Assembly (NCBI GenBank): GCA_000004985.1
Contig: GG738853.1
Strand: one strand, 5' to 3'
DNA: 64,000 bases
Origin: Naegleria gruberi
Lineage: Eukaryota
Shown here in pieces: positions 1 through 64,000 of the stretch. The translations under genes and the position numbers were made by a program. Each line of letters begins with the position of its first letter. The first letter of the stretch is position 1. Below the pieces are notes generated by a model. That model did not search any database and had not been told where the DNA came from. It worked only from the letters and a program-made list of their open reading frames with translations.

Positions 1-113
1 GTTTAGATTCAATTCGAACAGTTTTTTGCATTCCAATAGAAGATGTTACTAGGAGGATGAGGAAAAGAGGAAGAACCTGAATATTAGTAATCAATTAGTC
101 TTCACAAAGTAAT

Positions 114-2024
114 TTAATTCTTTGCCACGTATGGAGCCTTATCTTTGAGTGTGTCATTAATATACAATTCAATAACGTCCTTTCCTCTCTCACCCTCAAA
201 CTGAACATTCTTTAAGAGAGAGGTCTTTTGAGATTTGGAGATTACATAAGAGTTGTCATTTTCCTTTTCAATGTTGGGAGTGACATCTAATAGTCCAGTG
301 GATGATTTGCTATTTTTCACTTGAAGTTTGAGTGATTTGATAGCTTTTCGTGCCTGGGAATCACATTCGATTTGGATTATTCGCTTAGCATCCACACAAC
401 CATCCTTATGGAGTTTAAATGAATATTTGTGATCTGTTTGTTGTGGAGTTAGTTTCTTATTAATTACAGTTGGAGTTGGAGTGGTTGTGATAAAGTTCGT
501 GATCTTAATTGGCTCTGTTTCATTATTGGGCAAGCTCTTTTCCTTAGTGCTTGGAGTTTTTCTTGGTTTGGATTTGGTGTCACTCATTGACATGGCATCC
601 ACAGTTTTAGGGCAGCTACTGCTGGATAAATAACGTGTTTCTCCATTAATCTCATAGACCTTGCTTTTCTTTGAGTTTGAGATGGACATTCTGGAGAGAC
701 TTTCTTCTAAATCATCGGTCATAAATAATTTAGATTCGTTAGAAGAAATTTTTGGAAGTGGGGTGTTACTTTCCAACGACGATTTGTCAAGTTTGAATTT
801 GGTGAAATATCTCTTTCCATTCAACAACTTCAGTTCTTTCAGACATATTTCTTGTATTTCCCTTGTAGAAGGTCTACAATGGGGTTTTTTGTCCATCATT
901 CTATTCAGAAGATCGGTGAGAGAATCTCTAGGCTTGAACTTGATAAATCCAGGAATTAATTCCCCAAGACACATTGTACTCACTGTTTTTCCAAGAGAAA
1001 AGATGTCAGTCTCATCGCTTGCAACTTCTCCTGATTCCAATAATTCTGGAGGAACATATCCATCGGTACCTGCAGCTCCAGAACTGCAAGAATCCATATT
1101 TCTGGACAATCCAAAATCTGACAAGACCACCTTGATATTCTCATATTCATCAATTTCCTCAATTAGTACATTATCCAATTTAATATCTCTGTGAACAATA
1201 TTGTTGTGGTGTAAATGTTCCAATCCATTTGCTAATTGCCAAATAACTTTCCAAATTTGAGTGAGTGTGAACTCCCTATTCCTCAATGTGCCATGTTTCA
1301 TGAATGGATATACCAACAACACTAAACCTCCTCCAGGATACATAAAAGCTTCTTTCAATTCCAACAGATGAGGATGACAAAACCTTTTCAGGGCCTCCTT
1401 CCAACCACTATTGTTTTTATCGTCAACAATCTTGAGAACCCTATCTTGACTAATTCTATACACAAATCCAAAACCACCTTTTCCAATTTTTCTAAAATTA
1501 CCAACTGGCATTTGAAGAGTTGGAATTCCCATTCTACGTATTACTGTATGAATACACCAAGCATGAAGATAATGAAAATCCTTCAAAGGTACATGAATAA
1601 CACCTTCCATGGCAACTCCATCAAGAATAGTTGGCTCAATATACTTGAACATGTCAGTTGGAAAAATAGGATATTGGCTTCCTTCTTTCAATTCATCAAA
1701 CTTCACAATACATTGGCACGACATGTTATAATATTGATCATGATGATGAAGTGATATCTGTGTCGAGGCATGTGGTGATGCAAATAAATAAACCGGTTGT
1801 GATCCTTGTGTAGGAAGCATTCCATAACCTGAATTTGGTAATACTGGTGATGAAGAAAATCCCGTAGGACTATTCAAACCTAAAGAAAAAGTATTATTAT
1901 TATGCGACAATAAATTATCAACAAAAAATTGATTTAAAGTCATGGGTTGTTGCTGTTGTGGTTGCAATTGTTGCTGGTTATTATTACTAATGAAAAAGGG
2001 AATGCCTTGCTGACGATTTGCCAT
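114..2024 (-). CDS. Ser/Thr protein kinase with Q/N-rich N-terminal region and S/K-rich C-terminal tail
   Basis: Long minus-strand ORF (track 114..2066). The first in-frame ATG is at 2024-2022 because the track 'M' at 2066 is a TTG. Kinase motifs are GKGGFGFV (Gly loop), HRDIKLDNVLI (catalytic loop), DFGLS (DFG) and GTDGYVPPE (activation segment). A poly-Q/N run lies near the N-terminus. No intron is needed. Confidence 0.8.
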   Translation of the reverse strand: MANRQQGIPFFISNNNQQQLQPQQQQPMTLNQFFVDNLLSHNNNTFSLGLNSPTGFSSSPVLPNSGYGMLPTQGSQPVYLFASPHASTQISLHHHDQYYNMSCQCIVKFDELKEGSQYPIFPTDMFKYIEPTILDGVAMEGVIHVPLKDFHYLHAWCIHTVIRRMGIPTLQMPVGNFRKIGKGGFGFVYRISQDRVLKIVDDKNNSGWKEALKRFCHPHLLELKEAFMYPGGGLVLLVYPFMKHGTLRNREFTLTQIWKVIWQLANGLEHLHHNNIVHRDIKLDNVLIEEIDEYENIKVVLSDFGLSRNMDSCSSGAAGTDGYVPPELLESGEVASDETDIFSLGKTVSTMCLGELIPGFIKFKPRDSLTDLLNRMMDKKPHCRPSTREIQEICLKELKLLNGKRYFTKFKLDKSSLESNTPLPKISSNESKLFMTDDLEESLSRMSISNSKKSKVYEINGETRYLSSSSCPKTVDAMSMSDTKSKPRKTPSTKEKSLPNNETEPIKITNFITTTPTPTVINKKLTPQQTDHKYSFKLHKDGCVDAKRIIQIECDSQARKAIKSLKLQVKNSKSSTGLLDVTPNIEKENDNSYVISKSQKTSLLKNVQFEGERGKDVIELYINDTLKDKAPYVAKN

Positions 2025-2121
2025 TTTTTTTTTGGTGTTTGGAAATGCAAATTCCGATCCCGCCAAAAATTCTAGGAATTCAACCGCCTCTTGTGCATGT
2101 AAGGAAATGGGATATTTATTA

Positions 2122-3775
2122 CTATTCCTTCTTCTTTCTTCTGACGTATTTTTTTATGAATCTTCCCATGTAGTCTAAGTGTTCAATGTAAATGTCACCC
2201 ATTTTGTTGTTTTCAATTGAATTGTTGGTGAGCTTGACGAGAAGATCATCTTGTGAGAAACCACGAGCTGGATAATTGGCAAATAAGATGCCAAATTCTG
2301 AGGCATTGGAAATGGAACAGGAAACTATCTTTTTCACTCTTCCTTCATTTTGAACTCGAATATTGTCAGATATATTTTGATTAAAATTGCAATGACTGAT
2401 GAGAGTTGACAGAGATCGATCACATATACATAATCCACTCAGTCCACATCCTAATATATCAACCTCTTTGAGTTTGTGGAGGGAAGATTCACCACTCACT
2501 CTAATACCATCGAGTTTACAACTAACAATACGAGATCTAGTGACTGTACACTGAGATCTGTCCATTAACCATATTCCCATATCTCTACATTGTGAAATTA
2601 TGGATTCCATCATGATGAGAATACTCTTATTCATCAAAATTATTCCAGATCCATATTCTGAAGAAGATATTGTTACTCCTTTCAAAGTCAACCCACCATT
2701 ATCTAATTCCAAACAACTCACAACAGGTTTTTCCTCCTCTGATGCATACTTGTAGGTATGTGTTCGCACCCTGAATGTAATATTTGAAATGACACCTCCA
2801 TTAGCTTTGTAAACTAAACAACTTTCATTTTCGTCTGCATTCTCAATGACAATATTATTGGTTGAACCCATTATTTTGGTCTTTATCCTCTCCTCCTCAA
2901 TTTTCTTCTTCATCTCAGATCCAACTGCAACTGCATTTGTATTTTTCACACGACGAGATGATGCTGTCTTTCTCAATTCAGATTCACTCATTCTTGTAAC
3001 ATCATTGGCATTGGTCATTGCGTTACTGTCCATAGATGCTGTCTTTCTCAAATCCTTTTGAGCATTGACAGAAACTGCCTCCTCTTCTCCATCATGACCC
3101 TCCTCATTGTACTGTTTTGAAAGAATTTGCTTCATGGCTTCGGTTTTTTGTTTAATTTCCAACTCTGACATGTATCCAACAAGTTGAATTGGTTTTTCAA
3201 TCCACAAATTTTCTCTATAAATTCCAGGATAAATCAAAATCTTTTCTCCTCCTCTTGCAGCATCAATGGCCGTTTGAATGCTTCCAAATATTTGACAATT
3301 TCTGTGTTGTTTTTCCAAAGGTGTTGGATCTTGAGCAGATTTTACTACCAGATGATATCCAGATTGTTCAATCAGTGCAATTAACTAAATATATTTAACA
3401 ACATTATTTTAAATATTATTCAATATTAAATGGAGATGAATTAACACATACCCATTCATTGGCATCTTGTTCCGAATTGGCTGCCAAATAATAAGTTCTC
3501 GTCTTGGTAACAATTTTTAAAGTGTGTCTCATTGAATTTGTCACTTCATTCGGATCACATCTCAAAATTGGACAACCCAAAATATTGATGGCTCCTGTGT
3601 AGTGTTTATCATCAATTGTTTTATAATACAACAGATTGGTTTTCAGTAGGATGAATATACGTGATTTCCAGTTTTTTACTTTTTCTCCGAGTTTGTTGAG
3701 TGAGCCAACTTTTAGTCCTTGTTTGAGAGCAAGTTGTGCTGGGAGACGAAAGTTACTGGCCGAGCGTGATGACAT
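2122..3775 (-). CDS. PH-domain protein fused to right-handed parallel beta-helix (PbH1-like) repeats, two exons: 3775..3442 and 3384..2122
   Basis: Exon 1 starts at ATG 3775-3773 (MSSRSASNFRL...) and encodes a pleckstrin-homology-like fold (...KSRIFILLKTNLLYYK...HTLKIVTKTRTYYLAANSEQDANEW). The GTATGT donor follows the AATGAATGG (N-E-W) codons. The acceptor is ...ATTTAG, so the apparent stop TAG in the downstream ORF is the 3' splice site. Exon 2 continues in phase 0 (LIALIEQSGYHLVVKSAQDPTPLEKQHRNCQIFGSIQTAIDAARGGEKILIYPG...) into a repetitive beta-helix-like body with NNSIENN-type repeats. The ORF-track start of the 2122..3318 ORF is a TTG. An extra upstream exon is possible. Confidence 0.65.
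3385..3441 (-). other. spliceosomal intron (57 nt, GTATGT...TAG) of the PH/beta-helix gene
   Basis: On the minus strand the sequence reads GTATGTGTTAATTCATC...AAATATATTTAG. Both exons stay in frame (phase 0). The intron is AT-rich and contains in-frame stops if read through. Confidence 0.6.
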
Positions 3776-3899
3776 TTTTTTGATGTGACTTTTGATTTTT
3801 ATTGGTTTGATAGTGTTGCACAAGATGATGAATGTCCACAATTGTTCTTATTAAATCCTACTGCCGTTGTTTGTGTTCTATTGTTATTGAAATGATTTT

Positions 3900-4334
3900 T
3901 CACACGCAATTCGGCTTTGTAACTTTTGCAATCTTGTAAGAAATTAATGGCAACTGTTGTGGCCACCATTGAAACGTCATTGCTGGTGGCCAACAATGAG
4001 GTGATCCATTGTGATAATATCCTCCCCAATTCTGAGCTGGCCACACTGGAACTGTTGCCACACTAGGAATTGGTTCCAAATAAATGATTATTGGTTCCTT
4101 TTCCTCCCTTGAGGTGTCATATTCGTCAAATTCCTCTTCCTCATCTTCTTCTGGATTGTAGCTACTCATAGAATCAATACTGCATAAATCATCATCACAT
4201 GATTCCTCTCCGAAGTGCATCACTTCTTGATTGTCCTCTTCTTCTTCACTGCTTTGATAATCATAAATATCACATGAACTCTTAATAGACATTTTGTTTG
4301 TATATTTGAATTGTCTCGAGACCATCCTTGCCAT
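3900..4334 (-). CDS. small acidic hypothetical protein (E/D-rich, Trp/Pro-rich C-terminus)
   Basis: ORF with ATG at 4334-4332. It contains an SSEEEEDNQE...EEDEEEEFDEYD acidic block. I recognise no domain. It could instead be an exon of a larger gene. Confidence 0.3.
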   Translation of the reverse strand: MARMVSRQFKYTNKMSIKSSCDIYDYQSSEEEEDNQEVMHFGEESCDDDLCSIDSMSSYNPEEDEEEEFDEYDTSREEKEPIIIYLEPIPSVATVPVWPAQNWGGYYHNGSPHCWPPAMTFQWWPQQLPLISYKIAKVTKPNCV

Positions 4335-4692
4335 CAATTAATTTAATAGATTTTGAAACATCCATCACCACAAGGAAATTACCAAGTTCCTTCATCGGAT
4401 CACTTAATAAAATTAAGATCCCATTTTTTTGATGTGATGATGATTGGATAGGTGAACCTTACTAGAGAACATCATCATCTGATTAATTCATCATCAGACA
4501 GAACAACCTCAGGAAGAGAATAACATCATCAATAAGTAAACGTGAAGCTAAAAACGTGAATTGTTTTTTTGTAAAAAAAGCAATAAATCACGGTTGTTCT
4601 TGTTTTGGAAAATCACGAATGAGTTTACAATAAAAAGACAAGAACGCAAAAATTCAAACAAATAACAATAAGTAAAAAAAGGAACAACACAA

Positions 4693-5259
4693 ATGATTGT
4701 CAGCAATTGCTCATTTCTAGGCGAACAACAAGATTTCACAACATCGATATATGAATACACAGAAAATGATTTCTTCAATTTGGACAACTTTGAATTTCCT
4801 TCTTTTGCAGCAGTTTCCAATAATGCAAATTCGAATCTTTCTAATAAATCAACTCAAGAAGAGTTAGATCCGCAAGAGCTATTTAATGATGACATTTGGA
4901 ATGAGGAAGCGTTGCAATACGAAACTCAATTTATTATGCAACCTTTCTTTCCTCTTAAATACGAAAATTATTATGGATACAATATCTGTATTAATAATGC
5001 TGAAGAATTGGATTTGATTAATTCCCAAAGATTTTTTCCTAATTTCAGAATTAATTGTTCGAGCAATATTTCAGATAAAACAAGAAGAAAACTAATTAAA
5101 AAAACCGATAGAATGAGAGATGAATTGAGACGAAACAAAGTTATTTCTCTTAAAGATATAGAATCACAAATTGTAAATATTAAATATGGTGCATCCAGCA
5201 AGAAAGAAGAAACCTCTAAATCCAATAAGAGAGGACGTCCAGGAAAATCCAATAAATAA
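4693..5259 (+). CDS. hypothetical protein with basic C-terminal tail (AT-hook-like KRGRPGK)
   Basis: ATG at 4693 and a 188-aa ORF. The C-terminus SKSNKRGRPGKSNK resembles an AT-hook (RGRP core). The upstream leader is A/C-rich. Confidence 0.4.
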   Translation: MIVSNCSFLGEQQDFTTSIYEYTENDFFNLDNFEFPSFAAVSNNANSNLSNKSTQEELDPQELFNDDIWNEEALQYETQFIMQPFFPLKYENYYGYNICINNAEELDLINSQRFFPNFRINCSSNISDKTRRKLIKKTDRMRDELRRNKVISLKDIESQIVNIKYGASSKKEETSKSNKRGRPGKSNK

Positions 5260-6251
5260 TTAACTATTTATTGGTGTTTAACATGACATTGAGATGCTAT
5301 TAGAAGGTATTAAAAAGTTTACCTCATGAAAATTACTTCTTTAAAGTATAGAGTTCTAATGTAAAGCAGGCTAATTATTTCAAGAACAATCAAGTTTACA
5401 AATTGTAGAAAATTGGAATAATTTCAAACTTGGGCCTTTATTTAACTTTTGTAGATGATTGTTCTTCCATTCTATTAAGAAAAATTAGAAAGAAATGGAA
5501 TGGTAAAAAGAAAAAGTACTCTTCCATGCAAAGTAATAAAGATAAAAAGAATCCACAGACAGAGATTGGCTCAAAAGGCCAAAGGATCTTTGAGCTTTAA
5601 AATATAATCAGCCTTTCTACCTTTTAGACATTGTTTTACTTGTTTAACATGAGAACAAAAATAAAACAATGTTTCAAATGTCAATTCAAAAAATAGTTGG
5701 ACAGAGGAGATCTCAGACTTGGCCTTTTACATGTTTTTAAGGTTGTAACCTATTAATTAAGTGAGCGATATCAGTGTCCATGTATGACCCCTTTGCCGAC
5801 TAGAACCAAATCATTCCAATAATTTGCAACATAAACTAATCTCAAATCCTCAGAAATATATAATCTCTACAGATGATTTGTTGAGTTTTTTAATACTGCA
5901 ACTCTTGATGTCTTGCAAATAGATATTCGAAATGACAACAAGAGACAACTAGCTGAATAAATCCATAATTATCTTTGAATAAGTTTTTGGTCTGAATAAA
6001 CCTATATTTGTATATGCTGAATCCGCATCCAAGATTATGACATTACTTGACAATGAGGAGATGATTCCAATAATCACTTTCGTATATCTAAAATACCACT
6101 GGCAACTATCATAAAAAAATCAACCAACCAACACCATCCCCATCCAACTAACTTTCCTCTAAAACACCCTCATTCCATTCACTTTTTCAACCCAATAATA
6201 ATAATTCATCCTCTCTAACATACTCCACTTTTTAACTTTCTGAAAATAACA

Positions 6252-8519
6252 ATGTTTTTATCCCGCTCTCCTTATTCTCCCTCAATTCATCGCTTGCAAA
6301 AAAAAATGTCTTTCGGAATGAACGCTTCACACCGCCGCAAATTGGGAGACGACAATGATGATGATCACACTTATTACGGCAGGGTTGAACAACAACAAAT
6401 AACAACACCACCAAAGAATAAGGCAGTCTCTGGATTTGAGTTCTCAGAGTTTAGACAGCAGAGATTGCAGAGCTTGGCTGGTTTGGATGTTGAATCGTCT
6501 CCATCATCAAATGATGAATTTGCCAATAAGGCAAGAGAGAGAGTATCTTTTAGTATTCCGAGAATGGATTTTTCAATGATGGGAGGTGACTATCAATCTT
6601 CATCATTTGGTTCACCTCCACTTTCATCGGAGAGGACAGATTCTGTCAGATCAAATTTTGGTAAAGTATTTGATGAAGATATGTTGCAATTATTGAATCC
6701 AATTGCTTCTCGGGTTCATTCCTTTGAAAATAGAAGCAGTAGGAGGAGAAGTATTAGTAATAGTTCGAAAAACAGTCCTGAGGTTATTTCAGGCATTGTA
6801 GATTGTCAAAAACTTGTACAGAATGAGACTGGGTTATCATCTTTCCTTTGGAAACAAAGTAAGGAATATTTGTATGTTTTGATACCAATGGGAGGAGATA
6901 AGGGTTTCTATAAACAGGATGAAAATATTGAACTTGATGTTCAAATCAAATCAAAGAGAATTTATGCAGCCTTCAATGAGAAGGGTTCGGATATTCCACA
7001 CGAAAAGCTTGTCGATTCAGAGTTGAGCATTGAGGTTCAAGTTGATGAATCAGGTTGGTGTATTAGAAATTCTCATTTACTGTTAGAGTTGAAAAAAAGA
7101 GATTCATCTGATGATGTTCAATTCCCTTTGCAATCGAGATTAAGAGTTAGAGAACTAGAGGAGGAAGCTGAAAATTCTTGTAAATATGTAGTAATGCCAT
7201 CAGATGCTCCACTCCACAAGGAAATGTATCAGAGTTGGTTCAGTTGTATTGAGGATGATATTGCCAATTATTACTCCAAGTTCGAAGCTATGAAGAAAGA
7301 TATGGGCATTGGAGAGATTTCAGATGAAGACATGGATGATGCTGAAGAATTGCACGATGAAGCCCTGGAACATCCAGACTTGGATGAAGCATTCAAAATT
7401 TATAAGGAAGCTGCTGATTTGGGTCACTCTCAATCAAGATTTGCCTTTGCCAATTTGTGTTTGATAGAGGAAGACAATCCATTCAAAATCAAAAGATCAG
7501 AAGCCATGGCTCTCAAATATCTAGAGATGGCATCTCTTCAAAATGGGTATGGAAAGGCAAGTTTCAAAGCTGCAATGATGTATTCAAAAGGAACTGGAGT
7601 TGAAAAGAGTTACGAAATGGCCAAGATGTATTTCATGGCTGCTACTATCCAAGAAGGTGAGCCAAAAGCAATGTTACAATTGGGAGCACTCTATGAAGAA
7701 ATAGCCAACCAGAAATCAGATGAATCAATCAAGCAAGAAAAGTTACAAAAGGCTATGGCTTGGTATAGGTTGGCCATCAACAGAGGTTTCTCAAATGCTT
7801 GCTACAGTGCCTCTCTTCTCATGCATAAAAAGAAGGATAAGAGTAAGAACTTTGAGTCATCAATGGCTTTTTTCAACTTGGGAAGAGCCTTTTCTTCGAA
7901 ACTTGATGATAATGCCTACTTGACGACAAAGGAAAAGTTAGAACCAATTGAAGATTCTGATGAATTAATTATTCCTCATTGGTCTCCAAGAAAGAGTACT
8001 GTCAAGCCAAGAAGTTCTATAAACTCTGCCAGAAACTCAATAAGTAGTGGTAGAAGAAGGACTATCGACCCTGTAGATACAATTGGTTTCAAACCATTAG
8101 AAAAGTTTAGTCTCCCAAATGAAACTCAGCTCTTGAAGAAACAAATTGAAAAGCTCCAATCTGAAAAGTTTGCACTCGAAGAAACTGTTGAAAGATTAAA
8201 ACTTGAACATGATAGACAAGTGCTCAACATGACCACAGATATTAACAACCTGAAATCAGAGTTGCAAAAGTACAAGTTTGAAGAAAAATCTAGAATTGAA
8301 GAAATGTCAAATGTTACCAAACTGAGAGAAACATTGACACAATTCCAAGAACAAGAATTAAGACTTGCCATTCACCATGCCCTCTTGAGTTTGAAATTAA
8401 GAGCAAACACCAACTTGGAATTGCCACCATTGGTTGAAAAGGCTGTAGATGAAAAGATTCCTATGGACAAGTTAGGTAGTTGGTTTCAAAGTCAGTGCGA
8501 AAATTATGAAGGAGGTTGA
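6252..8519 (+). CDS. Sel1-like (TPR-like) repeat protein with C-terminal coiled coil
   Basis: ATG at 6252 and a 755-aa ORF. Tandem Sel1-type repeats lie in the middle (...YKEAADLGHSQSRFAFANLCL..., ...LEMASLQNGYGKASFKAAMMYSKGTGVEKSYEMAKMYFMAATIQEGEPKAMLQLGALYEE...). A heptad-rich C-terminus follows (LKKQIEKLQSEKFALEETVERLKLEHDRQ...). A 125-nt G-free leader lies upstream. Confidence 0.7.
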   Translation: MFLSRSPYSPSIHRLQKKMSFGMNASHRRKLGDDNDDDHTYYGRVEQQQITTPPKNKAVSGFEFSEFRQQRLQSLAGLDVESSPSSNDEFANKARERVSFSIPRMDFSMMGGDYQSSSFGSPPLSSERTDSVRSNFGKVFDEDMLQLLNPIASRVHSFENRSSRRRSISNSSKNSPEVISGIVDCQKLVQNETGLSSFLWKQSKEYLYVLIPMGGDKGFYKQDENIELDVQIKSKRIYAAFNEKGSDIPHEKLVDSELSIEVQVDESGWCIRNSHLLLELKKRDSSDDVQFPLQSRLRVRELEEEAENSCKYVVMPSDAPLHKEMYQSWFSCIEDDIANYYSKFEAMKKDMGIGEISDEDMDDAEELHDEALEHPDLDEAFKIYKEAADLGHSQSRFAFANLCLIEEDNPFKIKRSEAMALKYLEMASLQNGYGKASFKAAMMYSKGTGVEKSYEMAKMYFMAATIQEGEPKAMLQLGALYEEIANQKSDESIKQEKLQKAMAWYRLAINRGFSNACYSASLLMHKKKDKSKNFESSMAFFNLGRAFSSKLDDNAYLTTKEKLEPIEDSDELIIPHWSPRKSTVKPRSSINSARNSISSGRRRTIDPVDTIGFKPLEKFSLPNETQLLKKQIEKLQSEKFALEETVERLKLEHDRQVLNMTTDINNLKSELQKYKFEEKSRIEEMSNVTKLRETLTQFQEQELRLAIHHALLSLKLRANTNLELPPLVEKAVDEKIPMDKLGSWFQSQCENYEGG

Positions 8520-8671
8520 TCGTTCTCCTACTATAATATTCACTTCTCTATCTAAATTATCAATATTTACGGGAGCTGTGATGATGAAGGAAGTTGTAAA
8601 TGAAACCAATCGAATATTCTTTGACTCGAAAAAACAATGAAAATTTCTCTAAGTAAACCCAAACAAAAGAT

Positions 8672-11536
8672 TTAATAATTATTAGTTCTCTTCTTTTGTT
8701 GATTGGAATTTGATTGAAAATTTTTCTTTCCACTATTGTTACCATTAGGGGTATTTTGAGGAACTGAGCCATGTCTTGGTTTTGAGAAAGACCCTTCATC
8801 ATAAGAATTTTTAGGCGAATACTCCTTATTGGTATTAGTAGGGATTTGCTTTGGTGGTGAACCAAAGTTGGCCCCTTTTCCATTACTAGATTTTGGTGAG
8901 CCTTGGTAATCAGATGACACACCAGAATTATTCTTCTTTGAATAGTAAGGATTGAATCCAGTGCTAGAGGCACTATCGTCATCCAAATCACTTGGAAAGA
9001 ATGGATTCCAATTATCATCTGAACTTTCTCCTTCGATGTCTGTAGATCTTCCCTTTCTACTATGTTTTCCTCCATTTGGTGAGTTTTTGTATCCCTTGTT
9101 TGATTTTGTGTTATTGTTGCTCGTATTGACATGAATGTTACCATTACCAGTGTTTCCGTTATTGTTGTTATTTTGGTGGTAAGGATTATTCTTATTTGGA
9201 TGTCCTCCAGAAGAATTGTTTCTTACACCTCCATTATTGGAATTCCACGATGATGGAGTACCATTATTATTGTGATATTTAGCATTGGAGAATGAGCGAG
9301 GTCTTTCTCTGGAGAAGGTAATGTTTGGAGGATTTGCATTGTTATTTCCATCCTCCAATGTCATTTCACCCATAGCAAAACTCAAATTATCAACATTATT
9401 ACTATTAGTGTGGTGGTGATGATGATGATGATGATATGGATTCTTTCCTGAGAGTGTGCTGCTTCTACCTCTTGATCCACTTGGAGTTCCAGCAGCTGAT
9501 GGAGTTGTTCCAAGAAGAGAAGAACTGTATGCTCCAGGAGAGGCTCCCAAATTACTTCCACTCGGTGATGCTTGATACATGCCATTATAAAATTGAGGTG
9601 GATAATTGTGAACACCTGGACTAACTCCAAATGTCATGTTGGCATTTGATCCAAAAGATGATCCGTAGGTAAAACTTCCAACACTACTTCCATAACTTCC
9701 TACAGGCATTTGATTGTTGTGAGAATTGCTGATTGGAATACCAGGTTTAAGATATGGACTTGTGCCCAGAGGAATCTGTTGATCAAAAGAGCCAACATAT
9801 GAGGATTGTTTTGGATAAACATTATTATTGGCAACAGGTGATATTCCCAAAAGAGAAGATCCCCCCATATAATTGCCTGCAACAGGAGAAAGTCCAAACG
9901 GTAAGAAGGATTGATTTGGTGTAGAACCATAGTATTGAGGATTTGCATACGGTTGTTGTTGTTGCTGTCCTTGTTGAGGAGCAAATCTCTCAGCATGCAA
10001 TTGTTGAAGATTTTGAATGTGAGCTAAATATTGAGATGTTTGTGGAGGAATGAAAGGTTCAACAAAGTCTTTTCCTGTAACAAATGGATGCAATTTAGCT
10101 TGGTCAGGTGTCCATCGCTTGTAAGGATCCAACTGCAGTAAACCATTAAGAAAATCAATAAAAGATGCTCTAGTTCTCATTTCCTTCTCATCAACCTTGG
10201 AAATATCTCCATAATGTTTCACAAGATCAGGAAGTTTTGTATAGTTGAAATATCTTTTCCATTCCATAGGAGCTTGATTAGGATTTTCTGCCAAAAATTG
10301 TCTTTCAGTCTTCAATTCATACATGCTAGGAGTGCCATCTTGATGAAGTGGTAAATCTGGATCATTAGGATTCATTCTATTGGGAGGAAGTATTTTGAAA
10401 TATTTGGCCGAGTATTTTCCATATTCGATCATGTATGGTGGTGGAATACCAAACATTTCAATCATTCTACCAACTTGATTGTACTGGCTTACACCAGGAA
10501 GTAATGGTAATCCTAGAAATAGTTCAGCACAAATGCATCCAAGAGACCACATGTCAATAGCCTTATTGTATCTTAGTCCGAAAATAACCTCTGGAGCTCT
10601 ATAAAATCTTGATTGAATGTAAAATGGTCCTATTTCATTTTCATGACATGCAGAACCAAAATCTATCAATCTTACTAGATCTTTAGGATGAGAAAGATCT
10701 GTCAGCAGAATATTTTCTGGTTTCAAATCACAATGGATTATATTGGCCTCTGACAAGATGCATAAAGCATCCAGTAATTGTGATAAAAAGACCGATAAAA
10801 CATTCAAAGAAAGGCCTTTGAATCTGTTTTGTTTGATTAACTCGAAAAGATTCATTCCTAATATTTCAATCACAATACATAGATGGTTTTGGTGATTGAA
10901 TTCTCCTAATTTTGTAATGATATGATGAGACCCATTGGAGCCATACTTTGCCAGCTCATCAAGAATAGCAATTTCAATACGTGCTTGTCTCAAATAAGAT
11001 GGTTTGTTCTTTACCACTTTGACAGCAACAATTTGCTTTGATGTCAAGTCCTCACATTTGACAACTTGTCCAAAAGTACCTTGCCCAAGCATTTCCTTAA
11101 CGTAGTAACGTTCTCCAAGTATTGAACCAGCATAAATGATCAAATTGCCATCTGCATTATCAAGTCCGCCATTATGAACCCCTATTGAAGGATCTGTCAA
11201 TGGTTGCTTTCTGTTAAAGTCTTTGTGAAGAGCAAGACCAATGGTCATTAACTTGAGTGCACTTTGAGAAGAGTAGTATTTGGTAAAAGGGTTTTCTTGT
11301 GTTGAATTATTTCCTTGATTGTTGTTGTTGTTTTGATGGGCTTCATTGTTTGCAGTAGAGGTAGTAAGAGAGGCTTGATTGGTTAATGGGATGTTGTTGT
11401 TGGATCTTGAAAAAGTAGTAAAAGCTGATCTGGATGAAGGAAAGGCAAAGGTAGTATTCTTGGAAGGAGAGTTGGACATTAGATCAGTAGTAGAGTTTGT
11501 GTTGGTAGTATTGTTTGAAGGACTCGAGGAAAGCAT
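8672..11536 (-). CDS. DYRK-family dual-specificity protein kinase (YakA/Yak1-like) with poly-His and N/Q/S/G-rich tails
   Basis: ATG at 11536-11534 and a 954-aa single exon. A DYRK-homology-box-like segment lies upstream of the kinase domain. Kinase motifs are GQGTFGQVVKC (Gly loop), HCDLKPENILL (catalytic loop), DFGSAC (DFG) and YIQSRFYRAPE with the activation-loop Tyr typical of DYRKs. The C-terminal half is low-complexity (N, Q, S, G, Y runs) and includes HHHHHHHHH. Confidence 0.85.
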   Translation of the reverse strand: MLSSSPSNNTTNTNSTTDLMSNSPSKNTTFAFPSSRSAFTTFSRSNNNIPLTNQASLTTSTANNEAHQNNNNNQGNNSTQENPFTKYYSSQSALKLMTIGLALHKDFNRKQPLTDPSIGVHNGGLDNADGNLIIYAGSILGERYYVKEMLGQGTFGQVVKCEDLTSKQIVAVKVVKNKPSYLRQARIEIAILDELAKYGSNGSHHIITKLGEFNHQNHLCIVIEILGMNLFELIKQNRFKGLSLNVLSVFLSQLLDALCILSEANIIHCDLKPENILLTDLSHPKDLVRLIDFGSACHENEIGPFYIQSRFYRAPEVIFGLRYNKAIDMWSLGCICAELFLGLPLLPGVSQYNQVGRMIEMFGIPPPYMIEYGKYSAKYFKILPPNRMNPNDPDLPLHQDGTPSMYELKTERQFLAENPNQAPMEWKRYFNYTKLPDLVKHYGDISKVDEKEMRTRASFIDFLNGLLQLDPYKRWTPDQAKLHPFVTGKDFVEPFIPPQTSQYLAHIQNLQQLHAERFAPQQGQQQQQPYANPQYYGSTPNQSFLPFGLSPVAGNYMGGSSLLGISPVANNNVYPKQSSYVGSFDQQIPLGTSPYLKPGIPISNSHNNQMPVGSYGSSVGSFTYGSSFGSNANMTFGVSPGVHNYPPQFYNGMYQASPSGSNLGASPGAYSSSLLGTTPSAAGTPSGSRGRSSTLSGKNPYHHHHHHHHTNSNNVDNLSFAMGEMTLEDGNNNANPPNITFSRERPRSFSNAKYHNNNGTPSSWNSNNGGVRNNSSGGHPNKNNPYHQNNNNNGNTGNGNIHVNTSNNNTKSNKGYKNSPNGGKHSRKGRSTDIEGESSDDNWNPFFPSDLDDDSASSTGFNPYYSKKNNSGVSSDYQGSPKSSNGKGANFGSPPKQIPTNTNKEYSPKNSYDEGSFSKPRHGSVPQNTPNGNNSGKKNFQSNSNQQKKRTNNY
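9408..9437 (-). repeat. (CAT/CAC)n codon microsatellite encoding a 9-His tract inside the DYRK kinase
   Basis: Plus strand reads gtggtggtgatgatgatgatgatgat. The minus-strand reading frame gives P-Y-H9-T-N-S. Confidence 0.8.
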
Positions 11537-12721
11537 GGTTGTTTAAAGGAATACGAAGGAAAAGGAGTGGTTTTAGAAAACTTGTGCTTTAAACGCTTGA
11601 AAATTGATGATGATCGAGAATGGAGTAGTGGAGGGTTAACAAAATTTTAGATATTGATGGATATCTAATACAAATATTATCTGCTGTTCAATATAAATTA
11701 AAGAGAGTGGTATGTTTTTGTTGATATATGCCGATAATCCCAGTACTGTGGTGCTGTCTCGTCGTCCAGTAGTAGTACTGTGATGATGATGATTACGGTG
11801 GAAAAAGGGAAAGGAAAAAAACAACAACTTGAATGATATATTAGCAAACGGAAAATGTCCAAGTTGAATTGTTGTTGAGCAATAGCCAATGTTGAGCAAG
11901 TAAGTAGTAGTAGTAGATGTGTATATGTTTTGAGAAGAACAACTACAATAACCCACTCTTCAATTAGCCAATAGAGGTAGAAGAAGATTTTGCGAGAGGT
12001 GAGGTGAACGGGAAAGTTTTAAATTTTTTTTAATAATAGAAATCATCATTTGTTTTTCCCTCCAAATTTTCTGAATGTGGAAGTGCTTGGTTGTTTACAG
12101 AGATGGGAAAAAATTGTGCCACTCACATTTGTGGTGTGATTTGAGCGCTAGTATTGAAATAAGGATATTGTTTGCTATTTTACTGCAAAGATTTTTGTTC
12201 TTATTAATTCTATTCTCATCTCTCTCTTATTATTGTTGGTATTTAATAATGGACAGTATAGGTGGCCAAAGTAATTGTGTCTGAGGAGAGTGAACAGGTA
12301 GTTATCTGTTCCTTGTTATTAAACAAGTCATTAATCATTGGCTGGAAAGGATGACTTGTGTGAAATATTGAAAATATTAGGATGAGACCTAATAAGGTTG
12401 TGTGGAAAGTTAGTTTGTGAGGACTGTAGATGGTGGTTGTTGCATCAACACATCAACAGAATTGTGCTTTCCATAGGCTGCTTGAAAGTCCTTTTTGCAT
12501 TTGTCAATAATAATTTGGAGATCCAATCGAAAGGGAAGAAAGCAATTGAACGCGTTATGCATCAAATTGGATCCACTCAACTGTTTACAAAACGTAACGG
12601 TTGCGACTTGTTTGTCATAGTTGCTGTGACGGAGCACTTAAAAATGCCAAGGCTCAAAAACCAATCTAAAAAAAAGTAACAACAACAAACACTAGGATTA
12701 TCAATCTAAAATACAACAGAA

Positions 12722-13219
12722 ATGACTGAATCAGCTCCAGCCCAAAACGTCGAAACCAAGAAGACTGCCACAAAGAAAGATAAGAAGGACAAGGCCAAGC
12801 CAGTTTCTAGATCAAGCAAGGCCGGTTTGCAATTCCCAGTTGGTAGAATCCATCGTCACTTGAAGCAACGTGTTCACTCAGGATCAAGAGTTTCTGCTAC
12901 TTCATCTGTCTACGTTGCTGCTATTCTTGAATATTTGTGTGCTGAAGTCCTCGAATTGGCTGGTAATGCCTCAAAGGATTTGAAGGTCAAGAGAATTACT
13001 CCAAGACATTTGCAATTGGCCATTAGAGGTGACGAAGAATTGGACAAGTTGATTAAGGGTACTATTGCCGGAGGTGGTGTTATTCCACACATTCACAAGT
13101 CTTTGATTAATGCTGGTGTTACCAAGCCAGCCACAAAGGCTTCTTCTAAGGCTTCATCATCAACTCCTGCTGCCGAAAGCAAGGAAGCTGCTGAACCAGT
13201 TCAATCCCAAGATTATTAA
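12722..13219 (+). CDS. H2AX: histone H2A variant of H2AX type (C-terminal SQDY) with N- and C-terminal extensions
   Basis: ATG at 12722 and a 165-aa ORF. The histone-fold core matches the H2A signatures [36 protein letters not shown] and [19 protein letters not shown]. The extreme C-terminus ...AEPVQSQDY fits the SQ[E/D]-hydrophobic H2AX phosphorylation motif. Compared with canonical H2A it has a ~25-aa K-rich N-terminal extension and a ~35-aa S/A/K-rich C-terminal linker. Confidence 0.9.
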
Positions 13220-13327
13220 TCTACTCCCATAACACATCTTTCAAATAACATCAACAACAAAACCAACCTAGATATGAATTACCACTAATTCCTTTTTGCC
13301 CTGTATATATAAAACAGTCCACGAGAC

Positions 13328-13333
13328 AATAAA
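13328..13333 (+). promoter_or_regulatory. AATAAA candidate polyadenylation signal ~110 nt downstream of the H2AX stop
   Basis: An AATAAA hexamer lies downstream of the H2AX stop. No metazoan-type histone 3' stem-loop is visible after the stop. This fits the polyadenylated histone mRNAs known outside animals. Confidence 0.3.
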
Positions 13334-13557
13334 ACTCTAAATTAAATATTTATGATTAAATGTGAATAGTTTTCTTCTTTCGATTACTGCTACATGAATA
13401 AGTACTTTTTGATTCGATAGCATCCTATCCCAATGTCATCAAAGTCATTTGAAGACATTATTACAGTTGATTTTCAAGATTAAAAAAATCCTACACATTG
13501 AAATAGTTGTTGCATTGCAGGAAATATTGGAAACAATATGAAAAGTAGTTGATAATT

Positions 13558-14670
13558 TTAGAGTTTACTAACAGTTGTTGCAGCAGCATCATCTTGTTCA
13601 TCACTATTAGCTTGTGGATTCAACTCCATAATTTCAAAATCAAATCTATACTCATATCCGAGCTTATCGTAAATAGGAAGACCATCAAGAGAGGCTTGAA
13701 TAACAATGTATTCATACTTGTCCTTTCTGGTCTTGGCCAATTCAAGCATGGCAATCATCATGACAGTGGCAAATCCCTTTCCTCTATACTTTGGTTTAGT
13801 ACACAAATTACTTCCATAGCAAGTTCTTGGTCCAAAGAAGACTTGTCCAGTGGTTGCAATCTCATTGGTAGCCAAATCCTTGATACAAATCCATGAGAAT
13901 TCATCAGAGTGGAGAGGATAGGTATTATTCATTACTTCAGCAGTCAGTGGACCAGATTTAAAGTCAGTAAAGGTCTCTTGCATACAATCAATGACTTGAA
14001 TTAATTCTTCACGAGTCTCTACAATTTTCATCACAAAATCATTACCCAATTGACATACAACATTCTCACCATTGCTGATTTGGAAAGGTTGGAGTATTCC
14101 CTTATATCCCATAGTATTCTGCATCATTTCCTTCTTACTCTTCATGTAGGAAGTTTCCTCTTCACGTAAATAATAGATCATTCCATGATAGACACTATAA
14201 TCGGTAACATATTGTCCAAGTCTTTCATAGAGAGGTTGATATTTGGTGAGTCTACCTTCGGAATCTAACAAACCCTCCTGAACCATCTTTTCAGTTTGTT
14301 GTTCAACTCTTCCATTCTCAACTAACAAGGTTTTACATTTGGTATCGGGCAGGAAGAGGTAAACCAATGAACGTTTAGCTTGTTTTTCAACAAGGTCAAT
14401 CAATTCAAAATTAGTAATATCATCCCTGCAGGTGTAAGTTGGATTTGGCTCATCCAATTCCTCATATCCAGGTTTAATGCAATTGATGGACTCTTTTTCT
14501 GTTTCTTGTAAATCGGAGAGAGTAGGAATGGCTCTTACCATAATTTGATTCATTTCAAAAATTGAATAGCTAATATCGGCATTCTCCTGTTCTAATTTCT
14601 TCTGTTGTTGGTTAATGATGCTATTAAGAGAATAAGTAGTGTTGGTGGTACATGATGTTGTTTCACTCAT
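13558..14670 (-). CDS. protein with C-terminal GNAT-family N-acetyltransferase domain
   Basis: ATG at 14670-14668 and 370 aa. The C-terminal region carries the GNAT acetyl-CoA-binding signature ...KPKYRGKGFATVMMIAMLELAKTR... in a ~150-aa acetyltransferase-like fold. I do not recognise the N-terminal two thirds. Confidence 0.6.
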   Translation of the reverse strand: MSETTSCTTNTTYSLNSIINQQQKKLEQENADISYSIFEMNQIMVRAIPTLSDLQETEKESINCIKPGYEELDEPNPTYTCRDDITNFELIDLVEKQAKRSLVYLFLPDTKCKTLLVENGRVEQQTEKMVQEGLLDSEGRLTKYQPLYERLGQYVTDYSVYHGMIYYLREEETSYMKSKKEMMQNTMGYKGILQPFQISNGENVVCQLGNDFVMKIVETREELIQVIDCMQETFTDFKSGPLTAEVMNNTYPLHSDEFSWICIKDLATNEIATTGQVFFGPRTCYGSNLCTKPKYRGKGFATVMMIAMLELAKTRKDKYEYIVIQASLDGLPIYDKLGYEYRFDFEIMELNPQANSDEQDDAAATTVSKL

Positions 14671-15159
14671 TTTTTGATTCTCAGCTGAATTATTGGATGG
14701 TGGATAATATGCAACTTGTGAAATACGGTGAGTGTTGTGTGAAAAAAGTGTCCGATAATTAGAGAGATTGAATAGGTTGTGTGAATAATATTTGTTTTCT
14801 CAGTGAGTGGTGATGCTTCACAAAGATGACAAAATTGTTGAGATGGTTGCTGTTTGGGTATTGAGTATGGATGATAGTAGGTGGATTGGGATTGGAAATT
14901 AGGATGTCGTTTTGATGTTATTGGAAGAGTTTGCTTTCTGGGATAATTGAAAATGTTCCGAACATGTTGTTGAAGAATCCAGAATAAATTTGCTTACAAT
15001 AAACTTGTTTTCAGTCATCTACAGATATTCACTTAACATTTCTGTATTGAGGAAGATTGAATTATTGTGTACATGATCATCCATAAACATTCGAATAGTT
15101 TGCACTTCTTTTATCAATTTCAATAATAATATATTAATAATTTTATTTAATTAAAAAAA

Positions 15160-16578
15160 ATGATTGAAGTTGAACCAATGAAACCCGTTCGCATTATTTG
15201 TGAACTCAAGGCTACACCAAATGATGCTGTTGATGATGATCAGAACAATAACACAGAGCAGAAAAATCCAAAGGATGAATTTGGTTATCCAAAGACAAGC
15301 CTTGAATATATTACAAAATATTATCAAGATCATCCGGAGGAGAGCAGCAATCCAGAGAATTTTGCAATTATTGTCGGATCCGATAATTATGATGGTACTC
15401 ATGTCAAGGCGATGATATTTGATCTTGAAAAGTATAACATTAAAGATGTTATTGCTATGGAAACTACAGTAATATTTCTGGCAAAGAATGGAGTTTGCTA
15501 TTGTTTATTATATGAAGAAAGCAATTATTGGACTCATAGATTGAACAATGCTAACGAGATTAATGGAGAAATTGCATATGCAGCTACATTTTCGTTGGAA
15601 GATCCTGTAGAGAGAGTCATAGCAAGAGAAGGTGTCATGTTTATTACAAAATCAGGAAGATTGATTTATTGGAATAGGAGTGACAATTTGGAGTTTGAAC
15701 CGGCCCAGTTTGATTATGAAAAAATTGTTGACATTGCATTAGGTGATGGTCACACTTTATTCCTATCAGAAAATGGTAACTTATATGGATATGGAAGCAA
15801 TAGTAGGTTTTTATTATTGATTTAAAATTATTAATCTATTGAAATAGCTGCTGGTCAATTAGGTAATGACATCTCTCACAAATCACATCATGTAAAATTT
15901 AATATTTCACACATACCTGACCGTATTGTAAAGGTTTACGCTACCTACAATACAACTCTAGTTTTAACTGAATCAGGTCATGTATACTCATGTGGAGATA
16001 GCTCATATGGAGCTCACGGACATGCTAATTATACTGAAGGAGGAGGACTTTGCAAAATTGATTTTCCACACAGGGTTGTGGATATTTTCCCTGGTCTGTT
16101 CTTTGTGGCACTAAAAACTATTCAAGACGAGTATTATGTATTTGGCTATAACAACATGTCACAATTTGGACAGTCACATACTATTGAAGAAAGAATTAAT
16201 GGACCTCATTATTTAGATACATTCCAACAAGAAAATATAGAAAGATTGTCATGTGGAGGTTATCATTCATTAATTGTTACAAAGGATCAGAGAGTATACA
16301 TTGCTGGATGGCCAATCGCACATGATTGTTTTCCTTCCAAGGAAAAAACATATCATTTTGTCGATGTGAATGCAATTCTTGGAAGAAAAATACCACTTCC
16401 TTCATATACCGAATTATATGCCACAACTGGACTATACTATATATTGATACAATCAAAGTCAAAATCTACAAATAGGTTTAATTTCAAAAAGAGTTACAAA
16501 ATTTGTGACATTTCATTCAATTTTGAAACAAATACCATAGAACCATATCCTGCATTCATGAACGATGAATATCATTAG
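15160..16578 (+). CDS. RCC1-like repeat (beta-propeller) protein, two exons: 15160..15802 and 15848..16578
   Basis: ATG at 15160. Exon 1 ends ...GSN+A (phase 1) at a GTAGGT donor (15803). A 45-nt AT-rich intron ends ...GAAATAG (15847). Exon 2 continues TAGQLGNDISHKS... in frame with the track ORF 16078..16578, whose 'M' is GTG. RCC1-type blades are recognisable: GDGHTLFLSENGNLYGYGSN-TAGQLGND, TYNTTLVLTESGHVYSCGDSSYGAHGH, GGYHSLIVTKDQRVYIAGW. Confidence 0.7.
15803..15847 (+). other. spliceosomal intron (45 nt, GTAGGT...TAG) in RCC1-like gene
   Basis: Reading through gives an immediate stop (RFLLLI*). Splicing restores the conserved GQLG motif in frame. Confidence 0.6.
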
Positions 16579-16919
16579 AAATGTGATGAATGCTGGTCGA
16601 TGATTGTTAAGAATTTAGTGAGTGATTTTATTTACATTAGAAAGTATGAGATAGTTCTACTCTTGGGATTTAAACTTGCTCCTCCCAAAATCTGATTCCT
16701 TCCCCAATCTGAAAACATTATACGTTATGTATATTCAAGGAAAAGTTCCAAGTTTCCTAACAACTTTGGGAAAGAATGAAAATTTCTTCCAAATTACAAG
16801 ATTTTACAATAGGAATGTTGATTCTTTGGATTTACAGTTGAAAATATCATAAAGCAAGGTCAAATCTTTAGAAAATGAAGATGAAGGACAGTGAATCATA
16901 AATAAATTGAGATTTCAAT

Positions 16920-19097
16920 TTACTCAACTGTAATATTTGAAGAAACAACCTTGCCATCAACCAATTTTCTAAGTTCCATATTGTAAGGTCTCTTTGCAAG
17001 GATATTCTGAACAGTTTGTCTCAAATTTGTAAAGATTTTCCACTCATTACATGCATTATCATCTGGTAATTGGATTACAACATCAAACACTGGATCTGCC
17101 TTCAATTGAAGTCTCATCTTTTCTCCATCTCTTGATGCATTCCTATCACCCATAATCACGCTCTCAACACCTCCTAATAAATCACACAAAATTGGGTTTT
17201 TAAGAATTGATTTCATATCACCGTGAGCACTTCCACACAAAATGACACCCCTTTGGGAAATGGTTCTTGCTGTGCTTACCTCATCTTTTGTTCCAATCTC
17301 ATCAATGACAATTACTTCTGGGGTGTGATTTTGAACTGCTTGAATCATGACTTCTTGTTGTCTTCTAATGTCAGCAACTTGCATTCTTCTCGCCTTTCCT
17401 ATAGCAACATGGGGTATATCACCAAATCCTCCAATTTCACACGAAGTGTCTACAACCACAACTCTTCTCGATTCTGAAAGTGTCTTGGCAAAATCTCTGA
17501 TAAAAGTAGTCTTTCCTGCTCCTGGTTTACCTAACAACAAAATACTCTTTCCTTCTTCTATCAAATCTGAGAACACTTTAGCTCTTCCCATCACTGCTCT
17601 TCCCACTCTCAAGGTTAGTCCAATAATTTTTGCCTCTCTATTGAGCATGGCACTAATTCTGTGCAGTGATCCATCCATACCAGCTCTATTGTCAGTTCCA
17701 AATGATAGCTTGTTAACAATTTCATCAATTTCTTCCTGTTTCACAATGAAGGTTGGATTACTGTATGGTTCCTTTTTGTGGTAGAAGAATAATTCATAAG
17801 GCCTACCTTTGTCCATGGCCACTTCTATTAAATTGTTAACGTCTTCTCCTGATATGGTTGATAATTGTTCCTGAATCTTCTTTGGAAACAAATCCAAGAA
17901 ACTATAAATTTGATTGATTATTGTTACGTTAAAATCAGAGTGTTGCGTCAATATGGCGACATCTTGTTGGGCTGGCTCTTCAAGTGTTGATTTAACCTTA
18001 ATAGTCTCTTGTTTGATGGTTGGGTTTTGCAGTTGATTGTAAATTCCATTCCACAACTTTTTGACTTCTTCATCAACCATAGACAAGATTAATTTAGCTT
18101 CGTCGTTTACAGAATCAGTCATGGCTTGATACAATTGTACAAGTGTTCTAACATCTCCTGAAGCATAATTCAACATTTCTTTAGTAAATATCTTATTGCC
18201 CCAACTTCCAGTACTATGCAGCTTTTTTCCCAAATGTTTGTAACTATTTCCAGGCACCTCATACAATTCACACAGATCATTGAATGAAATATTTCTTTGA
18301 GTATCACTTATTATTTGATAGAGTATTGAAGTGTCAACAATTGATGTTACAATTATTCCAAAATCCTTAAATAATCCACATAAATCATTTTCACAATCAT
18401 GAATTACTTTCAAAATAGTTTCATCACCAAGTACTGTCTTTACAGCATTAACAATAGTTGGATCTTTAAGTTTCATATCAAATAAATATTGAACACCATG
18501 TGCTGAAATCTGAACTAGTGTCAATTTTCCATTTCTTCCCAAATTCACACCTTCACAATCAACACCAATCATCTTTGTAGAATGCTTTGACATGTTAGAT
18601 AGAAATTCATTAGCAAAACTTGGAGTATTCACCAAAACTATATCACCATTATCAACACTCTTCTCAATAGGCATTTCCTTTCCTTTACTCTTCTCAATCA
18701 ATGCATTCAATTTTGATAGAATATTCTTGATTGACTTTTTACCAAAATGTTGAAAAGCACTTGCCAATTCTAAAGCACTACATTGTTGCAATAGTTCCAT
18801 TCCACTTCCAAATGTTTTTTGGGATTTAATTTGTAGTTTTGGAATTTTAATTTGTAAAGTTAGAGTATCTGCCTTTTCATCATATCGGAACCATCCACTA
18901 CTCTCACCACTAAACATTACATCGTAGACATCTTGCCACGATGGTAAATCATCGAATTGCTTTTGATAGGGTTCATAGGAATATTGACATTCGAGAGTGC
19001 CTTCAAATTGATTACTGGTTGCTGGTTTTCCATTGGACAGGACACAAACTGCATAGGCACGGATTAGTTTATCAAGGAGAGTATGATTGTCGGTCAT
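16920..19097 (-). CDS. fusion protein with N-terminal DEDDy-type 3'-5' exonuclease domain and C-terminal SpoIIIAA/Ycf45-like P-loop ATPase
   Basis: First ATG at 19097-19095 (track 'M' at 19127 is TTG). Exonuclease motifs: Exo I IGVDCEG, Exo II KVIHDCENDLCGLF, Exo III SIVDTSILYQI (Tyr-containing, DEDDy). The C-terminal ~300 aa carry Walker A LLLGKPGAGKTTFIRDFA and Walker B VIVIDEIG. The surrounding sequence resembles the Ycf45/SpoIIIAA-type ATPases of cyanobacteria and plant plastids. Confidence 0.7.
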   Translation of the reverse strand: MTDNHTLLDKLIRAYAVCVLSNGKPATSNQFEGTLECQYSYEPYQKQFDDLPSWQDVYDVMFSGESSGWFRYDEKADTLTLQIKIPKLQIKSQKTFGSGMELLQQCSALELASAFQHFGKKSIKNILSKLNALIEKSKGKEMPIEKSVDNGDIVLVNTPSFANEFLSNMSKHSTKMIGVDCEGVNLGRNGKLTLVQISAHGVQYLFDMKLKDPTIVNAVKTVLGDETILKVIHDCENDLCGLFKDFGIIVTSIVDTSILYQIISDTQRNISFNDLCELYEVPGNSYKHLGKKLHSTGSWGNKIFTKEMLNYASGDVRTLVQLYQAMTDSVNDEAKLILSMVDEEVKKLWNGIYNQLQNPTIKQETIKVKSTLEEPAQQDVAILTQHSDFNVTIINQIYSFLDLFPKKIQEQLSTISGEDVNNLIEVAMDKGRPYELFFYHKKEPYSNPTFIVKQEEIDEIVNKLSFGTDNRAGMDGSLHRISAMLNREAKIIGLTLRVGRAVMGRAKVFSDLIEEGKSILLLGKPGAGKTTFIRDFAKTLSESRRVVVVDTSCEIGGFGDIPHVAIGKARRMQVADIRRQQEVMIQAVQNHTPEVIVIDEIGTKDEVSTARTISQRGVILCGSAHGDMKSILKNPILCDLLGGVESVIMGDRNASRDGEKMRLQLKADPVFDVVIQLPDDNACNEWKIFTNLRQTVQNILAKRPYNMELRKLVDGKVVSSNITVE

Positions 19098-19407
19098 GTT
19101 GTTGATGTTTTTTAATTGTATGTACAATAATTATTTGAATCGTGATGGTTGATGACTAAAGAGTTCCTCATTCCTCAGTTTAGCCCATAACTCACACACT
19201 GATACTCACAAGTGAATCCATCATCCAGGGACCAATTGATTCATTGGTTTGTTTTTTTTTAAAGTGGACAGAGCAGTTGATGCATCTTTTTATTCGGTCG
19301 CTTACTAAGGAACCAACAACGGAAGAGTCTTTCCATCCTGTTCCTTATCACAAATTTACAACTCTATTAAGGCGCGGAATTCATCTTCTTCGTCTCTTTG
19401 TTTCTCC

Positions 19408-20508
19408 ATGGTTGTAGGAAATGATGAGGAAAAGTATAAGAGTTTGATATTCAACGCTTTCTGCAAATTCTTCACTCACCATTCTTTTCAAGAATTTAAT
19501 CTTCAAGGAAGAAGGAACTCGACTTCAATTCAACAACATTCATCTTTCCTGATCAACAATTACAACAACAATCAAAAAAAATACCTCACCTTCGCACAAC
19601 CTTTTGCTTGTTCGCCATCTGGTACTATTTTTTTTCACATGGAATTTATAGAACTTTCGGATGATAATTGTTTCGAAATAATTAGTTATTTGGATAATTG
19701 GTTTGTTTTGAAAAATTGCACACTCATTTCCAAGCAATGGTATGACGTGATTCGGTATCGTGTTTCGAATCTTTCCATTTCTTTTAGAAAGAAAATGGAC
19801 GAGGAAAGAGTTTCGAATATATGGAAGAGTGAATTTTTGAATTGCATTAGCAAGGTTCATGTCGGATGTTATGTTGGAAAGAGTTTCTTATTAGCCCTCC
19901 AGAAAATGAAAAATTTAACTTGGTTGGATATTCATTCGAATCAGATTGATTCTGAAGGAGCTCGATTAATTAGTCAAATTCAACAATTGAAATATCTGGA
20001 TATTGGATGCAATCAAATTGGGACGAAAGGAGCCGAATTTATGAGTGAAATGAAACAATTAACTTGCCTAAAAGTCAATAATAATCAACTGAAAGATGAG
20101 GCAATGCAATCAATTGGTCAATTGGAAAATTTAACACATCTTAATGTGAATGGAAATGAAATTCACTCAAATGGTGTTGAACACATTGTGAATTTGAAAC
20201 AATTGACTCGACTTGAAATGAATTGTAATGAAATTAGAAATCTTAATCCTGATTCGATTAGTCAACTTTCGAATTTGACCTATCTTGATATTTACAATAA
20301 TAATACAGGAAATTCGGCTGTGCAAGCAATTACAAGTCTGAAACAATTAACTTTCCTAAATATTGGTTACAATGGAGTTACTTGGTTTGGAGCTTTCTCA
20401 TTGAGCGAAATGAAACAATTGAAAAATCTTAAAATGAAAAGCAATTCAATTGGAAACGATGGACTAGAAGCTTTAAAAAGTTTAATATTTACACAAATTG
20501 AATTGTAA
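19408..20508 (+). CDS. F-box-like / RNI-type leucine-rich-repeat protein
   Basis: ATG at 19408 and a 366-aa ORF. An F-box-like segment (...FIELSDDNCFEIISYLDNWFVLKNCTLISKQWYDVIRY...) is followed by at least eight ~28-aa LRRs (LxxLxxLdIxxNqIgxeGaxxIsxmkqLtxLxvnxNxi). Confidence 0.7.
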   Translation: MVVGNDEEKYKSLIFNAFCKFFTHHSFQEFNLQGRRNSTSIQQHSSFLINNYNNNQKKYLTFAQPFACSPSGTIFFHMEFIELSDDNCFEIISYLDNWFVLKNCTLISKQWYDVIRYRVSNLSISFRKKMDEERVSNIWKSEFLNCISKVHVGCYVGKSFLLALQKMKNLTWLDIHSNQIDSEGARLISQIQQLKYLDIGCNQIGTKGAEFMSEMKQLTCLKVNNNQLKDEAMQSIGQLENLTHLNVNGNEIHSNGVEHIVNLKQLTRLEMNCNEIRNLNPDSISQLSNLTYLDIYNNNTGNSAVQAITSLKQLTFLNIGYNGVTWFGAFSLSEMKQLKNLKMKSNSIGNDGLEALKSLIFTQIEL

Positions 20509-20602
20509 TAATTATAAAATCAAACAAAATTGACAAGAAAAAAAGAAGAAACGTATTTGCACCTAAAATGGAAATTCTAAATTTTTAAATTTCTAAAAAA
20601 AA

Positions 20603-21637
20603 ATGCTAAAATCAATCACCACGTTTATCAAGAATAAAATTTCATATGATGATGATAATCAGCCCACTCGGAATGAAATTAAAGAAATTATTTTATTAGA
20701 AAAGAATTTAGAATTTGATTTTCTCCGATCGAATAATTCAAATGGTGATGATCAAGAAGTATCGTCATCATTAGTGAACATGAGGAATAATTCTGTTGAT
20801 AATCTATTGGAGAGTTATCTTCCCGATGAAATGATAATTCACATTTTACAATTTCTTCCAATTACTTGTTTGATAAATCTGGAACGAATTTCACAGAATT
20901 TCAGAAATTATTGGTGTCAATTACCTGAATTGTGGAAGAATCAATTGAATGGAAGGAATATAATGCCCTTCTTACCAATGAATTATGGATCAACAAGAAA
21001 ATACTACCAGAATCAGTTATATTTCGAACAGTTTTTTAAACCAAAATTGGTTAATTCATTTACAATTTTGAAAAAGAATGAAGTATCTTCAAATTTTGCC
21101 ACTCGTTGTTCTTTAATCCTGTTGGGGGATGGATTTTTACAAAAAAGATTCTTGCTACGTATCTGCTCTCTATTTAATTTATCAGCTAGTAAGGGAACAG
21201 TCAGATTTAAGGTAGATCCATATACGGATAATCATTGCATTGATATAATTACAAGTAATCCATGGGTTATCCATACTGCAAGACAGCAGCAAGCAAAAAT
21301 TGCTTGTTTTTGTTTCAATCTCAATGATTATGAATCATTTGTTCAATTTTTTAAATTTAGCTTTTTAAGTTGGAAAAAATCAAATGAACTAGAGGATGAA
21401 GTAATGGAACATTTAGAAAGGAATGAGAAATTTGTATTGATATTTGGATTTTTATCAGATAATGAGGAGGAAAAGGTTCCTCATGGAGAAATTTGTAAAT
21501 TCATTGAGGATAACTTTGGAAAATCATCAATTTCTCAATTACACTCTAACAGAGTGCAATATTTCAAAATCAATCCAGTCAGTGCTTCGATTGAGAATTT
21601 ACTATTTCCAATATTGTATGCCAGATGCTTACTCTAA
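20603..21637 (+). CDS. F-box protein, C-terminal region of unknown fold
   Basis: ATG at 20603 and a 344-aa ORF. An F-box motif is present (LPDEMIIHILQFLPITCLINLERISQNFRNYWCQLPELW). The rest is not recognised. It lies immediately downstream of the F-box/LRR gene on the same strand. Confidence 0.55.
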   Translation: MLKSITTFIKNKISYDDDNQPTRNEIKEIILLEKNLEFDFLRSNNSNGDDQEVSSSLVNMRNNSVDNLLESYLPDEMIIHILQFLPITCLINLERISQNFRNYWCQLPELWKNQLNGRNIMPFLPMNYGSTRKYYQNQLYFEQFFKPKLVNSFTILKKNEVSSNFATRCSLILLGDGFLQKRFLLRICSLFNLSASKGTVRFKVDPYTDNHCIDIITSNPWVIHTARQQQAKIACFCFNLNDYESFVQFFKFSFLSWKKSNELEDEVMEHLERNEKFVLIFGFLSDNEEEKVPHGEICKFIEDNFGKSSISQLHSNRVQYFKINPVSASIENLLFPILYARCLL

Positions 21638-22033
21638 ACATTTCACAGAGAGTACGATTCAATTTAAGGGATGGGAAAATTTCTACAATTATTATTCCTT
21701 TCTGTAGATAATTTATTAGAAAGTCTATTTGAAATAGTGAAAACCACTAATAAAAATGTCAACGAATGTGTACTTTTCAATTCGAAACTCAATTTTCTTT
21801 CAAATTCCAATCAAAAGATTTAATATTGAGCTATAAGGAAATCTGATCACGATTTCATCATATTTTATGATACTTTCTCATACGTATCCAGTTACCTATT
21901 CTTTTGTGCTTCCTGCGGAGCATTGAGTGGAAAGAAAGCTACTTGAAAAAATATCCATTTCCCAATCTGGAAAAACTACTCCGCAAACTATTTATGAAAA
22001 GAAATAACCAGTACTATTAATAATATTGAAAAA

Positions 22034-23470
22034 ATGTCTCGTTCATATGGTAAACTGTTGGTTATTAACAGTGTCTTGTCATTTCTACTTGTATTCATTT
22101 TGACAGAATTCTGTCATGCCTTGCCAAAAATCAGAGGTTTCAAACAACAATCAAATTCTATTGTAAGACCTTGGTCACAAACGTTTGGAGATTATCGTTT
22201 CTCGAACTTGGTCAATTTCACTCTATCCCATTCTGATTGGTCAACTGAACTTGGTGGCTCAATTGACGAAAACAGTGTAGCCTTTGCTTCTCTTACTAAC
22301 AACAAGGAAGGTTACCTGTACATGATAATTGACTATCCATATACCAATCTGAATTCTACCTTCATCAAATTAGATGCCACCAGTGGTAAAATTGTCCAAA
22401 CTTTAGTTAACATTATTCCACAAGATTCTCAACCAGTCATTATAGAAATTGCAGCACTTTTGGATTCGAATGGAAACTATTACGTAATTAGAAAAAGCAA
22501 AAACGATCACAATGGAGTACTTTTAATGAAAATATCAACAAGTAATTTCCAGGTGCTAACAATTTCAATTTCCACAAGTTTCTTCACTGGAATGGTCATT
22601 TCAGAAAGGAATAATTTGCTAATTGTCCATGGAAATGAATTCGTTTCTGCTTTCAATTTGGATACTTTGAAAACGGTATGGACAACCCAATTGAAAAAGG
22701 ATGATACAATCTCAGAGTCAACCATTGTCCTCGTTGAGAATGAATTCAACGATGGAATTGACATTGTGTACTGTTCTTTCAGAAGTTTCGTATTCAGAAT
22801 TAGAGCAAGAGACGGAGCTGTATTGTCAACAATGGATGTGCACGATGACAGATACTTTGTTGAGATATATCTTTTGCAAATTAGTTATAGTGGAATTCCT
22901 GGTTTAATTGGAGTTCAGTTTGGTTCATATTTCATGTCAATTGAAACAACCACACAAACTTTAGGTCCTAGAACTAAATTGGTATCATTAGAATATTGTA
23001 GTCCTCCAATGTCCACACAAATCAAGAGTGGAGAATCAGAATTCCATTTTGAAACTGTTTTTACCTGTTCCAACATTTCATCTTACATGCAATGGACATT
23101 TGGTTCCAATTATTTGTTAAATTACAAAACTCTCGCTCATCACCAGGGAAATGGAAGAATTGTAATTGAAAATCCCAAATTGAAATATGAATTGGATGTT
23201 GGAAGAGGGCAGGAATCTCATCTTCTTCCAACAAATTCATTGGATTCGTCTGGGTTGACTATTTTGGTTGGATCCAATTCTCAAGAATTTCCACAACCAT
23301 TCAAGTATGATCTTTCAAGAAATGGCATTTCAAAGGTTCAACTTTCGAATAGGAAGAGTGGTGTTTTGAATTCGAAATTTTTGACCTATACAGCAAGTAA
23401 TTCTAGAATGTATGTCTGTAACAATAATGAGAAGAAAAACTATTGCTACTCATCATTGATTCAACAATAA
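22034..23470 (+). CDS. secreted hypothetical protein with N-terminal signal peptide (possible beta-propeller)
   Basis: ATG at 22034. The hydrophobic N-terminus MSRSYGKLLVINSVLSFLLVFILTEFCHA fits a signal peptide. It is a 478-aa single ORF. No confident domain. Segments such as LLIVHGNEFVSAFNLDTLKTVWTTQL are reminiscent of propeller blades. Confidence 0.5.
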   Translation: MSRSYGKLLVINSVLSFLLVFILTEFCHALPKIRGFKQQSNSIVRPWSQTFGDYRFSNLVNFTLSHSDWSTELGGSIDENSVAFASLTNNKEGYLYMIIDYPYTNLNSTFIKLDATSGKIVQTLVNIIPQDSQPVIIEIAALLDSNGNYYVIRKSKNDHNGVLLMKISTSNFQVLTISISTSFFTGMVISERNNLLIVHGNEFVSAFNLDTLKTVWTTQLKKDDTISESTIVLVENEFNDGIDIVYCSFRSFVFRIRARDGAVLSTMDVHDDRYFVEIYLLQISYSGIPGLIGVQFGSYFMSIETTTQTLGPRTKLVSLEYCSPPMSTQIKSGESEFHFETVFTCSNISSYMQWTFGSNYLLNYKTLAHHQGNGRIVIENPKLKYELDVGRGQESHLLPTNSLDSSGLTILVGSNSQEFPQPFKYDLSRNGISKVQLSNRKSGVLNSKFLTYTASNSRMYVCNNNEKKNYCYSSLIQQ

Positions 23471-23595
23471 ATTTGGTATTCCACACAAAAAAGAATTTAT
23501 TCGAAAGATTTTAAATAAAAAATGTGTCATCTTTGAATTATTCGAAAGTAGGAGTTCATCATATTCCGAAATATATTGAGTTTCTAACTAAAAAA

Positions 23596-25020
23596 ATGAG
23601 CAAGATTTTCAAACTCATAATAGCATGCACAACATTATTGGTGTTTAGTTTCGTTTTCTTTCGTCTACTGACCAAGTCACCAATTAATTCAGATAATAAC
23701 ATTTTCGATAGAAATTCCAATACAAAACAAGAAACACCCACCATTCCACACAAGAACAACCTACCAAGAGTCGTAATAGTCCTGGGAACAAGACCAGAGG
23801 CCATCAAATGTGCCCCACTAATCTCACACCTCAAATCAAACTATTCCTCCGAATTGGAATTGATTGTTCTAAGTACTGGCCAGCACAGTGAAATTCTGAA
23901 ACAAACATTGGCAGTATTTGATCAACATGTGGACATTGATTTGGAATTAATGGAACCCAATCAAAGTATTTCCTCATTCTTTACACTTGCTTATCAAAGG
24001 ATTAGTTTAGAATTTGAGAGACAGGGACCTATTTCTATAGTGTTGGTTCAGGGTGATACGACCACATCTCTTGCTGCTGCCCTTGCTGCCAGTTATTTAA
24101 AGATACCTGTTGGACATGTAGAAGCTGGATTGAGATCGTACGATTTCAATAGTCCATTTCCAGAAGAATTGAATTGTAAAATGATTGATTCATTTGCTAG
24201 ACTCTTGTTTGCTCCAACTGATTTCTCTAAGGCAGCTCTTGTTAGAGAAGGTATTTGTCCACAGCATGTGCATGTCACTGGTAATACTGGCATTGATTCG
24301 TTCTATTCCTTAATGTCTGTTCCACCAAAGATAATTCCAGAATTTCTGAAAAATATCAAAAGTTTTAAAGGCAGCAATGATCATGCAGCAGAAACATTGG
24401 CAATTGAGTCACATCATCGAATAGTAATTCTTGTTACAATGCACAGAAGAGAAAACATTCCACACTTTAAGGAAATGTGTAATGCCATCAAAACAATTTC
24501 CAATACATTTGGAAAGAATGTCATGATCATTCTACCTGTACATCCAAATCCCAATGCTAAGAGTGTAGTTAATGAAGTGTTGTCAGCATTGGATAACGTA
24601 CAACTCGTTGATCCAATTGCCTATGACATCTTTCCACATGTGATTAGTGAAGCTGACATTATTGTTACTGACTCTGGAGGTATTCAGGAGGAATCAGCAA
24701 GTATTGGAAAGCCAGTTATTCTCATGAGAGATACGACTGAGAGACCAGAGGGAATTTATATTGGAACTATTAAAAAGATTGGAGTCAATTATTTTCACAT
24801 TGTGAAAGCCATGACAGATGCAATTAAGGATTCACAAAATTCGAAACAAATTCTTTCGAAACACATATTTGGAGATGGGAAAGCTAGCATGAGAATTTCA
24901 AAAATTGTTCGTGATTTTGTCACCTCCAAATTACCAGATTCTATAGAATGTTCTACTCAATTCATCCAAGATTCAATTGCAGAAAGTGTTTACTCTCAAA
25001 ATTTTACCATTCGAAAGTAG
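23596..25020 (+). CDS. bacterial-type (WecB/MnaA-like) UDP-N-acetylglucosamine 2-epimerase with N-terminal transmembrane anchor
   Basis: The track ORF starts at GTG 23524 and the first ATG is 23596 (MSKIFKLIIACTTLLVFSFVFFRLL..., one hydrophobic helix). The remainder aligns along its whole length with E. coli WecB. Matching blocks are VLGTRPEAIKCAPL, VLVQGDTTTSLAAALAASYLKIPVGHVEAGLRSYD...PFPEE, VTGNTGIDS, HRREN, PVHPNPN, TDSGGIQEE and KPVILMRDTTERPEG. Confidence 0.85.
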   Translation: MSKIFKLIIACTTLLVFSFVFFRLLTKSPINSDNNIFDRNSNTKQETPTIPHKNNLPRVVIVLGTRPEAIKCAPLISHLKSNYSSELELIVLSTGQHSEILKQTLAVFDQHVDIDLELMEPNQSISSFFTLAYQRISLEFERQGPISIVLVQGDTTTSLAAALAASYLKIPVGHVEAGLRSYDFNSPFPEELNCKMIDSFARLLFAPTDFSKAALVREGICPQHVHVTGNTGIDSFYSLMSVPPKIIPEFLKNIKSFKGSNDHAAETLAIESHHRIVILVTMHRRENIPHFKEMCNAIKTISNTFGKNVMIILPVHPNPNAKSVVNEVLSALDNVQLVDPIAYDIFPHVISEADIIVTDSGGIQEESASIGKPVILMRDTTERPEGIYIGTIKKIGVNYFHIVKAMTDAIKDSQNSKQILSKHIFGDGKASMRISKIVRDFVTSKLPDSIECSTQFIQDSIAESVYSQNFTIRK

Positions 25021-25220
25021 AAAGAAGGAATTATTGGAAAGATCAACAGATAACTCCCCATACAAGAGTTATTCTCATTACCAAGAACAGAACTTGAAGA
25101 GATGGATTCCCCTCTCGATCAACTCTATACTTTCTGAAAAATCAAACAAATTAGTTGAAATGAATCATGTCCATCATACATGTTTATTACAACTTTCTTT
25201 AAGATATTTGTGAAACTGAG

Positions 25221-26252
25221 TTATTCGAAAGAAAAGTCAATATCATGATAATTTCCTGCCTTTTTAAACTCAAAATAAGTTGGCATGGCCTTTCGTTTCA
25301 TGGTGAGTGCATTCCACATGGAAATTTGATTTTCCTTCTTTTTAAATCTGAAAATAATTTGATATTCTTTAGAATTGATTTGAATCTCATCTTTTCCATA
25401 AAACAATCGAATACGTTTCATATCTCTAATATCAACAACCTTTTCCAATTCTCTCTCATAATTGCCCAATTCTGCATCTGAATTAATGTTAACTTTTAAG
25501 AAGTGTTGATAAATTATCTCATTACTATTTGGTTTGAATAAAAGCAATTCACCCAATTTGGAAATTGCAATCGATCCATTCTCAATCAATTGATTCCCAA
25601 TCTCCTTACTGTTAATAATTTCAAATTCCAACCCAACCAAAAGATAATCGAACATGTACAATTCTATTGATTGCAGAAATTCAGTATTCTTCTTCACATC
25701 CTTCAGAAATGTACTCTGTTCTGAGAAAAACACAATTTTTTCAGTTAATTTCTTTAAGAGCAAATCAGTTTTCTCTTTTTGATCAGTATCCTCGAGATAT
25801 TTCTGTAAATCTCGATATAAAAGGATATATCTGGATAATCTTGAAAGGAAATAAAAATTAATCATCATTTCATTAGTAAATATCTTGTTATAAATTCCTT
25901 TCCAAACATTGCAATCAAAGGTAATGGAATTGACAATGAAAGTTTCCATAAACAAATCATTATCCAAAAATTTAGACAAGTTTCCAACACACAATTCGAA
26001 ACATGCCTCATAATTTGATGAATCCACAACAACATTCAGCCTATCGTAATATTCCTTCATCACCCAATAAATTTGATCAAGTTTTTTATATTGAAATCTC
26101 AAGTAAATTTGCTGATCCAATGTAAAACAATCCAAATTATTAGTCAACCAGAAATTAAACATTTCGGAAGTTTCTTTAAATTTGCTTATGGTTGTTTGAT
26201 CGGTTTGGATAATTTCTTGCAAGACACGACATGCTCTTTCAATGTTATTCAT
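25221..26252 (-). CDS. hypothetical protein (343 aa), no confident domain
   Basis: ATG at 26252-26250 and an uninterrupted ORF. There is weak resemblance to a DH-like helical bundle followed by a PH-like C-terminus (...IRLFYGKDEIQINSKEYQIIFRFKKKENQISMWNALTMKRK...). I would not call it a domain. Confidence 0.4.
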   Translation of the reverse strand: MNNIERACRVLQEIIQTDQTTISKFKETSEMFNFWLTNNLDCFTLDQQIYLRFQYKKLDQIYWVMKEYYDRLNVVVDSSNYEACFELCVGNLSKFLDNDLFMETFIVNSITFDCNVWKGIYNKIFTNEMMINFYFLSRLSRYILLYRDLQKYLEDTDQKEKTDLLLKKLTEKIVFFSEQSTFLKDVKKNTEFLQSIELYMFDYLLVGLEFEIINSKEIGNQLIENGSIAISKLGELLLFKPNSNEIIYQHFLKVNINSDAELGNYERELEKVVDIRDMKRIRLFYGKDEIQINSKEYQIIFRFKKKENQISMWNALTMKRKAMPTYFEFKKAGNYHDIDFSFE

Positions 26253-26925
26253 TTTTTTTTATATTTAAAGTTCTCTATTCGAAATGAGACTATTTATATT
26301 GAAAAATGTAAGGTTGCATGGTTACTGACTTGTTGTAATGATGACTCAACTTGACATTTAAAGAAAAAATATGAACAAAAGAACTTGGCTTTTTTTGTAA
26401 TTTTTGACACTTTTGATTCTAATTAGCTTCAAAATAATTCATCCATGCAACAACACATTCTATTTATTTACAATAACTTTAGTCAATCACTTACTCACAT
26501 CTACACAGATATCATTAATATCTTCATCACTTTACAATTCTCTTAAAACAAGCAAAGTATTTAAATTGTTCAATAAGGCAGAAACCGATCGAATTGTTGG
26601 CGAAGAAGAAGCTAGAAAAATAGCATTGGAGAATGGAAATCTTTATACTGTGAAATTTCCAAAGATATCGAATCTATTAAGTAACTAGTTGTTGTTACTT
26701 TGGAACTAGAAGTTTTAGCAGAATAAATTGCATGGTCAACTGCTTATCAAGACTTTGGGAATATTTTCATCTTGATTCCTTTGAAATGTTGAAAGAAACA
26801 GCAGAATTACATGAAAACAAAGAGTTGGAAGTTATCAAAAACTGAATCCTTCACACATCCATAAGTAGTCATGCCTCCGACCAAACTTCGGAGTTTCACA
26901 CCAAAAAAAAATACGCGTACACACA

Positions 26926-27714
26926 ATGCAAGCATTCATTAACATGGCCACTCTCTGGTTGGACTTATCCTTTCTCTTTGGATCCATAGCCTACACTGCA
27001 GGTTGCATTGTGTTGATACTAAAGGTTTCGTATTTTGTCGAAGGAGTTATCCTATTCATTATCGGTTCTGCTTTTTTCATGGTTGGACCAATCGGAAAAA
27101 CACTTGTGGATTTGATGAATTTGGTTCGATATTACATGTGGAAGAGGAGAAGAAGGAAATTCACACAACTTATTGATGATTATCAAAGTGTGAATAGAAA
27201 TCGCTTGGTTGACTATGAAGATTCGAATATTTGGGAAAGACCAAAAGATGTACCATCTATTGGAATGATTAGTTTGGAATTATTTAATGATTTTACTCAA
27301 TTGATTGGAGGAGTTGCATTGACTATTGGATCGAGTCTATATATGGTAAAACCAGAACCTTTATATTTAGTTTATACTGCAGTTTCGAATTGGTTAGGTG
27401 GCTCTTTATTATTCCTTTTAGTTGCATGCATTCAATTTGGAATGAAACAATATGATATTTTAAAGAACCATTCCACCAATCAAAAACTGTCATGCTCATG
27501 TTGCATTCATCATTCTTTTGACATTTCGTCCTATGTGTTCAATATCATTGCTTGTTTGCTATTCTCAATGGGTTCGACATGTTTTTATTTTGTAAATAAC
27601 AGATCTTTAGAAATTAGTGGTGAAGTAATTTGGTCGATGGGATGTGTGTCATGTGTCATGGCAATTGCATGTAGTAGAGTTGTTTGGATTGAGAATTGTT
27701 TTACAAAAGCATAA
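26926..27714 (+). CDS. multi-pass membrane protein (hypothetical)
   Basis: ATG at 26926 and 262 aa. There are at least five hydrophobic helices (e.g. LWLDLSFLFGSIAYTAGCIVLIL, VILFIIGSAFFMVGPIG, LIGGVALTIGSSLYMV, LGGSLLFLLVACIQFG, IIACLLFSMGSTCFYFV) and a basic loop KRRRRK. Confidence 0.5.
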   Translation: MQAFINMATLWLDLSFLFGSIAYTAGCIVLILKVSYFVEGVILFIIGSAFFMVGPIGKTLVDLMNLVRYYMWKRRRRKFTQLIDDYQSVNRNRLVDYEDSNIWERPKDVPSIGMISLELFNDFTQLIGGVALTIGSSLYMVKPEPLYLVYTAVSNWLGGSLLFLLVACIQFGMKQYDILKNHSTNQKLSCSCCIHHSFDISSYVFNIIACLLFSMGSTCFYFVNNRSLEISGEVIWSMGCVSCVMAIACSRVVWIENCFTKA

Positions 27715-27861
27715 ATGCTCCTCTTCTGGAACAGATTAGTTCAAATAACATTAAAAAAAATTGATTCTTCTTTAAACAATTGTCATTTATTAGCTTGTGA
27801 TTGCCGAAACTAAACATCTGAAAATATTTCCACCAATAATAAGAAAAAAGTTTCAAAAAAA

Positions 27862-28677
27862 ATGGCGCGAACAAAACAAACCAAAAGAAAAACATGCCCA
27901 AAAACCGAAGAAGAACAAATCGAAAAGATCAAACAACGTAAAATCCTTCTTGGCCATGAAAATCGCTCATGGAAAAGAACCTCTCCTTCCTTCATTCTCT
28001 ACCCGACCGATATTTCCATCCTCACGAGTACCAACTCTGATCCGAATTCTAATCAATTATTATTATTGGGAAATAAGTTTGTAGAACATGCATGTTCTGA
28101 TTCAACTTGTCATTATGATCTTCCACGAATTAGTTGGAAAAATACTGGATTGAATACACAAGTATTTAGTGATGTTTTGGTTAACAATTATGGAATTCCA
28201 AGAAATGATTGTACGCTCATATGTGATGAAGGAGCTGGTGAAGAGTATTCAGAAATAGCAATGAATATTCTTGAAAAAGTGTTAAATAATGTTCAAGCTT
28301 ATGAAATGAATACGAAACTGATCGAATGTGAAAGAGAACAAGACGAAAGTATCAACAGCATTACCATTGAATATTCAACATGTGGATCAAAGTGTTATTA
28401 CAAATCAAATTGTGATTATGAATATGAATTTGTAGTCTTACTTGTGAGCCAGGATGAATATCTTGCATTTGGACATATTGGATGTCATGCTTTCTATTTA
28501 TTACCTGGATTGGATTATTCGAATTCAGATGGAAGTTCACCTAATGTCTGCTCTGATTCCATTGTAATATATGATGAGGAGAATGATATGTCCTATCCAA
28601 ATATTATTCCACTTTCTAAGGTTTTGCAAAAATCGAAAGAATTTTTAAGAAATGTTTTAGATAACAGATATCACTAG
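27862..28677 (+). CDS. hypothetical protein whose N-terminus mimics the histone H3 tail (MARTKQTKRKT...)
   Basis: ATG at 27862 and 271 aa. The first seven residues after Met (ARTKQT) are identical to the histone H3 N-terminus. The rest is Cys-rich and unrelated to histones. Confidence 0.5.
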   Translation: MARTKQTKRKTCPKTEEEQIEKIKQRKILLGHENRSWKRTSPSFILYPTDISILTSTNSDPNSNQLLLLGNKFVEHACSDSTCHYDLPRISWKNTGLNTQVFSDVLVNNYGIPRNDCTLICDEGAGEEYSEIAMNILEKVLNNVQAYEMNTKLIECEREQDESINSITIEYSTCGSKCYYKSNCDYEYEFVVLLVSQDEYLAFGHIGCHAFYLLPGLDYSNSDGSSPNVCSDSIVIYDEENDMSYPNIIPLSKVLQKSKEFLRNVLDNRYH

Positions 28678-28800
28678 AGAGGTCACTGAGAAAACCAATG
28701 CACAACTCAGTAATATAATAATAAATTTAAAATCATTTCTATGAAAGATAGTAATAGTAGAAAATTTAAACAAACTCCCGCCTTAATTTGAGTAAAAAAA

Positions 28801-29904
28801 ATGCAAGAGCCAACAAGGGTCGGAATGGTTGATGTAAGCAATCCTGTTTCCTTCTTTACAAGATTTGCTCCTTCTTCTCAATTTTTGCGACCTAGGTATT
28901 GTAGAGATAAACCTGCTATGGAAATTGAATTATTAGAAAAATTTGGCTTTTCAAAAGTGATTGATTATAATTACATCACAAAGGATTTTGAATTATTAGA
29001 TGAATTACTAACATTAATTTTATCTGGTAATGATCGTGTTATTAAGAGTTTCGGATATTTGTTTAAGGCAATTCACAAACCACGGCAAGGTGAAATATGT
29101 GATGATTTATTCAGTATTCTTCATTTATTGAAGAAATGCACAACCGAAAGTGATTATCCAAGTAAATTGAAATGGATCAATGAGAAATTACAAAGTTATG
29201 GTCATGCAGATATCAAAAGCAAACCTTCAACATTTAAATATCACGGCATTGAGTTTAAACTTCCACCAAATTGTTTGTTAACATGTGAATCAGCTAATTT
29301 AATTGGGTTCTATAATGAGCAAGAAGAACTCAATGATGAATTGATTGCTAATTTGATAATGTTATTTCCATCAATGTTCGTTCATGCAATGACTGAAAGT
29401 GGAATTACAATACGTGAGAATTGCTTTTGTTTTCTAATAGATTCAAAAGGAAATATGAAATTAATCGTGTCCTATATGGGGTGTCTCGAGGATGAAAAAT
29501 TTTCTTTAAATCAAAATACCAAACTGTTAGATTTGAACTCTATCAAGGGCATTAGTTCAACCTATTCATATTTTGATTTGTTTTATGATAGGTTTAGAAG
29601 GAAGGGTAAATATGGAATGTTTAATCACGAACTAGTTTTCGATTCTTTTAGATGTGGATCTTTGGGCCAATACTGTGGAAATTATGAGACAATATTGAGT
29701 GAATTCTATCAATTTTTAATGAAGAGGTATGCTGAAAGGAAACCAAGGCAGAAAAAGAAATTAGAAATTAAGGAAACACCCAATAACCAAAAGAATAATT
29801 CTAATGAAAATTTGGCGGCATCCAATTTAACTAAAAAACAATTAGAAATGAAGAAGAATAGTGAAAATATTTTGAGAGATGTAACAAATTTTATTAAGAG
29901 ATGA
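28801..29904 (+). CDS. hypothetical protein (367 aa)
   Basis: ATG at 28801 and an uninterrupted ORF with a K/N-rich C-terminal tail. No domain recognised. Confidence 0.45.
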   Translation: MQEPTRVGMVDVSNPVSFFTRFAPSSQFLRPRYCRDKPAMEIELLEKFGFSKVIDYNYITKDFELLDELLTLILSGNDRVIKSFGYLFKAIHKPRQGEICDDLFSILHLLKKCTTESDYPSKLKWINEKLQSYGHADIKSKPSTFKYHGIEFKLPPNCLLTCESANLIGFYNEQEELNDELIANLIMLFPSMFVHAMTESGITIRENCFCFLIDSKGNMKLIVSYMGCLEDEKFSLNQNTKLLDLNSIKGISSTYSYFDLFYDRFRRKGKYGMFNHELVFDSFRCGSLGQYCGNYETILSEFYQFLMKRYAERKPRQKKKLEIKETPNNQKNNSNENLAASNLTKKQLEMKKNSENILRDVTNFIKR

Positions 29905-30035
29905 TTCGGCTTAAATTTTAAGGACTGTTCGAAGGCTAAAATTTTGGTTTGTTTCAACTAAAATACAGCACAAACTATATCAACTACAGTTTTTTAGCTT
30001 GATTTGTTGTGAAAATCTTTTTGAATGATTTACTG

Positions 30036-31379
30036 TTAAACTTGTTGTTGATATGGAATGTAATCATTTCCTCCATATGGATAAGGTTGTTGACCTTGTT
30101 GTGGTGGCAAAACAAGTCTTGGTGGTTGATACTCTGTTTGATTGAGTCCATAAACACTCTGTAACATTCCTTGTCCATATACTGAGCTATATCCAGCATT
30201 GTAGATTGGTTGTTGGGTGAATGCAATTTGTTCTGGGAATGGAGTTACAGAAATTTCCTTTACAAACAAGTGTTCTTGAGTATCACACATTCTATTGAAT
30301 ATTACTCTATAGAGTGAATTTAATCCAAACAAGGAGAATAAGAGATAACAAGGCATGGAAACAAAGAATGATGATTCTTCTGGTTTGATTTTAGCCAACA
30401 TGTTTGTTTTGAATGCTGTATCCAGAGACCAATTTTCAGAATAATCCATATAAGTATCTCTCCAACGATTTTCCATTTGAATTCTTCTTCTTGCATCATC
30501 AAGAGCTGTTTTGGTTTCCGGATTACTCATAAATGTCACTTGTTTTAATTTCAATTTCATATATTTCTTGTCAGTTCCTTCCAATCTAAAATAAATGATT
30601 AAGGTTAAATACTTGATTAAGAAAACTTACAAAAATGGTTTGGAAACATCTCTAAAATAATTATAATTGAATGCTCTAGTTTCTGAATAGGTTGTAACTC
30701 TTTCTTCATATGTTCTAGTTTTAGTATTTCCCTCACTATCAGTATAGGTTTCAATTCTTGTTTCGTAATGGTAACAAGAAACATAGAGTGAAATTGTTGG
30801 TCTAGCTCTAGTCAACTTGTCAACATTATCATAAATACTCGAAGCATCTTTGTTATTGAAAAGATACTTGGCAGTGCTACAAGTAAAAACCAGAATAATA
30901 TAGTACAAAATAGACAATCCCAATGGTACATAAACTAGTACACGTGGTAAGATTTGAACAAGTGTATTCTCATAATAATTTGGATAAACAACAATCTCAC
31001 AAATGATTTGAGAAATACTGGCAGAAACAATAAACAATACAAGAAACAAGCTCACCCCACTCGAACAACACAAATCTAGGCACGATGTATCAGTCACCCT
31101 CGATGAATAGTAGGGATCAATTTTTTGTTCTCTTATTTGTAAATTACTTGTCCGAAGAGGCTGTTGTTGTTGACCATTCCAAGCAGCAGCAGCAACATCA
31201 TAATTAGGATTGATCTCATGATGTTGTCGTTGTCGATTATTATTATCTGTTAACAAGGCTGAATTGGATGAAGGAATAATTTGTGTGTTGGAGGCTGTCT
31301 TTTTATCAGAGCCATACAGCAGAGATTGTTGCTCCGATGAGTTATAAGAGGGTGATGAACCATTACCTGTTACTACCAT
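30036..31379 (-). CDS. membrane protein with Q/N-rich N-terminus and Q/P/Y-rich C-terminal tail, two exons: 31379..30631 and 30585..30036
   Basis: ATG at 31379-31377. Exon 1 ends ...KPF+TT (phase 2) at a GTAAGT donor. A 45-nt intron ends TTTTAG. Exon 2 begins A|TTGGAAGGAACT, giving ...SKPFLLEGTDKKYMKL... in frame with the second track ORF (whose 'M' is TTG). There are two or three hydrophobic helices (VSLFLVLFIVSASISQIICEIVV, LVYVPLGLSILYYIILVF, plus one in exon 2). The C-terminus PPQQGQQPYPYGGNDYIPYQQQV is prion-like. Confidence 0.55.
30586..30630 (-). other. spliceosomal intron (45 nt, GTAAGT...TAG)
   Basis: The donor GTAAGT (reverse complement ACTTAC at 30625-30630) and the acceptor TTTTAG (CTAAAA at 30586-30591) join two track ORFs in frame. 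Confidence 0.55.
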
Positions 31380-31822
31380 ATATTATCGTGGTGTTGTATT
31401 TAGGTGAATTTTTTCTGTATTGTAGTTGGTTGCAGCCTCATTCAAATTTCAATATATTTGTCTGAGGTTCTACTTGAAATCCAGTATGAAATAGTAAGAA
31501 GTAACCCAACAAGTTGTGAATGGAAACTAGTTGGATGGTTTTATACAGCTATGAGCTATGGGATGGAAATAATCATTGAATATCATGTAATTATTAATAA
31601 GAAGAGAAAACATAAAGGATTGCAATTGAGAATTTATAATGTGAGTTTAAACTTTTTTGTACATCACAGATGAAGAATGACGAATCTGTCCTTACTTTCT
31701 ATAGGAGAATCTGATGATGATGAATAATAATTATTCACATGGTGATGATGCTGATAATGTGAAGAGAATAATAATAATATCGAATATCACCAAATTGTTA
31801 TTGGAAAATCAAGACACAATAA

Positions 31823-32287
31823 TTAATTACTCTTCCCCATTGCTCTTCTCTTTCTAATCTTCATAATAATTGGCCAAACATAAACCTTTCCGATGGAAGC
31901 AACAATCAGGGAAAAAATCCAAATAAACACAATAATGATAATGATCTGTGAGACGACATCATTCTTTTGAATACATTGTGCTCGGTACAATGTTGTCTTA
32001 CAAGGATAATCCAAAGCATCACACACATACTTGGTACATTCAAAACAAGAGGCCACAGCAAAGGTAGCATTAGGAATATTACTACACATGGTATCGGAGC
32101 AACACTGACAAGTACAAAATGTTGTCTTGTGTCTATCCTTTGGATCCAAATCAATATTAGATGGTTCTTCCCTTCCTTCAACAAGACCAATAGAAAGAAT
32201 CAATGCATAGGAGATGAGCAATGCTGTAATCACCAGCAAAAAACATGATGATCGAATATTTTTCATGGGCAGCAGATTTAATGCCAT
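31823..32287 (-). CDS. small Cys-rich type-I membrane protein (hypothetical)
   Basis: ATG at 32287-32285 and 154 aa. It has an N-terminal hydrophobic signal/anchor, an extracellular Cys-rich module (CTCQCCSDTMCSN...CFECTKYVCDALDYPCK...), a second hydrophobic helix (IIIIIVFIWIFSLIVASIG) and a basic tail (KIRKRRAMGKSN). Confidence 0.45.
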   Translation of the reverse strand: MALNLLPMKNIRSSCFLLVITALLISYALILSIGLVEGREEPSNIDLDPKDRHKTTFCTCQCCSDTMCSNIPNATFAVASCFECTKYVCDALDYPCKTTLYRAQCIQKNDVVSQIIIIIVFIWIFSLIVASIGKVYVWPIIMKIRKRRAMGKSN

Positions 32288-32694
32288 TTTTTAAATTGGA
32301 GTTTCAAAGCTCCTGCCAACTATTAAATTAGCTCCATGACTTTAATTGTTATGTGGATTGCCTTACATAAAATTCCAATAAAATCCGAAGATGACCTACT
32401 AGTAGTGATTAGTGTCATTCAAAGGTCTTTCTTCATTAATAATGAAAGAATGGTTCACAGAAGTGTTTTCAAGACAATTTGAAACCAATGACTTAAGTAC
32501 AAACAACATGGCTCCTTTTGCAACCAATGATACAATTCAATTTATTTGTGAATCATATACGTTTGCATCTGATCAAGCAATCTTGAAATTGTGTTTTCAA
32601 CAAACACAAAACCAGAATTTTTGTTTTTTCAATTTTAAAAATAAATTTAAAGGCCAAATCTGCTCGGTCTTGCTAAAACACAAACACAAAACAA

Positions 32695-34272
32695 ATGAGT
32701 CAACAAGGATTACCTACCAGATCAAAGAGAATTCGTAACGATAAAGAAGAAAAAGCCGTTGATCAAAGTGACGAAAATGATGCTCAAGAGGAGAAAGATG
32801 TTACACTACTGGATCGAGAGGAGAAAGAAGGTCTATTTGAAACGGTTGGAGGTTTAGCCATTGAAAAATTGGAAGAGAAGGATTGCAACATTCAATCACA
32901 TTTTTCAATGTCAAACGACACAGGATCAGTTGTGGTCATCGATCAGGGATCTTCCTTTTCGAAAGGAATGATATTTACCAAAGATTCTAATGGAAAATTC
33001 AAAGAAGAATCGATCAGATTTAATGTTACTCCAAGAGCGATAGCTTCAGAGTTTGCACGAACCATTCTATATTACACACCATCAACTGATGAATATTTCC
33101 TATATAAGAACCCAAACTCTGATTCCATTCCTATCCATTCCCTCAAGAAACTTTTCACTGTATTGGAAGCCAATACCTACATTGTAAAGGATGAAAATGG
33201 CACTAGTTTTCCATTGAATGTATCCCTTTTAATGTTTAAATTCATTGAGAAGCTTCTCAGTGCAATTACATGGAGGAAGAAACAAACGAAATTCACCAGA
33301 AAAGTTGATACCTTCATTTTTACAGTTCCTACTGGTACACCACAACATGTGAAAGCTCTCTACAAATTGAACATTTTCAAAGCTATTCAGAAATGTTTTG
33401 AACATGGTTCAGCATTAAGGTTGAACAATATTTACGTCATTGAAGAGTATTTGCTATTGTACTATGCTAATATCAATGAGCAGTCAACAGATCAGATCCT
33501 TATGATTATTGATTTTGGTCACTTGACTGCAGATGTCACGGTAATTGACAAACTCCAAACTATTATTTATGCCAATGGTGAAGTTGGAGGTGTTTCAATG
33601 TTTCATAAAGTCATTGAAGAACTCACAAATGAAAATCCATTTGACGTCATGAGAAATATATTCGAAAGTCAAGATTCTGTCCTTCCAGAGAAGTACCAAT
33701 GGTTAGACAAGCCTTTCAGAGAGGTATGCAAAGAGATAATCCAACCAATTTTGGATGCCATTCTTCAAACTAACCCAGAACAGGTAGTTCTCTGTGGAGC
33801 TTTCATTTCGAATGGGTATTTTAAGGAACTTGTTAAAAGTATGCTAAACTTTGACAAATTGCAACAATACTATGATGGCAATGACTTCATTAGAAAGGAC
33901 GAATTCAAACCTCAACACTTTGAAATTGTTGAAATTGAAAACCCAGGAAGTGCCTTACTTGTTGGGGCTGCAAACATGTTACAGAGCAATGCACAGAATA
34001 TTTCATTTTCCAATGGTTTACCTGCTATTGTCAATATTCCAATAGATTTTGAAAGAAAATTACTTCCTTTTCAAACAAAAATTGCCTTCTTGTTTGAAGA
34101 TGAATATACCAATCAAGTCATGCTCAAATTGACTAAGAATGATAATTTCCTTTATGTTAAACAAGATGTTGAAATTTTCATTCTCAAAATTAGAAATACC
34201 ATTGATATGGAAAAGTTAGAAAACACCAATATCACCATGGATAACATAACAGATTGGCGTCTCAGAATTTGA
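32695..34272 (+). CDS. divergent actin/Hsp70-fold ATPase-like protein (actin-related?)
   Basis: ATG at 32695 and 525 aa. Phosphate-1-like VVVIDQGSSFSKGMIF, phosphate-2-like LMIIDFGHLTADVTV and adenosine-like VVLCGAFISNGYF motifs are in the order expected for the actin/Hsp70/sugar-kinase fold. The N-terminus is acidic. Confidence 0.5.
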   Translation: MSQQGLPTRSKRIRNDKEEKAVDQSDENDAQEEKDVTLLDREEKEGLFETVGGLAIEKLEEKDCNIQSHFSMSNDTGSVVVIDQGSSFSKGMIFTKDSNGKFKEESIRFNVTPRAIASEFARTILYYTPSTDEYFLYKNPNSDSIPIHSLKKLFTVLEANTYIVKDENGTSFPLNVSLLMFKFIEKLLSAITWRKKQTKFTRKVDTFIFTVPTGTPQHVKALYKLNIFKAIQKCFEHGSALRLNNIYVIEEYLLLYYANINEQSTDQILMIIDFGHLTADVTVIDKLQTIIYANGEVGGVSMFHKVIEELTNENPFDVMRNIFESQDSVLPEKYQWLDKPFREVCKEIIQPILDAILQTNPEQVVLCGAFISNGYFKELVKSMLNFDKLQQYYDGNDFIRKDEFKPQHFEIVEIENPGSALLVGAANMLQSNAQNISFSNGLPAIVNIPIDFERKLLPFQTKIAFLFEDEYTNQVMLKLTKNDNFLYVKQDVEIFILKIRNTIDMEKLENTNITMDNITDWRLRI

Positions 34273-34306
34273 AAGATTCACAACTGCAAATATATGGTTT
34301 GATCCA

Positions 34307-34921
34307 ATGTTAAAACTTCATCATGCAGCTTTTTTCATTGTTGGTGAGGTTCTCCAAGATCATGTTTTTGTTTCTATTATTTTCAAATCAGTTGGTCACT
34401 ACATTAGAAAGAGATTCAAAATTCCAAGAATTGGAAGAATGGAAAGAATTCCAATAACTGATGTTCTTGAAATTTTCACCACAGAAGAAGAAGAGGATAC
34501 CACTTGGTACGGAACCAAATATGATTTAAATATGGTTGTCACTGATTCTCGTGTTCACAGAGTTGATAAAAGTCAACTTTCAGAATTGGATGAAAACGAT
34601 TTCAAAATATTACTTTCTAAAGAAAATGTAATAACCAAAGAAGATCGTACTGAATATATTGAGAATTATGAGAGTAACATTCCAGCTCAAGAGAAAGGCG
34701 ATGCGAACAAGTACTGTGAACAGGTCAACTTTAAATGTATCTGTTGTGGAAAGGCCATTCAGAATGGCGATCAGAAACACAAATTTACCAGTCGTACTGT
34801 TTACCGTTTTAGAGAAGCATTTGGTGATAACAATATTCATCCTGGTTCTAGTTGTCATGACTGTTTCAAAATTCAAAGAAATTATTTCGACAGGAAAAGA
34901 GGTTCAAAGAAGAGAAAATAA
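34307..34921 (+). CDS. hypothetical Cys/His-containing protein (possible zinc-binding C-terminus)
   Basis: ATG at 34307 (alternative internal ATG MERIPITD...). The C-terminus has CEQVNFKCICCGK...SSCHDCF and a basic tail RKRGSKKRK. Confidence 0.4.
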   Translation: MLKLHHAAFFIVGEVLQDHVFVSIIFKSVGHYIRKRFKIPRIGRMERIPITDVLEIFTTEEEEDTTWYGTKYDLNMVVTDSRVHRVDKSQLSELDENDFKILLSKENVITKEDRTEYIENYESNIPAQEKGDANKYCEQVNFKCICCGKAIQNGDQKHKFTSRTVYRFREAFGDNNIHPGSSCHDCFKIQRNYFDRKRGSKKRK

Positions 34922-35328
34922 TTCAAATTTCTCTAACATAACAATGATATTTATTCTATATTTCATTCTTGTTTCCAATAGAGAATCTTTCACTTTGACA
35001 CTGGTTTCAAATGGACTTTCTTCATCAAATTTATTTTGAGTTGACAAGATATTGTACATTATCTACAATATTGTACAGATGGAGTTTGAAGAATGAGTAG
35101 CATACTGCATTGAACAATACGATAGAAATTTTGTTGACGTCATTTGTAGCTGTTGAAGGAATTTGTTTTCCATGTTCTCTCAACAGGGTTCACCTCAATG
35201 GAAGAATGAACTTCAATTTATTTTCGAAATTTGAATAAAAATGAAGCTGAAATAATAATGAATTCAACAACAAAAACAAACGAACTAATTAACTTGTATA
35301 TAAACAAGACAAAACAATTGTTTGAAAA

Positions 35329-36477
35329 ATGTCATTCCTTAGATCATTCTTCACAAAGAAAACTGAAAAGAAAGTTGAAAGCGGTGGCTATGATGATTAT
35401 TCAGCAGACGAATCCTATGGAACTAGTTATTCTAGTAGTAGTGGTGGAAAAATTATTAAAGCAGACCATAAATCACAAGCAGGATATGATCAAGAACTAA
35501 TTGACCATAGTGAAAATATTGTTGATTTGGTTATTGTAATGGATTGTACTGGATCAATGTCAGGTGAAATTGATGCTGCCAAGAAAACAGTGCAAACAAT
35601 TTTGTCTAGCTTGAAAGATCACTTTAAAACAGATTTGAGATTCTCTGCCATTAGTTACAGAGACCACTCTGATGATTATGCAGTGAGAGAATTCCCATTT
35701 ACTAAAGACATTCAGAAAGCTAAAAGTTATATTGACACCATGTCAGCTCAAGGTGGAGGTGACCATCCAGAAGCTTTGGCATCTGCGCTCAAGGTTGTCA
35801 ATGAAATGCCATTCAATAAGAAGGGTAAAAAGATTTGTATTTGGATTGCAGATGCTCCACCTCATGGAATGAATTCCAATCAAGGTGCTGATAGCTATCC
35901 AGAAGGTTGTAAAGATGAAAATGGAAAGGTCATCGATTGGGTTAGATTGGGATCTGATTTACAAGAAAAGAATGTTTGCTTTTATTCATTGATTTGTGAA
36001 AGAGCTCAAGGAGATCAACAATTAGCTCTATTCATGGATTTCTTAGCAACCAAAACAGATGGTAAATGCATGTTATTGAAGAATGCTAACAAACTTCCTA
36101 ACTTGATTATCAATGGTTCAATTGAAAATGATGAAATGGATCAATTGGTTGCCAAGAAAATTGCAGAACTAGGTGAAGAAACTGTCAAACATATGAAAGA
36201 AGAAGAACTTGTTGAAAAGATTCAACAACTTTCCAAAGATGCCAAAATTAATCAAGTTCAAACATTTGAAATTTGTTCGACCAATACCAAGGAATTATTG
36301 AATTGTGATTCACTTTCAAAGGTCAACAAGGCATGGCTCAATACTGGTACTAATAATATTTCAATGAAAGGAGCTGAATCGGAGGAATGTTTCGAATATG
36401 CTTCTCAATGTTATACTGCTCCAAAATTGGAACACTACTCAAAAGCTTGTTCAAGAGCCATGAAATCCAAAAGATAA
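35329..36477 (+). CDS. von Willebrand factor type A (vWA) domain protein
   Basis: ATG at 35329 and 382 aa. A MIDAS-containing vWA domain is present (DLVIVMDCTGSMSGEIDAAKKTV...ISYRDHSDDY...GGGDHPEALASAL...ICIWIADAPPHG). The C-terminal half is helical and acidic. Confidence 0.75.
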   Translation: MSFLRSFFTKKTEKKVESGGYDDYSADESYGTSYSSSSGGKIIKADHKSQAGYDQELIDHSENIVDLVIVMDCTGSMSGEIDAAKKTVQTILSSLKDHFKTDLRFSAISYRDHSDDYAVREFPFTKDIQKAKSYIDTMSAQGGGDHPEALASALKVVNEMPFNKKGKKICIWIADAPPHGMNSNQGADSYPEGCKDENGKVIDWVRLGSDLQEKNVCFYSLICERAQGDQQLALFMDFLATKTDGKCMLLKNANKLPNLIINGSIENDEMDQLVAKKIAELGEETVKHMKEEELVEKIQQLSKDAKINQVQTFEICSTNTKELLNCDSLSKVNKAWLNTGTNNISMKGAESEECFEYASQCYTAPKLEHYSKACSRAMKSKR

Positions 36478-36554
36478 AAATTTTATAATGTAAATACTAT
36501 TTAATAAATAATGTAAATAAATTTTAAATTAAATTTAAAAATTAATTAAAAAAA

Positions 36555-39500
36555 ATGAGTGGAGTGCTTCATCATCAATCTCTATTAAAAGTCTTTCACG
36601 TAAAGGCTAAAAAAACAGGCAATATTGTGCGAGTGACCCGAGAGGTTTATACTCGTGATGATATTTATTGTCAATCTAGATCTTGTAAATTATGTAATCA
36701 TACAAATCCAGTGTTGGATGAACAGATAGAATCTTTATTAAAGTCATCCGATAAACAACAACAAGAACAACAATCGGACGATTCATCACCACCATCAAAT
36801 GAAACTCTGAATAAGAAACAACAACAACAACAAAAAAAGAAACAAGCAACAACAAAAAAGACTCTGATTAATAATGGCACTCTTGTGCATTATCTAGTAC
36901 CAACTTGTGAAGTAATTTTGAAATATTTGGAAATATTTGAAGTGAATGTCTTGAAGAATGTTGTTTTTTGTGAAACACTTTTTGAATATATTCACGATAA
37001 TGTAAAACATAGTAACAAAATGACGGGTAGTATTAAAGCTATTATTGCTGATAAGAATAATAGAAAGAGTATTCTTTATAGTAATGAACACTCTAATAGA
37101 ACATTGATCACTCCTAGAACTGAGAGCGAAACTATTGAAATGAGAAATGAAAGAGCAATTTTGAAAACAGCTGATTGGTATGCATCCCACTTGAAGGAAT
37201 CCAAAATAATTATTTGTCTTTTAGCAATTGATGAGGAACAATGTAAACGGTTGAATGAATTAAAAGATCAATCATTGGAAAATTTGAAAATAATGACATT
37301 AAAGGAATATTTGGCAAATAAGGAATATTACAAGCAGGATGCCAGTCGTATTGATTTGGAACAGCTCTATGAAAATGTTACCATAACAAAAGAACATGAA
37401 ACAGTGGATGATAATGAGTTTGGCTATCAAGACTACTTGACTCTTGATGTTATTGAACCTGGGTTGAACAGTGGAAAGTACTATAAGGGTGTTTTAAGAG
37501 TGAATCAATACAATTCTAGAAATGCTCATATCAAGACGACAATGAAACAAAACAATGGTATTATTGAAGAGGATGTATCTGTGAGAGTATTAGTGGAAGG
37601 ATCCGCAGACAGAAATAGAGCTGTTCATGGTGACATGGTAGTCATTGAATTAAAGCCAAAATCAGAATGGAAAAAGATAGGATCTGACGAATCTAGAACT
37701 GAACCAGTCGGTAGAGTTGTTGCAGTTTTGGAAAGAAATTGGAGAGAATATGTGGCATGTTTGGAGGAGAGCAAAAATAATACTGGAGACTATCTTTTGG
37801 CCATTCCTATCGATTCTAGGATTCCAAAAATCAGAATCAAGACTAAACAAAAGAATGTACTGGAAAATATGAGACTCATTGTAAGAATTAGTGATTGGGA
37901 AAAGAAATCAAAATATCCAAGTGGATACTATGTAAGAACTTTGGGACCAATTGGAGATTTGGATACAGAAACAGAAGGATTACTTGTTGAAAATCAACTC
38001 TTCACAAGTACATTGCCATTCAGTGATTTGGCACTTAGTGAGCTTCCTCCAGTTAGTAGTGGAGCAGAGTTCAAAATACCACAAGCCGAAATTCAAAAGA
38101 GAAGAGACATTAGAAAGACTCACCTTGTCTGTTCTATTGATCCTATTGGATGTGAAGACATTGACGACGCTTTATCAGTTAAAAAACTTAGTAATGGTAA
38201 TATTGAAGTTGGTGTGCATATTGCAGATGTTTCATATTACATCAAATATGATGGCTATCTTGATTTAGAGGCAAGGAGAAGATCCACAACAGTCTATTTG
38301 ATCGATAGAAGATTAGATATGATTCCTACATTGCTTAGTGCTGATTTATGTTCTATTCGACAGGGACAAGACAGATTATGTGTTTCTGTGTTTTGGGAAT
38401 TTAACAAAGAGGGCGAAGTGGTAGATACTTGGTATGGAAGAACAATCCTCAATTCCAAGTATGCATTGCACTACGAACAAGCAGACGAGCTTGTAAACGG
38501 AAAGTATCCAAACAAGGATAGAAAGCCAGCCATTGTAGAAAGAAATGGAAAAGTTGTTTGGAAAGAAAATGATGTTCATCCAGACGATATTCAAAAGCTC
38601 AAGAAGGATATTGGAGCATTACAACAGCTAGGTACTTTGATTCAAAAGAAACGTTTGAAGGATGGTGCATTGGAATTAAATGATTTGGAGGCTGTTTCCT
38701 TCAAATTGGATAATGCCAAGAACCCTGTTAAAATTGAAACAAAGGATGATTTATTAATTCATCATACTGTAGCTGAGTGGATGATTTTAGCTAACGCCTA
38801 TGTTGCAAAGAAGATTTACGATTCCTTCCCAGTTGCTGCTTGTTTAAGAAGACACCCTTATCCTATGAAGGATAAATTCCAACAAGTTATCAAAGTGGCT
38901 GGAAGTAGAGGATTCGAAATTGATTTGGAATCAGGAAATTCATTATCTAATTCTCTTGACAGAGCAGAGGATCCAGAAGACAAATATGTTAATTTATTAA
39001 TTCGTTCCTTGACAACTAGAGCCATGTCAGAAGCTGAATATTTCTCTACTGGTACCTTACCTGTTGATGACTTTGTTCACTACGGTCTTGCTTTACAATT
39101 TTATACCCACTTTACTTCACCTATTAGAAGATATGCCGATATTGTTGTACATAGATTATTATTATGGGCTATTAACAATGAACCAAATCCATTTTCAACA
39201 AGTAAATTGGATGAAATGAGCAAATATATGAATAATGTAAATAGAGCAAGTAAGCTAGCTCAAATGGAAAGCTCTGAATGGTTTAAAGCCAATTACTTTA
39301 GGGAACACAAAGATACTATCGAGGATGCAATTATTTTCAATATCAAATCAAATGCTATTTATATATTCATTCCTACCTTTAGAATTAAAGGTATTATTTA
39401 TTTCACTACAAAGGAAGGAGAATTTATAATTCCAGAAACTGAACAAAAGAAGTATCAACTTCCAACACTATCGCCAAATAATCAAGCACACAATGGCTAC

Positions 39501-40106
39501 AAGGTAGATCTCCAATTCTTAGAGGAAAACATTAGAAATATTTATTTGAATGTACTTGTTAAAGGAAAGGATACAGACTGTTACACTTTCCACATTTTCG
39601 ACCATGTCAGAGTCAAAATTAATATTAATGAGTCTAGGTCACATCTTCCAAAAGTCCAATTAGATCTAGTTACCCTTAAGGCCAGCAAGACAATTTCAAT
39701 CAATCAAGCATCTTCTAATAGCGACAAGAAATCTGTGGAAAAGATGATGCTTCAGAACTATAAGGATAAGAAGCAAAAAGAAAAGCAAAGTCAAGCTCTT
39801 GCTACCACTACTTCTGCTGATGATATTGAGTATCTTCAAAGAGGAGGACTCTACAATTACTTCCAAACCACTCAAAAAATGCATCCAAATATTAAGGTAA
39901 CGTCTACAGAATTGGAACAGGAGGAAATCAAGGAATTACATAAGAAAAAGAAAGCCATCCAAAAACGTCTCTCTGACATTCAAGATATCAAAAAGAAGGA
40001 AGAACAAACTGAGGAAGAAAAGGAAAAGCTTACCACTCAGGAAAAGTATGAAAAGAACTTGCTTAAAATCGAAAAGAAATTGTCAAAGCTCAATCTTAGT
40101 AAATAA
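36555..40106 (+). CDS. DIS3/RRP44-family exoribonuclease (CR3 motif, PIN-like N-terminus, RNB domain, S1-like C-terminus)
   Basis: ATG at 36555 and a single 3552-nt ORF. The N-terminal VREVYTRDDIYCQSRSCKLC matches the Rrp44 CR3 motif. The RNB core includes SIDPIGCEDIDDALSV, HIADVSYYI, TVYLIDRRLDMIPTLLSADLCSI, YFSTGT and FTSPIRRYADIVVHR. A Q/K-rich insertion (QQQEQQSDD...KKQQQQQKKKQ) follows the CR3 motif. The C-terminal ~150 aa are lysine/glutamate-rich coiled coil. Confidence 0.9.
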   Translation: MSGVLHHQSLLKVFHVKAKKTGNIVRVTREVYTRDDIYCQSRSCKLCNHTNPVLDEQIESLLKSSDKQQQEQQSDDSSPPSNETLNKKQQQQQKKKQATTKKTLINNGTLVHYLVPTCEVILKYLEIFEVNVLKNVVFCETLFEYIHDNVKHSNKMTGSIKAIIADKNNRKSILYSNEHSNRTLITPRTESETIEMRNERAILKTADWYASHLKESKIIICLLAIDEEQCKRLNELKDQSLENLKIMTLKEYLANKEYYKQDASRIDLEQLYENVTITKEHETVDDNEFGYQDYLTLDVIEPGLNSGKYYKGVLRVNQYNSRNAHIKTTMKQNNGIIEEDVSVRVLVEGSADRNRAVHGDMVVIELKPKSEWKKIGSDESRTEPVGRVVAVLERNWREYVACLEESKNNTGDYLLAIPIDSRIPKIRIKTKQKNVLENMRLIVRISDWEKKSKYPSGYYVRTLGPIGDLDTETEGLLVENQLFTSTLPFSDLALSELPPVSSGAEFKIPQAEIQKRRDIRKTHLVCSIDPIGCEDIDDALSVKKLSNGNIEVGVHIADVSYYIKYDGYLDLEARRRSTTVYLIDRRLDMIPTLLSADLCSIRQGQDRLCVSVFWEFNKEGEVVDTWYGRTILNSKYALHYEQADELVNGKYPNKDRKPAIVERNGKVVWKENDVHPDDIQKLKKDIGALQQLGTLIQKKRLKDGALELNDLEAVSFKLDNAKNPVKIETKDDLLIHHTVAEWMILANAYVAKKIYDSFPVAACLRRHPYPMKDKFQQVIKVAGSRGFEIDLESGNSLSNSLDRAEDPEDKYVNLLIRSLTTRAMSEAEYFSTGTLPVDDFVHYGLALQFYTHFTSPIRRYADIVVHRLLLWAINNEPNPFSTSKLDEMSKYMNNVNRASKLAQMESSEWFKANYFREHKDTIEDAIIFNIKSNAIYIFIPTFRIKGIIYFTTKEGEFIIPETEQKKYQLPTLSPNNQAHNGYKVDLQFLEENIRNIYLNVLVKGKDTDCYTFHIFDHVRVKININESRSHLPKVQLDLVTLKASKTISINQASSNSDKKSVEKMMLQNYKDKKQKEKQSQALATTTSADDIEYLQRGGLYNYFQTTQKMHPNIKVTSTELEQEEIKELHKKKKAIQKRLSDIQDIKKKEEQTEEEKEKLTTQEKYEKNLLKIEKKLSKLNLSK
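36814..36850 (+). repeat. (CAA)n/(AAA)n codon repeat encoding a poly-Q/K stretch
   Basis: The sequence aacaacaacaacaacaaaaaaagaaacaagcaacaacaaaaaag lies inside the DIS3-family gene. Confidence 0.7.
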
Positions 40107-40112
40107 ATTAAT

Positions 40113-42047
40113 TTATTTGAATAATCGCTTGATAGCTTGGAAATAATTTCCATTTTCATATTCGCATTTTGCTAATAGTTTTTCAATATCCTTGCTCTTG
40201 TTGCTCATGGCAGAAAAGTCTGAATAAGCTTTCTCGAAATTTTGGGCCTTATAATTCACTACGCCTCTGTTATACAAGGCATTATCCAACACTCTTAAAT
40301 CATCCAATTCAATTTCTCCCTTTTCCTTGGTTGGTAAAAGAATCTCAATAATTCCAGTAATATCATTCAATGCTTTGGTAGAATAAGTTTCCAGAGATGT
40401 GTGATTAAAAAGAGTTAAATAAATATGATACCTATGATGTAGGGATTCAATCTTGTACTTTGGATCGAACAAGTCAGCCAAAACAATTGAGTCTTGGAGG
40501 ATCTTGAGTGCATCAGAAACTTTGTTGGTATCTGTTTCGATATATAGTAATGCCAATCTACACATTGTTGGAATTTGGAGTGATACTGCAAAATGTCTGT
40601 TAATTTCTTTTTCTTGTGATAAATCTGGTACCATTCTCAAAATTGTTTCATAATCCACAATCGCACTGTACTTGTCTTTTGTCATTTCATAACACTTTGC
40701 TCTGCAGAATAGACAAGTAATTTGATCTTCAGCACGTACAATGTTTTGAACATCAGCATCAAAGCTTTGGAATCTAGAGATGGCAGAGGTAAAATAAAAG
40801 ATAGCTTCTTCATATTGTCTCCTGAATGACATTTTCAATTTGGCAACCTCAAACCATGGTTGTAAATCAGCTCTATTAGACTCCACTGCTGTCATGAAGA
40901 ATTTTTCAGCGTTATCAATATCATTCTTCTCCAAATAGTTATTTCCTTTAAGAAGTAAAATAAAGGAAATATTTTTCTTATGCCTTTTCAATTCAGTTTT
41001 TCCCAAGTCTTCGGTTGAAACCTTTTGTAAAATATTATAACAAGCATCACAAGCTTGAATGGATTTTTCAAATTGACCTATTTTGTTCAGAGTCTTGGCT
41101 AACAATAAATTGGCAGAATAGTTGTCTGGATTGGTTTCTAAAAATTTAGATGTAAACTCTATACTTTTTGCAAAATTTCCAGATTTTTCGTGAGCTCGTG
41201 CAATATTAAAGTAAATTTTTGAAATTTCCTTTTCTGAGGAAAGTTCTGGCTCGCTTAGTCTAATTTCTAAAGATTTTTCGAATATTTCAAGTGCCTCTTC
41301 AGCTGCTGACCTTTCCAATAAAAGGAACCCCAAATTATTGAGTGATTCAGAATAAACTTTCTTCACTTTGACATTCTTTTGTTCAATGGCATCGTAAAAT
41401 CCAACAGATTCATAGTAATTTTTCTCTGCATCACTATATTTCTCATGTTCAAAATAATACACAGCTCTATTATGTAAAATATCAATCTTTGATTGTTTTG
41501 TCATGTCATTATCTGGATATTCATTCAAAATTTCCATACATTTATCCATATCGTTAAGAGCAAGAGCATGTTCACCCTTTAACAGATAAGTCTTCGATCG
41601 TTGTAAATATGGCAAATAATTATTTGGTTTCATTTCAATACAATCCGAAAAGGCTTCTGAAGCCTTGTGTAATACTCGTTTTTCTAAATAATCCTCTCCT
41701 TCATTAAACATTTCATCAAAGGATTTATCAAAAACTCTCTGTTTAGTAACAACAGTGGTGGCTTGTGGTTTTTCATCAACAATTAAATTCTTATTTTCCT
41801 CAAATTGTTTAACCAAATCCACTTCCAACTCTTCCTCATCGGAAGCCTTCTTCTTAACCTCCTTCAAAAAACTATTCAATTTAATTTCTCTTGCCTTGAC
41901 CATACAAGTTGAGGAAAATCCTCTTCTCACACTCGAAGGAAGGATATTGTTACTCTTTAACAGAGTTATTCTACTATTGTTGATGTTAGTACGTCCCACC
42001 AATACCGATAAAGATGAGGAGAATACCCTCAAGCTTTGTCTTTTCAT
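40113..42047 (-). CDS. TPR-repeat protein with N-terminal presequence-like region
   Basis: ATG at 42047-42045 and 644 aa. The N-terminal ~60 aa are rich in R/S/L and lack acidic residues, like a mitochondrial presequence. Multiple 34-aa TPR-like repeats run through the body (e.g. AEKNYYESVGFYDAIEQ..., AEEALEIFEKSLEI..., FAKSIEFTSKFLETNPDNYSANLLLAKTL...). Its stop codon lies 6 nt from the DIS3 stop on the opposite strand. Confidence 0.7.
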   Translation of the reverse strand: MKRQSLRVFSSSLSVLVGRTNINNSRITLLKSNNILPSSVRRGFSSTCMVKAREIKLNSFLKEVKKKASDEEELEVDLVKQFEENKNLIVDEKPQATTVVTKQRVFDKSFDEMFNEGEDYLEKRVLHKASEAFSDCIEMKPNNYLPYLQRSKTYLLKGEHALALNDMDKCMEILNEYPDNDMTKQSKIDILHNRAVYYFEHEKYSDAEKNYYESVGFYDAIEQKNVKVKKVYSESLNNLGFLLLERSAAEEALEIFEKSLEIRLSEPELSSEKEISKIYFNIARAHEKSGNFAKSIEFTSKFLETNPDNYSANLLLAKTLNKIGQFEKSIQACDACYNILQKVSTEDLGKTELKRHKKNISFILLLKGNNYLEKNDIDNAEKFFMTAVESNRADLQPWFEVAKLKMSFRRQYEEAIFYFTSAISRFQSFDADVQNIVRAEDQITCLFCRAKCYEMTKDKYSAIVDYETILRMVPDLSQEKEINRHFAVSLQIPTMCRLALLYIETDTNKVSDALKILQDSIVLADLFDPKYKIESLHHRYHIYLTLFNHTSLETYSTKALNDITGIIEILLPTKEKGEIELDDLRVLDNALYNRGVVNYKAQNFEKAYSDFSAMSNKSKDIEKLLAKCEYENGNYFQAIKRLFK

Positions 42048-42537
42048 TTTTTCATCATGAATTTTTTAAAATATTAAATAAAATAATCATGATGCTGTGA
42101 TGATGGTAAAAATTCATCATCGGAATAACAAGGAATATTATCTATTTGCTTATTAATTCAGACTAGACTTAAGTTTTGATTTTGTTTCTGTTGGTGGAAT
42201 AAATTGGTCCGCACTTCCTTCGCTTCTTCTTTCTAACACAATTCGAAAATAGAACAACAAGAAGTTAAAAAAATTTACAAATCCATTCTTGTGCACAGCA
42301 TCAATAGTTCTTCTTTCTGTGTGGTTGATATTGTTTGGCTTGAAAATTCTTCTTCGTTAGTCGTTAGCCATCATCATCATCTTCATTATTTGATTGTTAT
42401 TGATAAAAACAATTAAAAAAATAGTAGAACATCAACTCCATACCACAAGAGAGATAATATTTTGTTTGCTCGGACGATCATCAAAATATTATCATCATCT
42501 TTGATCTTTACATCATCAACAATATTAAAATCGGAAA

Positions 42538-45500
42538 ATGTATAATAGCAATACAACAAATGTTAGACCGATATCTAGCAGTATGGGTCCACCTCCCTTG
42601 AGTGCAAATAGTGCATCAAGAAGAACGATAGCTGCTACAACAGGTCCACCTCCTTTTAATCCTAATAATCGAGTTCCTACTGCTGTAGTAACAACACCAA
42701 TGCCGATGGTTAACGGTGGACAACCTCCTAATCCTTTCTTCAGACCTCCATATCCAAACAATCCACCAATACCTAATGGTATGATTCCGAATAATATGGG
42801 TGGATATATGCCACAACCAATGTGGTCACCAAACGTCCCTGTAACAAGTCCTAGTATGAGAAATCAACCACCTGTACAAAATAATTTTATGCCTGTTAAC
42901 AATAATAATACTTCAATGACACTATCTACTCCAAGTTCATCTGCATCAAGAAATAGAAGTGTATCAATTGGATCAGCACCTGTTCCAACTGGTGATCCGA
43001 ATGAAGCAAAATTATTTGATGAATTACTCACTACTTTCTATAGTGATCCAGTAAGAATTGATGAAATTTCTAGGATGGATTTATTTTGCATTAGAAGTGC
43101 TTTACCAAAAACAACTTTTGAAGAAATAGATATTTTCTCGAGCTATTTTGGACATGGATCTAGTGTGGATGCTTCTTCATTTGGAGCTAATTTATTATTG
43201 AATGATGATAATAATAATAATAACAATACAACACTTGACTATAATAATGGACAAAACTCTGTAATTTCCTCCTTACGACACGCAATTAGAAAATTATATT
43301 TGGAAGCTTTTCGTGATGATGACAAATTTTCTGCCTCTCTTCTTTCCTATCATTTACTTTTATATAAGAGATTGAAAATTTTGGAAAAGGTTCAGGAGTT
43401 TCAACATGGTAAAATGAATTCTACACAATCACTGAAAGTTCAATTTGAACAACTTCCTTCCAATAATGCTCTAAGTATTGCTGTTGATCATAATATTGAC
43501 AAACCAAGTACTTCTGTAATAGCTACATGTGCTCTTTCGAGTGTTCCTGTTAACACAACTGAAATGACCCAAGTTGCTGAGCATCAATATCAACCTCTTA
43601 AAAGGGAAGATTTGGATACTTTTACAAAGAATTTAATCAAAGCAATGCAAAAGAGCGATGTGAAAAAAGGTATTTTTGCCAAACTGAGGAAGTCGAAATC
43701 AGAATCAATTTACAAAATTATTACAAAGTATGCATATCCACTATGCTTACCACTGGAAATTTTAGATATTGAATCACTAAATCCAGTCAAACAATATTTG
43801 GTAGAATATTCATTGGATAAGGAAAATGGTTTGAAACGTAGAACAAAATCAATTCACTCCATGTTGCTTTTGGCTTTGAGTACTGGCTCTTTATTAGACA
43901 TGCTCCAAGTGTTACAATGCCTTCTTTCACTTTCCGAGAATCCTGACGATCCTCTCATTGATGCAGAGACTGAAGACGAAGGAAGCTTTGTAATGCGTGC
44001 CGAAACTCTAAAGCCACTACAACAATTCCAATATTTGATTAAGATGCATTTGGATCAATTAGAAAAGGACTCGAGTCATACACCTGGGAAAAACAATGAC
44101 TTACCTACGTATCTATTACCTCAACATATTTGGAACGACCCTAACTATTCTTTAATATCCTTCTCATCAAATGGTGTATCATTGAACTTTAATTGGAAGA
44201 AACCTTACCTGACCGCAAAGCGACTTTTCCTTTTTTTGCTTAACCAAATAGACATGTTAGCGACCCATTACTTGTACTGTGAATCATATAGCACAATTAA
44301 TTCTCAGGGAGATCTAGTCATAGAGCTGGGAGATTCAAAGAATATTAACTCACTTCTCAATCATAGAGAGAAGTTTTTGAAAAATAAGATTAGTGCAAAT
44401 ATCAAATTTTCTATCGAGTTGGGATCACCGAGAACCTTTTCGTCATTACTAGATATCATTGATAGCATGTTACAAATTCAAAATACCTCTAACAGTGAGC
44501 TTAATGGAGTTAAAAACTATTCCATTGCGGCACTTTTCAGAATATTGCACTTGAATGTGAAAGCATTGAGTTTGTGGAAAAAAGGAAGAGAGAACGTTAA
44601 TCAACTTGTGCAGCATCGTATGTCTAGCAGTACAGGTTATTCTAATGTAAATTTCATCGAGTCTATGAAGGGCTATTTCCTTGGGTTCCTCAAAGAAATT
44701 GACACTGATTTGGAAACTAATCAAGATGGACTCAAAAGTTTTGAAACCATCCACGAGGCCAAACCTAGTTCTCAATCAAGGTCAAAAGATCCAAACATCA
44801 AGGAACAACCAAAGAATCAACAAAAAACAACACAAGACCAAAAGAAGGATGTTACAACTAATCCTTTTATTCTGAACTTGTTCGGATCTACAGCAAAAGA
44901 GCCTGTTCAAGAAGAACAACAAACCAATTTTGACATCGAAGAGAATGACGATTTTGTTGTAATTTCAACAACACCTGGTCATCCAAATAATAGGGAACAA
45001 CCACCAACACCGGAGGAAGTTAAAAATGTTTCAAAGTATAGATCAATACTGGCAGCCTTGGCACCTCAAACTTTCATGTCTAAATTTATTTCTGAAAAGA
45101 TGTTGGACATACTAGTTACTGGATTTTCTATTTTCTACCCATCTCCCGAAGAGCAAAGATTTTTCTTAGAAGATTCAATAAGTATATTATCGAATGGTGG
45201 AAAATCGAACAGCACAAGCTTACTCTCTTCTTCTACAGAAGTTCCTTTAAGAAGAAACTTTTTAAAGAAGTTATTAGAACGATTGGTTAATGATTTTACT
45301 CTATTTGAAAAGTTGATTGCTAATGGTATTGGCATGTCTGATGTGAGTGTGGTGATCCCATTCACAGAAAAATTATTAGAATTTATCAAACGTCAAGAAC
45401 AATTCAAAATGGCAGAAGTTTTATCTAAACTCTCCAAGTTTACACCAGAAAAAGATATCAAACCAAATGATATTTACATGCATGAGGATTTGGAAATTAT

Positions 45501-48500
45501 TGCAAATCTTGTCAAACAACTGATGATAATGTGGCAAAACTTTTTATTCCATTATGTTCACTCAATTTTTAGTAAGAGTTCTGTTTCAAACAACAATGGT
45601 GTTGTAAATTCAATCTTGGGAACAAACACTGGAAAAGTCCTGTTTGAATACTCTAGACTTATTCTTAATCAAAGTGAAGAAGTTTTAAATGAAATGTGTA
45701 AAATCTCAGCTGAAATTATTGAAGTGAAATCAAAAGTTGACAAATCATCTGTTGATGAAGTTAATTCCCTATTAACGATTGGAATTTGTGAAGGTATTCT
45801 GCAAAAAGGCGCCACAGGGTGGTTATGTTTCCCTCTCTTGCTTAACTTTGCTAAATTCTTGTGGAAGGGTAGTATTCTTAGTAATTCTAAATCTGCAGCT
45901 GGAAATGTTGTTATAGAATCTCAATTAGAAAAGTTAACTCAATTTTTATATCCTCCTGTGGTTAATCTCTTGAGAATGATAGATTTGCTTTGTCAATTCT
46001 GTGATGTTCAAGAATTCAAATCTGAGGCCGAAAGGTTATTAATTGACTGGACTATTGTAGAAACTGAACATCCATATGATGGTAATGTTACTGATTGGAA
46101 AGAAGTTAATTTTATAGATCCTAACAATAACATTATCAATGTGGGTATCAAATTTGATCCTAGATGTATTACCTCTGGTCCTGAAGATCACCTTAGAATT
46201 AACTCTTTACAAAAAATTGCCAATCTTCAAGCTTTACAATTCTCAGGACATGGAACAACAATTCCAGTTAATCCTTTATTAACATGGGGAGCTGGCATGT
46301 CTTGCAGTTTCAAGAGCGGTAATTTTGCTCTTAATTCAAGTGAAGGAGGAAAACAAGGAAGCATGTGGGGAATGAGATGTCTTGTAGTACCAGTTAGAAG
46401 TTTCTCTGCACCTCCATTGTTTATGTACGAATTTTCTAAGTTATTAGGTCACATTGGTGGAAGATGCAGTACTTATTTGCTTTCAACCTATCCATACAGT
46501 AGTGATGAAGACAAGTACGTAGAATGGTTGGAAAGCAAGATATTTGCCAATGGAATCAAAGGAGAAATTGGACAACCTACAGAGCAAAACACAGAAAAAC
46601 AATCAAATAACAATAATAATGGTCTTTTGCTTCTAAGAATGGAGGAAGACTTCTCCAAGAATTCAATGATGTACCAACAAGCAAAGACAATAGCACCAGG
46701 CAAATTCGGTTCAAATCCATATGATCTCATCGAAAAAGTTGACGTAGATAGCTCTTCGAGTGACGTATTAGATGTTGCTGACAAATTCTTATTGGAAATG
46801 ATCGAACCAACATCAAATACCTCTGCTCCAATCAACTATTGCAATTACATGTATCAAAGAATTCTCAACAAGGAATCATTTACACAAATGATGCAACAAG
46901 TACCTGATGTTGTCTCTGCTGAAAGAGCAGTTATTGCAGCAGTTTTAAAGCATACAGGTTTGGACTCTCTAGCAAGAAAAGTTTCAGATGCTGTTGCTGA
47001 AAGCCCATTCCTTCTTTCTGAGAATGTTGATAAGGATTCATACGAAAAATCCATGTCCCTCTTGGATATTATGTTCAAGAATGGAGATTATGAAAAGTTG
47101 AAATTAATGTGGAGAAAAGTTGGAAGAACTCTAAGAGAGTGGATGATCAAAACCAAACAACAAAAGCAACTGTCTTACCGTGATATGAGAGACTTTATTG
47201 TTCAAAAGTGCAAATTCTTGATTTCTCTTGAGAGTGCATTTATGAGTACGGTCCCATTAGATGCCAGGGATATTGGTACTACAGAGAAGTCTTCTTTATT
47301 CAAGAAAGTACAAAGTCCAAGAGCTGTGGAGAAATCTTCATTATTTTCTCAACAACTTACACATAATTTTGTATTCAATCGTTTTAAGAAAGGAAATATT
47401 GGCGGTTTTACAAATATACTACCAAGTGATGATTTTGTTGGAGATATTTCTTCACAGATTGTCAAATTCATTCAAAGTGATATCATACCAGTAAGAATTC
47501 AAAACTTGATGAGAATGAGAAGTGAAAGAGCATTGAATAGAGCAACATCTCTTCAAATGTTTAGTGAACTTTTGCAAAGCACTCAATTTGCTAGTGTTAA
47601 AGCTGAAATTGTTCATGGTATTAAAGCTGTTAGACAAAACAGATCCATGAAGAAGATAGACTCACCAAACTTCCACTACTTCAACAATGTAGAGGGAAGT
47701 GGCCCAATGTATTCAGATATTTTGAGCTCAAGTCTTAGCGATTTCTTAAAGCAATTGTTCTACCCTCTGGATTCTTGCATTTCTACATCTTCACAAGAAG
47801 AAAAGGAAAAGCAACTAAGAGTCTTGGTTCAAAGTGGCTTGTTAAGAGAAATATTAGATATTTGCTTGATATCTTTCAAGCACAATGATATCAAATGGAT
47901 TATGCAATTTGATTTCTTAGAAAAGCTCTCCTACCTGATGTATAATACCATCTCAACTCCTGAACAGAACACTGATAAATTTAAAAGAAGGGATGGATTC
48001 ACAGAGGAACAGAAAGAAATCAATAAGAAATCTTGGAAGATATTCAGACTTTTATCTATCAGATGTGTGGAAATGTTGGAAGAAAATGCAATCACTGATC
48101 CAGTTGTAGAATCTCAGCTGAATGATTTGAGAGATACTGTCTTTAACTTGTTGTTCAAGGATTTGAAGAGAGTAATCGGCGATATGAATTCTGAAATTTC
48201 TTCAGAAGTTTTAGAAGAAATGCTTTCTCTCATGGTTTCTCTTTCTAACACACCATCAGCACAATCTTGTTTATCAAGCGAAAGATTCCAACAATTATTA
48301 TTACCACTGTTGAGATTAGAAAGCTATCCAAAGGTTCAAGAGTTATCGCTCAAATTATGTGGACAACTTATCACAAGCTATGGAGAGCTTTCTACTGATA
48401 ATAACTATAGTGAAGGTTTGAAAGAATTACTAACAATATTATTCGAGTTCTTGGGAGCCTATGAGACTAAACAAGTAACTGGCGACGCTTCTCTTGTCAA

Positions 48501-51500
48501 TGACAAAGATGGTAGTGGTTCTATTGGTATGAAAATGGCCAAAGATATCTTCAACTTGATAAGAAAATTATTCAGGGATATACCTGTTGATGATCATTCA
48601 TCTGCACCTTACTTTGTAGGAGTACTTACTTCATTAATGGATCAAGCTATTAATCTCTCAACACAAAATATAATACAGAGTATCAGGAAGGGAAAAACCT
48701 CTGTTTTGAAGGATATTCAATTGGTTTACTCCACTTTGACAGTCCTTAACGGATTTAATTGTGTTCCCCAAATTGGAGAAATTGTTAATGTAGATATGAA
48801 TGGCAGAGTTGAAAAAGCTAAAGTTAAAGAAATTGAGGAAACCTATCACTTGATCAAAATTGAACTATGTGACAAGACAGTCATTCACAGAGAACACTTT
48901 GTCTCTGCTGAGAATGTTAAGGTTGAAACCAACCAACCAATTGAAAAGTTTGACTTACAAAAGCAACATGTACACTCCTTATTCAAATTTATAACTGAGT
49001 TGGGAGTTATGGTGAATGGTACTGATTTAAGTTTAGATGACAAGATTCTATACTCTAATTTGTGGATGAGATCATTACGTTGGTTATTGGATGCTATTTC
49101 CATTCAAAATAACTATTCAACTATTGTTACAGAAACTTTACTTGGTGCCGATTCTGATTATGCTAATATGCTTGAAAAACTTGTTGGCCTTGGAGAAAAA
49201 TCAACTATTTACCAAACACTTGCTAATGAAACAAACAAGTCACTCATAACCTATGGTAAAGATCTTAAATTGGATTCTTGCAGTTTTACATTTACAGGAA
49301 AGAAATTCCACAAACAATACTACTATAGTTGCCAAACTTGCAGTATGAACACTAACCAAGCTGTTTGTGCATTCTGTGCCAGAACTTGCCATAGAGGACA
49401 TCGCTTGGGTACTTTGGAAGTTGGTGATTTCTATTGTGATTGCGGAGCTGGAGAAGCTGCAGCAAAGACACACGGAACATCTAATTGTAAGAGTTTAAGA
49501 AATGCATCCCCAGATCCAATTCTTACAACCGAAAGAATGGAAAGTGTAATGCTTCGTTTACAAAAATTAATGCCAATATCTTCCAAACGAAATCAAGCAG
49601 ATACACTTGATTTGGTACCGAACAGTCCAAATAGTAGTACTGCTTCACAAAACAATCAACCAGTTCAAAAAGGACCTTCCAAATTTGTGGTAACCAACAC
49701 TCTTGTACAAGATGGGGTACCATACACAATTAATAATGCTCCAGGAGAACTTCCACTCATCACTTTCAATCCAATGCGTTTGTACTCTCCAAAGCATTCT
49801 ATAATTGCTACAGACTTTTCAGTTCCAATGAGCTGGCCTGGTTTTTACTTTGAAGTAGAACTTGTGGATTGTGGAGAAAGTTTTGCAATTGGTTTTTCAT
49901 TACCATTTAATCCAACTAGTGCCATTACCTACAAGACAATCTTCTCTCAAACACAAAATATGTACACATGGCATACAGAAGCTGGTACTTTATACAAAGG
50001 AAATACTATTGTTAAAAACTCTTATCCAACTGCTTCAACAAAGGATGTCATTGGTTGTGGATTTATTAGAGAACAAAAAACTATTTTCTTTACTAAGAAT
50101 GGTGTAAATTTAGGACCTTCTTTCCAAAATGTTGATTTAATAACACTCAGTCCAATTATTGCTATGAAGGGAAAGAACGTACAAGCAAGAGTTAATGTTT
50201 CTATGATTAAGCCATTCCAATTTAACTTGCCAAGAAATTTCAAGTTGCTTGTTCCTGTATATTATGCTATTAACAATCCTACATCAGAAATTGTAGAAAC
50301 CAATCAACCACTGGGTAAGCCTTCTCAACCAGTTGTTCAAAATGAACTATCTGTCTTTGAAACCAGAGTCAAAGAATTGAAATCAGTTGTTAATGGACTT
50401 TACACTGAAGATGATATCAGAAGAGTGTTAACCTCTCTCAATAATATGGAAGGAAGTAATTTGAACATTCTTAACTTTGCTTTATCCATTTTACACAGAA
50501 ATATGCAACCTCAAGTTCAAGTCATTTCTAAAACAAATGCACCAACACAACCAGAGGCTGTTCCTGTTCTAAGATTACAATTGGTAGAACAAATGAAGTT
50601 GATGGGCTTTACTAATGATAAGGTTTGCTTGAAAGCTCTTCAACTTGCCAATGACGATATTAACTTGGCTTTGAACTATGTTTTCGAAGGTGTTGTTGTT
50701 GAAGATACACCTCCACTTATTCCTAATATGGCTTCTAGCAGCAGTATTAGCATTCCTTCTTCTATTGCTCCTCCTGCCAATCCTTTTGTTGATAGAGAAG
50801 AATTCATAAAGAAGAATGAAAAGAGTGTAAATGACATTTTACTCTTTGAAAATTCTGGTGTACCATTGCTTGGATCAGAATGTAACAACTCTGATATGAA
50901 ACAAAGATTATTGAAAGCTATGCTTCAAAACCCAGACATGAAAATTAACGAAAATAACTTTTGTGATTCTAATAATTTGAGAGAGGGCGATTTGGTTGTT
51001 GTTTCACCAAGAATTGTTGCTGTTGCTGATAATAACAGTGATTCTGGATATGATCTTTCTAGAAATAAGAAGACTGCTGCCCTGTCTAAACTTCGTGGTA
51101 AACTTGGCGTTGTATCTCGTAAGGTAACCTATGGCCCATACGTTATGGTAGCAGAGGAACAAGGTGCTGGATCTATTGTTACAGATTTGGTTGAATCCAA
51201 GAATGTCTACACAGCTCCACACGAGCTCAAAGGAATTACCATCAATGATGTTCCTGCAAAATGTTTAGAATTCTATATGGCTTTATCATCAACCTATATC
51301 AGAACAACAATTTTGAAAGCTTTGATAAAGGCATCAGAGATGAAAAATTTCAAAATGGATCTACCAAAGACCTTTTCAACAAAGAAGAATCTCATGAAAG
51401 GATTGAAGCTAACTTTGATAGATTCCTATCACCACTTGGATACCGATTATAACTTTATTTCTTCATATACCAATAATGTTATTCTTGAAAAGTCCGTAGA

Positions 51501-54500
51501 CTATGATAATAATTATACATTTGCCAATAAGACATTACCTGCTATAGAACATTTTGAATCTTGGAAGAATATGGAAATTACTAATTCTGAAAACAAAGCT
51601 TCTGACATTTTCTTGGAAATTGAAGAAGAAGCACTCAATGATCTAAATGCTTATACTCTTGGACTTAATAACTATAGAAAATATGATTATAGAAAAGATA
51701 TGAATGTATTGCACCAACAACCTACACCTTACAAGCAACATTTTATTCAATTTTATGGTGCCACTTCTATTGCTATTATTTTGGGAGAAAAATTTGAATT
51801 ACCAACAACATTGGACTGTCTTACATTCTATTTTGATAGAAATGGTAAGAAAGTTGCATTGCAAATCAAGGGAGGTACTCCAGTTCAAGACAGATGTCTC
51901 ATCATCACAACAAATAATTACAATTATTTCAACCAAACAGAACCTTTTGCCAATCAAGCACAACTATACTTTGAATTTACTGGACCAAGCGTAAGAGAAA
52001 ACAATGGTGTTACCTTCTATGCAGCTCCTTACACTACAAAATTATCTCAAAGGGATGCCTTCCTTCAACCAAATATGCTCCTCTCTTCTTTAGTATTGAA
52101 GTACTCAGCCATCAGTAGAAAATCAAGAAAAGTTGATTTTACTGCAGCTCTTTACTTCCCAATCATGGGAAGATACCTGTTAACACCATTTGCTCCTTTC
52201 AAGGGTATTGTAGCTGATGCTCTTTGTCAATTAGACTATAGCAGTCCAGTTATTTTCAATTCTCACATAGATCCAATGTCTCACACTGGTATAAGGGATA
52301 GTATTGTTAAAAGTGGTCCAGCTTATGCTCACTTGTCATTATTGAAGAGGTTTAGAGTTGAATTGGAAGATTTATACAGAAAATATTTGAGATATAATGA
52401 AACTTCACCTCATGCCCTCCATAATTTCCACGCTCTGACTGAATTTATGACTGTCGTAAGAAAATACCTTGTTAGTGACTTGTGTCAATCCATGTTCCCA
52501 AGTGCCTCAAGCAGTTTATCTAATTTACCAACTAACCTTGCAAATATATTAGACAAACATCACATGTACAGTTGTAAGTTAGATCAACAACATTATGGAA
52601 GAACAGTTGAAAGAGAAACCCTGGCATGTACCAGTTGTACTCATAGTGTTGCTAAGCAGTTATCCATGTACGAAACAAAACCTTCCTCTTCTTTTGCCAA
52701 ATATTTTGCTAATGAATCCACCAAATGTCAATCCCAGGTTGCTATGGAGTTCCAAATCAAGTATGATCACGAAAACTCATGTAATGTAGCAACAAGTATT
52801 GTTCCAATAGGAACTACAAGTGAATCCGTTTCAAAACTTTTCTCTAAGGAAGATAACTTGTTACAAGTTAACCCATCAGATTGGTTTGAACATGTATCTT
52901 GGGTTGACCAACTCACAATTATTAGAGAATTTTTGGAAACATTCACATCTAATAATGGTAGAACCTTCCCAGAATGGACCTTGTTTGAATCGATTCTTGA
53001 GAAGAGAAAGAAGGTCTGTTACAAGGAAAGCAAACATCCATACTCTGTTGTTAATGACTCTGATAAGATTAAGATTCCTGGAGCCAAGACCCTCTACATT
53101 ACCTTTGATAAACACAGTAAGACTCACAAGTGTGATCGACTGCTCTTTAGTACTAAGAAGGCAGGCTCTGACGACTTGGGATCTTTCGGTGGAGATGAGT
53201 TGAAAGACAAAACTATTGTTGTACATGGTACAGACTCTGTTTACTATGATTTCACTTGTGGTGGAGGTGATCATGACGTTAAATGCTCTGGATGTAGATC
53301 TAATATTTCTGGAGTTCGTTATCACTGTGTCGAATGTGAGGAGTATGACCTTTGTGAAAAATGTGTTTCCAAGCAAGGAAGAGTTCACTCTGATTTGCAC
53401 TTGTTCCTTAAAATTAGAAGGCCAGTTGATTGTATGCCTGCTATGATTCCTTCACTTTATACTCCAAGATGGAGGTCTACCTCTCAATTCAAAGGAAATA
53501 TTCACGTTGGAGTTAAATGTGACAATTGTGGTGTAAATCCAATCAAGGGTATTCGTTATTGGTGTGAAAATTGTGAAAACTTCAACCTTTGTGAAAAGTG
53601 CGCTGACACTGAGTTCAAATACCATGATAGAATGCACATTTTCTTGCGTGTTGTTAGACCTTTACCACCAAAGAATCAAATGCCTGCCAATGCTCTTCCA
53701 TATGGTCTCGTTTATGAGAAAGATATGGATTCTCACTGGGGTTATATGTTTAGCGTTTCTTCCTCTATTGAAGCTTGCCCTAGAATATCACAAGTCCAAA
53801 ATGAGATTGATGAAATAAGATCTTTAATGAAGATTGGAAAGGATAATCAACCTATTGGGGAAGACGATGTAGATCCTGTCGAGTTTGACAAGCAACTACT
53901 CGAATATGTTGAAACATATAGCAACGGATGGCAATCATTAGAATGGAATCAACTCTCACCAAAGAAAGAAGAATTAACTAATTTACCGCTACTTGATAGA
54001 GTCCCTCTCAACAGACTTAGATATAGATTCGTTCTTCTCAAACTTTTCAACAGAAGAATTTCACGAGTTATCAATATTTTAGATTTTACAAATACTTCAA
54101 ATATTGAGAGAATGAATGACTCAAGAGCTGTAACTATTACAGACATGATTAGTCAACAATTGAGAGATAGAATTTTCTATTCTGTAAAGATGGATGCTTG
54201 GCAACATACTATCATGAAGTCTCATGTAACAGTTGATCCTATCCATTTGAAGCTCAATAGACATTTGGCCTCTGAAATGCACCCAACAGATAGACAAAGA
54301 AATGCCTTCAATTCTCTCTTTATTCAAGCTTTCAACCAAGTTAAATCTATGCATCCAAAGATTTTGAGCAGAAAACAAGCCTCATGGAAGGTAACATTGA
54401 TTGGCGAAGCAGCTGATGACTATGGTGGACCTTTCAGAGAGTCTTTATCAAACATGTGCCAAGAATTGATTGCTAATGATCCTTCTGTTTTGGATTTATT

Positions 54501-55479
54501 CATCCCAACTCCTAACAAGGTTTCTGGACAAGGTGATAACAGGGACAAGTTTGTTCCAACTCCAAAGAGCACAAGTGATCAACATCTCAAGTGGTATGAA
54601 TTTGTAGGAATGTTAATGGGTATTGGTATTCTTACGAAGAACGTTTTGCCATTCGATTATCCTTCCTTAATTTGGAAAAGTCTTGTTAATGAAAAGATTG
54701 GTTGGACTGATTTGAGATCCTTTGATGAAGAAATTTACAATGCCATGAAATCAATACTTGAACTTGGAGATGTAGACGATTCAGATTATGAATTGAAATC
54801 AATTATGGAAGACAGTTTCTCTCAGACCTACTATGGAAGAATGCTTACCACAATGGGAAGCGACGGCAAAGAAGTAGAGCTTGTACCAAATGGTACTAAT
54901 ATTGAACTTTCCTATAATAATAGAAAACAATATGCAAACTTGATCTATGATTACCGATTAACTAAAGAGTTTAATTCCCAATTGAATGCCATCAGAAAAG
55001 GACTGTTCAACATGCTCACTAACAGATACTTTAGTCTCTTCTCTTGGCATGAACTGGAAAGAAACGTGTGTGGTATTCCTGATGTAGATGTTGAAAAATT
55101 GAAGCAACACACAATTTATGAAGGATACACAATCCAAAGTAGAGAAATCAAGCACTTCTGGGAAATTATGCAAGCATTCAGTCCAGAACAGCGCTCACTT
55201 TTCCTCAAATTCGTCTGGGGTAGAGGTAGAATGCCTTACAATGAGAGTGAGGCCTTCTCCAATCCAATGAAGATTCAAAAACTTGATAGACCAAATCCTG
55301 ACATTGTCTTGCCACTTTCGCACACTTGTTTCTTCTCTATTGAGTTGCCATCCTACTCTACAAAGGAAATTATGAAAGAAAAACTCTTGTATGCCATCAT
55401 CAACTGTAAAGCTATTGATATTGATTTTACTACAAGCGCAATAGAAGCTCAGAATTATTCTATTGCTGTAAGAAGATAA
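42538..55479 (+). CDS. giant HECT-domain E3 ubiquitin ligase (4313 aa) with UBR-box, SPRY-like, UBA and two ZZ zinc-finger modules
   Basis: Single uninterrupted 12,942-nt ORF from ATG 42538. The N-terminus is P/N-rich low complexity. A UBR-box-type finger lies at ~49.28-49.47 kb (CSFTFTGKKFHKQYYYSCQTCS...CAFCARTCHRGHRL...FYCDCG). A SPRY/B30.2-like segment lies at ~49.8-50.2 kb (WPGFYFEVELV...IGCGFI...TIFFTKNG). A UBA domain lies at ~50.57-50.69 kb (LVEQMKLMGFTNDKVCLKALQLANDDINLALNYVFEG). Two ZZ fingers are present (CSGCRSNISGVRYHCVECEEYDLCEKC at ~53.28-53.42 kb and CDNCGVNPIKGIRYWCENCENFNLCEKC at ~53.51-53.65 kb). The C-terminal HECT domain has the catalytic Cys in ...LPLSHTCFFSIELPSY... (~54.4-55.48 kb). 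Confidence 0.9.
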   Translation: MYNSNTTNVRPISSSMGPPPLSANSASRRTIAATTGPPPFNPNNRVPTAVVTTPMPMVNGGQPPNPFFRPPYPNNPPIPNGMIPNNMGGYMPQPMWSPNVPVTSPSMRNQPPVQNNFMPVNNNNTSMTLSTPSSSASRNRSVSIGSAPVPTGDPNEAKLFDELLTTFYSDPVRIDEISRMDLFCIRSALPKTTFEEIDIFSSYFGHGSSVDASSFGANLLLNDDNNNNNNTTLDYNNGQNSVISSLRHAIRKLYLEAFRDDDKFSASLLSYHLLLYKRLKILEKVQEFQHGKMNSTQSLKVQFEQLPSNNALSIAVDHNIDKPSTSVIATCALSSVPVNTTEMTQVAEHQYQPLKREDLDTFTKNLIKAMQKSDVKKGIFAKLRKSKSESIYKIITKYAYPLCLPLEILDIESLNPVKQYLVEYSLDKENGLKRRTKSIHSMLLLALSTGSLLDMLQVLQCLLSLSENPDDPLIDAETEDEGSFVMRAETLKPLQQFQYLIKMHLDQLEKDSSHTPGKNNDLPTYLLPQHIWNDPNYSLISFSSNGVSLNFNWKKPYLTAKRLFLFLLNQIDMLATHYLYCESYSTINSQGDLVIELGDSKNINSLLNHREKFLKNKISANIKFSIELGSPRTFSSLLDIIDSMLQIQNTSNSELNGVKNYSIAALFRILHLNVKALSLWKKGRENVNQLVQHRMSSSTGYSNVNFIESMKGYFLGFLKEIDTDLETNQDGLKSFETIHEAKPSSQSRSKDPNIKEQPKNQQKTTQDQKKDVTTNPFILNLFGSTAKEPVQEEQQTNFDIEENDDFVVISTTPGHPNNREQPPTPEEVKNVSKYRSILAALAPQTFMSKFISEKMLDILVTGFSIFYPSPEEQRFFLEDSISILSNGGKSNSTSLLSSSTEVPLRRNFLKKLLERLVNDFTLFEKLIANGIGMSDVSVVIPFTEKLLEFIKRQEQFKMAEVLSKLSKFTPEKDIKPNDIYMHEDLEIIANLVKQLMIMWQNFLFHYVHSIFSKSSVSNNNGVVNSILGTNTGKVLFEYSRLILNQSEEVLNEMCKISAEIIEVKSKVDKSSVDEVNSLLTIGICEGILQKGATGWLCFPLLLNFAKFLWKGSILSNSKSAAGNVVIESQLEKLTQFLYPPVVNLLRMIDLLCQFCDVQEFKSEAERLLIDWTIVETEHPYDGNVTDWKEVNFIDPNNNIINVGIKFDPRCITSGPEDHLRINSLQKIANLQALQFSGHGTTIPVNPLLTWGAGMSCSFKSGNFALNSSEGGKQGSMWGMRCLVVPVRSFSAPPLFMYEFSKLLGHIGGRCSTYLLSTYPYSSDEDKYVEWLESKIFANGIKGEIGQPTEQNTEKQSNNNNNGLLLLRMEEDFSKNSMMYQQAKTIAPGKFGSNPYDLIEKVDVDSSSSDVLDVADKFLLEMIEPTSNTSAPINYCNYMYQRILNKESFTQMMQQVPDVVSAERAVIAAVLKHTGLDSLARKVSDAVAESPFLLSENVDKDSYEKSMSLLDIMFKNGDYEKLKLMWRKVGRTLREWMIKTKQQKQLSYRDMRDFIVQKCKFLISLESAFMSTVPLDARDIGTTEKSSLFKKVQSPRAVEKSSLFSQQLTHNFVFNRFKKGNIGGFTNILPSDDFVGDISSQIVKFIQSDIIPVRIQNLMRMRSERALNRATSLQMFSELLQSTQFASVKAEIVHGIKAVRQNRSMKKIDSPNFHYFNNVEGSGPMYSDILSSSLSDFLKQLFYPLDSCISTSSQEEKEKQLRVLVQSGLLREILDICLISFKHNDIKWIMQFDFLEKLSYLMYNTISTPEQNTDKFKRRDGFTEEQKEINKKSWKIFRLLSIRCVEMLEENAITDPVVESQLNDLRDTVFNLLFKDLKRVIGDMNSEISSEVLEEMLSLMVSLSNTPSAQSCLSSERFQQLLLPLLRLESYPKVQELSLKLCGQLITSYGELSTDNNYSEGLKELLTILFEFLGAYETKQVTGDASLVNDKDGSGSIGMKMAKDIFNLIRKLFRDIPVDDHSSAPYFVGVLTSLMDQAINLSTQNIIQSIRKGKTSVLKDIQLVYSTLTVLNGFNCVPQIGEIVNVDMNGRVEKAKVKEIEETYHLIKIELCDKTVIHREHFVSAENVKVETNQPIEKFDLQKQHVHSLFKFITELGVMVNGTDLSLDDKILYSNLWMRSLRWLLDAISIQNNYSTIVTETLLGADSDYANMLEKLVGLGEKSTIYQTLANETNKSLITYGKDLKLDSCSFTFTGKKFHKQYYYSCQTCSMNTNQAVCAFCARTCHRGHRLGTLEVGDFYCDCGAGEAAAKTHGTSNCKSLRNASPDPILTTERMESVMLRLQKLMPISSKRNQADTLDLVPNSPNSSTASQNNQPVQKGPSKFVVTNTLVQDGVPYTINNAPGELPLITFNPMRLYSPKHSIIATDFSVPMSWPGFYFEVELVDCGESFAIGFSLPFNPTSAITYKTIFSQTQNMYTWHTEAGTLYKGNTIVKNSYPTASTKDVIGCGFIREQKTIFFTKNGVNLGPSFQNVDLITLSPIIAMKGKNVQARVNVSMIKPFQFNLPRNFKLLVPVYYAINNPTSEIVETNQPLGKPSQPVVQNELSVFETRVKELKSVVNGLYTEDDIRRVLTSLNNMEGSNLNILNFALSILHRNMQPQVQVISKTNAPTQPEAVPVLRLQLVEQMKLMGFTNDKVCLKALQLANDDINLALNYVFEGVVVEDTPPLIPNMASSSSISIPSSIAPPANPFVDREEFIKKNEKSVNDILLFENSGVPLLGSECNNSDMKQRLLKAMLQNPDMKINENNFCDSNNLREGDLVVVSPRIVAVADNNSDSGYDLSRNKKTAALSKLRGKLGVVSRKVTYGPYVMVAEEQGAGSIVTDLVESKNVYTAPHELKGITINDVPAKCLEFYMALSSTYIRTTILKALIKASEMKNFKMDLPKTFSTKKNLMKGLKLTLIDSYHHLDTDYNFISSYTNNVILEKSVDYDNNYTFANKTLPAIEHFESWKNMEITNSENKASDIFLEIEEEALNDLNAYTLGLNNYRKYDYRKDMNVLHQQPTPYKQHFIQFYGATSIAIILGEKFELPTTLDCLTFYFDRNGKKVALQIKGGTPVQDRCLIITTNNYNYFNQTEPFANQAQLYFEFTGPSVRENNGVTFYAAPYTTKLSQRDAFLQPNMLLSSLVLKYSAISRKSRKVDFTAALYFPIMGRYLLTPFAPFKGIVADALCQLDYSSPVIFNSHIDPMSHTGIRDSIVKSGPAYAHLSLLKRFRVELEDLYRKYLRYNETSPHALHNFHALTEFMTVVRKYLVSDLCQSMFPSASSSLSNLPTNLANILDKHHMYSCKLDQQHYGRTVERETLACTSCTHSVAKQLSMYETKPSSSFAKYFANESTKCQSQVAMEFQIKYDHENSCNVATSIVPIGTTSESVSKLFSKEDNLLQVNPSDWFEHVSWVDQLTIIREFLETFTSNNGRTFPEWTLFESILEKRKKVCYKESKHPYSVVNDSDKIKIPGAKTLYITFDKHSKTHKCDRLLFSTKKAGSDDLGSFGGDELKDKTIVVHGTDSVYYDFTCGGGDHDVKCSGCRSNISGVRYHCVECEEYDLCEKCVSKQGRVHSDLHLFLKIRRPVDCMPAMIPSLYTPRWRSTSQFKGNIHVGVKCDNCGVNPIKGIRYWCENCENFNLCEKCADTEFKYHDRMHIFLRVVRPLPPKNQMPANALPYGLVYEKDMDSHWGYMFSVSSSIEACPRISQVQNEIDEIRSLMKIGKDNQPIGEDDVDPVEFDKQLLEYVETYSNGWQSLEWNQLSPKKEELTNLPLLDRVPLNRLRYRFVLLKLFNRRISRVINILDFTNTSNIERMNDSRAVTITDMISQQLRDRIFYSVKMDAWQHTIMKSHVTVDPIHLKLNRHLASEMHPTDRQRNAFNSLFIQAFNQVKSMHPKILSRKQASWKVTLIGEAADDYGGPFRESLSNMCQELIANDPSVLDLFIPTPNKVSGQGDNRDKFVPTPKSTSDQHLKWYEFVGMLMGIGILTKNVLPFDYPSLIWKSLVNEKIGWTDLRSFDEEIYNAMKSILELGDVDDSDYELKSIMEDSFSQTYYGRMLTTMGSDGKEVELVPNGTNIELSYNNRKQYANLIYDYRLTKEFNSQLNAIRKGLFNMLTNRYFSLFSWHELERNVCGIPDVDVEKLKQHTIYEGYTIQSREIKHFWEIMQAFSPEQRSLFLKFVWGRGRMPYNESEAFSNPMKIQKLDRPNPDIVLPLSHTCFFSIELPSYSTKEIMKEKLLYAIINCKAIDIDFTTSAIEAQNYSIAVRR

Positions 55480-55734
55480 TTATTTCAATAAAACTGAATA
55501 ATCTTCAAAGCAATTAATGCCAATTCATTATTTTGTTTATATCAAAGAAGGAAAACTGAAAGGAAACCTCAGTGCTTGCTTTGAAGACTTAAAACTCACC
55601 AGTAATGCTACTGGAATGACAAAAACCTCCTTGAAATATTAGAATTGTTACAAATAAGTGATTCTATTTTTTCACATTTCCAAATTGGTATTCACCAAAG
55701 CATAAATTTTTTCAATCAAAAAAAATACGCGAAA

Positions 55735-56220
55735 ATGAGCAGCAAGAATACTGTCTTTAAGAAAATTATTATTGGTTGTGACCACGGAGCAGTTGATTTG
55801 AAGAATCAAACTGTGAATTATATTAAATCGGTTTACGGAAGTAAGCTTGACAATTTTTTCGATTTTGGTGTTCATACTGAAGATAGAGTTGACTATCCAG
55901 ATATTGCTCATGAAGTTTGCAAACGTATTCAATCAAATGAATATGATGGAGGTATTTTGTTGTGCGGAACTGGTGTTGGTATTTCAATTGCTGCTAACAA
56001 ACATGAAGGAATTAGAGCAGGACTTTGTCACGATGATTACACTGCTGAAATGATTAGAAAACACAATAATTGTAATATTCTCGCTTTCGGAGGTAGAACA
56101 ACAGGTATTGAAATTGCTAAAAGAATGGTTGATATTTTCCTTACCACTGAATTTGAAGGTGGAAGACATGCTGAAAGAGTTGACAAGTTGAAAATTACTT
56201 CATGTTGCGAAAGTAAATAA
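55735..56220 (+). CDS. rpiB: ribose-5-phosphate isomerase B (RpiB/LacAB family)
   Basis: The track ORF starts at TTG 55645 and the first ATG is 55735 (MSSKNTVFKKIIIGCDHGAVDLK...). It aligns throughout with E. coli RpiB: IGCDHGA, VDYPDIAHEV, DGGILLCGTGVGISIAANKHEGIRAGLCHDDYTAEMIRKHNNCNILAFGGRTTGIEIAKRMVDIFLTTEFEGGRHAERV. Confidence 0.9.
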   Translation: MSSKNTVFKKIIIGCDHGAVDLKNQTVNYIKSVYGSKLDNFFDFGVHTEDRVDYPDIAHEVCKRIQSNEYDGGILLCGTGVGISIAANKHEGIRAGLCHDDYTAEMIRKHNNCNILAFGGRTTGIEIAKRMVDIFLTTEFEGGRHAERVDKLKITSCCESK

Positions 56221-56243
56221 ATATTAAATAATATTATATTATT

Positions 56244-57545
56244 TTACAAAACTGGTGTATCGTGTAAGGCACAACAAACTACTGCTTTTGCATGTCCCTT
56301 ATATTCTTTGATATATTCTCCTCTATTACAATCCCAAAGTTTAGCTGTCAAATCTGAGCTTGCTGTCACTAAATATGAAGAATCAGAATTGTAAGTACAA
56401 TCCCAAACCCATTTCTTATGTCCATTAAGAGTCTTTTGAAGTCTACATTGACTAGATAAATCCCACAATCTAACAGTGGAATCTGAACTACAAGTAGCAA
56501 GTTGTGTACAGTTTGGAGCAATTTTACATTTAAGAATATAATGATTAAAGTGAGCATTGAATTGATAGATCAATCGTATGACACCATCTTCAGTAATTGT
56601 ACAAGTTTGCTCATTATTGGTTGTTGTCTTTGGAGTTGGGAATATTGATGGTGTTGCTGGTTGTACCATATCATGTAATTGGGCTCCAATATTGATACCA
56701 CTCATTGATGAGGTCAATGGTGTTGTACTACCAAAGTCAGAGAATGATTTTGAAGAAGATAAAAGTGGCTTTGATGATGTAACAAAATTCTTCTCAGCAC
56801 TAAAACCATATGATTCCCAAATACTATTCTCTGTTTCTTCATAGCACTTGTAGTGATAAATATATACATTTCCCTTTTGATTGGCAACAGCAATTGTTCT
56901 TCCATCTTGACTAACATCTACACTTCTAATAGGAGTTCCTTTACATACACAAATCTTGTAGGCACACTTGTCTTCGGTCAAGTCCCAAATTCGCAAATAT
57001 CCCTTCTGATCACCAGCAATTAATTCTACTTGATTTGGATGTAAAACAACAGAATTAACGTGATTATTACTTGCTCTAATACCTTTAGAACTCTTCTTTT
57101 TACGTTGTTGTTTACCTGATGATCCACATACTGAATATTCTCTCTGACAAGTAAAAGTACGTAAATCCCAAACTCTCACCGTTCCATCTTCTCCAGCACT
57201 GTACATCCACTTGTCTTCCTGTTGAAATCCAATAGCTAGAATATTTGCAGTGTGTCCTTCTAAACTACCAACAAGTGGTAATTGTTGTTGCTGTTGTTGT
57301 TGTGGTTGGGATCTACTACTCGACTTCATGGTTCTTCCTCTTGGTGGATCACTTGTAGCCAATTGAAAGAGACGAATATGATTGTGAGAGGCAGCAGCCA
57401 ATAAATGTTTGTTGTGGGAAATACAGAGAGCATTTACTTGTGGATCCGTATAATTGATGGTGTGAGAGCAAACATTTGTGGTTGGTTCCCACAAGCGAAT
57501 GGTCTTATCGTAGGAGGCTGTACAGAGAATAACTCCTTGTGGCAT
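56244..57545 (-). CDS. lst8: LST8 (GbetaL) WD40-repeat subunit of TOR complexes, with lineage-specific insertions
   Basis: ATG at 57545-57543 and 433 aa. It is collinear with LST8 from N- to C-terminus (VILCTASYDKTIRLWEPTTNVCSHTI...QVNALCI vs [26 protein letters not shown]...QVNALEV; C-terminal ...EYKGHAKAVVCCALHD vs ...EYGGHQKAVVCLAFND). There are seven WD40 blades. Inserted are a poly-Q tract (QPQQQQQQQLP), a basic KQQRKKKSSK insert and a ~60-aa S/T-rich loop. Confidence 0.9.
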   Translation of the reverse strand: MPQGVILCTASYDKTIRLWEPTTNVCSHTINYTDPQVNALCISHNKHLLAAASHNHIRLFQLATSDPPRGRTMKSSSRSQPQQQQQQQLPLVGSLEGHTANILAIGFQQEDKWMYSAGEDGTVRVWDLRTFTCQREYSVCGSSGKQQRKKKSSKGIRASNNHVNSVVLHPNQVELIAGDQKGYLRIWDLTEDKCAYKICVCKGTPIRSVDVSQDGRTIAVANQKGNVYIYHYKCYEETENSIWESYGFSAEKNFVTSSKPLLSSSKSFSDFGSTTPLTSSMSGINIGAQLHDMVQPATPSIFPTPKTTTNNEQTCTITEDGVIRLIYQFNAHFNHYILKCKIAPNCTQLATCSSDSTVRLWDLSSQCRLQKTLNGHKKWVWDCTYNSDSSYLVTASSDLTAKLWDCNRGEYIKEYKGHAKAVVCCALHDTPVL

Positions 57546-57738
57546 TTTTCTAATAATTTATAATCTTTTATTTTTTTTATTATTAATTGATGATGTTGAT
57601 GAGGTGTGGATTGACCTCAATTCAGATTGTGTGATTTCCTCAATCAAGTTTTTACTGTAAAAATAACTTTCCCTCCAAAATATTGAAATGTTTTATGTAT
57701 TGGCGCGAACACTTTGAAAAAAAAATAGTCAACTTGTG

Positions 57739-60007
57739 ATGGAGGCACCAGTATTTACCAACGTCAAACAAGCCTTAATCACATCGGCTGAAGCTCTTCT
57801 GATTGATCATAGCGCTATCAAAACTGAAGAGGATGTGATTGTAAGTAATTATTTATTCTCATAATTAAATCATTGATAATTATTCGAATAGTCAATTAAA
57901 ATCAATCAGCACGGTTCGAAAAGAGAACAATTAGAATTTAAGGCTAACTCCTTGAATGAAAGTATGAAGTCGATCAAATCATCTCTGGATGAAACTTGGA
58001 AGAACACCACTTCTCTTCAATATGGAACGGTTGTTCATGTTGCCTCTTTGAAGAAATATTCCGAAAGTACTGATGAATACAAGAAGGATTTCACCATGTT
58101 CGATCAAGAATTTCAATCTGTGAGAGAAAGAATGGATCAGTTGAATAGTCAATTCATAGAATTTAGTTCGAAAATGTCTCTTGAGGAGAAGAAGAAATCC
58201 GACTTATCAAAGGCTGTTAAGACCGCTGTTCTATCAAAGCAATCTCTGGAAAAGGCCATTGAAGCAAGCAGTCAAAGGATATTAGATACAGAGAAGGCTC
58301 TTTCTGAAATGAATATCAACCTTTCCTCCACACTAAGCGAGTTGCAAAACAAGGAGAGACTTTTGCAATCCACTTTGTTCGAAACCAAACAGCAAGAAGA
58401 GAATGAAAAGGCAGCCAAGTCAGAGCTCGAATCAGCCACAGAAAGGAGGGAGAAGAAAGCTCAATCATTGAATGACCTTGTGCAAAAGATAGAACATTCA
58501 AAGACAGAGAAGGAGGAAGCAATCTCAAATTTAGATTTGAAGGGAAAGGAGGTATTCAATGAAGTGACAAAGAGTATTGACATGGAAATTGAGCAAATCA
58601 ACCAAGATGTAGAGCAACGTAAGGGCAGCCTTTCATGTATGCAAGAAGATTTGAAGAATTTGGAAGGCGTAACAGTCCAACAAAAGTAAGTAATTGATTA
58701 TTCTTTGGATCATTCACCGATTAACAGAAAGTTATTGTTTGAAAAGCAAAAGTCAGTAGTTGAAAAAAGAAAAGAATTGTGTCTGTTGGAAAGAAATTTA
58801 GAGACCAAGAAGCAAGAAACAATTCAATACCATAGGCATGTAGAGTCAATCAAAAAAGATTTAGCCAACATCTCCAAGTCAATTGAAAAATCTAATGCCG
58901 AGTTGTCCTCAAAGATTGATCTTCTCAAAGAAGTTTCAGAACCAAGCTCTGAATTGATGACTGTGAAGAAAGACCATGAAGATATTTGTCAAGCATTGGG
59001 AAAGGTTAAAGAAACGATCCAGTCTAAGAAAATTCACATTGAAAATGGTTTACACAAGCTGAAGGATCACAAGGTTAGTATCTATGATTTTTGTTTTAAC
59101 GAGCTTTTTAGGTTTTGATTCAAGAAAATATGAACAAGTCATCCTCACTTCAGAGTGAAATCTCTCAATATGACATACATCTTTCAGAGATTTCAAGATT
59201 AGAACCAGATCTCCAAAAACAAATTAAGAAATATGAGCAAGCAAGCTCTGAATACGAAACACGGTTGGCAAAGGCAGAGGAGAAGTGTAGCATGTCCTCC
59301 AAATATTCTGAAGGAAAGAAGAAGTTTGACGAGCAAGTGGCCCAAAAGAAAAATGAAGTCGAACAAAAGAAGAAGCAAGTGGAAGAGGATCTTAAGAAAC
59401 AATTCGAATCAGATATCCAAAAGATTCAAATAGAAATGGAGAATGAAGAAGATAAGGCTGAGGAAAATCTCAGATTGTTATTGATCAGGCATGAGAAGGA
59501 GAGAAAGAAGAGGGTAAGTATTCTCCTTTTCTTTATGAATGACTCATTACAAATGTAGGCCGAAACAATTGAGGAACTTAAGCTTAAGGCTGAAAAGGCA
59601 AAGAAACGTAAAGCACGTAATCTAGAAGAGACTCCAAAGAAGAAGAAAAAGAAGAGTGTCACAGATGATATTGATGAAGACATTTTCTCTGTGGTAAGTT
59701 TTCAAAATTCTAATTTCCAATCACCTTGCACCTTTAGTCATCACAAAGTTCAGACATAACAAGAACTTTTGTCAAAACCACATCAAAGAAGGATAAGCAA
59801 CCCAAACCAAAGAAAACCAAGGAAACAAATCTATCTCCACCAAGTAGCACTAAGGGAAGAAGAAAAAGTCAAACAGAAACCAAATCAAAGAAGGCAGAAC
59901 AGGTTGAGTCCACTGGAAAGAAAAGCAAGACACCTACAAGCAAAACAAGTAAGAAGAAAGATAGCTTGAATAATTCTCAAATGTCTGTCTTTGATTTTAC
60001 AGACTAG
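57739..60007 (+). CDS. coiled-coil protein with K-rich C-terminal tail, six exons: 57739..57840, 57892..58685, 58728..59073, 59112..59513, 59559..59693, 59738..60007
   Basis: ATG at 57739. The donors are GTAAGT (57841), GTAAGT (58686), GTTAGT (59074), GTAAGT (59514) and GTAAGT (59694). Every intron ends in TAG and the introns are 51, 42, 38, 45 and 44 nt long. Phases are 0, 2, 0, 0, 0. Splicing joins three track ORFs (57952.., 58705.., 59115..) and two short exons into one ~683-aa frame ending at TAG 60005-60007. The protein is almost entirely heptad-repeat coiled coil with a basic KKKKKK...SKKKD tail. Unspliced, each junction hits a stop within a few codons. Confidence 0.65.
57841..57891 (+). 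other. intron 1 of coiled-coil gene (51 nt)
   Basis: GTAAGTAATT...CGAATAG. Phase 0. Confidence 0.55.
58686..58727 (+). other. intron 2 of coiled-coil gene (42 nt)
   Basis: GTAAGTAATTG...TTAACAG. Phase 2 (AA|A). Confidence 0.55.
59074..59111 (+). other. intron 3 of coiled-coil gene (38 nt)
   Basis: GTTAGTATC...TTTTTAG. Phase 0. This is the shortest intron in the window and has a non-consensus position-3 T. Confidence 0.45.
59514..59558 (+). other. intron 4 of coiled-coil gene (45 nt)
   Basis: GTAAGTATTC...AAATGTAG. Phase 0. Confidence 0.55.
59694..59737 (+). other. intron 5 of coiled-coil gene (44 nt)
   Basis: GTAAGTTTTC...CCTTTAG. Phase 0. Confidence 0.55.
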
Positions 60008-60058
60008 AGAACTTCCAACTGTACATATTATAAATATTAATAATGGTTGTCTGAACGT

Positions 60059-60583
60059 TTACTGATTCCTCAGTTCTTGTTTGACTTCAGTTAGTAACTT
60101 TCCAAGTAGATTTAAACCAGGCCATTTTGAAGGGTGGGTCTCTATTGCTTCGTGTTCTCTCATTCCTATTCCCCAAATTGCATCATTTGGAGATGCTTCC
60201 GCTAATATCTTATCGCCAGTACTTAATAGAGTTTGTTTGATATCCTCATTCTGTGAAAATTTTGCATAAAGATGTCTCTTCATAATTAGCTCTCTATTTT
60301 GATTCCACATGTCGTCAGTGAAATTCGACACCATTCTTCCAAGCTGTTTAGCATTTGATGGACTTGTATTGGCCAAAATATCTTTTGCCACCTCATCATC
60401 TCCGAATAATTTAGCTTTCCCATACATCATTCCTTGTTCTGTATTTGCAAATTGAATTCCATCTAATACATAACTAGCTGCATGCCAATTACTAAACACT
60501 GATTTATCCTTCCAAAAGAACTCGTATTTTTGAGTATTGCCGAACTTGTCGTATGGTTTCTTTGATTGTTGTTGGGATGGCAT
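60059..60583 (-). CDS. NADAR-domain protein (YbiA-like, DUF1768)
   Basis: ATG at 60583-60581 and 174 aa. It matches the E. coli YbiA/NADAR family along its full length (...YEFFWKDKSVFSNWHAASYVLDGIQFANTEQGMMYGKAKLFGDD...ILANTSPSNAKQLGR...). The domain is predicted to process NAD-derived or ADP-ribose-type metabolites. Confidence 0.8.
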   Translation of the reverse strand: MPSQQQSKKPYDKFGNTQKYEFFWKDKSVFSNWHAASYVLDGIQFANTEQGMMYGKAKLFGDDEVAKDILANTSPSNAKQLGRMVSNFTDDMWNQNRELIMKRHLYAKFSQNEDIKQTLLSTGDKILAEASPNDAIWGIGMREHEAIETHPSKWPGLNLLGKLLTEVKQELRNQ

Positions 60584-60902
60584 TTTTTTATAGTTTTTTC
60601 AAAAACTTTCATGTTGGAAATTGATGTTGTAAACAATTATTTTTAAAACTGTTTACAATAAATACAATTAAAAAACAATATTTAATCAACTACCGACAAC
60701 ATTCTAAGTGTAACTATGCTCAATATGTTAAATAATTTAAATTCTTGTTAACATTCTTAAGACAACATTTGAATAAGAAATAAGAAACAAACTTAATATT
60801 GTTAATTTGCCCTCCCGCGGAGTTCTATTCCTTTCTTCTATTTTCTTAAATGATCTATCAACATCTGCCAACTGTAACATCTGTCGCATTTGTTAAAAAA
60901 AA

Positions 60903-62504
60903 ATGCAACAAGTTAATTCATCATTAACAATGAAGTTAATTACGTTCATTGCCATATTTTTAATGATCATTAACATGGCAACATGTGTATCATTAAATAA
61001 TCATCATCCTGTCACTTCTCATGTCAATAATGACATTAATTATCATCAAGTAATTTTTGACTATATGAAAGATCGTTCTAATGAAAATTTTAAATATCAA
61101 CTTTTAAATTCGGTTGACATTCCAAACACTGCTAAATTTTATGTATTTAACATGACAAGTGTCAAATGGTTAACTAACAAGGAAGTGTCACGTAGTGAGT
61201 GGTATCATTTTGTTGAAATTGTTGTTCCCTATCAAATAACTCAAACTAAACAAGCACTCATGTTAATTGCAGGTGGATCATCAAATTCACAAGTTCCAAC
61301 ACTTGACAAGGAATTAATTCAAATGGGTGTTTTAACAAAATCAATTGTTTGTACCATTCATCAAATTCCAAATCAACCACTCACTTTCTTATCAGATCCA
61401 GAAAAGAAGAGTCGAGTTGAAGATGCAATTTTAGCATTTGCTTGGGCAAGATTTATGAATTTAACACAGGAAAATGATGAATTGAAAAGTAATACTGAAT
61501 GGATTCCAAGACTTCCAATGGTCAAGTCAACTCTATTTGCTATGGATTTAGTTCAAGAATATTTATTGAAAAATCTTAATATTAAGGTTGAAGATTTTCA
61601 TGTTGCTGGTGCTTCAAAGAGAGGTTGGACGACAAATCTTGTTGGTGTTGTTGATCAGAGAGTTAAGAGTATTATTCCTATTGTTATTCCAATTTGGAAA
61701 ACAAGAGAAGTATTGGGTATGTTTTTTTTTCTTTTTATTGAACTAGTTGTATATTGAACTATGAAATTCTTATTGACTGGATTGTAACTTATTGTAACTT
61801 ATTGTAAAAATATAGAACATACATATAATTCACTTTGTTTTTGGCCTGAAGCAATGGGTGATTATGTAAGGGAAGGAATTATCAATCGATTGAATTCAAA
61901 GGAATTTAAATTATTAGCAGATGTTATTGATCCATTCGAATATAATGATATTCTTGCTGGTAAATTTAAATATTTTGTTAATGCAGTTGGTGATCAATTC
62001 TTTGTACCTGAATTGAGTCAATTCTCCTATCCATTTATTAAGGGAAGTGATGAACGTAAACATTTGAGATATATTCCAAATGCAGATCACTCAATGGCTG
62101 GTTCTGATGCTGAACTTACAATTTTGGCCTATTACTATTGTTTAATTAACAATATTTCACTTCCAATTTATAATTTCAATTTGAAATCTGATTCATTATT
62201 GACTGTCAATATTGTAAAGAATATTTTACCAATTAAGAGTATTTTATTATGGGAAGCTTTTGCTCCAAATAGAGATTTTAGACAACAAACTATTGGAAAT
62301 GTTTGGAAATCAAGAGATATTTCTACTAATTACAATGCTCAAACTTGTCAAATTAGTGTTAATTTAAATAATCCACCAAGTGGTCAATTTTATGCTGCAT
62401 TTGTTGAATTGACATTTGATCTTGGAGGTGCTATCTATCTCAAATTCACAACTTCAGTTTATATTCTTCCAAATGTTTTACCATGTCATTATAGTGACAT
62501 TTAG
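60903..62504 (+). CDS. PhoPQ-activated pathogenicity-related (PqaA) family protein with signal peptide, two exons: 60903..61716 and 61816..62504
   Basis: ATG at 60903. The N-terminus is hydrophobic (LITFIAIFLMIINMATCVSL). The family motif ...VAGASKRGWTTNLVGVVDQRVKSIIPIV... is present. Exon 1 ends phase 1 at a GTATGT donor (61717). The acceptor is TATAG at 61815, with an alternative in-phase acceptor GAAG at 61851. Exon 2 is in frame with track ORF 61854..62504. Confidence 0.7.
61717..61815 (+). other. intron (99 nt, GTATGT...TAG) with an alternative in-phase acceptor 36 nt downstream (61851)
   Basis: Reading through gives a stop after MFFFLFIELVVY. The intron contains a tandem attgtaactt duplication. 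Confidence 0.55.
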
Positions 62505-62682
62505 TTTGGAATAGAATATGGATTTAGTATGAATGAGATATTCCAATAAAAAAGTATTTCATTGATTTCAATTGTAGTATGCTTTGTGCTTTGAGAATTT
62601 TCACTTATACTAACTCGAATTCCATCTTTAAATATTTAAATATTAATATTGTTGAATATTTAAAAAGTTTTACAAAAAAAAA

Positions 62683-64000
62683 ATGATGAAAAAGGCCATC
62701 AAACAATTTTCCTGTAATATTCATAACAATAACAACAACAAAACTAGAAAGGAAGCACTCTCCATCCTCTCTAGAAAACACAATTATTTAAATAATAATC
62801 AACAAAGAAATACATCTTTCGGACAAGAACAAATTAAATGTTTTTCATCAAGCCTTTTATCTTTAACATCATCTAATAGTAATACAACAACATCAACAAC
62901 AGCAACAACTCAAGCAAGTTCTAAATTTCCAACTCGTCCAGTTCCTGCCGTATCTGTTACTCTATTAAAATTAATAACAAGAGGTTCCGAAGTGGATGGA
63001 TTTAAAGTTTTAATGATTAGGAGAGGAAAGGCTCCTGGAAAGGATTTGTTGGCTCTTCCTGGTGGACATTTAAATCTCGGAGAACGAATGATTGAAGGAG
63101 CAAAGAGAGAATTGCAAGAGGAGACTGGAATTAATGCTGATTTAATTCATTTCACTAATGCTCCACTCTTAACTGTTGAATCAATTTATTATCATCAGGA
63201 GGGAGATGATGGGAATGAGACAACTTCTCACAATGAAGAGGAGGATATTAGAACTATGAAGATTTCAACAAAATCGAATGAAATTAATTTTAGAAAGGAA
63301 CTTGGTGAGGAGTTGACTAGAAGAAAGAGAGAAGGAGATGATTCTATTCAAATTCAATATCATTTCATTATTTCAAGTGTTTTGGGTATTGTTCCACCAG
63401 AATTAAATCATCAAATTGAAGGAGAACCTTCAGATGATGCTTCACAAATTCAATGGATTAAAATTATGAAAAATGGAAAGAGTAGAAATTCTGTGGAATT
63501 GGATGAAGAGGGATGTATTACTACTCACATGAGTGAATGGATGGATGAAAGAAATCATAGAGGATTGTGTGAAAAGTTAAAGACTATTTACACTATGCCA
63601 ATTGTTGTACGTCATGCTATTATGAGACTCATTTCTTGTTATCCAGAAATTCAATCGCAAGCTCTTGTTACACCAACAGATTTATCCCTCTTGTATCAAT
63701 TGAATGACATGATGGTATTCTATCCAATAAGAGATAAGGTTTTGGAATTTTGGTTCCAAGGTGACATGGCTCCTCAACAATGGTGGTTCAAGTCAAGTCC
63801 AACCATTGATCAAGGTATTAAGAAATTATTCGAATCTCATGTTGCTGCTCTTTCCAATAAGCTTGAACTTCTCTTTGAAAAGTCATTCGAAGAAATTGAT
63901 GCAGTTTTGAAGAAGCAATCTAAGGAAACCTTGTTATCTGCCATGATCATGTTGGATCAATTCCCAAGAAATATGTACAGAAATAGTGCAAAGAGTTTTG
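62683..64000 (+). CDS. Nudix hydrolase fused to a C-terminal DUF924-family domain (3' end truncated by window edge)
   Basis: ATG at 62683 (MMKKAIKQF...). The track does not list it because the ORF runs off the window. The N/S/T-rich N-terminus is presequence-like. It carries the Nudix box GGHLNLGERMIEGAKRELQEETGI. Then, in the same frame with no intervening stop, comes a region ending ...LSAMIMLDQFPRNMYRNSAKSF that matches the hallmark LDQFPRN motif of DUF924 proteins. Confidence 0.7.
   Translation, partial: MMKKAIKQFSCNIHNNNNNKTRKEALSILSRKHNYLNNNQQRNTSFGQEQIKCFSSSLLSLTSSNSNTTTSTTATTQASSKFPTRPVPAVSVTLLKLITRGSEVDGFKVLMIRRGKAPGKDLLALPGGHLNLGERMIEGAKRELQEETGINADLIHFTNAPLLTVESIYYHQEGDDGNETTSHNEEEDIRTMKISTKSNEINFRKELGEELTRRKREGDDSIQIQYHFIISSVLGIVPPELNHQIEGEPSDDASQIQWIKIMKNGKSRNSVELDEEGCITTHMSEWMDERNHRGLCEKLKTIYTMPIVVRHAIMRLISCYPEIQSQALVTPTDLSLLYQLNDMMVFYPIRDKVLEFWFQGDMAPQQWWFKSSPTIDQGIKKLFESHVAALSNKLELLFEKSFEEIDAVLKKQSKETLLSAMIMLDQFPRNMYRNSAKSF

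What the first reader, a model, noticed from the sequence alone, without database searches (positions are those of the whole stretch)
62683..64000. Nudix-DUF924 gene fusion in a single uninterrupted frame
The Nudix box GGHLNLGERMIEGAKRELQEETGI and the DUF924 hallmark LDQFPRNMYR are in one frame with no stop or intron between them, over ~1.3 kb. I do not know DUF924's function. Fusion to a Nudix pyrophosphohydrolase is a guilt-by-association clue that DUF924 acts on a nucleotide-derived substrate. The N-terminus looks like an organellar presequence.
Basis: seen in the sequence. Interest (0 to 1): 0.55.

Follow-up and report, generated by a model that had tools for sequence, protein, structure and literature searches.

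The report
Nudix–DUF924 fusion gene in Naegleria
This is a real single-exon Naegleria gruberi gene joining a Nudix pyrophosphatase to a complete DUF924 domain behind a mitochondrial-looking leader, but it occurs only in Naegleria and its relative Willaertia, is already in the databases, and bacterial genomes show no matching link, so it is a weak clue to what DUF924 does.

Summary
Window 62683-64000 (+) is one ORF of 439 codons that starts at the first ATG after an in-frame stop and runs off the window end. Pfam finds NUDIX and DUF924 in it, both above their curated cut-offs.

The window is Naegleria gruberi. The gene is the annotated 542-aa 'predicted protein' XP_002680429.1 (UniProt D2V5P2), already tagged with both domains.

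- **Orthologues:** the same fusion exists as a single exon in N. fowleri and N. lovaniensis, and also in Willaertia magna.
- **Integrity:** both domains keep their invariant residues and are conserved about equally.
- **N-terminus:** the 61-85-aa extension diverges fast but stays basic, acid-poor and Ser/Thr-rich, which fits a mitochondrial presequence.
- **Distribution:** a profile search of 1.84 billion representative proteins found no Nudix-DUF924 fusion outside these heteroloboseans.
- **Bacteria:** in 80 bacterial DUF924 loci no neighbour family recurs, and Nudix genes lie nearby at about chance frequency.
- **Fold:** DUF924 matches only Atu0120 (unknown function) and generic TPR-like helical proteins.
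- **Substrate:** the Nudix substrate cannot be read from sequence or model.

Verdict: a real, lineage-restricted, uncharacterised fusion. The functional inference about DUF924 is plausible but uncorroborated.

The parts
62505..62682 (+). AT-rich intergenic / 5' region between the stop of the upstream PhoPQ_related gene and the start codon. It holds several in-frame stops, the nearest 10 codons upstream of the ATG, and an A-run directly before the ATG.
62683..62937 (+). N-terminal extension (aa 1-85), a putative mitochondrial presequence. It has 12 K+R, 2 D+E and 25 S+T, is poorly conserved in sequence, and carries a K-C-F-S-S motif at aa 52-56.
   Evidence: compared with N-termini of N. gruberi mitochondrial-proteome proteins in PMC8134430 Suppl. 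Data 2
62938..63642 (+). Nudix domain in the broad sense (aa 86-320): beta-strands, Nudix box, lineage-specific insert, second half of the fold, and conserved C-terminal helices.
63061..63132 (+). Nudix box GGHLNLGERMIEGAKRELQEETGI (aa 127-150), a perfect GX5EX7REUXEEXGU. The catalytic Glu/Arg residues are invariant in the Naegleria orthologues.
63199..63345 (+). Insert of about 50 aa (aa 173-221) at the position where NadM-Nudix/NrtR-type relatives carry the GRDPRG loop. The first half is modelled as disordered and the second half as a conserved helix (EINFRKELGEELTRRKR).
   Evidence: alignment; AF2; 48-55% identity between species
63643..63720 (+). Inter-domain linker (aa 321-346). It is less conserved (33-41% identity), has a 9-aa length difference between species, and ends in a short conserved helix DLSLLxQ(L/M)(N/D)D.
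63721..64000 (+). First 93 residues of the DUF924 domain (aa 347-439), including the FWF motif and LDQFPRNMYR. The domain continues for 103 more codons beyond the window end (aa 440-542 of XP_002680429.1).

Best explanation
This is the 5' 81% of a single-exon nuclear gene of Naegleria gruberi (XP_002680429.1 / NAEGRDRAFT_64152). It encodes a three-part protein.

1. **N-terminal extension (about 55-85 aa).** It is basic and Ser/Thr-rich and most likely directs the protein into the mitochondrion, where it is removed.
2. **Nudix domain.** It has an intact catalytic box, so it most likely hydrolyses the pyrophosphate bond of a nucleoside-diphosphate-X compound. Around the box it is closest to the ADP-ribose pyrophosphatase domains of NadM-Nudix and NrtR proteins. 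Its substrate loop is replaced by a conserved insert of about 50 aa, so the actual substrate is unknown.
3. **DUF924 domain.** It is complete, keeps every family-invariant polar residue, and has the all-helical fold of Atu0120.

**Shown:** one ORF; both domains pass their thresholds; the fusion is conserved in three Naegleria species and in Willaertia; both domains are under similar constraint.

**Inferred:** mitochondrial import; Nudix activity; and, most weakly, that the DUF924 half binds or processes the same phosphorylated or nucleotide-derived metabolite, or a product of the Nudix reaction.
For: - **One gene.** The window holds 439 open codons. It is 100% identical to an annotated 542-aa protein. 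The orthologues are single exons in N. fowleri and N. lovaniensis. A fused orthologue exists in Willaertia magna and in a further environmental relative.
- **Constraint.** Between N. gruberi and the other two Naegleria species, the Nudix core is 64-68% identical and DUF924 53-56%, against 21-23% for the N-extension and 33-41% for the linker.
- **Presequence.** All five orthologues have an extension that bacterial homologues lack, with 9-12 K+R against 0-3 D+E. Its net charge of +7 over the first 40 aa ranks second of 27 long ORFs in the window. A (K/R/Q)-x-F-(S/H)-(S/T) motif near aa 45-55 resembles the N-termini of proteins in the experimental N. gruberi mitochondrial proteome.
- **Nudix affinity.** The best NCBIfam and PDB sequence hits are NadM-type NMNAT/ADP-ribose pyrophosphatases. 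Identity to such proteins over the box region is 60-73%.
Against: - **Functional coupling is unsupported outside this lineage.** Among the 150 best of 10,473 hits in 1.84 billion representative proteins, no other Nudix-DUF924 fusion appears. In 80 bacterial DUF924 loci no neighbour family occurs in more than 11 loci. Nudix is within 8 kb in only 2 of 80. The 20 tightly adjacent same-strand neighbours are functionally heterogeneous.
- **Localisation is unproven.** The protein was not found in the held, truncated copy of the N. gruberi mitochondrial proteome table. No dedicated targeting predictor could be run.
Confidence: 0.6

Rival explanations
1. The fusion is real but functionally incidental. 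Two unrelated genes became joined once in an ancestor of Naegleria and Willaertia and stayed joined because fission is rare. DUF924 works independently, for example as a TPR-like binding or scaffold module, and the fusion says nothing about a nucleotide substrate.
For: The fusion has a single phyletic origin. There is no bacterial gene-neighbourhood link between DUF924 and Nudix. DUF924 also fuses to unrelated partners: MaoC dehydratase, DUF1499, and itself. The fold resembles only TPR-like helical proteins. The linker is poorly conserved and varies in length.
Against: The fused state persists across species only 38-55% identical, with both halves under similar constraint. About 15 invariant charged or polar residues in a 190-aa domain look more like a specific ligand or active site than a generic scaffold.
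Confidence: 0.3
2. The Nudix half is a ligand sensor rather than an enzyme, as in NrtR-type regulators where a Nudix fold binds ADP-ribose. It would regulate the DUF924 half.
For: The closest sequence relatives include the NrtR/AraR clade. The substrate loop is remodelled by a large insert. The Willaertia orthologue has Thr in place of the last Gly of the box.
Against: The catalytic Nudix-box residues (E134, R142, E143, E146, E147) fit the consensus and are invariant in the four Naegleria-type sequences. From general knowledge, non-catalytic Nudix sensors usually have degenerate boxes.
Confidence: 0.07
3. The protein is not mitochondrial. The N-terminal extension would be a low-complexity tail of a cytosolic or otherwise localised protein.
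For: The protein was not found in the held part of the N. gruberi mitochondrial proteome table. Asn/Ser/Thr-rich low-complexity runs are common in Naegleria proteins. The cleavage-site-like motif has K or Q rather than R in most orthologues.
Against: The compositional bias (basic, almost no acidic residues) is kept in five orthologues despite about 22% sequence identity. The extension is absent from bacterial homologues. The C-termini (…LESQ, …FSSF) are not SKL-like peroxisomal signals.
Confidence: 0.25
4. The fusion is a gene-model or assembly artefact, with two genes or exons wrongly read as one.
For: None found. The window itself is cut at aa 439, so the 3' end is not visible here.
Against: The frame is uninterrupted in the raw window. 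It is also uninterrupted in independent assemblies of N. fowleri, N. lovaniensis and W. magna, and on an environmental contig. The junction region is conserved.
Confidence: 0.02

Closest known systems
Nudix (ADP-ribose pyrophosphatase) domain of bifunctional NadM-Nudix enzymes (Synechocystis slr0787, PDB 2qjo; Francisella, PDB 2qjt)
   Different: There is no NMN adenylyltransferase domain. NCBIfam scores are 37 bits against cut-offs of about 400. The GRDPRG loop and the Asp of PAVTxD are absent, and a 50-aa insert sits in the loop's place. The fusion partner is C-terminal and of unknown function.
NrtR / AraR-type Nudix-fold regulators (PDB 3gz5/3gz8, 5bs6)
   Different: There is no winged-helix DNA-binding domain. 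The Nudix box here is intact. The host is eukaryotic and the protein has a targeting-type N-terminus.
Atu0120 of Agrobacterium tumefaciens (PDB 2i6h), the only solved DUF924 protein found
   Different: Atu0120 is a stand-alone bacterial protein of about 200 aa deposited as 'hypothetical', so it supplies no function. The Naegleria domain is fused downstream of a Nudix domain.
Other DUF924 fusion proteins seen here (MaoC dehydratase-DUF924 P0182/P0367; DUF1499-DUF924 P0195; tandem DUF924 P0126 and Ploeotia vitrea P0135)
   Same: DUF924 sits as the C-terminal module of a two-domain protein. P0367 also has a long N-terminal extension.
   Different: The partners differ and share no evident function. 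No common substrate class emerges beyond the loose point that acyl-CoA and Nudix substrates are both nucleotide-containing cofactors.
[not shown]
   Same: These are nuclear-encoded Nudix enzymes with an N-terminal targeting sequence and an accessory domain.
   Different: There is no specific sequence relationship, and the accessory domains are unrelated to DUF924.

Membership tests
Nudix hydrolase superfamily (PF00293) | Nudix box GX5EX7REUXEEXGU with catalytic Glu residues | tested here: met
   aa 128-150 GHLNLGERMIEGAKRELQEETGI fits exactly. The residues are invariant in the four Naegleria-type sequences.
Nudix hydrolase superfamily (PF00293) | Profile score above Pfam gathering threshold | tested here: met
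   50.2 bits against 21.1; 47-50 bits in the orthologues.
Nudix hydrolase superfamily (PF00293) | Alpha/beta/alpha Nudix fold | tested here: met
   [not shown]
Nudix hydrolase superfamily (PF00293) | Pyrophosphohydrolase activity | not testable with these tools
   Needs an enzyme assay.
NadM-Nudix / NrtR-type ADP-ribose-binding Nudix clade | Family equivalog score (NCBIfam PRK05379 models) | tested here: not met
   29-37 bits against cut-offs of 354-449. Only the box region aligns.
NadM-Nudix / NrtR-type ADP-ribose-binding Nudix clade | Conserved GRDPRG(R) loop and PAVTxD strand seen in all retrieved members | tested here: not met
   In alignment A6 the loop is replaced by an insert of about 50 aa, and the strand reads PAVSVTLL without the Asp.
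NadM-Nudix / NrtR-type ADP-ribose-binding Nudix clade | Box context LALPGGF / DDA…W motif | tested here: met
   LLALPGGH, then D251 D252 A253 and W258 are conserved.
DUF924 (PF06041 / COG3803) | Profile score above threshold over the full model length | tested here: met
   182 bits against 27, profile 1-178/180 in the full protein. In the window fragment, 60 bits over profile 1-75.
DUF924 (PF06041 / COG3803) | Family-invariant residues (DQF.RN..R, P.EH.E, H, FGR.P.RN, R, E) | tested here: met
   All nearly invariant columns of the 55-sequence alignment carry the consensus residue in the Naegleria protein. Only the variable H/Y of FGRFP[HY]RN differs.
DUF924 (PF06041 / COG3803) | Atu0120-type all-helical fold | tested here: met
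   [not shown]
Mitochondrial presequence-bearing protein | N-terminal extension absent from prokaryotic homologues, basic, acid-poor and hydroxyl-rich | tested here: met
   61-85 aa, 9-12 K+R, 0-3 D+E and 11-25 S+T in five orthologues.
Mitochondrial presequence-bearing protein | MPP-type cleavage motif (Arg at -2/-3) | tested here: inconclusive
   RFY|ST in N. fowleri, but KCF|SS, QSF|HT and KSF|HF elsewhere, and none comparable in N. lovaniensis. It resembles RLF|ST, RNF|SS and QSF|HS in the N. gruberi mitochondrial proteome table.
Mitochondrial presequence-bearing protein | Positive call by a trained predictor, or detection in purified organelles | not tested
   No predictor is available. 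The protein is not present in the held, truncated part of PMC8134430 Suppl. Data 2.
Rosetta-stone (functionally informative) fusion | The two domains occur as separate proteins in other genomes | tested here: met
   Thousands of stand-alone DUF924 proteins of about 190 aa and stand-alone Nudix proteins.
Rosetta-stone (functionally informative) fusion | Independent recurrence of the fusion, or a conserved gene neighbourhood of the separate genes | tested here: not met
   The fusion is found only in Naegleria, Willaertia and one close relative. Nudix lies within 8 kb of DUF924 in 2 of 80 bacterial loci. From general knowledge, E. coli has about 13 Nudix genes in 4.6 Mb, so about 3 would be expected in the 1.14 Mb scanned.

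The most novel reading that the evidence does not exclude
DUF924 is an uncharacterised enzyme or ligand-binding module. It has more than 10,000 cluster representatives and about 15 invariant polar residues. In this reading it works on the same mitochondrial nucleotide-derived metabolite as its fused Nudix partner, for example an ADP-ribose-, NAD- or CoA-related compound or a damaged form of one. The Naegleria fusion would then be the handle that makes this large orphan family directly testable: assay the Nudix substrate panel with and without the DUF924 domain.
Probability: 0.2. Interest if true: 0.55.

Novelty: new member of a known kind. Interest (0 to 1): 0.3.

Why it matters
DUF924 (COG3803) is a large family, mostly proteobacterial and cyanobacterial but also found in eukaryotes. 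It has one solved structure, and the searched literature holds no functional study. Any reproducible association would help to de-orphan it. This fusion offers one concrete, cheap experiment: express the Naegleria protein and screen Nudix substrates with and without the DUF924 half.

As evidence it is weak, because it rests on a single evolutionary event and bacterial genomes do not echo it. For Naegleria biology it adds one more candidate to the mitochondrial nucleotide-housekeeping repertoire.

Tried and rejected
- **Literature.** Searches for DUF924, PF06041, IPR010323, COG3803, Atu0120 and the protein's accessions gave only a COG count table and incidental PDB mentions. No functional data turned up.
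- **Mitochondrial proteome.** I searched the supplement of PMC8134430 for the accession, the N-terminal peptide and 'Nudix'. Nothing was found, but the held file is truncated, so this is inconclusive.
- **Genomic extension.** The look-up of encoding contigs for the N. gruberi protein itself returned no record, so the 3' end was taken from the protein entry rather than from DNA.
- **Neighbour clustering.** Longer antisense ORFs displaced the DUF924 ORF in 29 high-GC loci and created a spurious 14-locus 'neighbour'. I redid it with the DUF924 ORF forced in.
- **Mixed alignment for AF2.** In A4 MAFFT misaligned the C-terminal halves of short Nudix proteins onto DUF924, so I discarded it. The full-length model was built from A5 (good DUF924, poor Nudix). 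The Nudix region was modelled separately from A6.
- **NADAR neighbour.** The NADAR gene 2.1 kb upstream was considered as a possible NAD/ADP-ribose 'cluster'. I rejected this because N. fowleri and N. lovaniensis have different neighbours.
- **PDB 2i9c.** My recollection that 2i9c is a DUF924 structure was not borne out. A profile search finds only 2i6h.

Full report
**1. The observation**

Window 62683-64000 on the + strand translates into 439 codons without a stop. The ATG at 62683 follows an A-run and is the first start after an in-frame stop 10 codons upstream. Several more stops lie further upstream in the same frame. With about 32% GC, roughly 7.6% of random codons would be stops, so an open stretch this long is not chance (about 1e-15 by my arithmetic).

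Both quoted motifs are in this frame.
- The Nudix box GGHLNLGERMIEGAKRELQEETGI is at aa 127-150.
- LDQFPRNMYR is at aa 424-433.

Pfam scores the fragment as NUDIX at 50.2 bits (cut-off 21.1) and DUF924 at 60.2 bits (cut-off 27). The DUF924 match covers only profile positions 1-75 of 180 because the window ends there.

**2. What and whose gene it is**

A search of the 5.8-billion-protein collection returns a 542-aa Naegleria gruberi 'predicted protein' that is 100% identical over all 439 residues. It is XP_002680429.1 / EFC47685.1 / NAEGRDRAFT_64152 / UniProt D2V5P2. The window is therefore N. gruberi nuclear DNA. The gene continues 103 codons past the window end, and the public record already carries both Pfam domains.

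The full protein scores 182 bits for DUF924 over profile 1-178/180.

Fused orthologues exist in several relatives:
- N. lovaniensis: 550 aa, 55% identity.
- N. fowleri: 565 aa, 49% identity.
- An environmental contig from SRR636569, cut by the contig end.
- Willaertia magna, KAL9641838.1, with both Pfam domains.

In N. fowleri and N. lovaniensis the gene is called as one uninterrupted ORF: 1698 and 1653 nt for 565 and 550 codons plus the stop. An unnoticed intron or a merged gene model is therefore excluded as far as genome data can exclude it.

**3. Anatomy**

*(a) aa 1-85, the N-terminal extension.* It is only 21-23% identical between N. gruberi and the other two Naegleria species. In all five orthologues it keeps the same composition: 9-12 Lys+Arg, 0-3 Asp+Glu, many Ser/Thr. 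The rest of the protein is net acidic. Among 27 long ORFs in the window, its net charge of +7 over the first 40 residues ranks second. A (K/R/Q)-x-F-(S/H)-(S/T) motif sits near residue 45-55. It resembles the N-termini of proteins in the experimentally defined N. gruberi mitochondrial proteome, which carry RLF-ST, RNF-SS and QSF-HS (PMC8134430 Suppl. Data 2).

*(c) aa 321-346, the linker.* It is less conserved and variable in length.

The Nudix core (64-68% identity) and DUF924 (53-56%) are conserved to a similar degree, so both halves appear to be in use.

**4. Does the fusion tell us what DUF924 does?**

I tested the three things a Rosetta-stone argument needs, plus fold and literature.

*Recurrence.* I ran a profile of the three Naegleria proteins against 1.84 billion representatives. 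It found 10,473 relatives, almost all stand-alone DUF924 proteins of about 190 aa. Among the best 150, I checked seven proteins of more than 300 aa and three of 266-287 aa by Pfam. Only the heterolobosean sequences combine Nudix and DUF924. A typical DUF924 hit scores at least 100 bits and a Nudix box adds about 30, so other fusions would have ranked within that list. The other architectures seen are:
- MaoC dehydratase-DUF924
- DUF1499-DUF924
- tandem DUF924

*Neighbourhood.* I examined 80 bacterial genome loci with 8-kb flanks, 1.14 Mb in total. After ORF calling and all-against-all clustering, no neighbour family occurs in more than 11 loci. Those that recur are large generic families: ABC exporters, GGDEF/EAL proteins, TPP enzymes, SDRs and sigma factors. 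Only two loci hold a Nudix gene. One is convergent and adjacent (L044) and one lies 2 kb away (L068). That is about the chance expectation from the usual Nudix gene density, which I take from general knowledge. Twenty tightly adjacent same-strand neighbours are heterogeneous: MOSC, YceI, enoyl-CoA reductase, HAD, PhoD, FBPase, LMW-PTP, aldehyde dehydrogenase, YaeQ and others. Three further contigs agree.

*Literature.* The library holds no functional study.

The inference that DUF924 acts on a nucleotide-derived substrate therefore rests on one evolutionary event. What speaks for a specific ligand or active site at all is the unusually high number of invariant Asp/Glu/His/Arg/Asn residues. What speaks for coupling is only that the fusion has been kept intact through considerable divergence.

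**5. Most likely mechanism**

I commit to the following. The protein is nuclear-encoded and imported into mitochondria. Its Nudix half hydrolyses a nucleoside-diphosphate-linked metabolite, and an ADP-ribose- or dinucleotide-type compound is the best guess from its relatives. Its DUF924 half binds or processes the same compound or a product.

My confidence differs by step:
- Single gene with two real domains: very high.
- Catalytically competent Nudix: fairly high.
- Mitochondrial location: moderate. No predictor was available, and the protein was not found in the truncated proteome table.
- Shared substrate: low, about 0.2-0.3.

The main rival is an incidental fusion with an independently acting, possibly scaffold-like DUF924.

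**6. Context**

The NADAR-domain gene 2.1 kb upstream on the other strand belongs to an NAD/ADP-ribose-linked family, which is tempting. However, the orthologues in N. fowleri and N. lovaniensis sit between a Zn-cluster factor and a cathepsin-type peptidase. The adjacency is therefore not conserved, and I treat it as coincidence.

**7. Novelty and score**

The gene and its two-domain annotation are already public. Nudix domains are well known to fuse with other domains. This fusion is lineage-restricted and uncharacterised, and nothing in the searched literature discusses it.

I class it as a new member of a known kind. Interest is modest at 0.3. It is a cheap, concrete lead for an orphan family, but weak evidence in itself.

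Noticed in passing
window 60059-60583 (-): A 174-aa NADAR-domain protein (PF08719, E 4.8e-51) lies 2.1 kb upstream of the Nudix-DUF924 gene on the opposite strand. NADAR is an NAD/ADP-ribose-linked family, but the adjacency is not conserved in N. fowleri or N. lovaniensis.
   Followed up: yes
window 60903-61757 and 61854-62504 (+): A PhoPQ-activated pathogenicity-related (PF10142) gene is split over two ORFs covering profile 3-214 and 228-367. It is evidently one gene with an intron of about 100 nt. It ends 178 nt before the Nudix-DUF924 start.
   Followed up: partly
window 40113-42047 (-): A 644-aa TPR-repeat protein has the N-terminus MKRQSLRVFSSS…, with net charge +6 and the first acidic residue at position 54. 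It also looks mitochondrial and carries the same R-x-F-S-S motif.
   Followed up: partly
window 42538-55479 (+): A single uninterrupted ORF of 4313 aa carries UBR-box, SPRY, ZZ and HECT domains, making it a giant E3 ubiquitin ligase.
   Followed up: partly
window 27862-28677 (+): A 271-aa ORF begins MARTKQTKRKT, a histone-H3-like tail, but has no Pfam hit at E <= 1e-5.
   Followed up: no
P0182 / P0367, P0195, P0126, P0135 (proteins): Other DUF924 architectures were seen. MaoC-like dehydratase-DUF924 comes from an AT-rich, eukaryote-like source and has a long N-terminal extension in P0367. There is also DUF1499-DUF924, and tandem DUF924 in a bacterial metagenome protein and in the euglenid Ploeotia vitrea.
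   Followed up: partly
L044 7980-8591 (+) and 8678-9262 (-) (Halioglobus sp. MAG): This is the only one of 80 bacterial loci where a Nudix gene is directly adjacent to DUF924. The two genes are convergent with an 87-bp gap.
   Followed up: no
P0125 (Willaertia magna KAL9641838.1), Nudix box: The Nudix box reads GGHLEFGENLLNGAIRELEEETTL, with Thr in place of the last conserved Gly. The gene model also ends early inside DUF924 (Pfam profile 1-109/180), which suggests an incomplete model.
   Followed up: no
P0370 (N. gruberi NAEGRDRAFT_76794, 238 aa, 37.6-kb scaffold): A second N. gruberi entry falls in the same 90%-identity cluster as the Nudix-DUF924 protein but sits on a different, short scaffold. 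It is probably an allelic or duplicated assembly fragment.
   Followed up: no
L088 1-765 (+) (Logan SRR636569 contig): An ORF ends only 26 nt upstream of the fused gene on this environmental contig. This recalls the tight upstream neighbour (a Zn_clus protein) in N. fowleri and N. lovaniensis, so the contig probably comes from another Naegleria-like amoeba.
   Followed up: no
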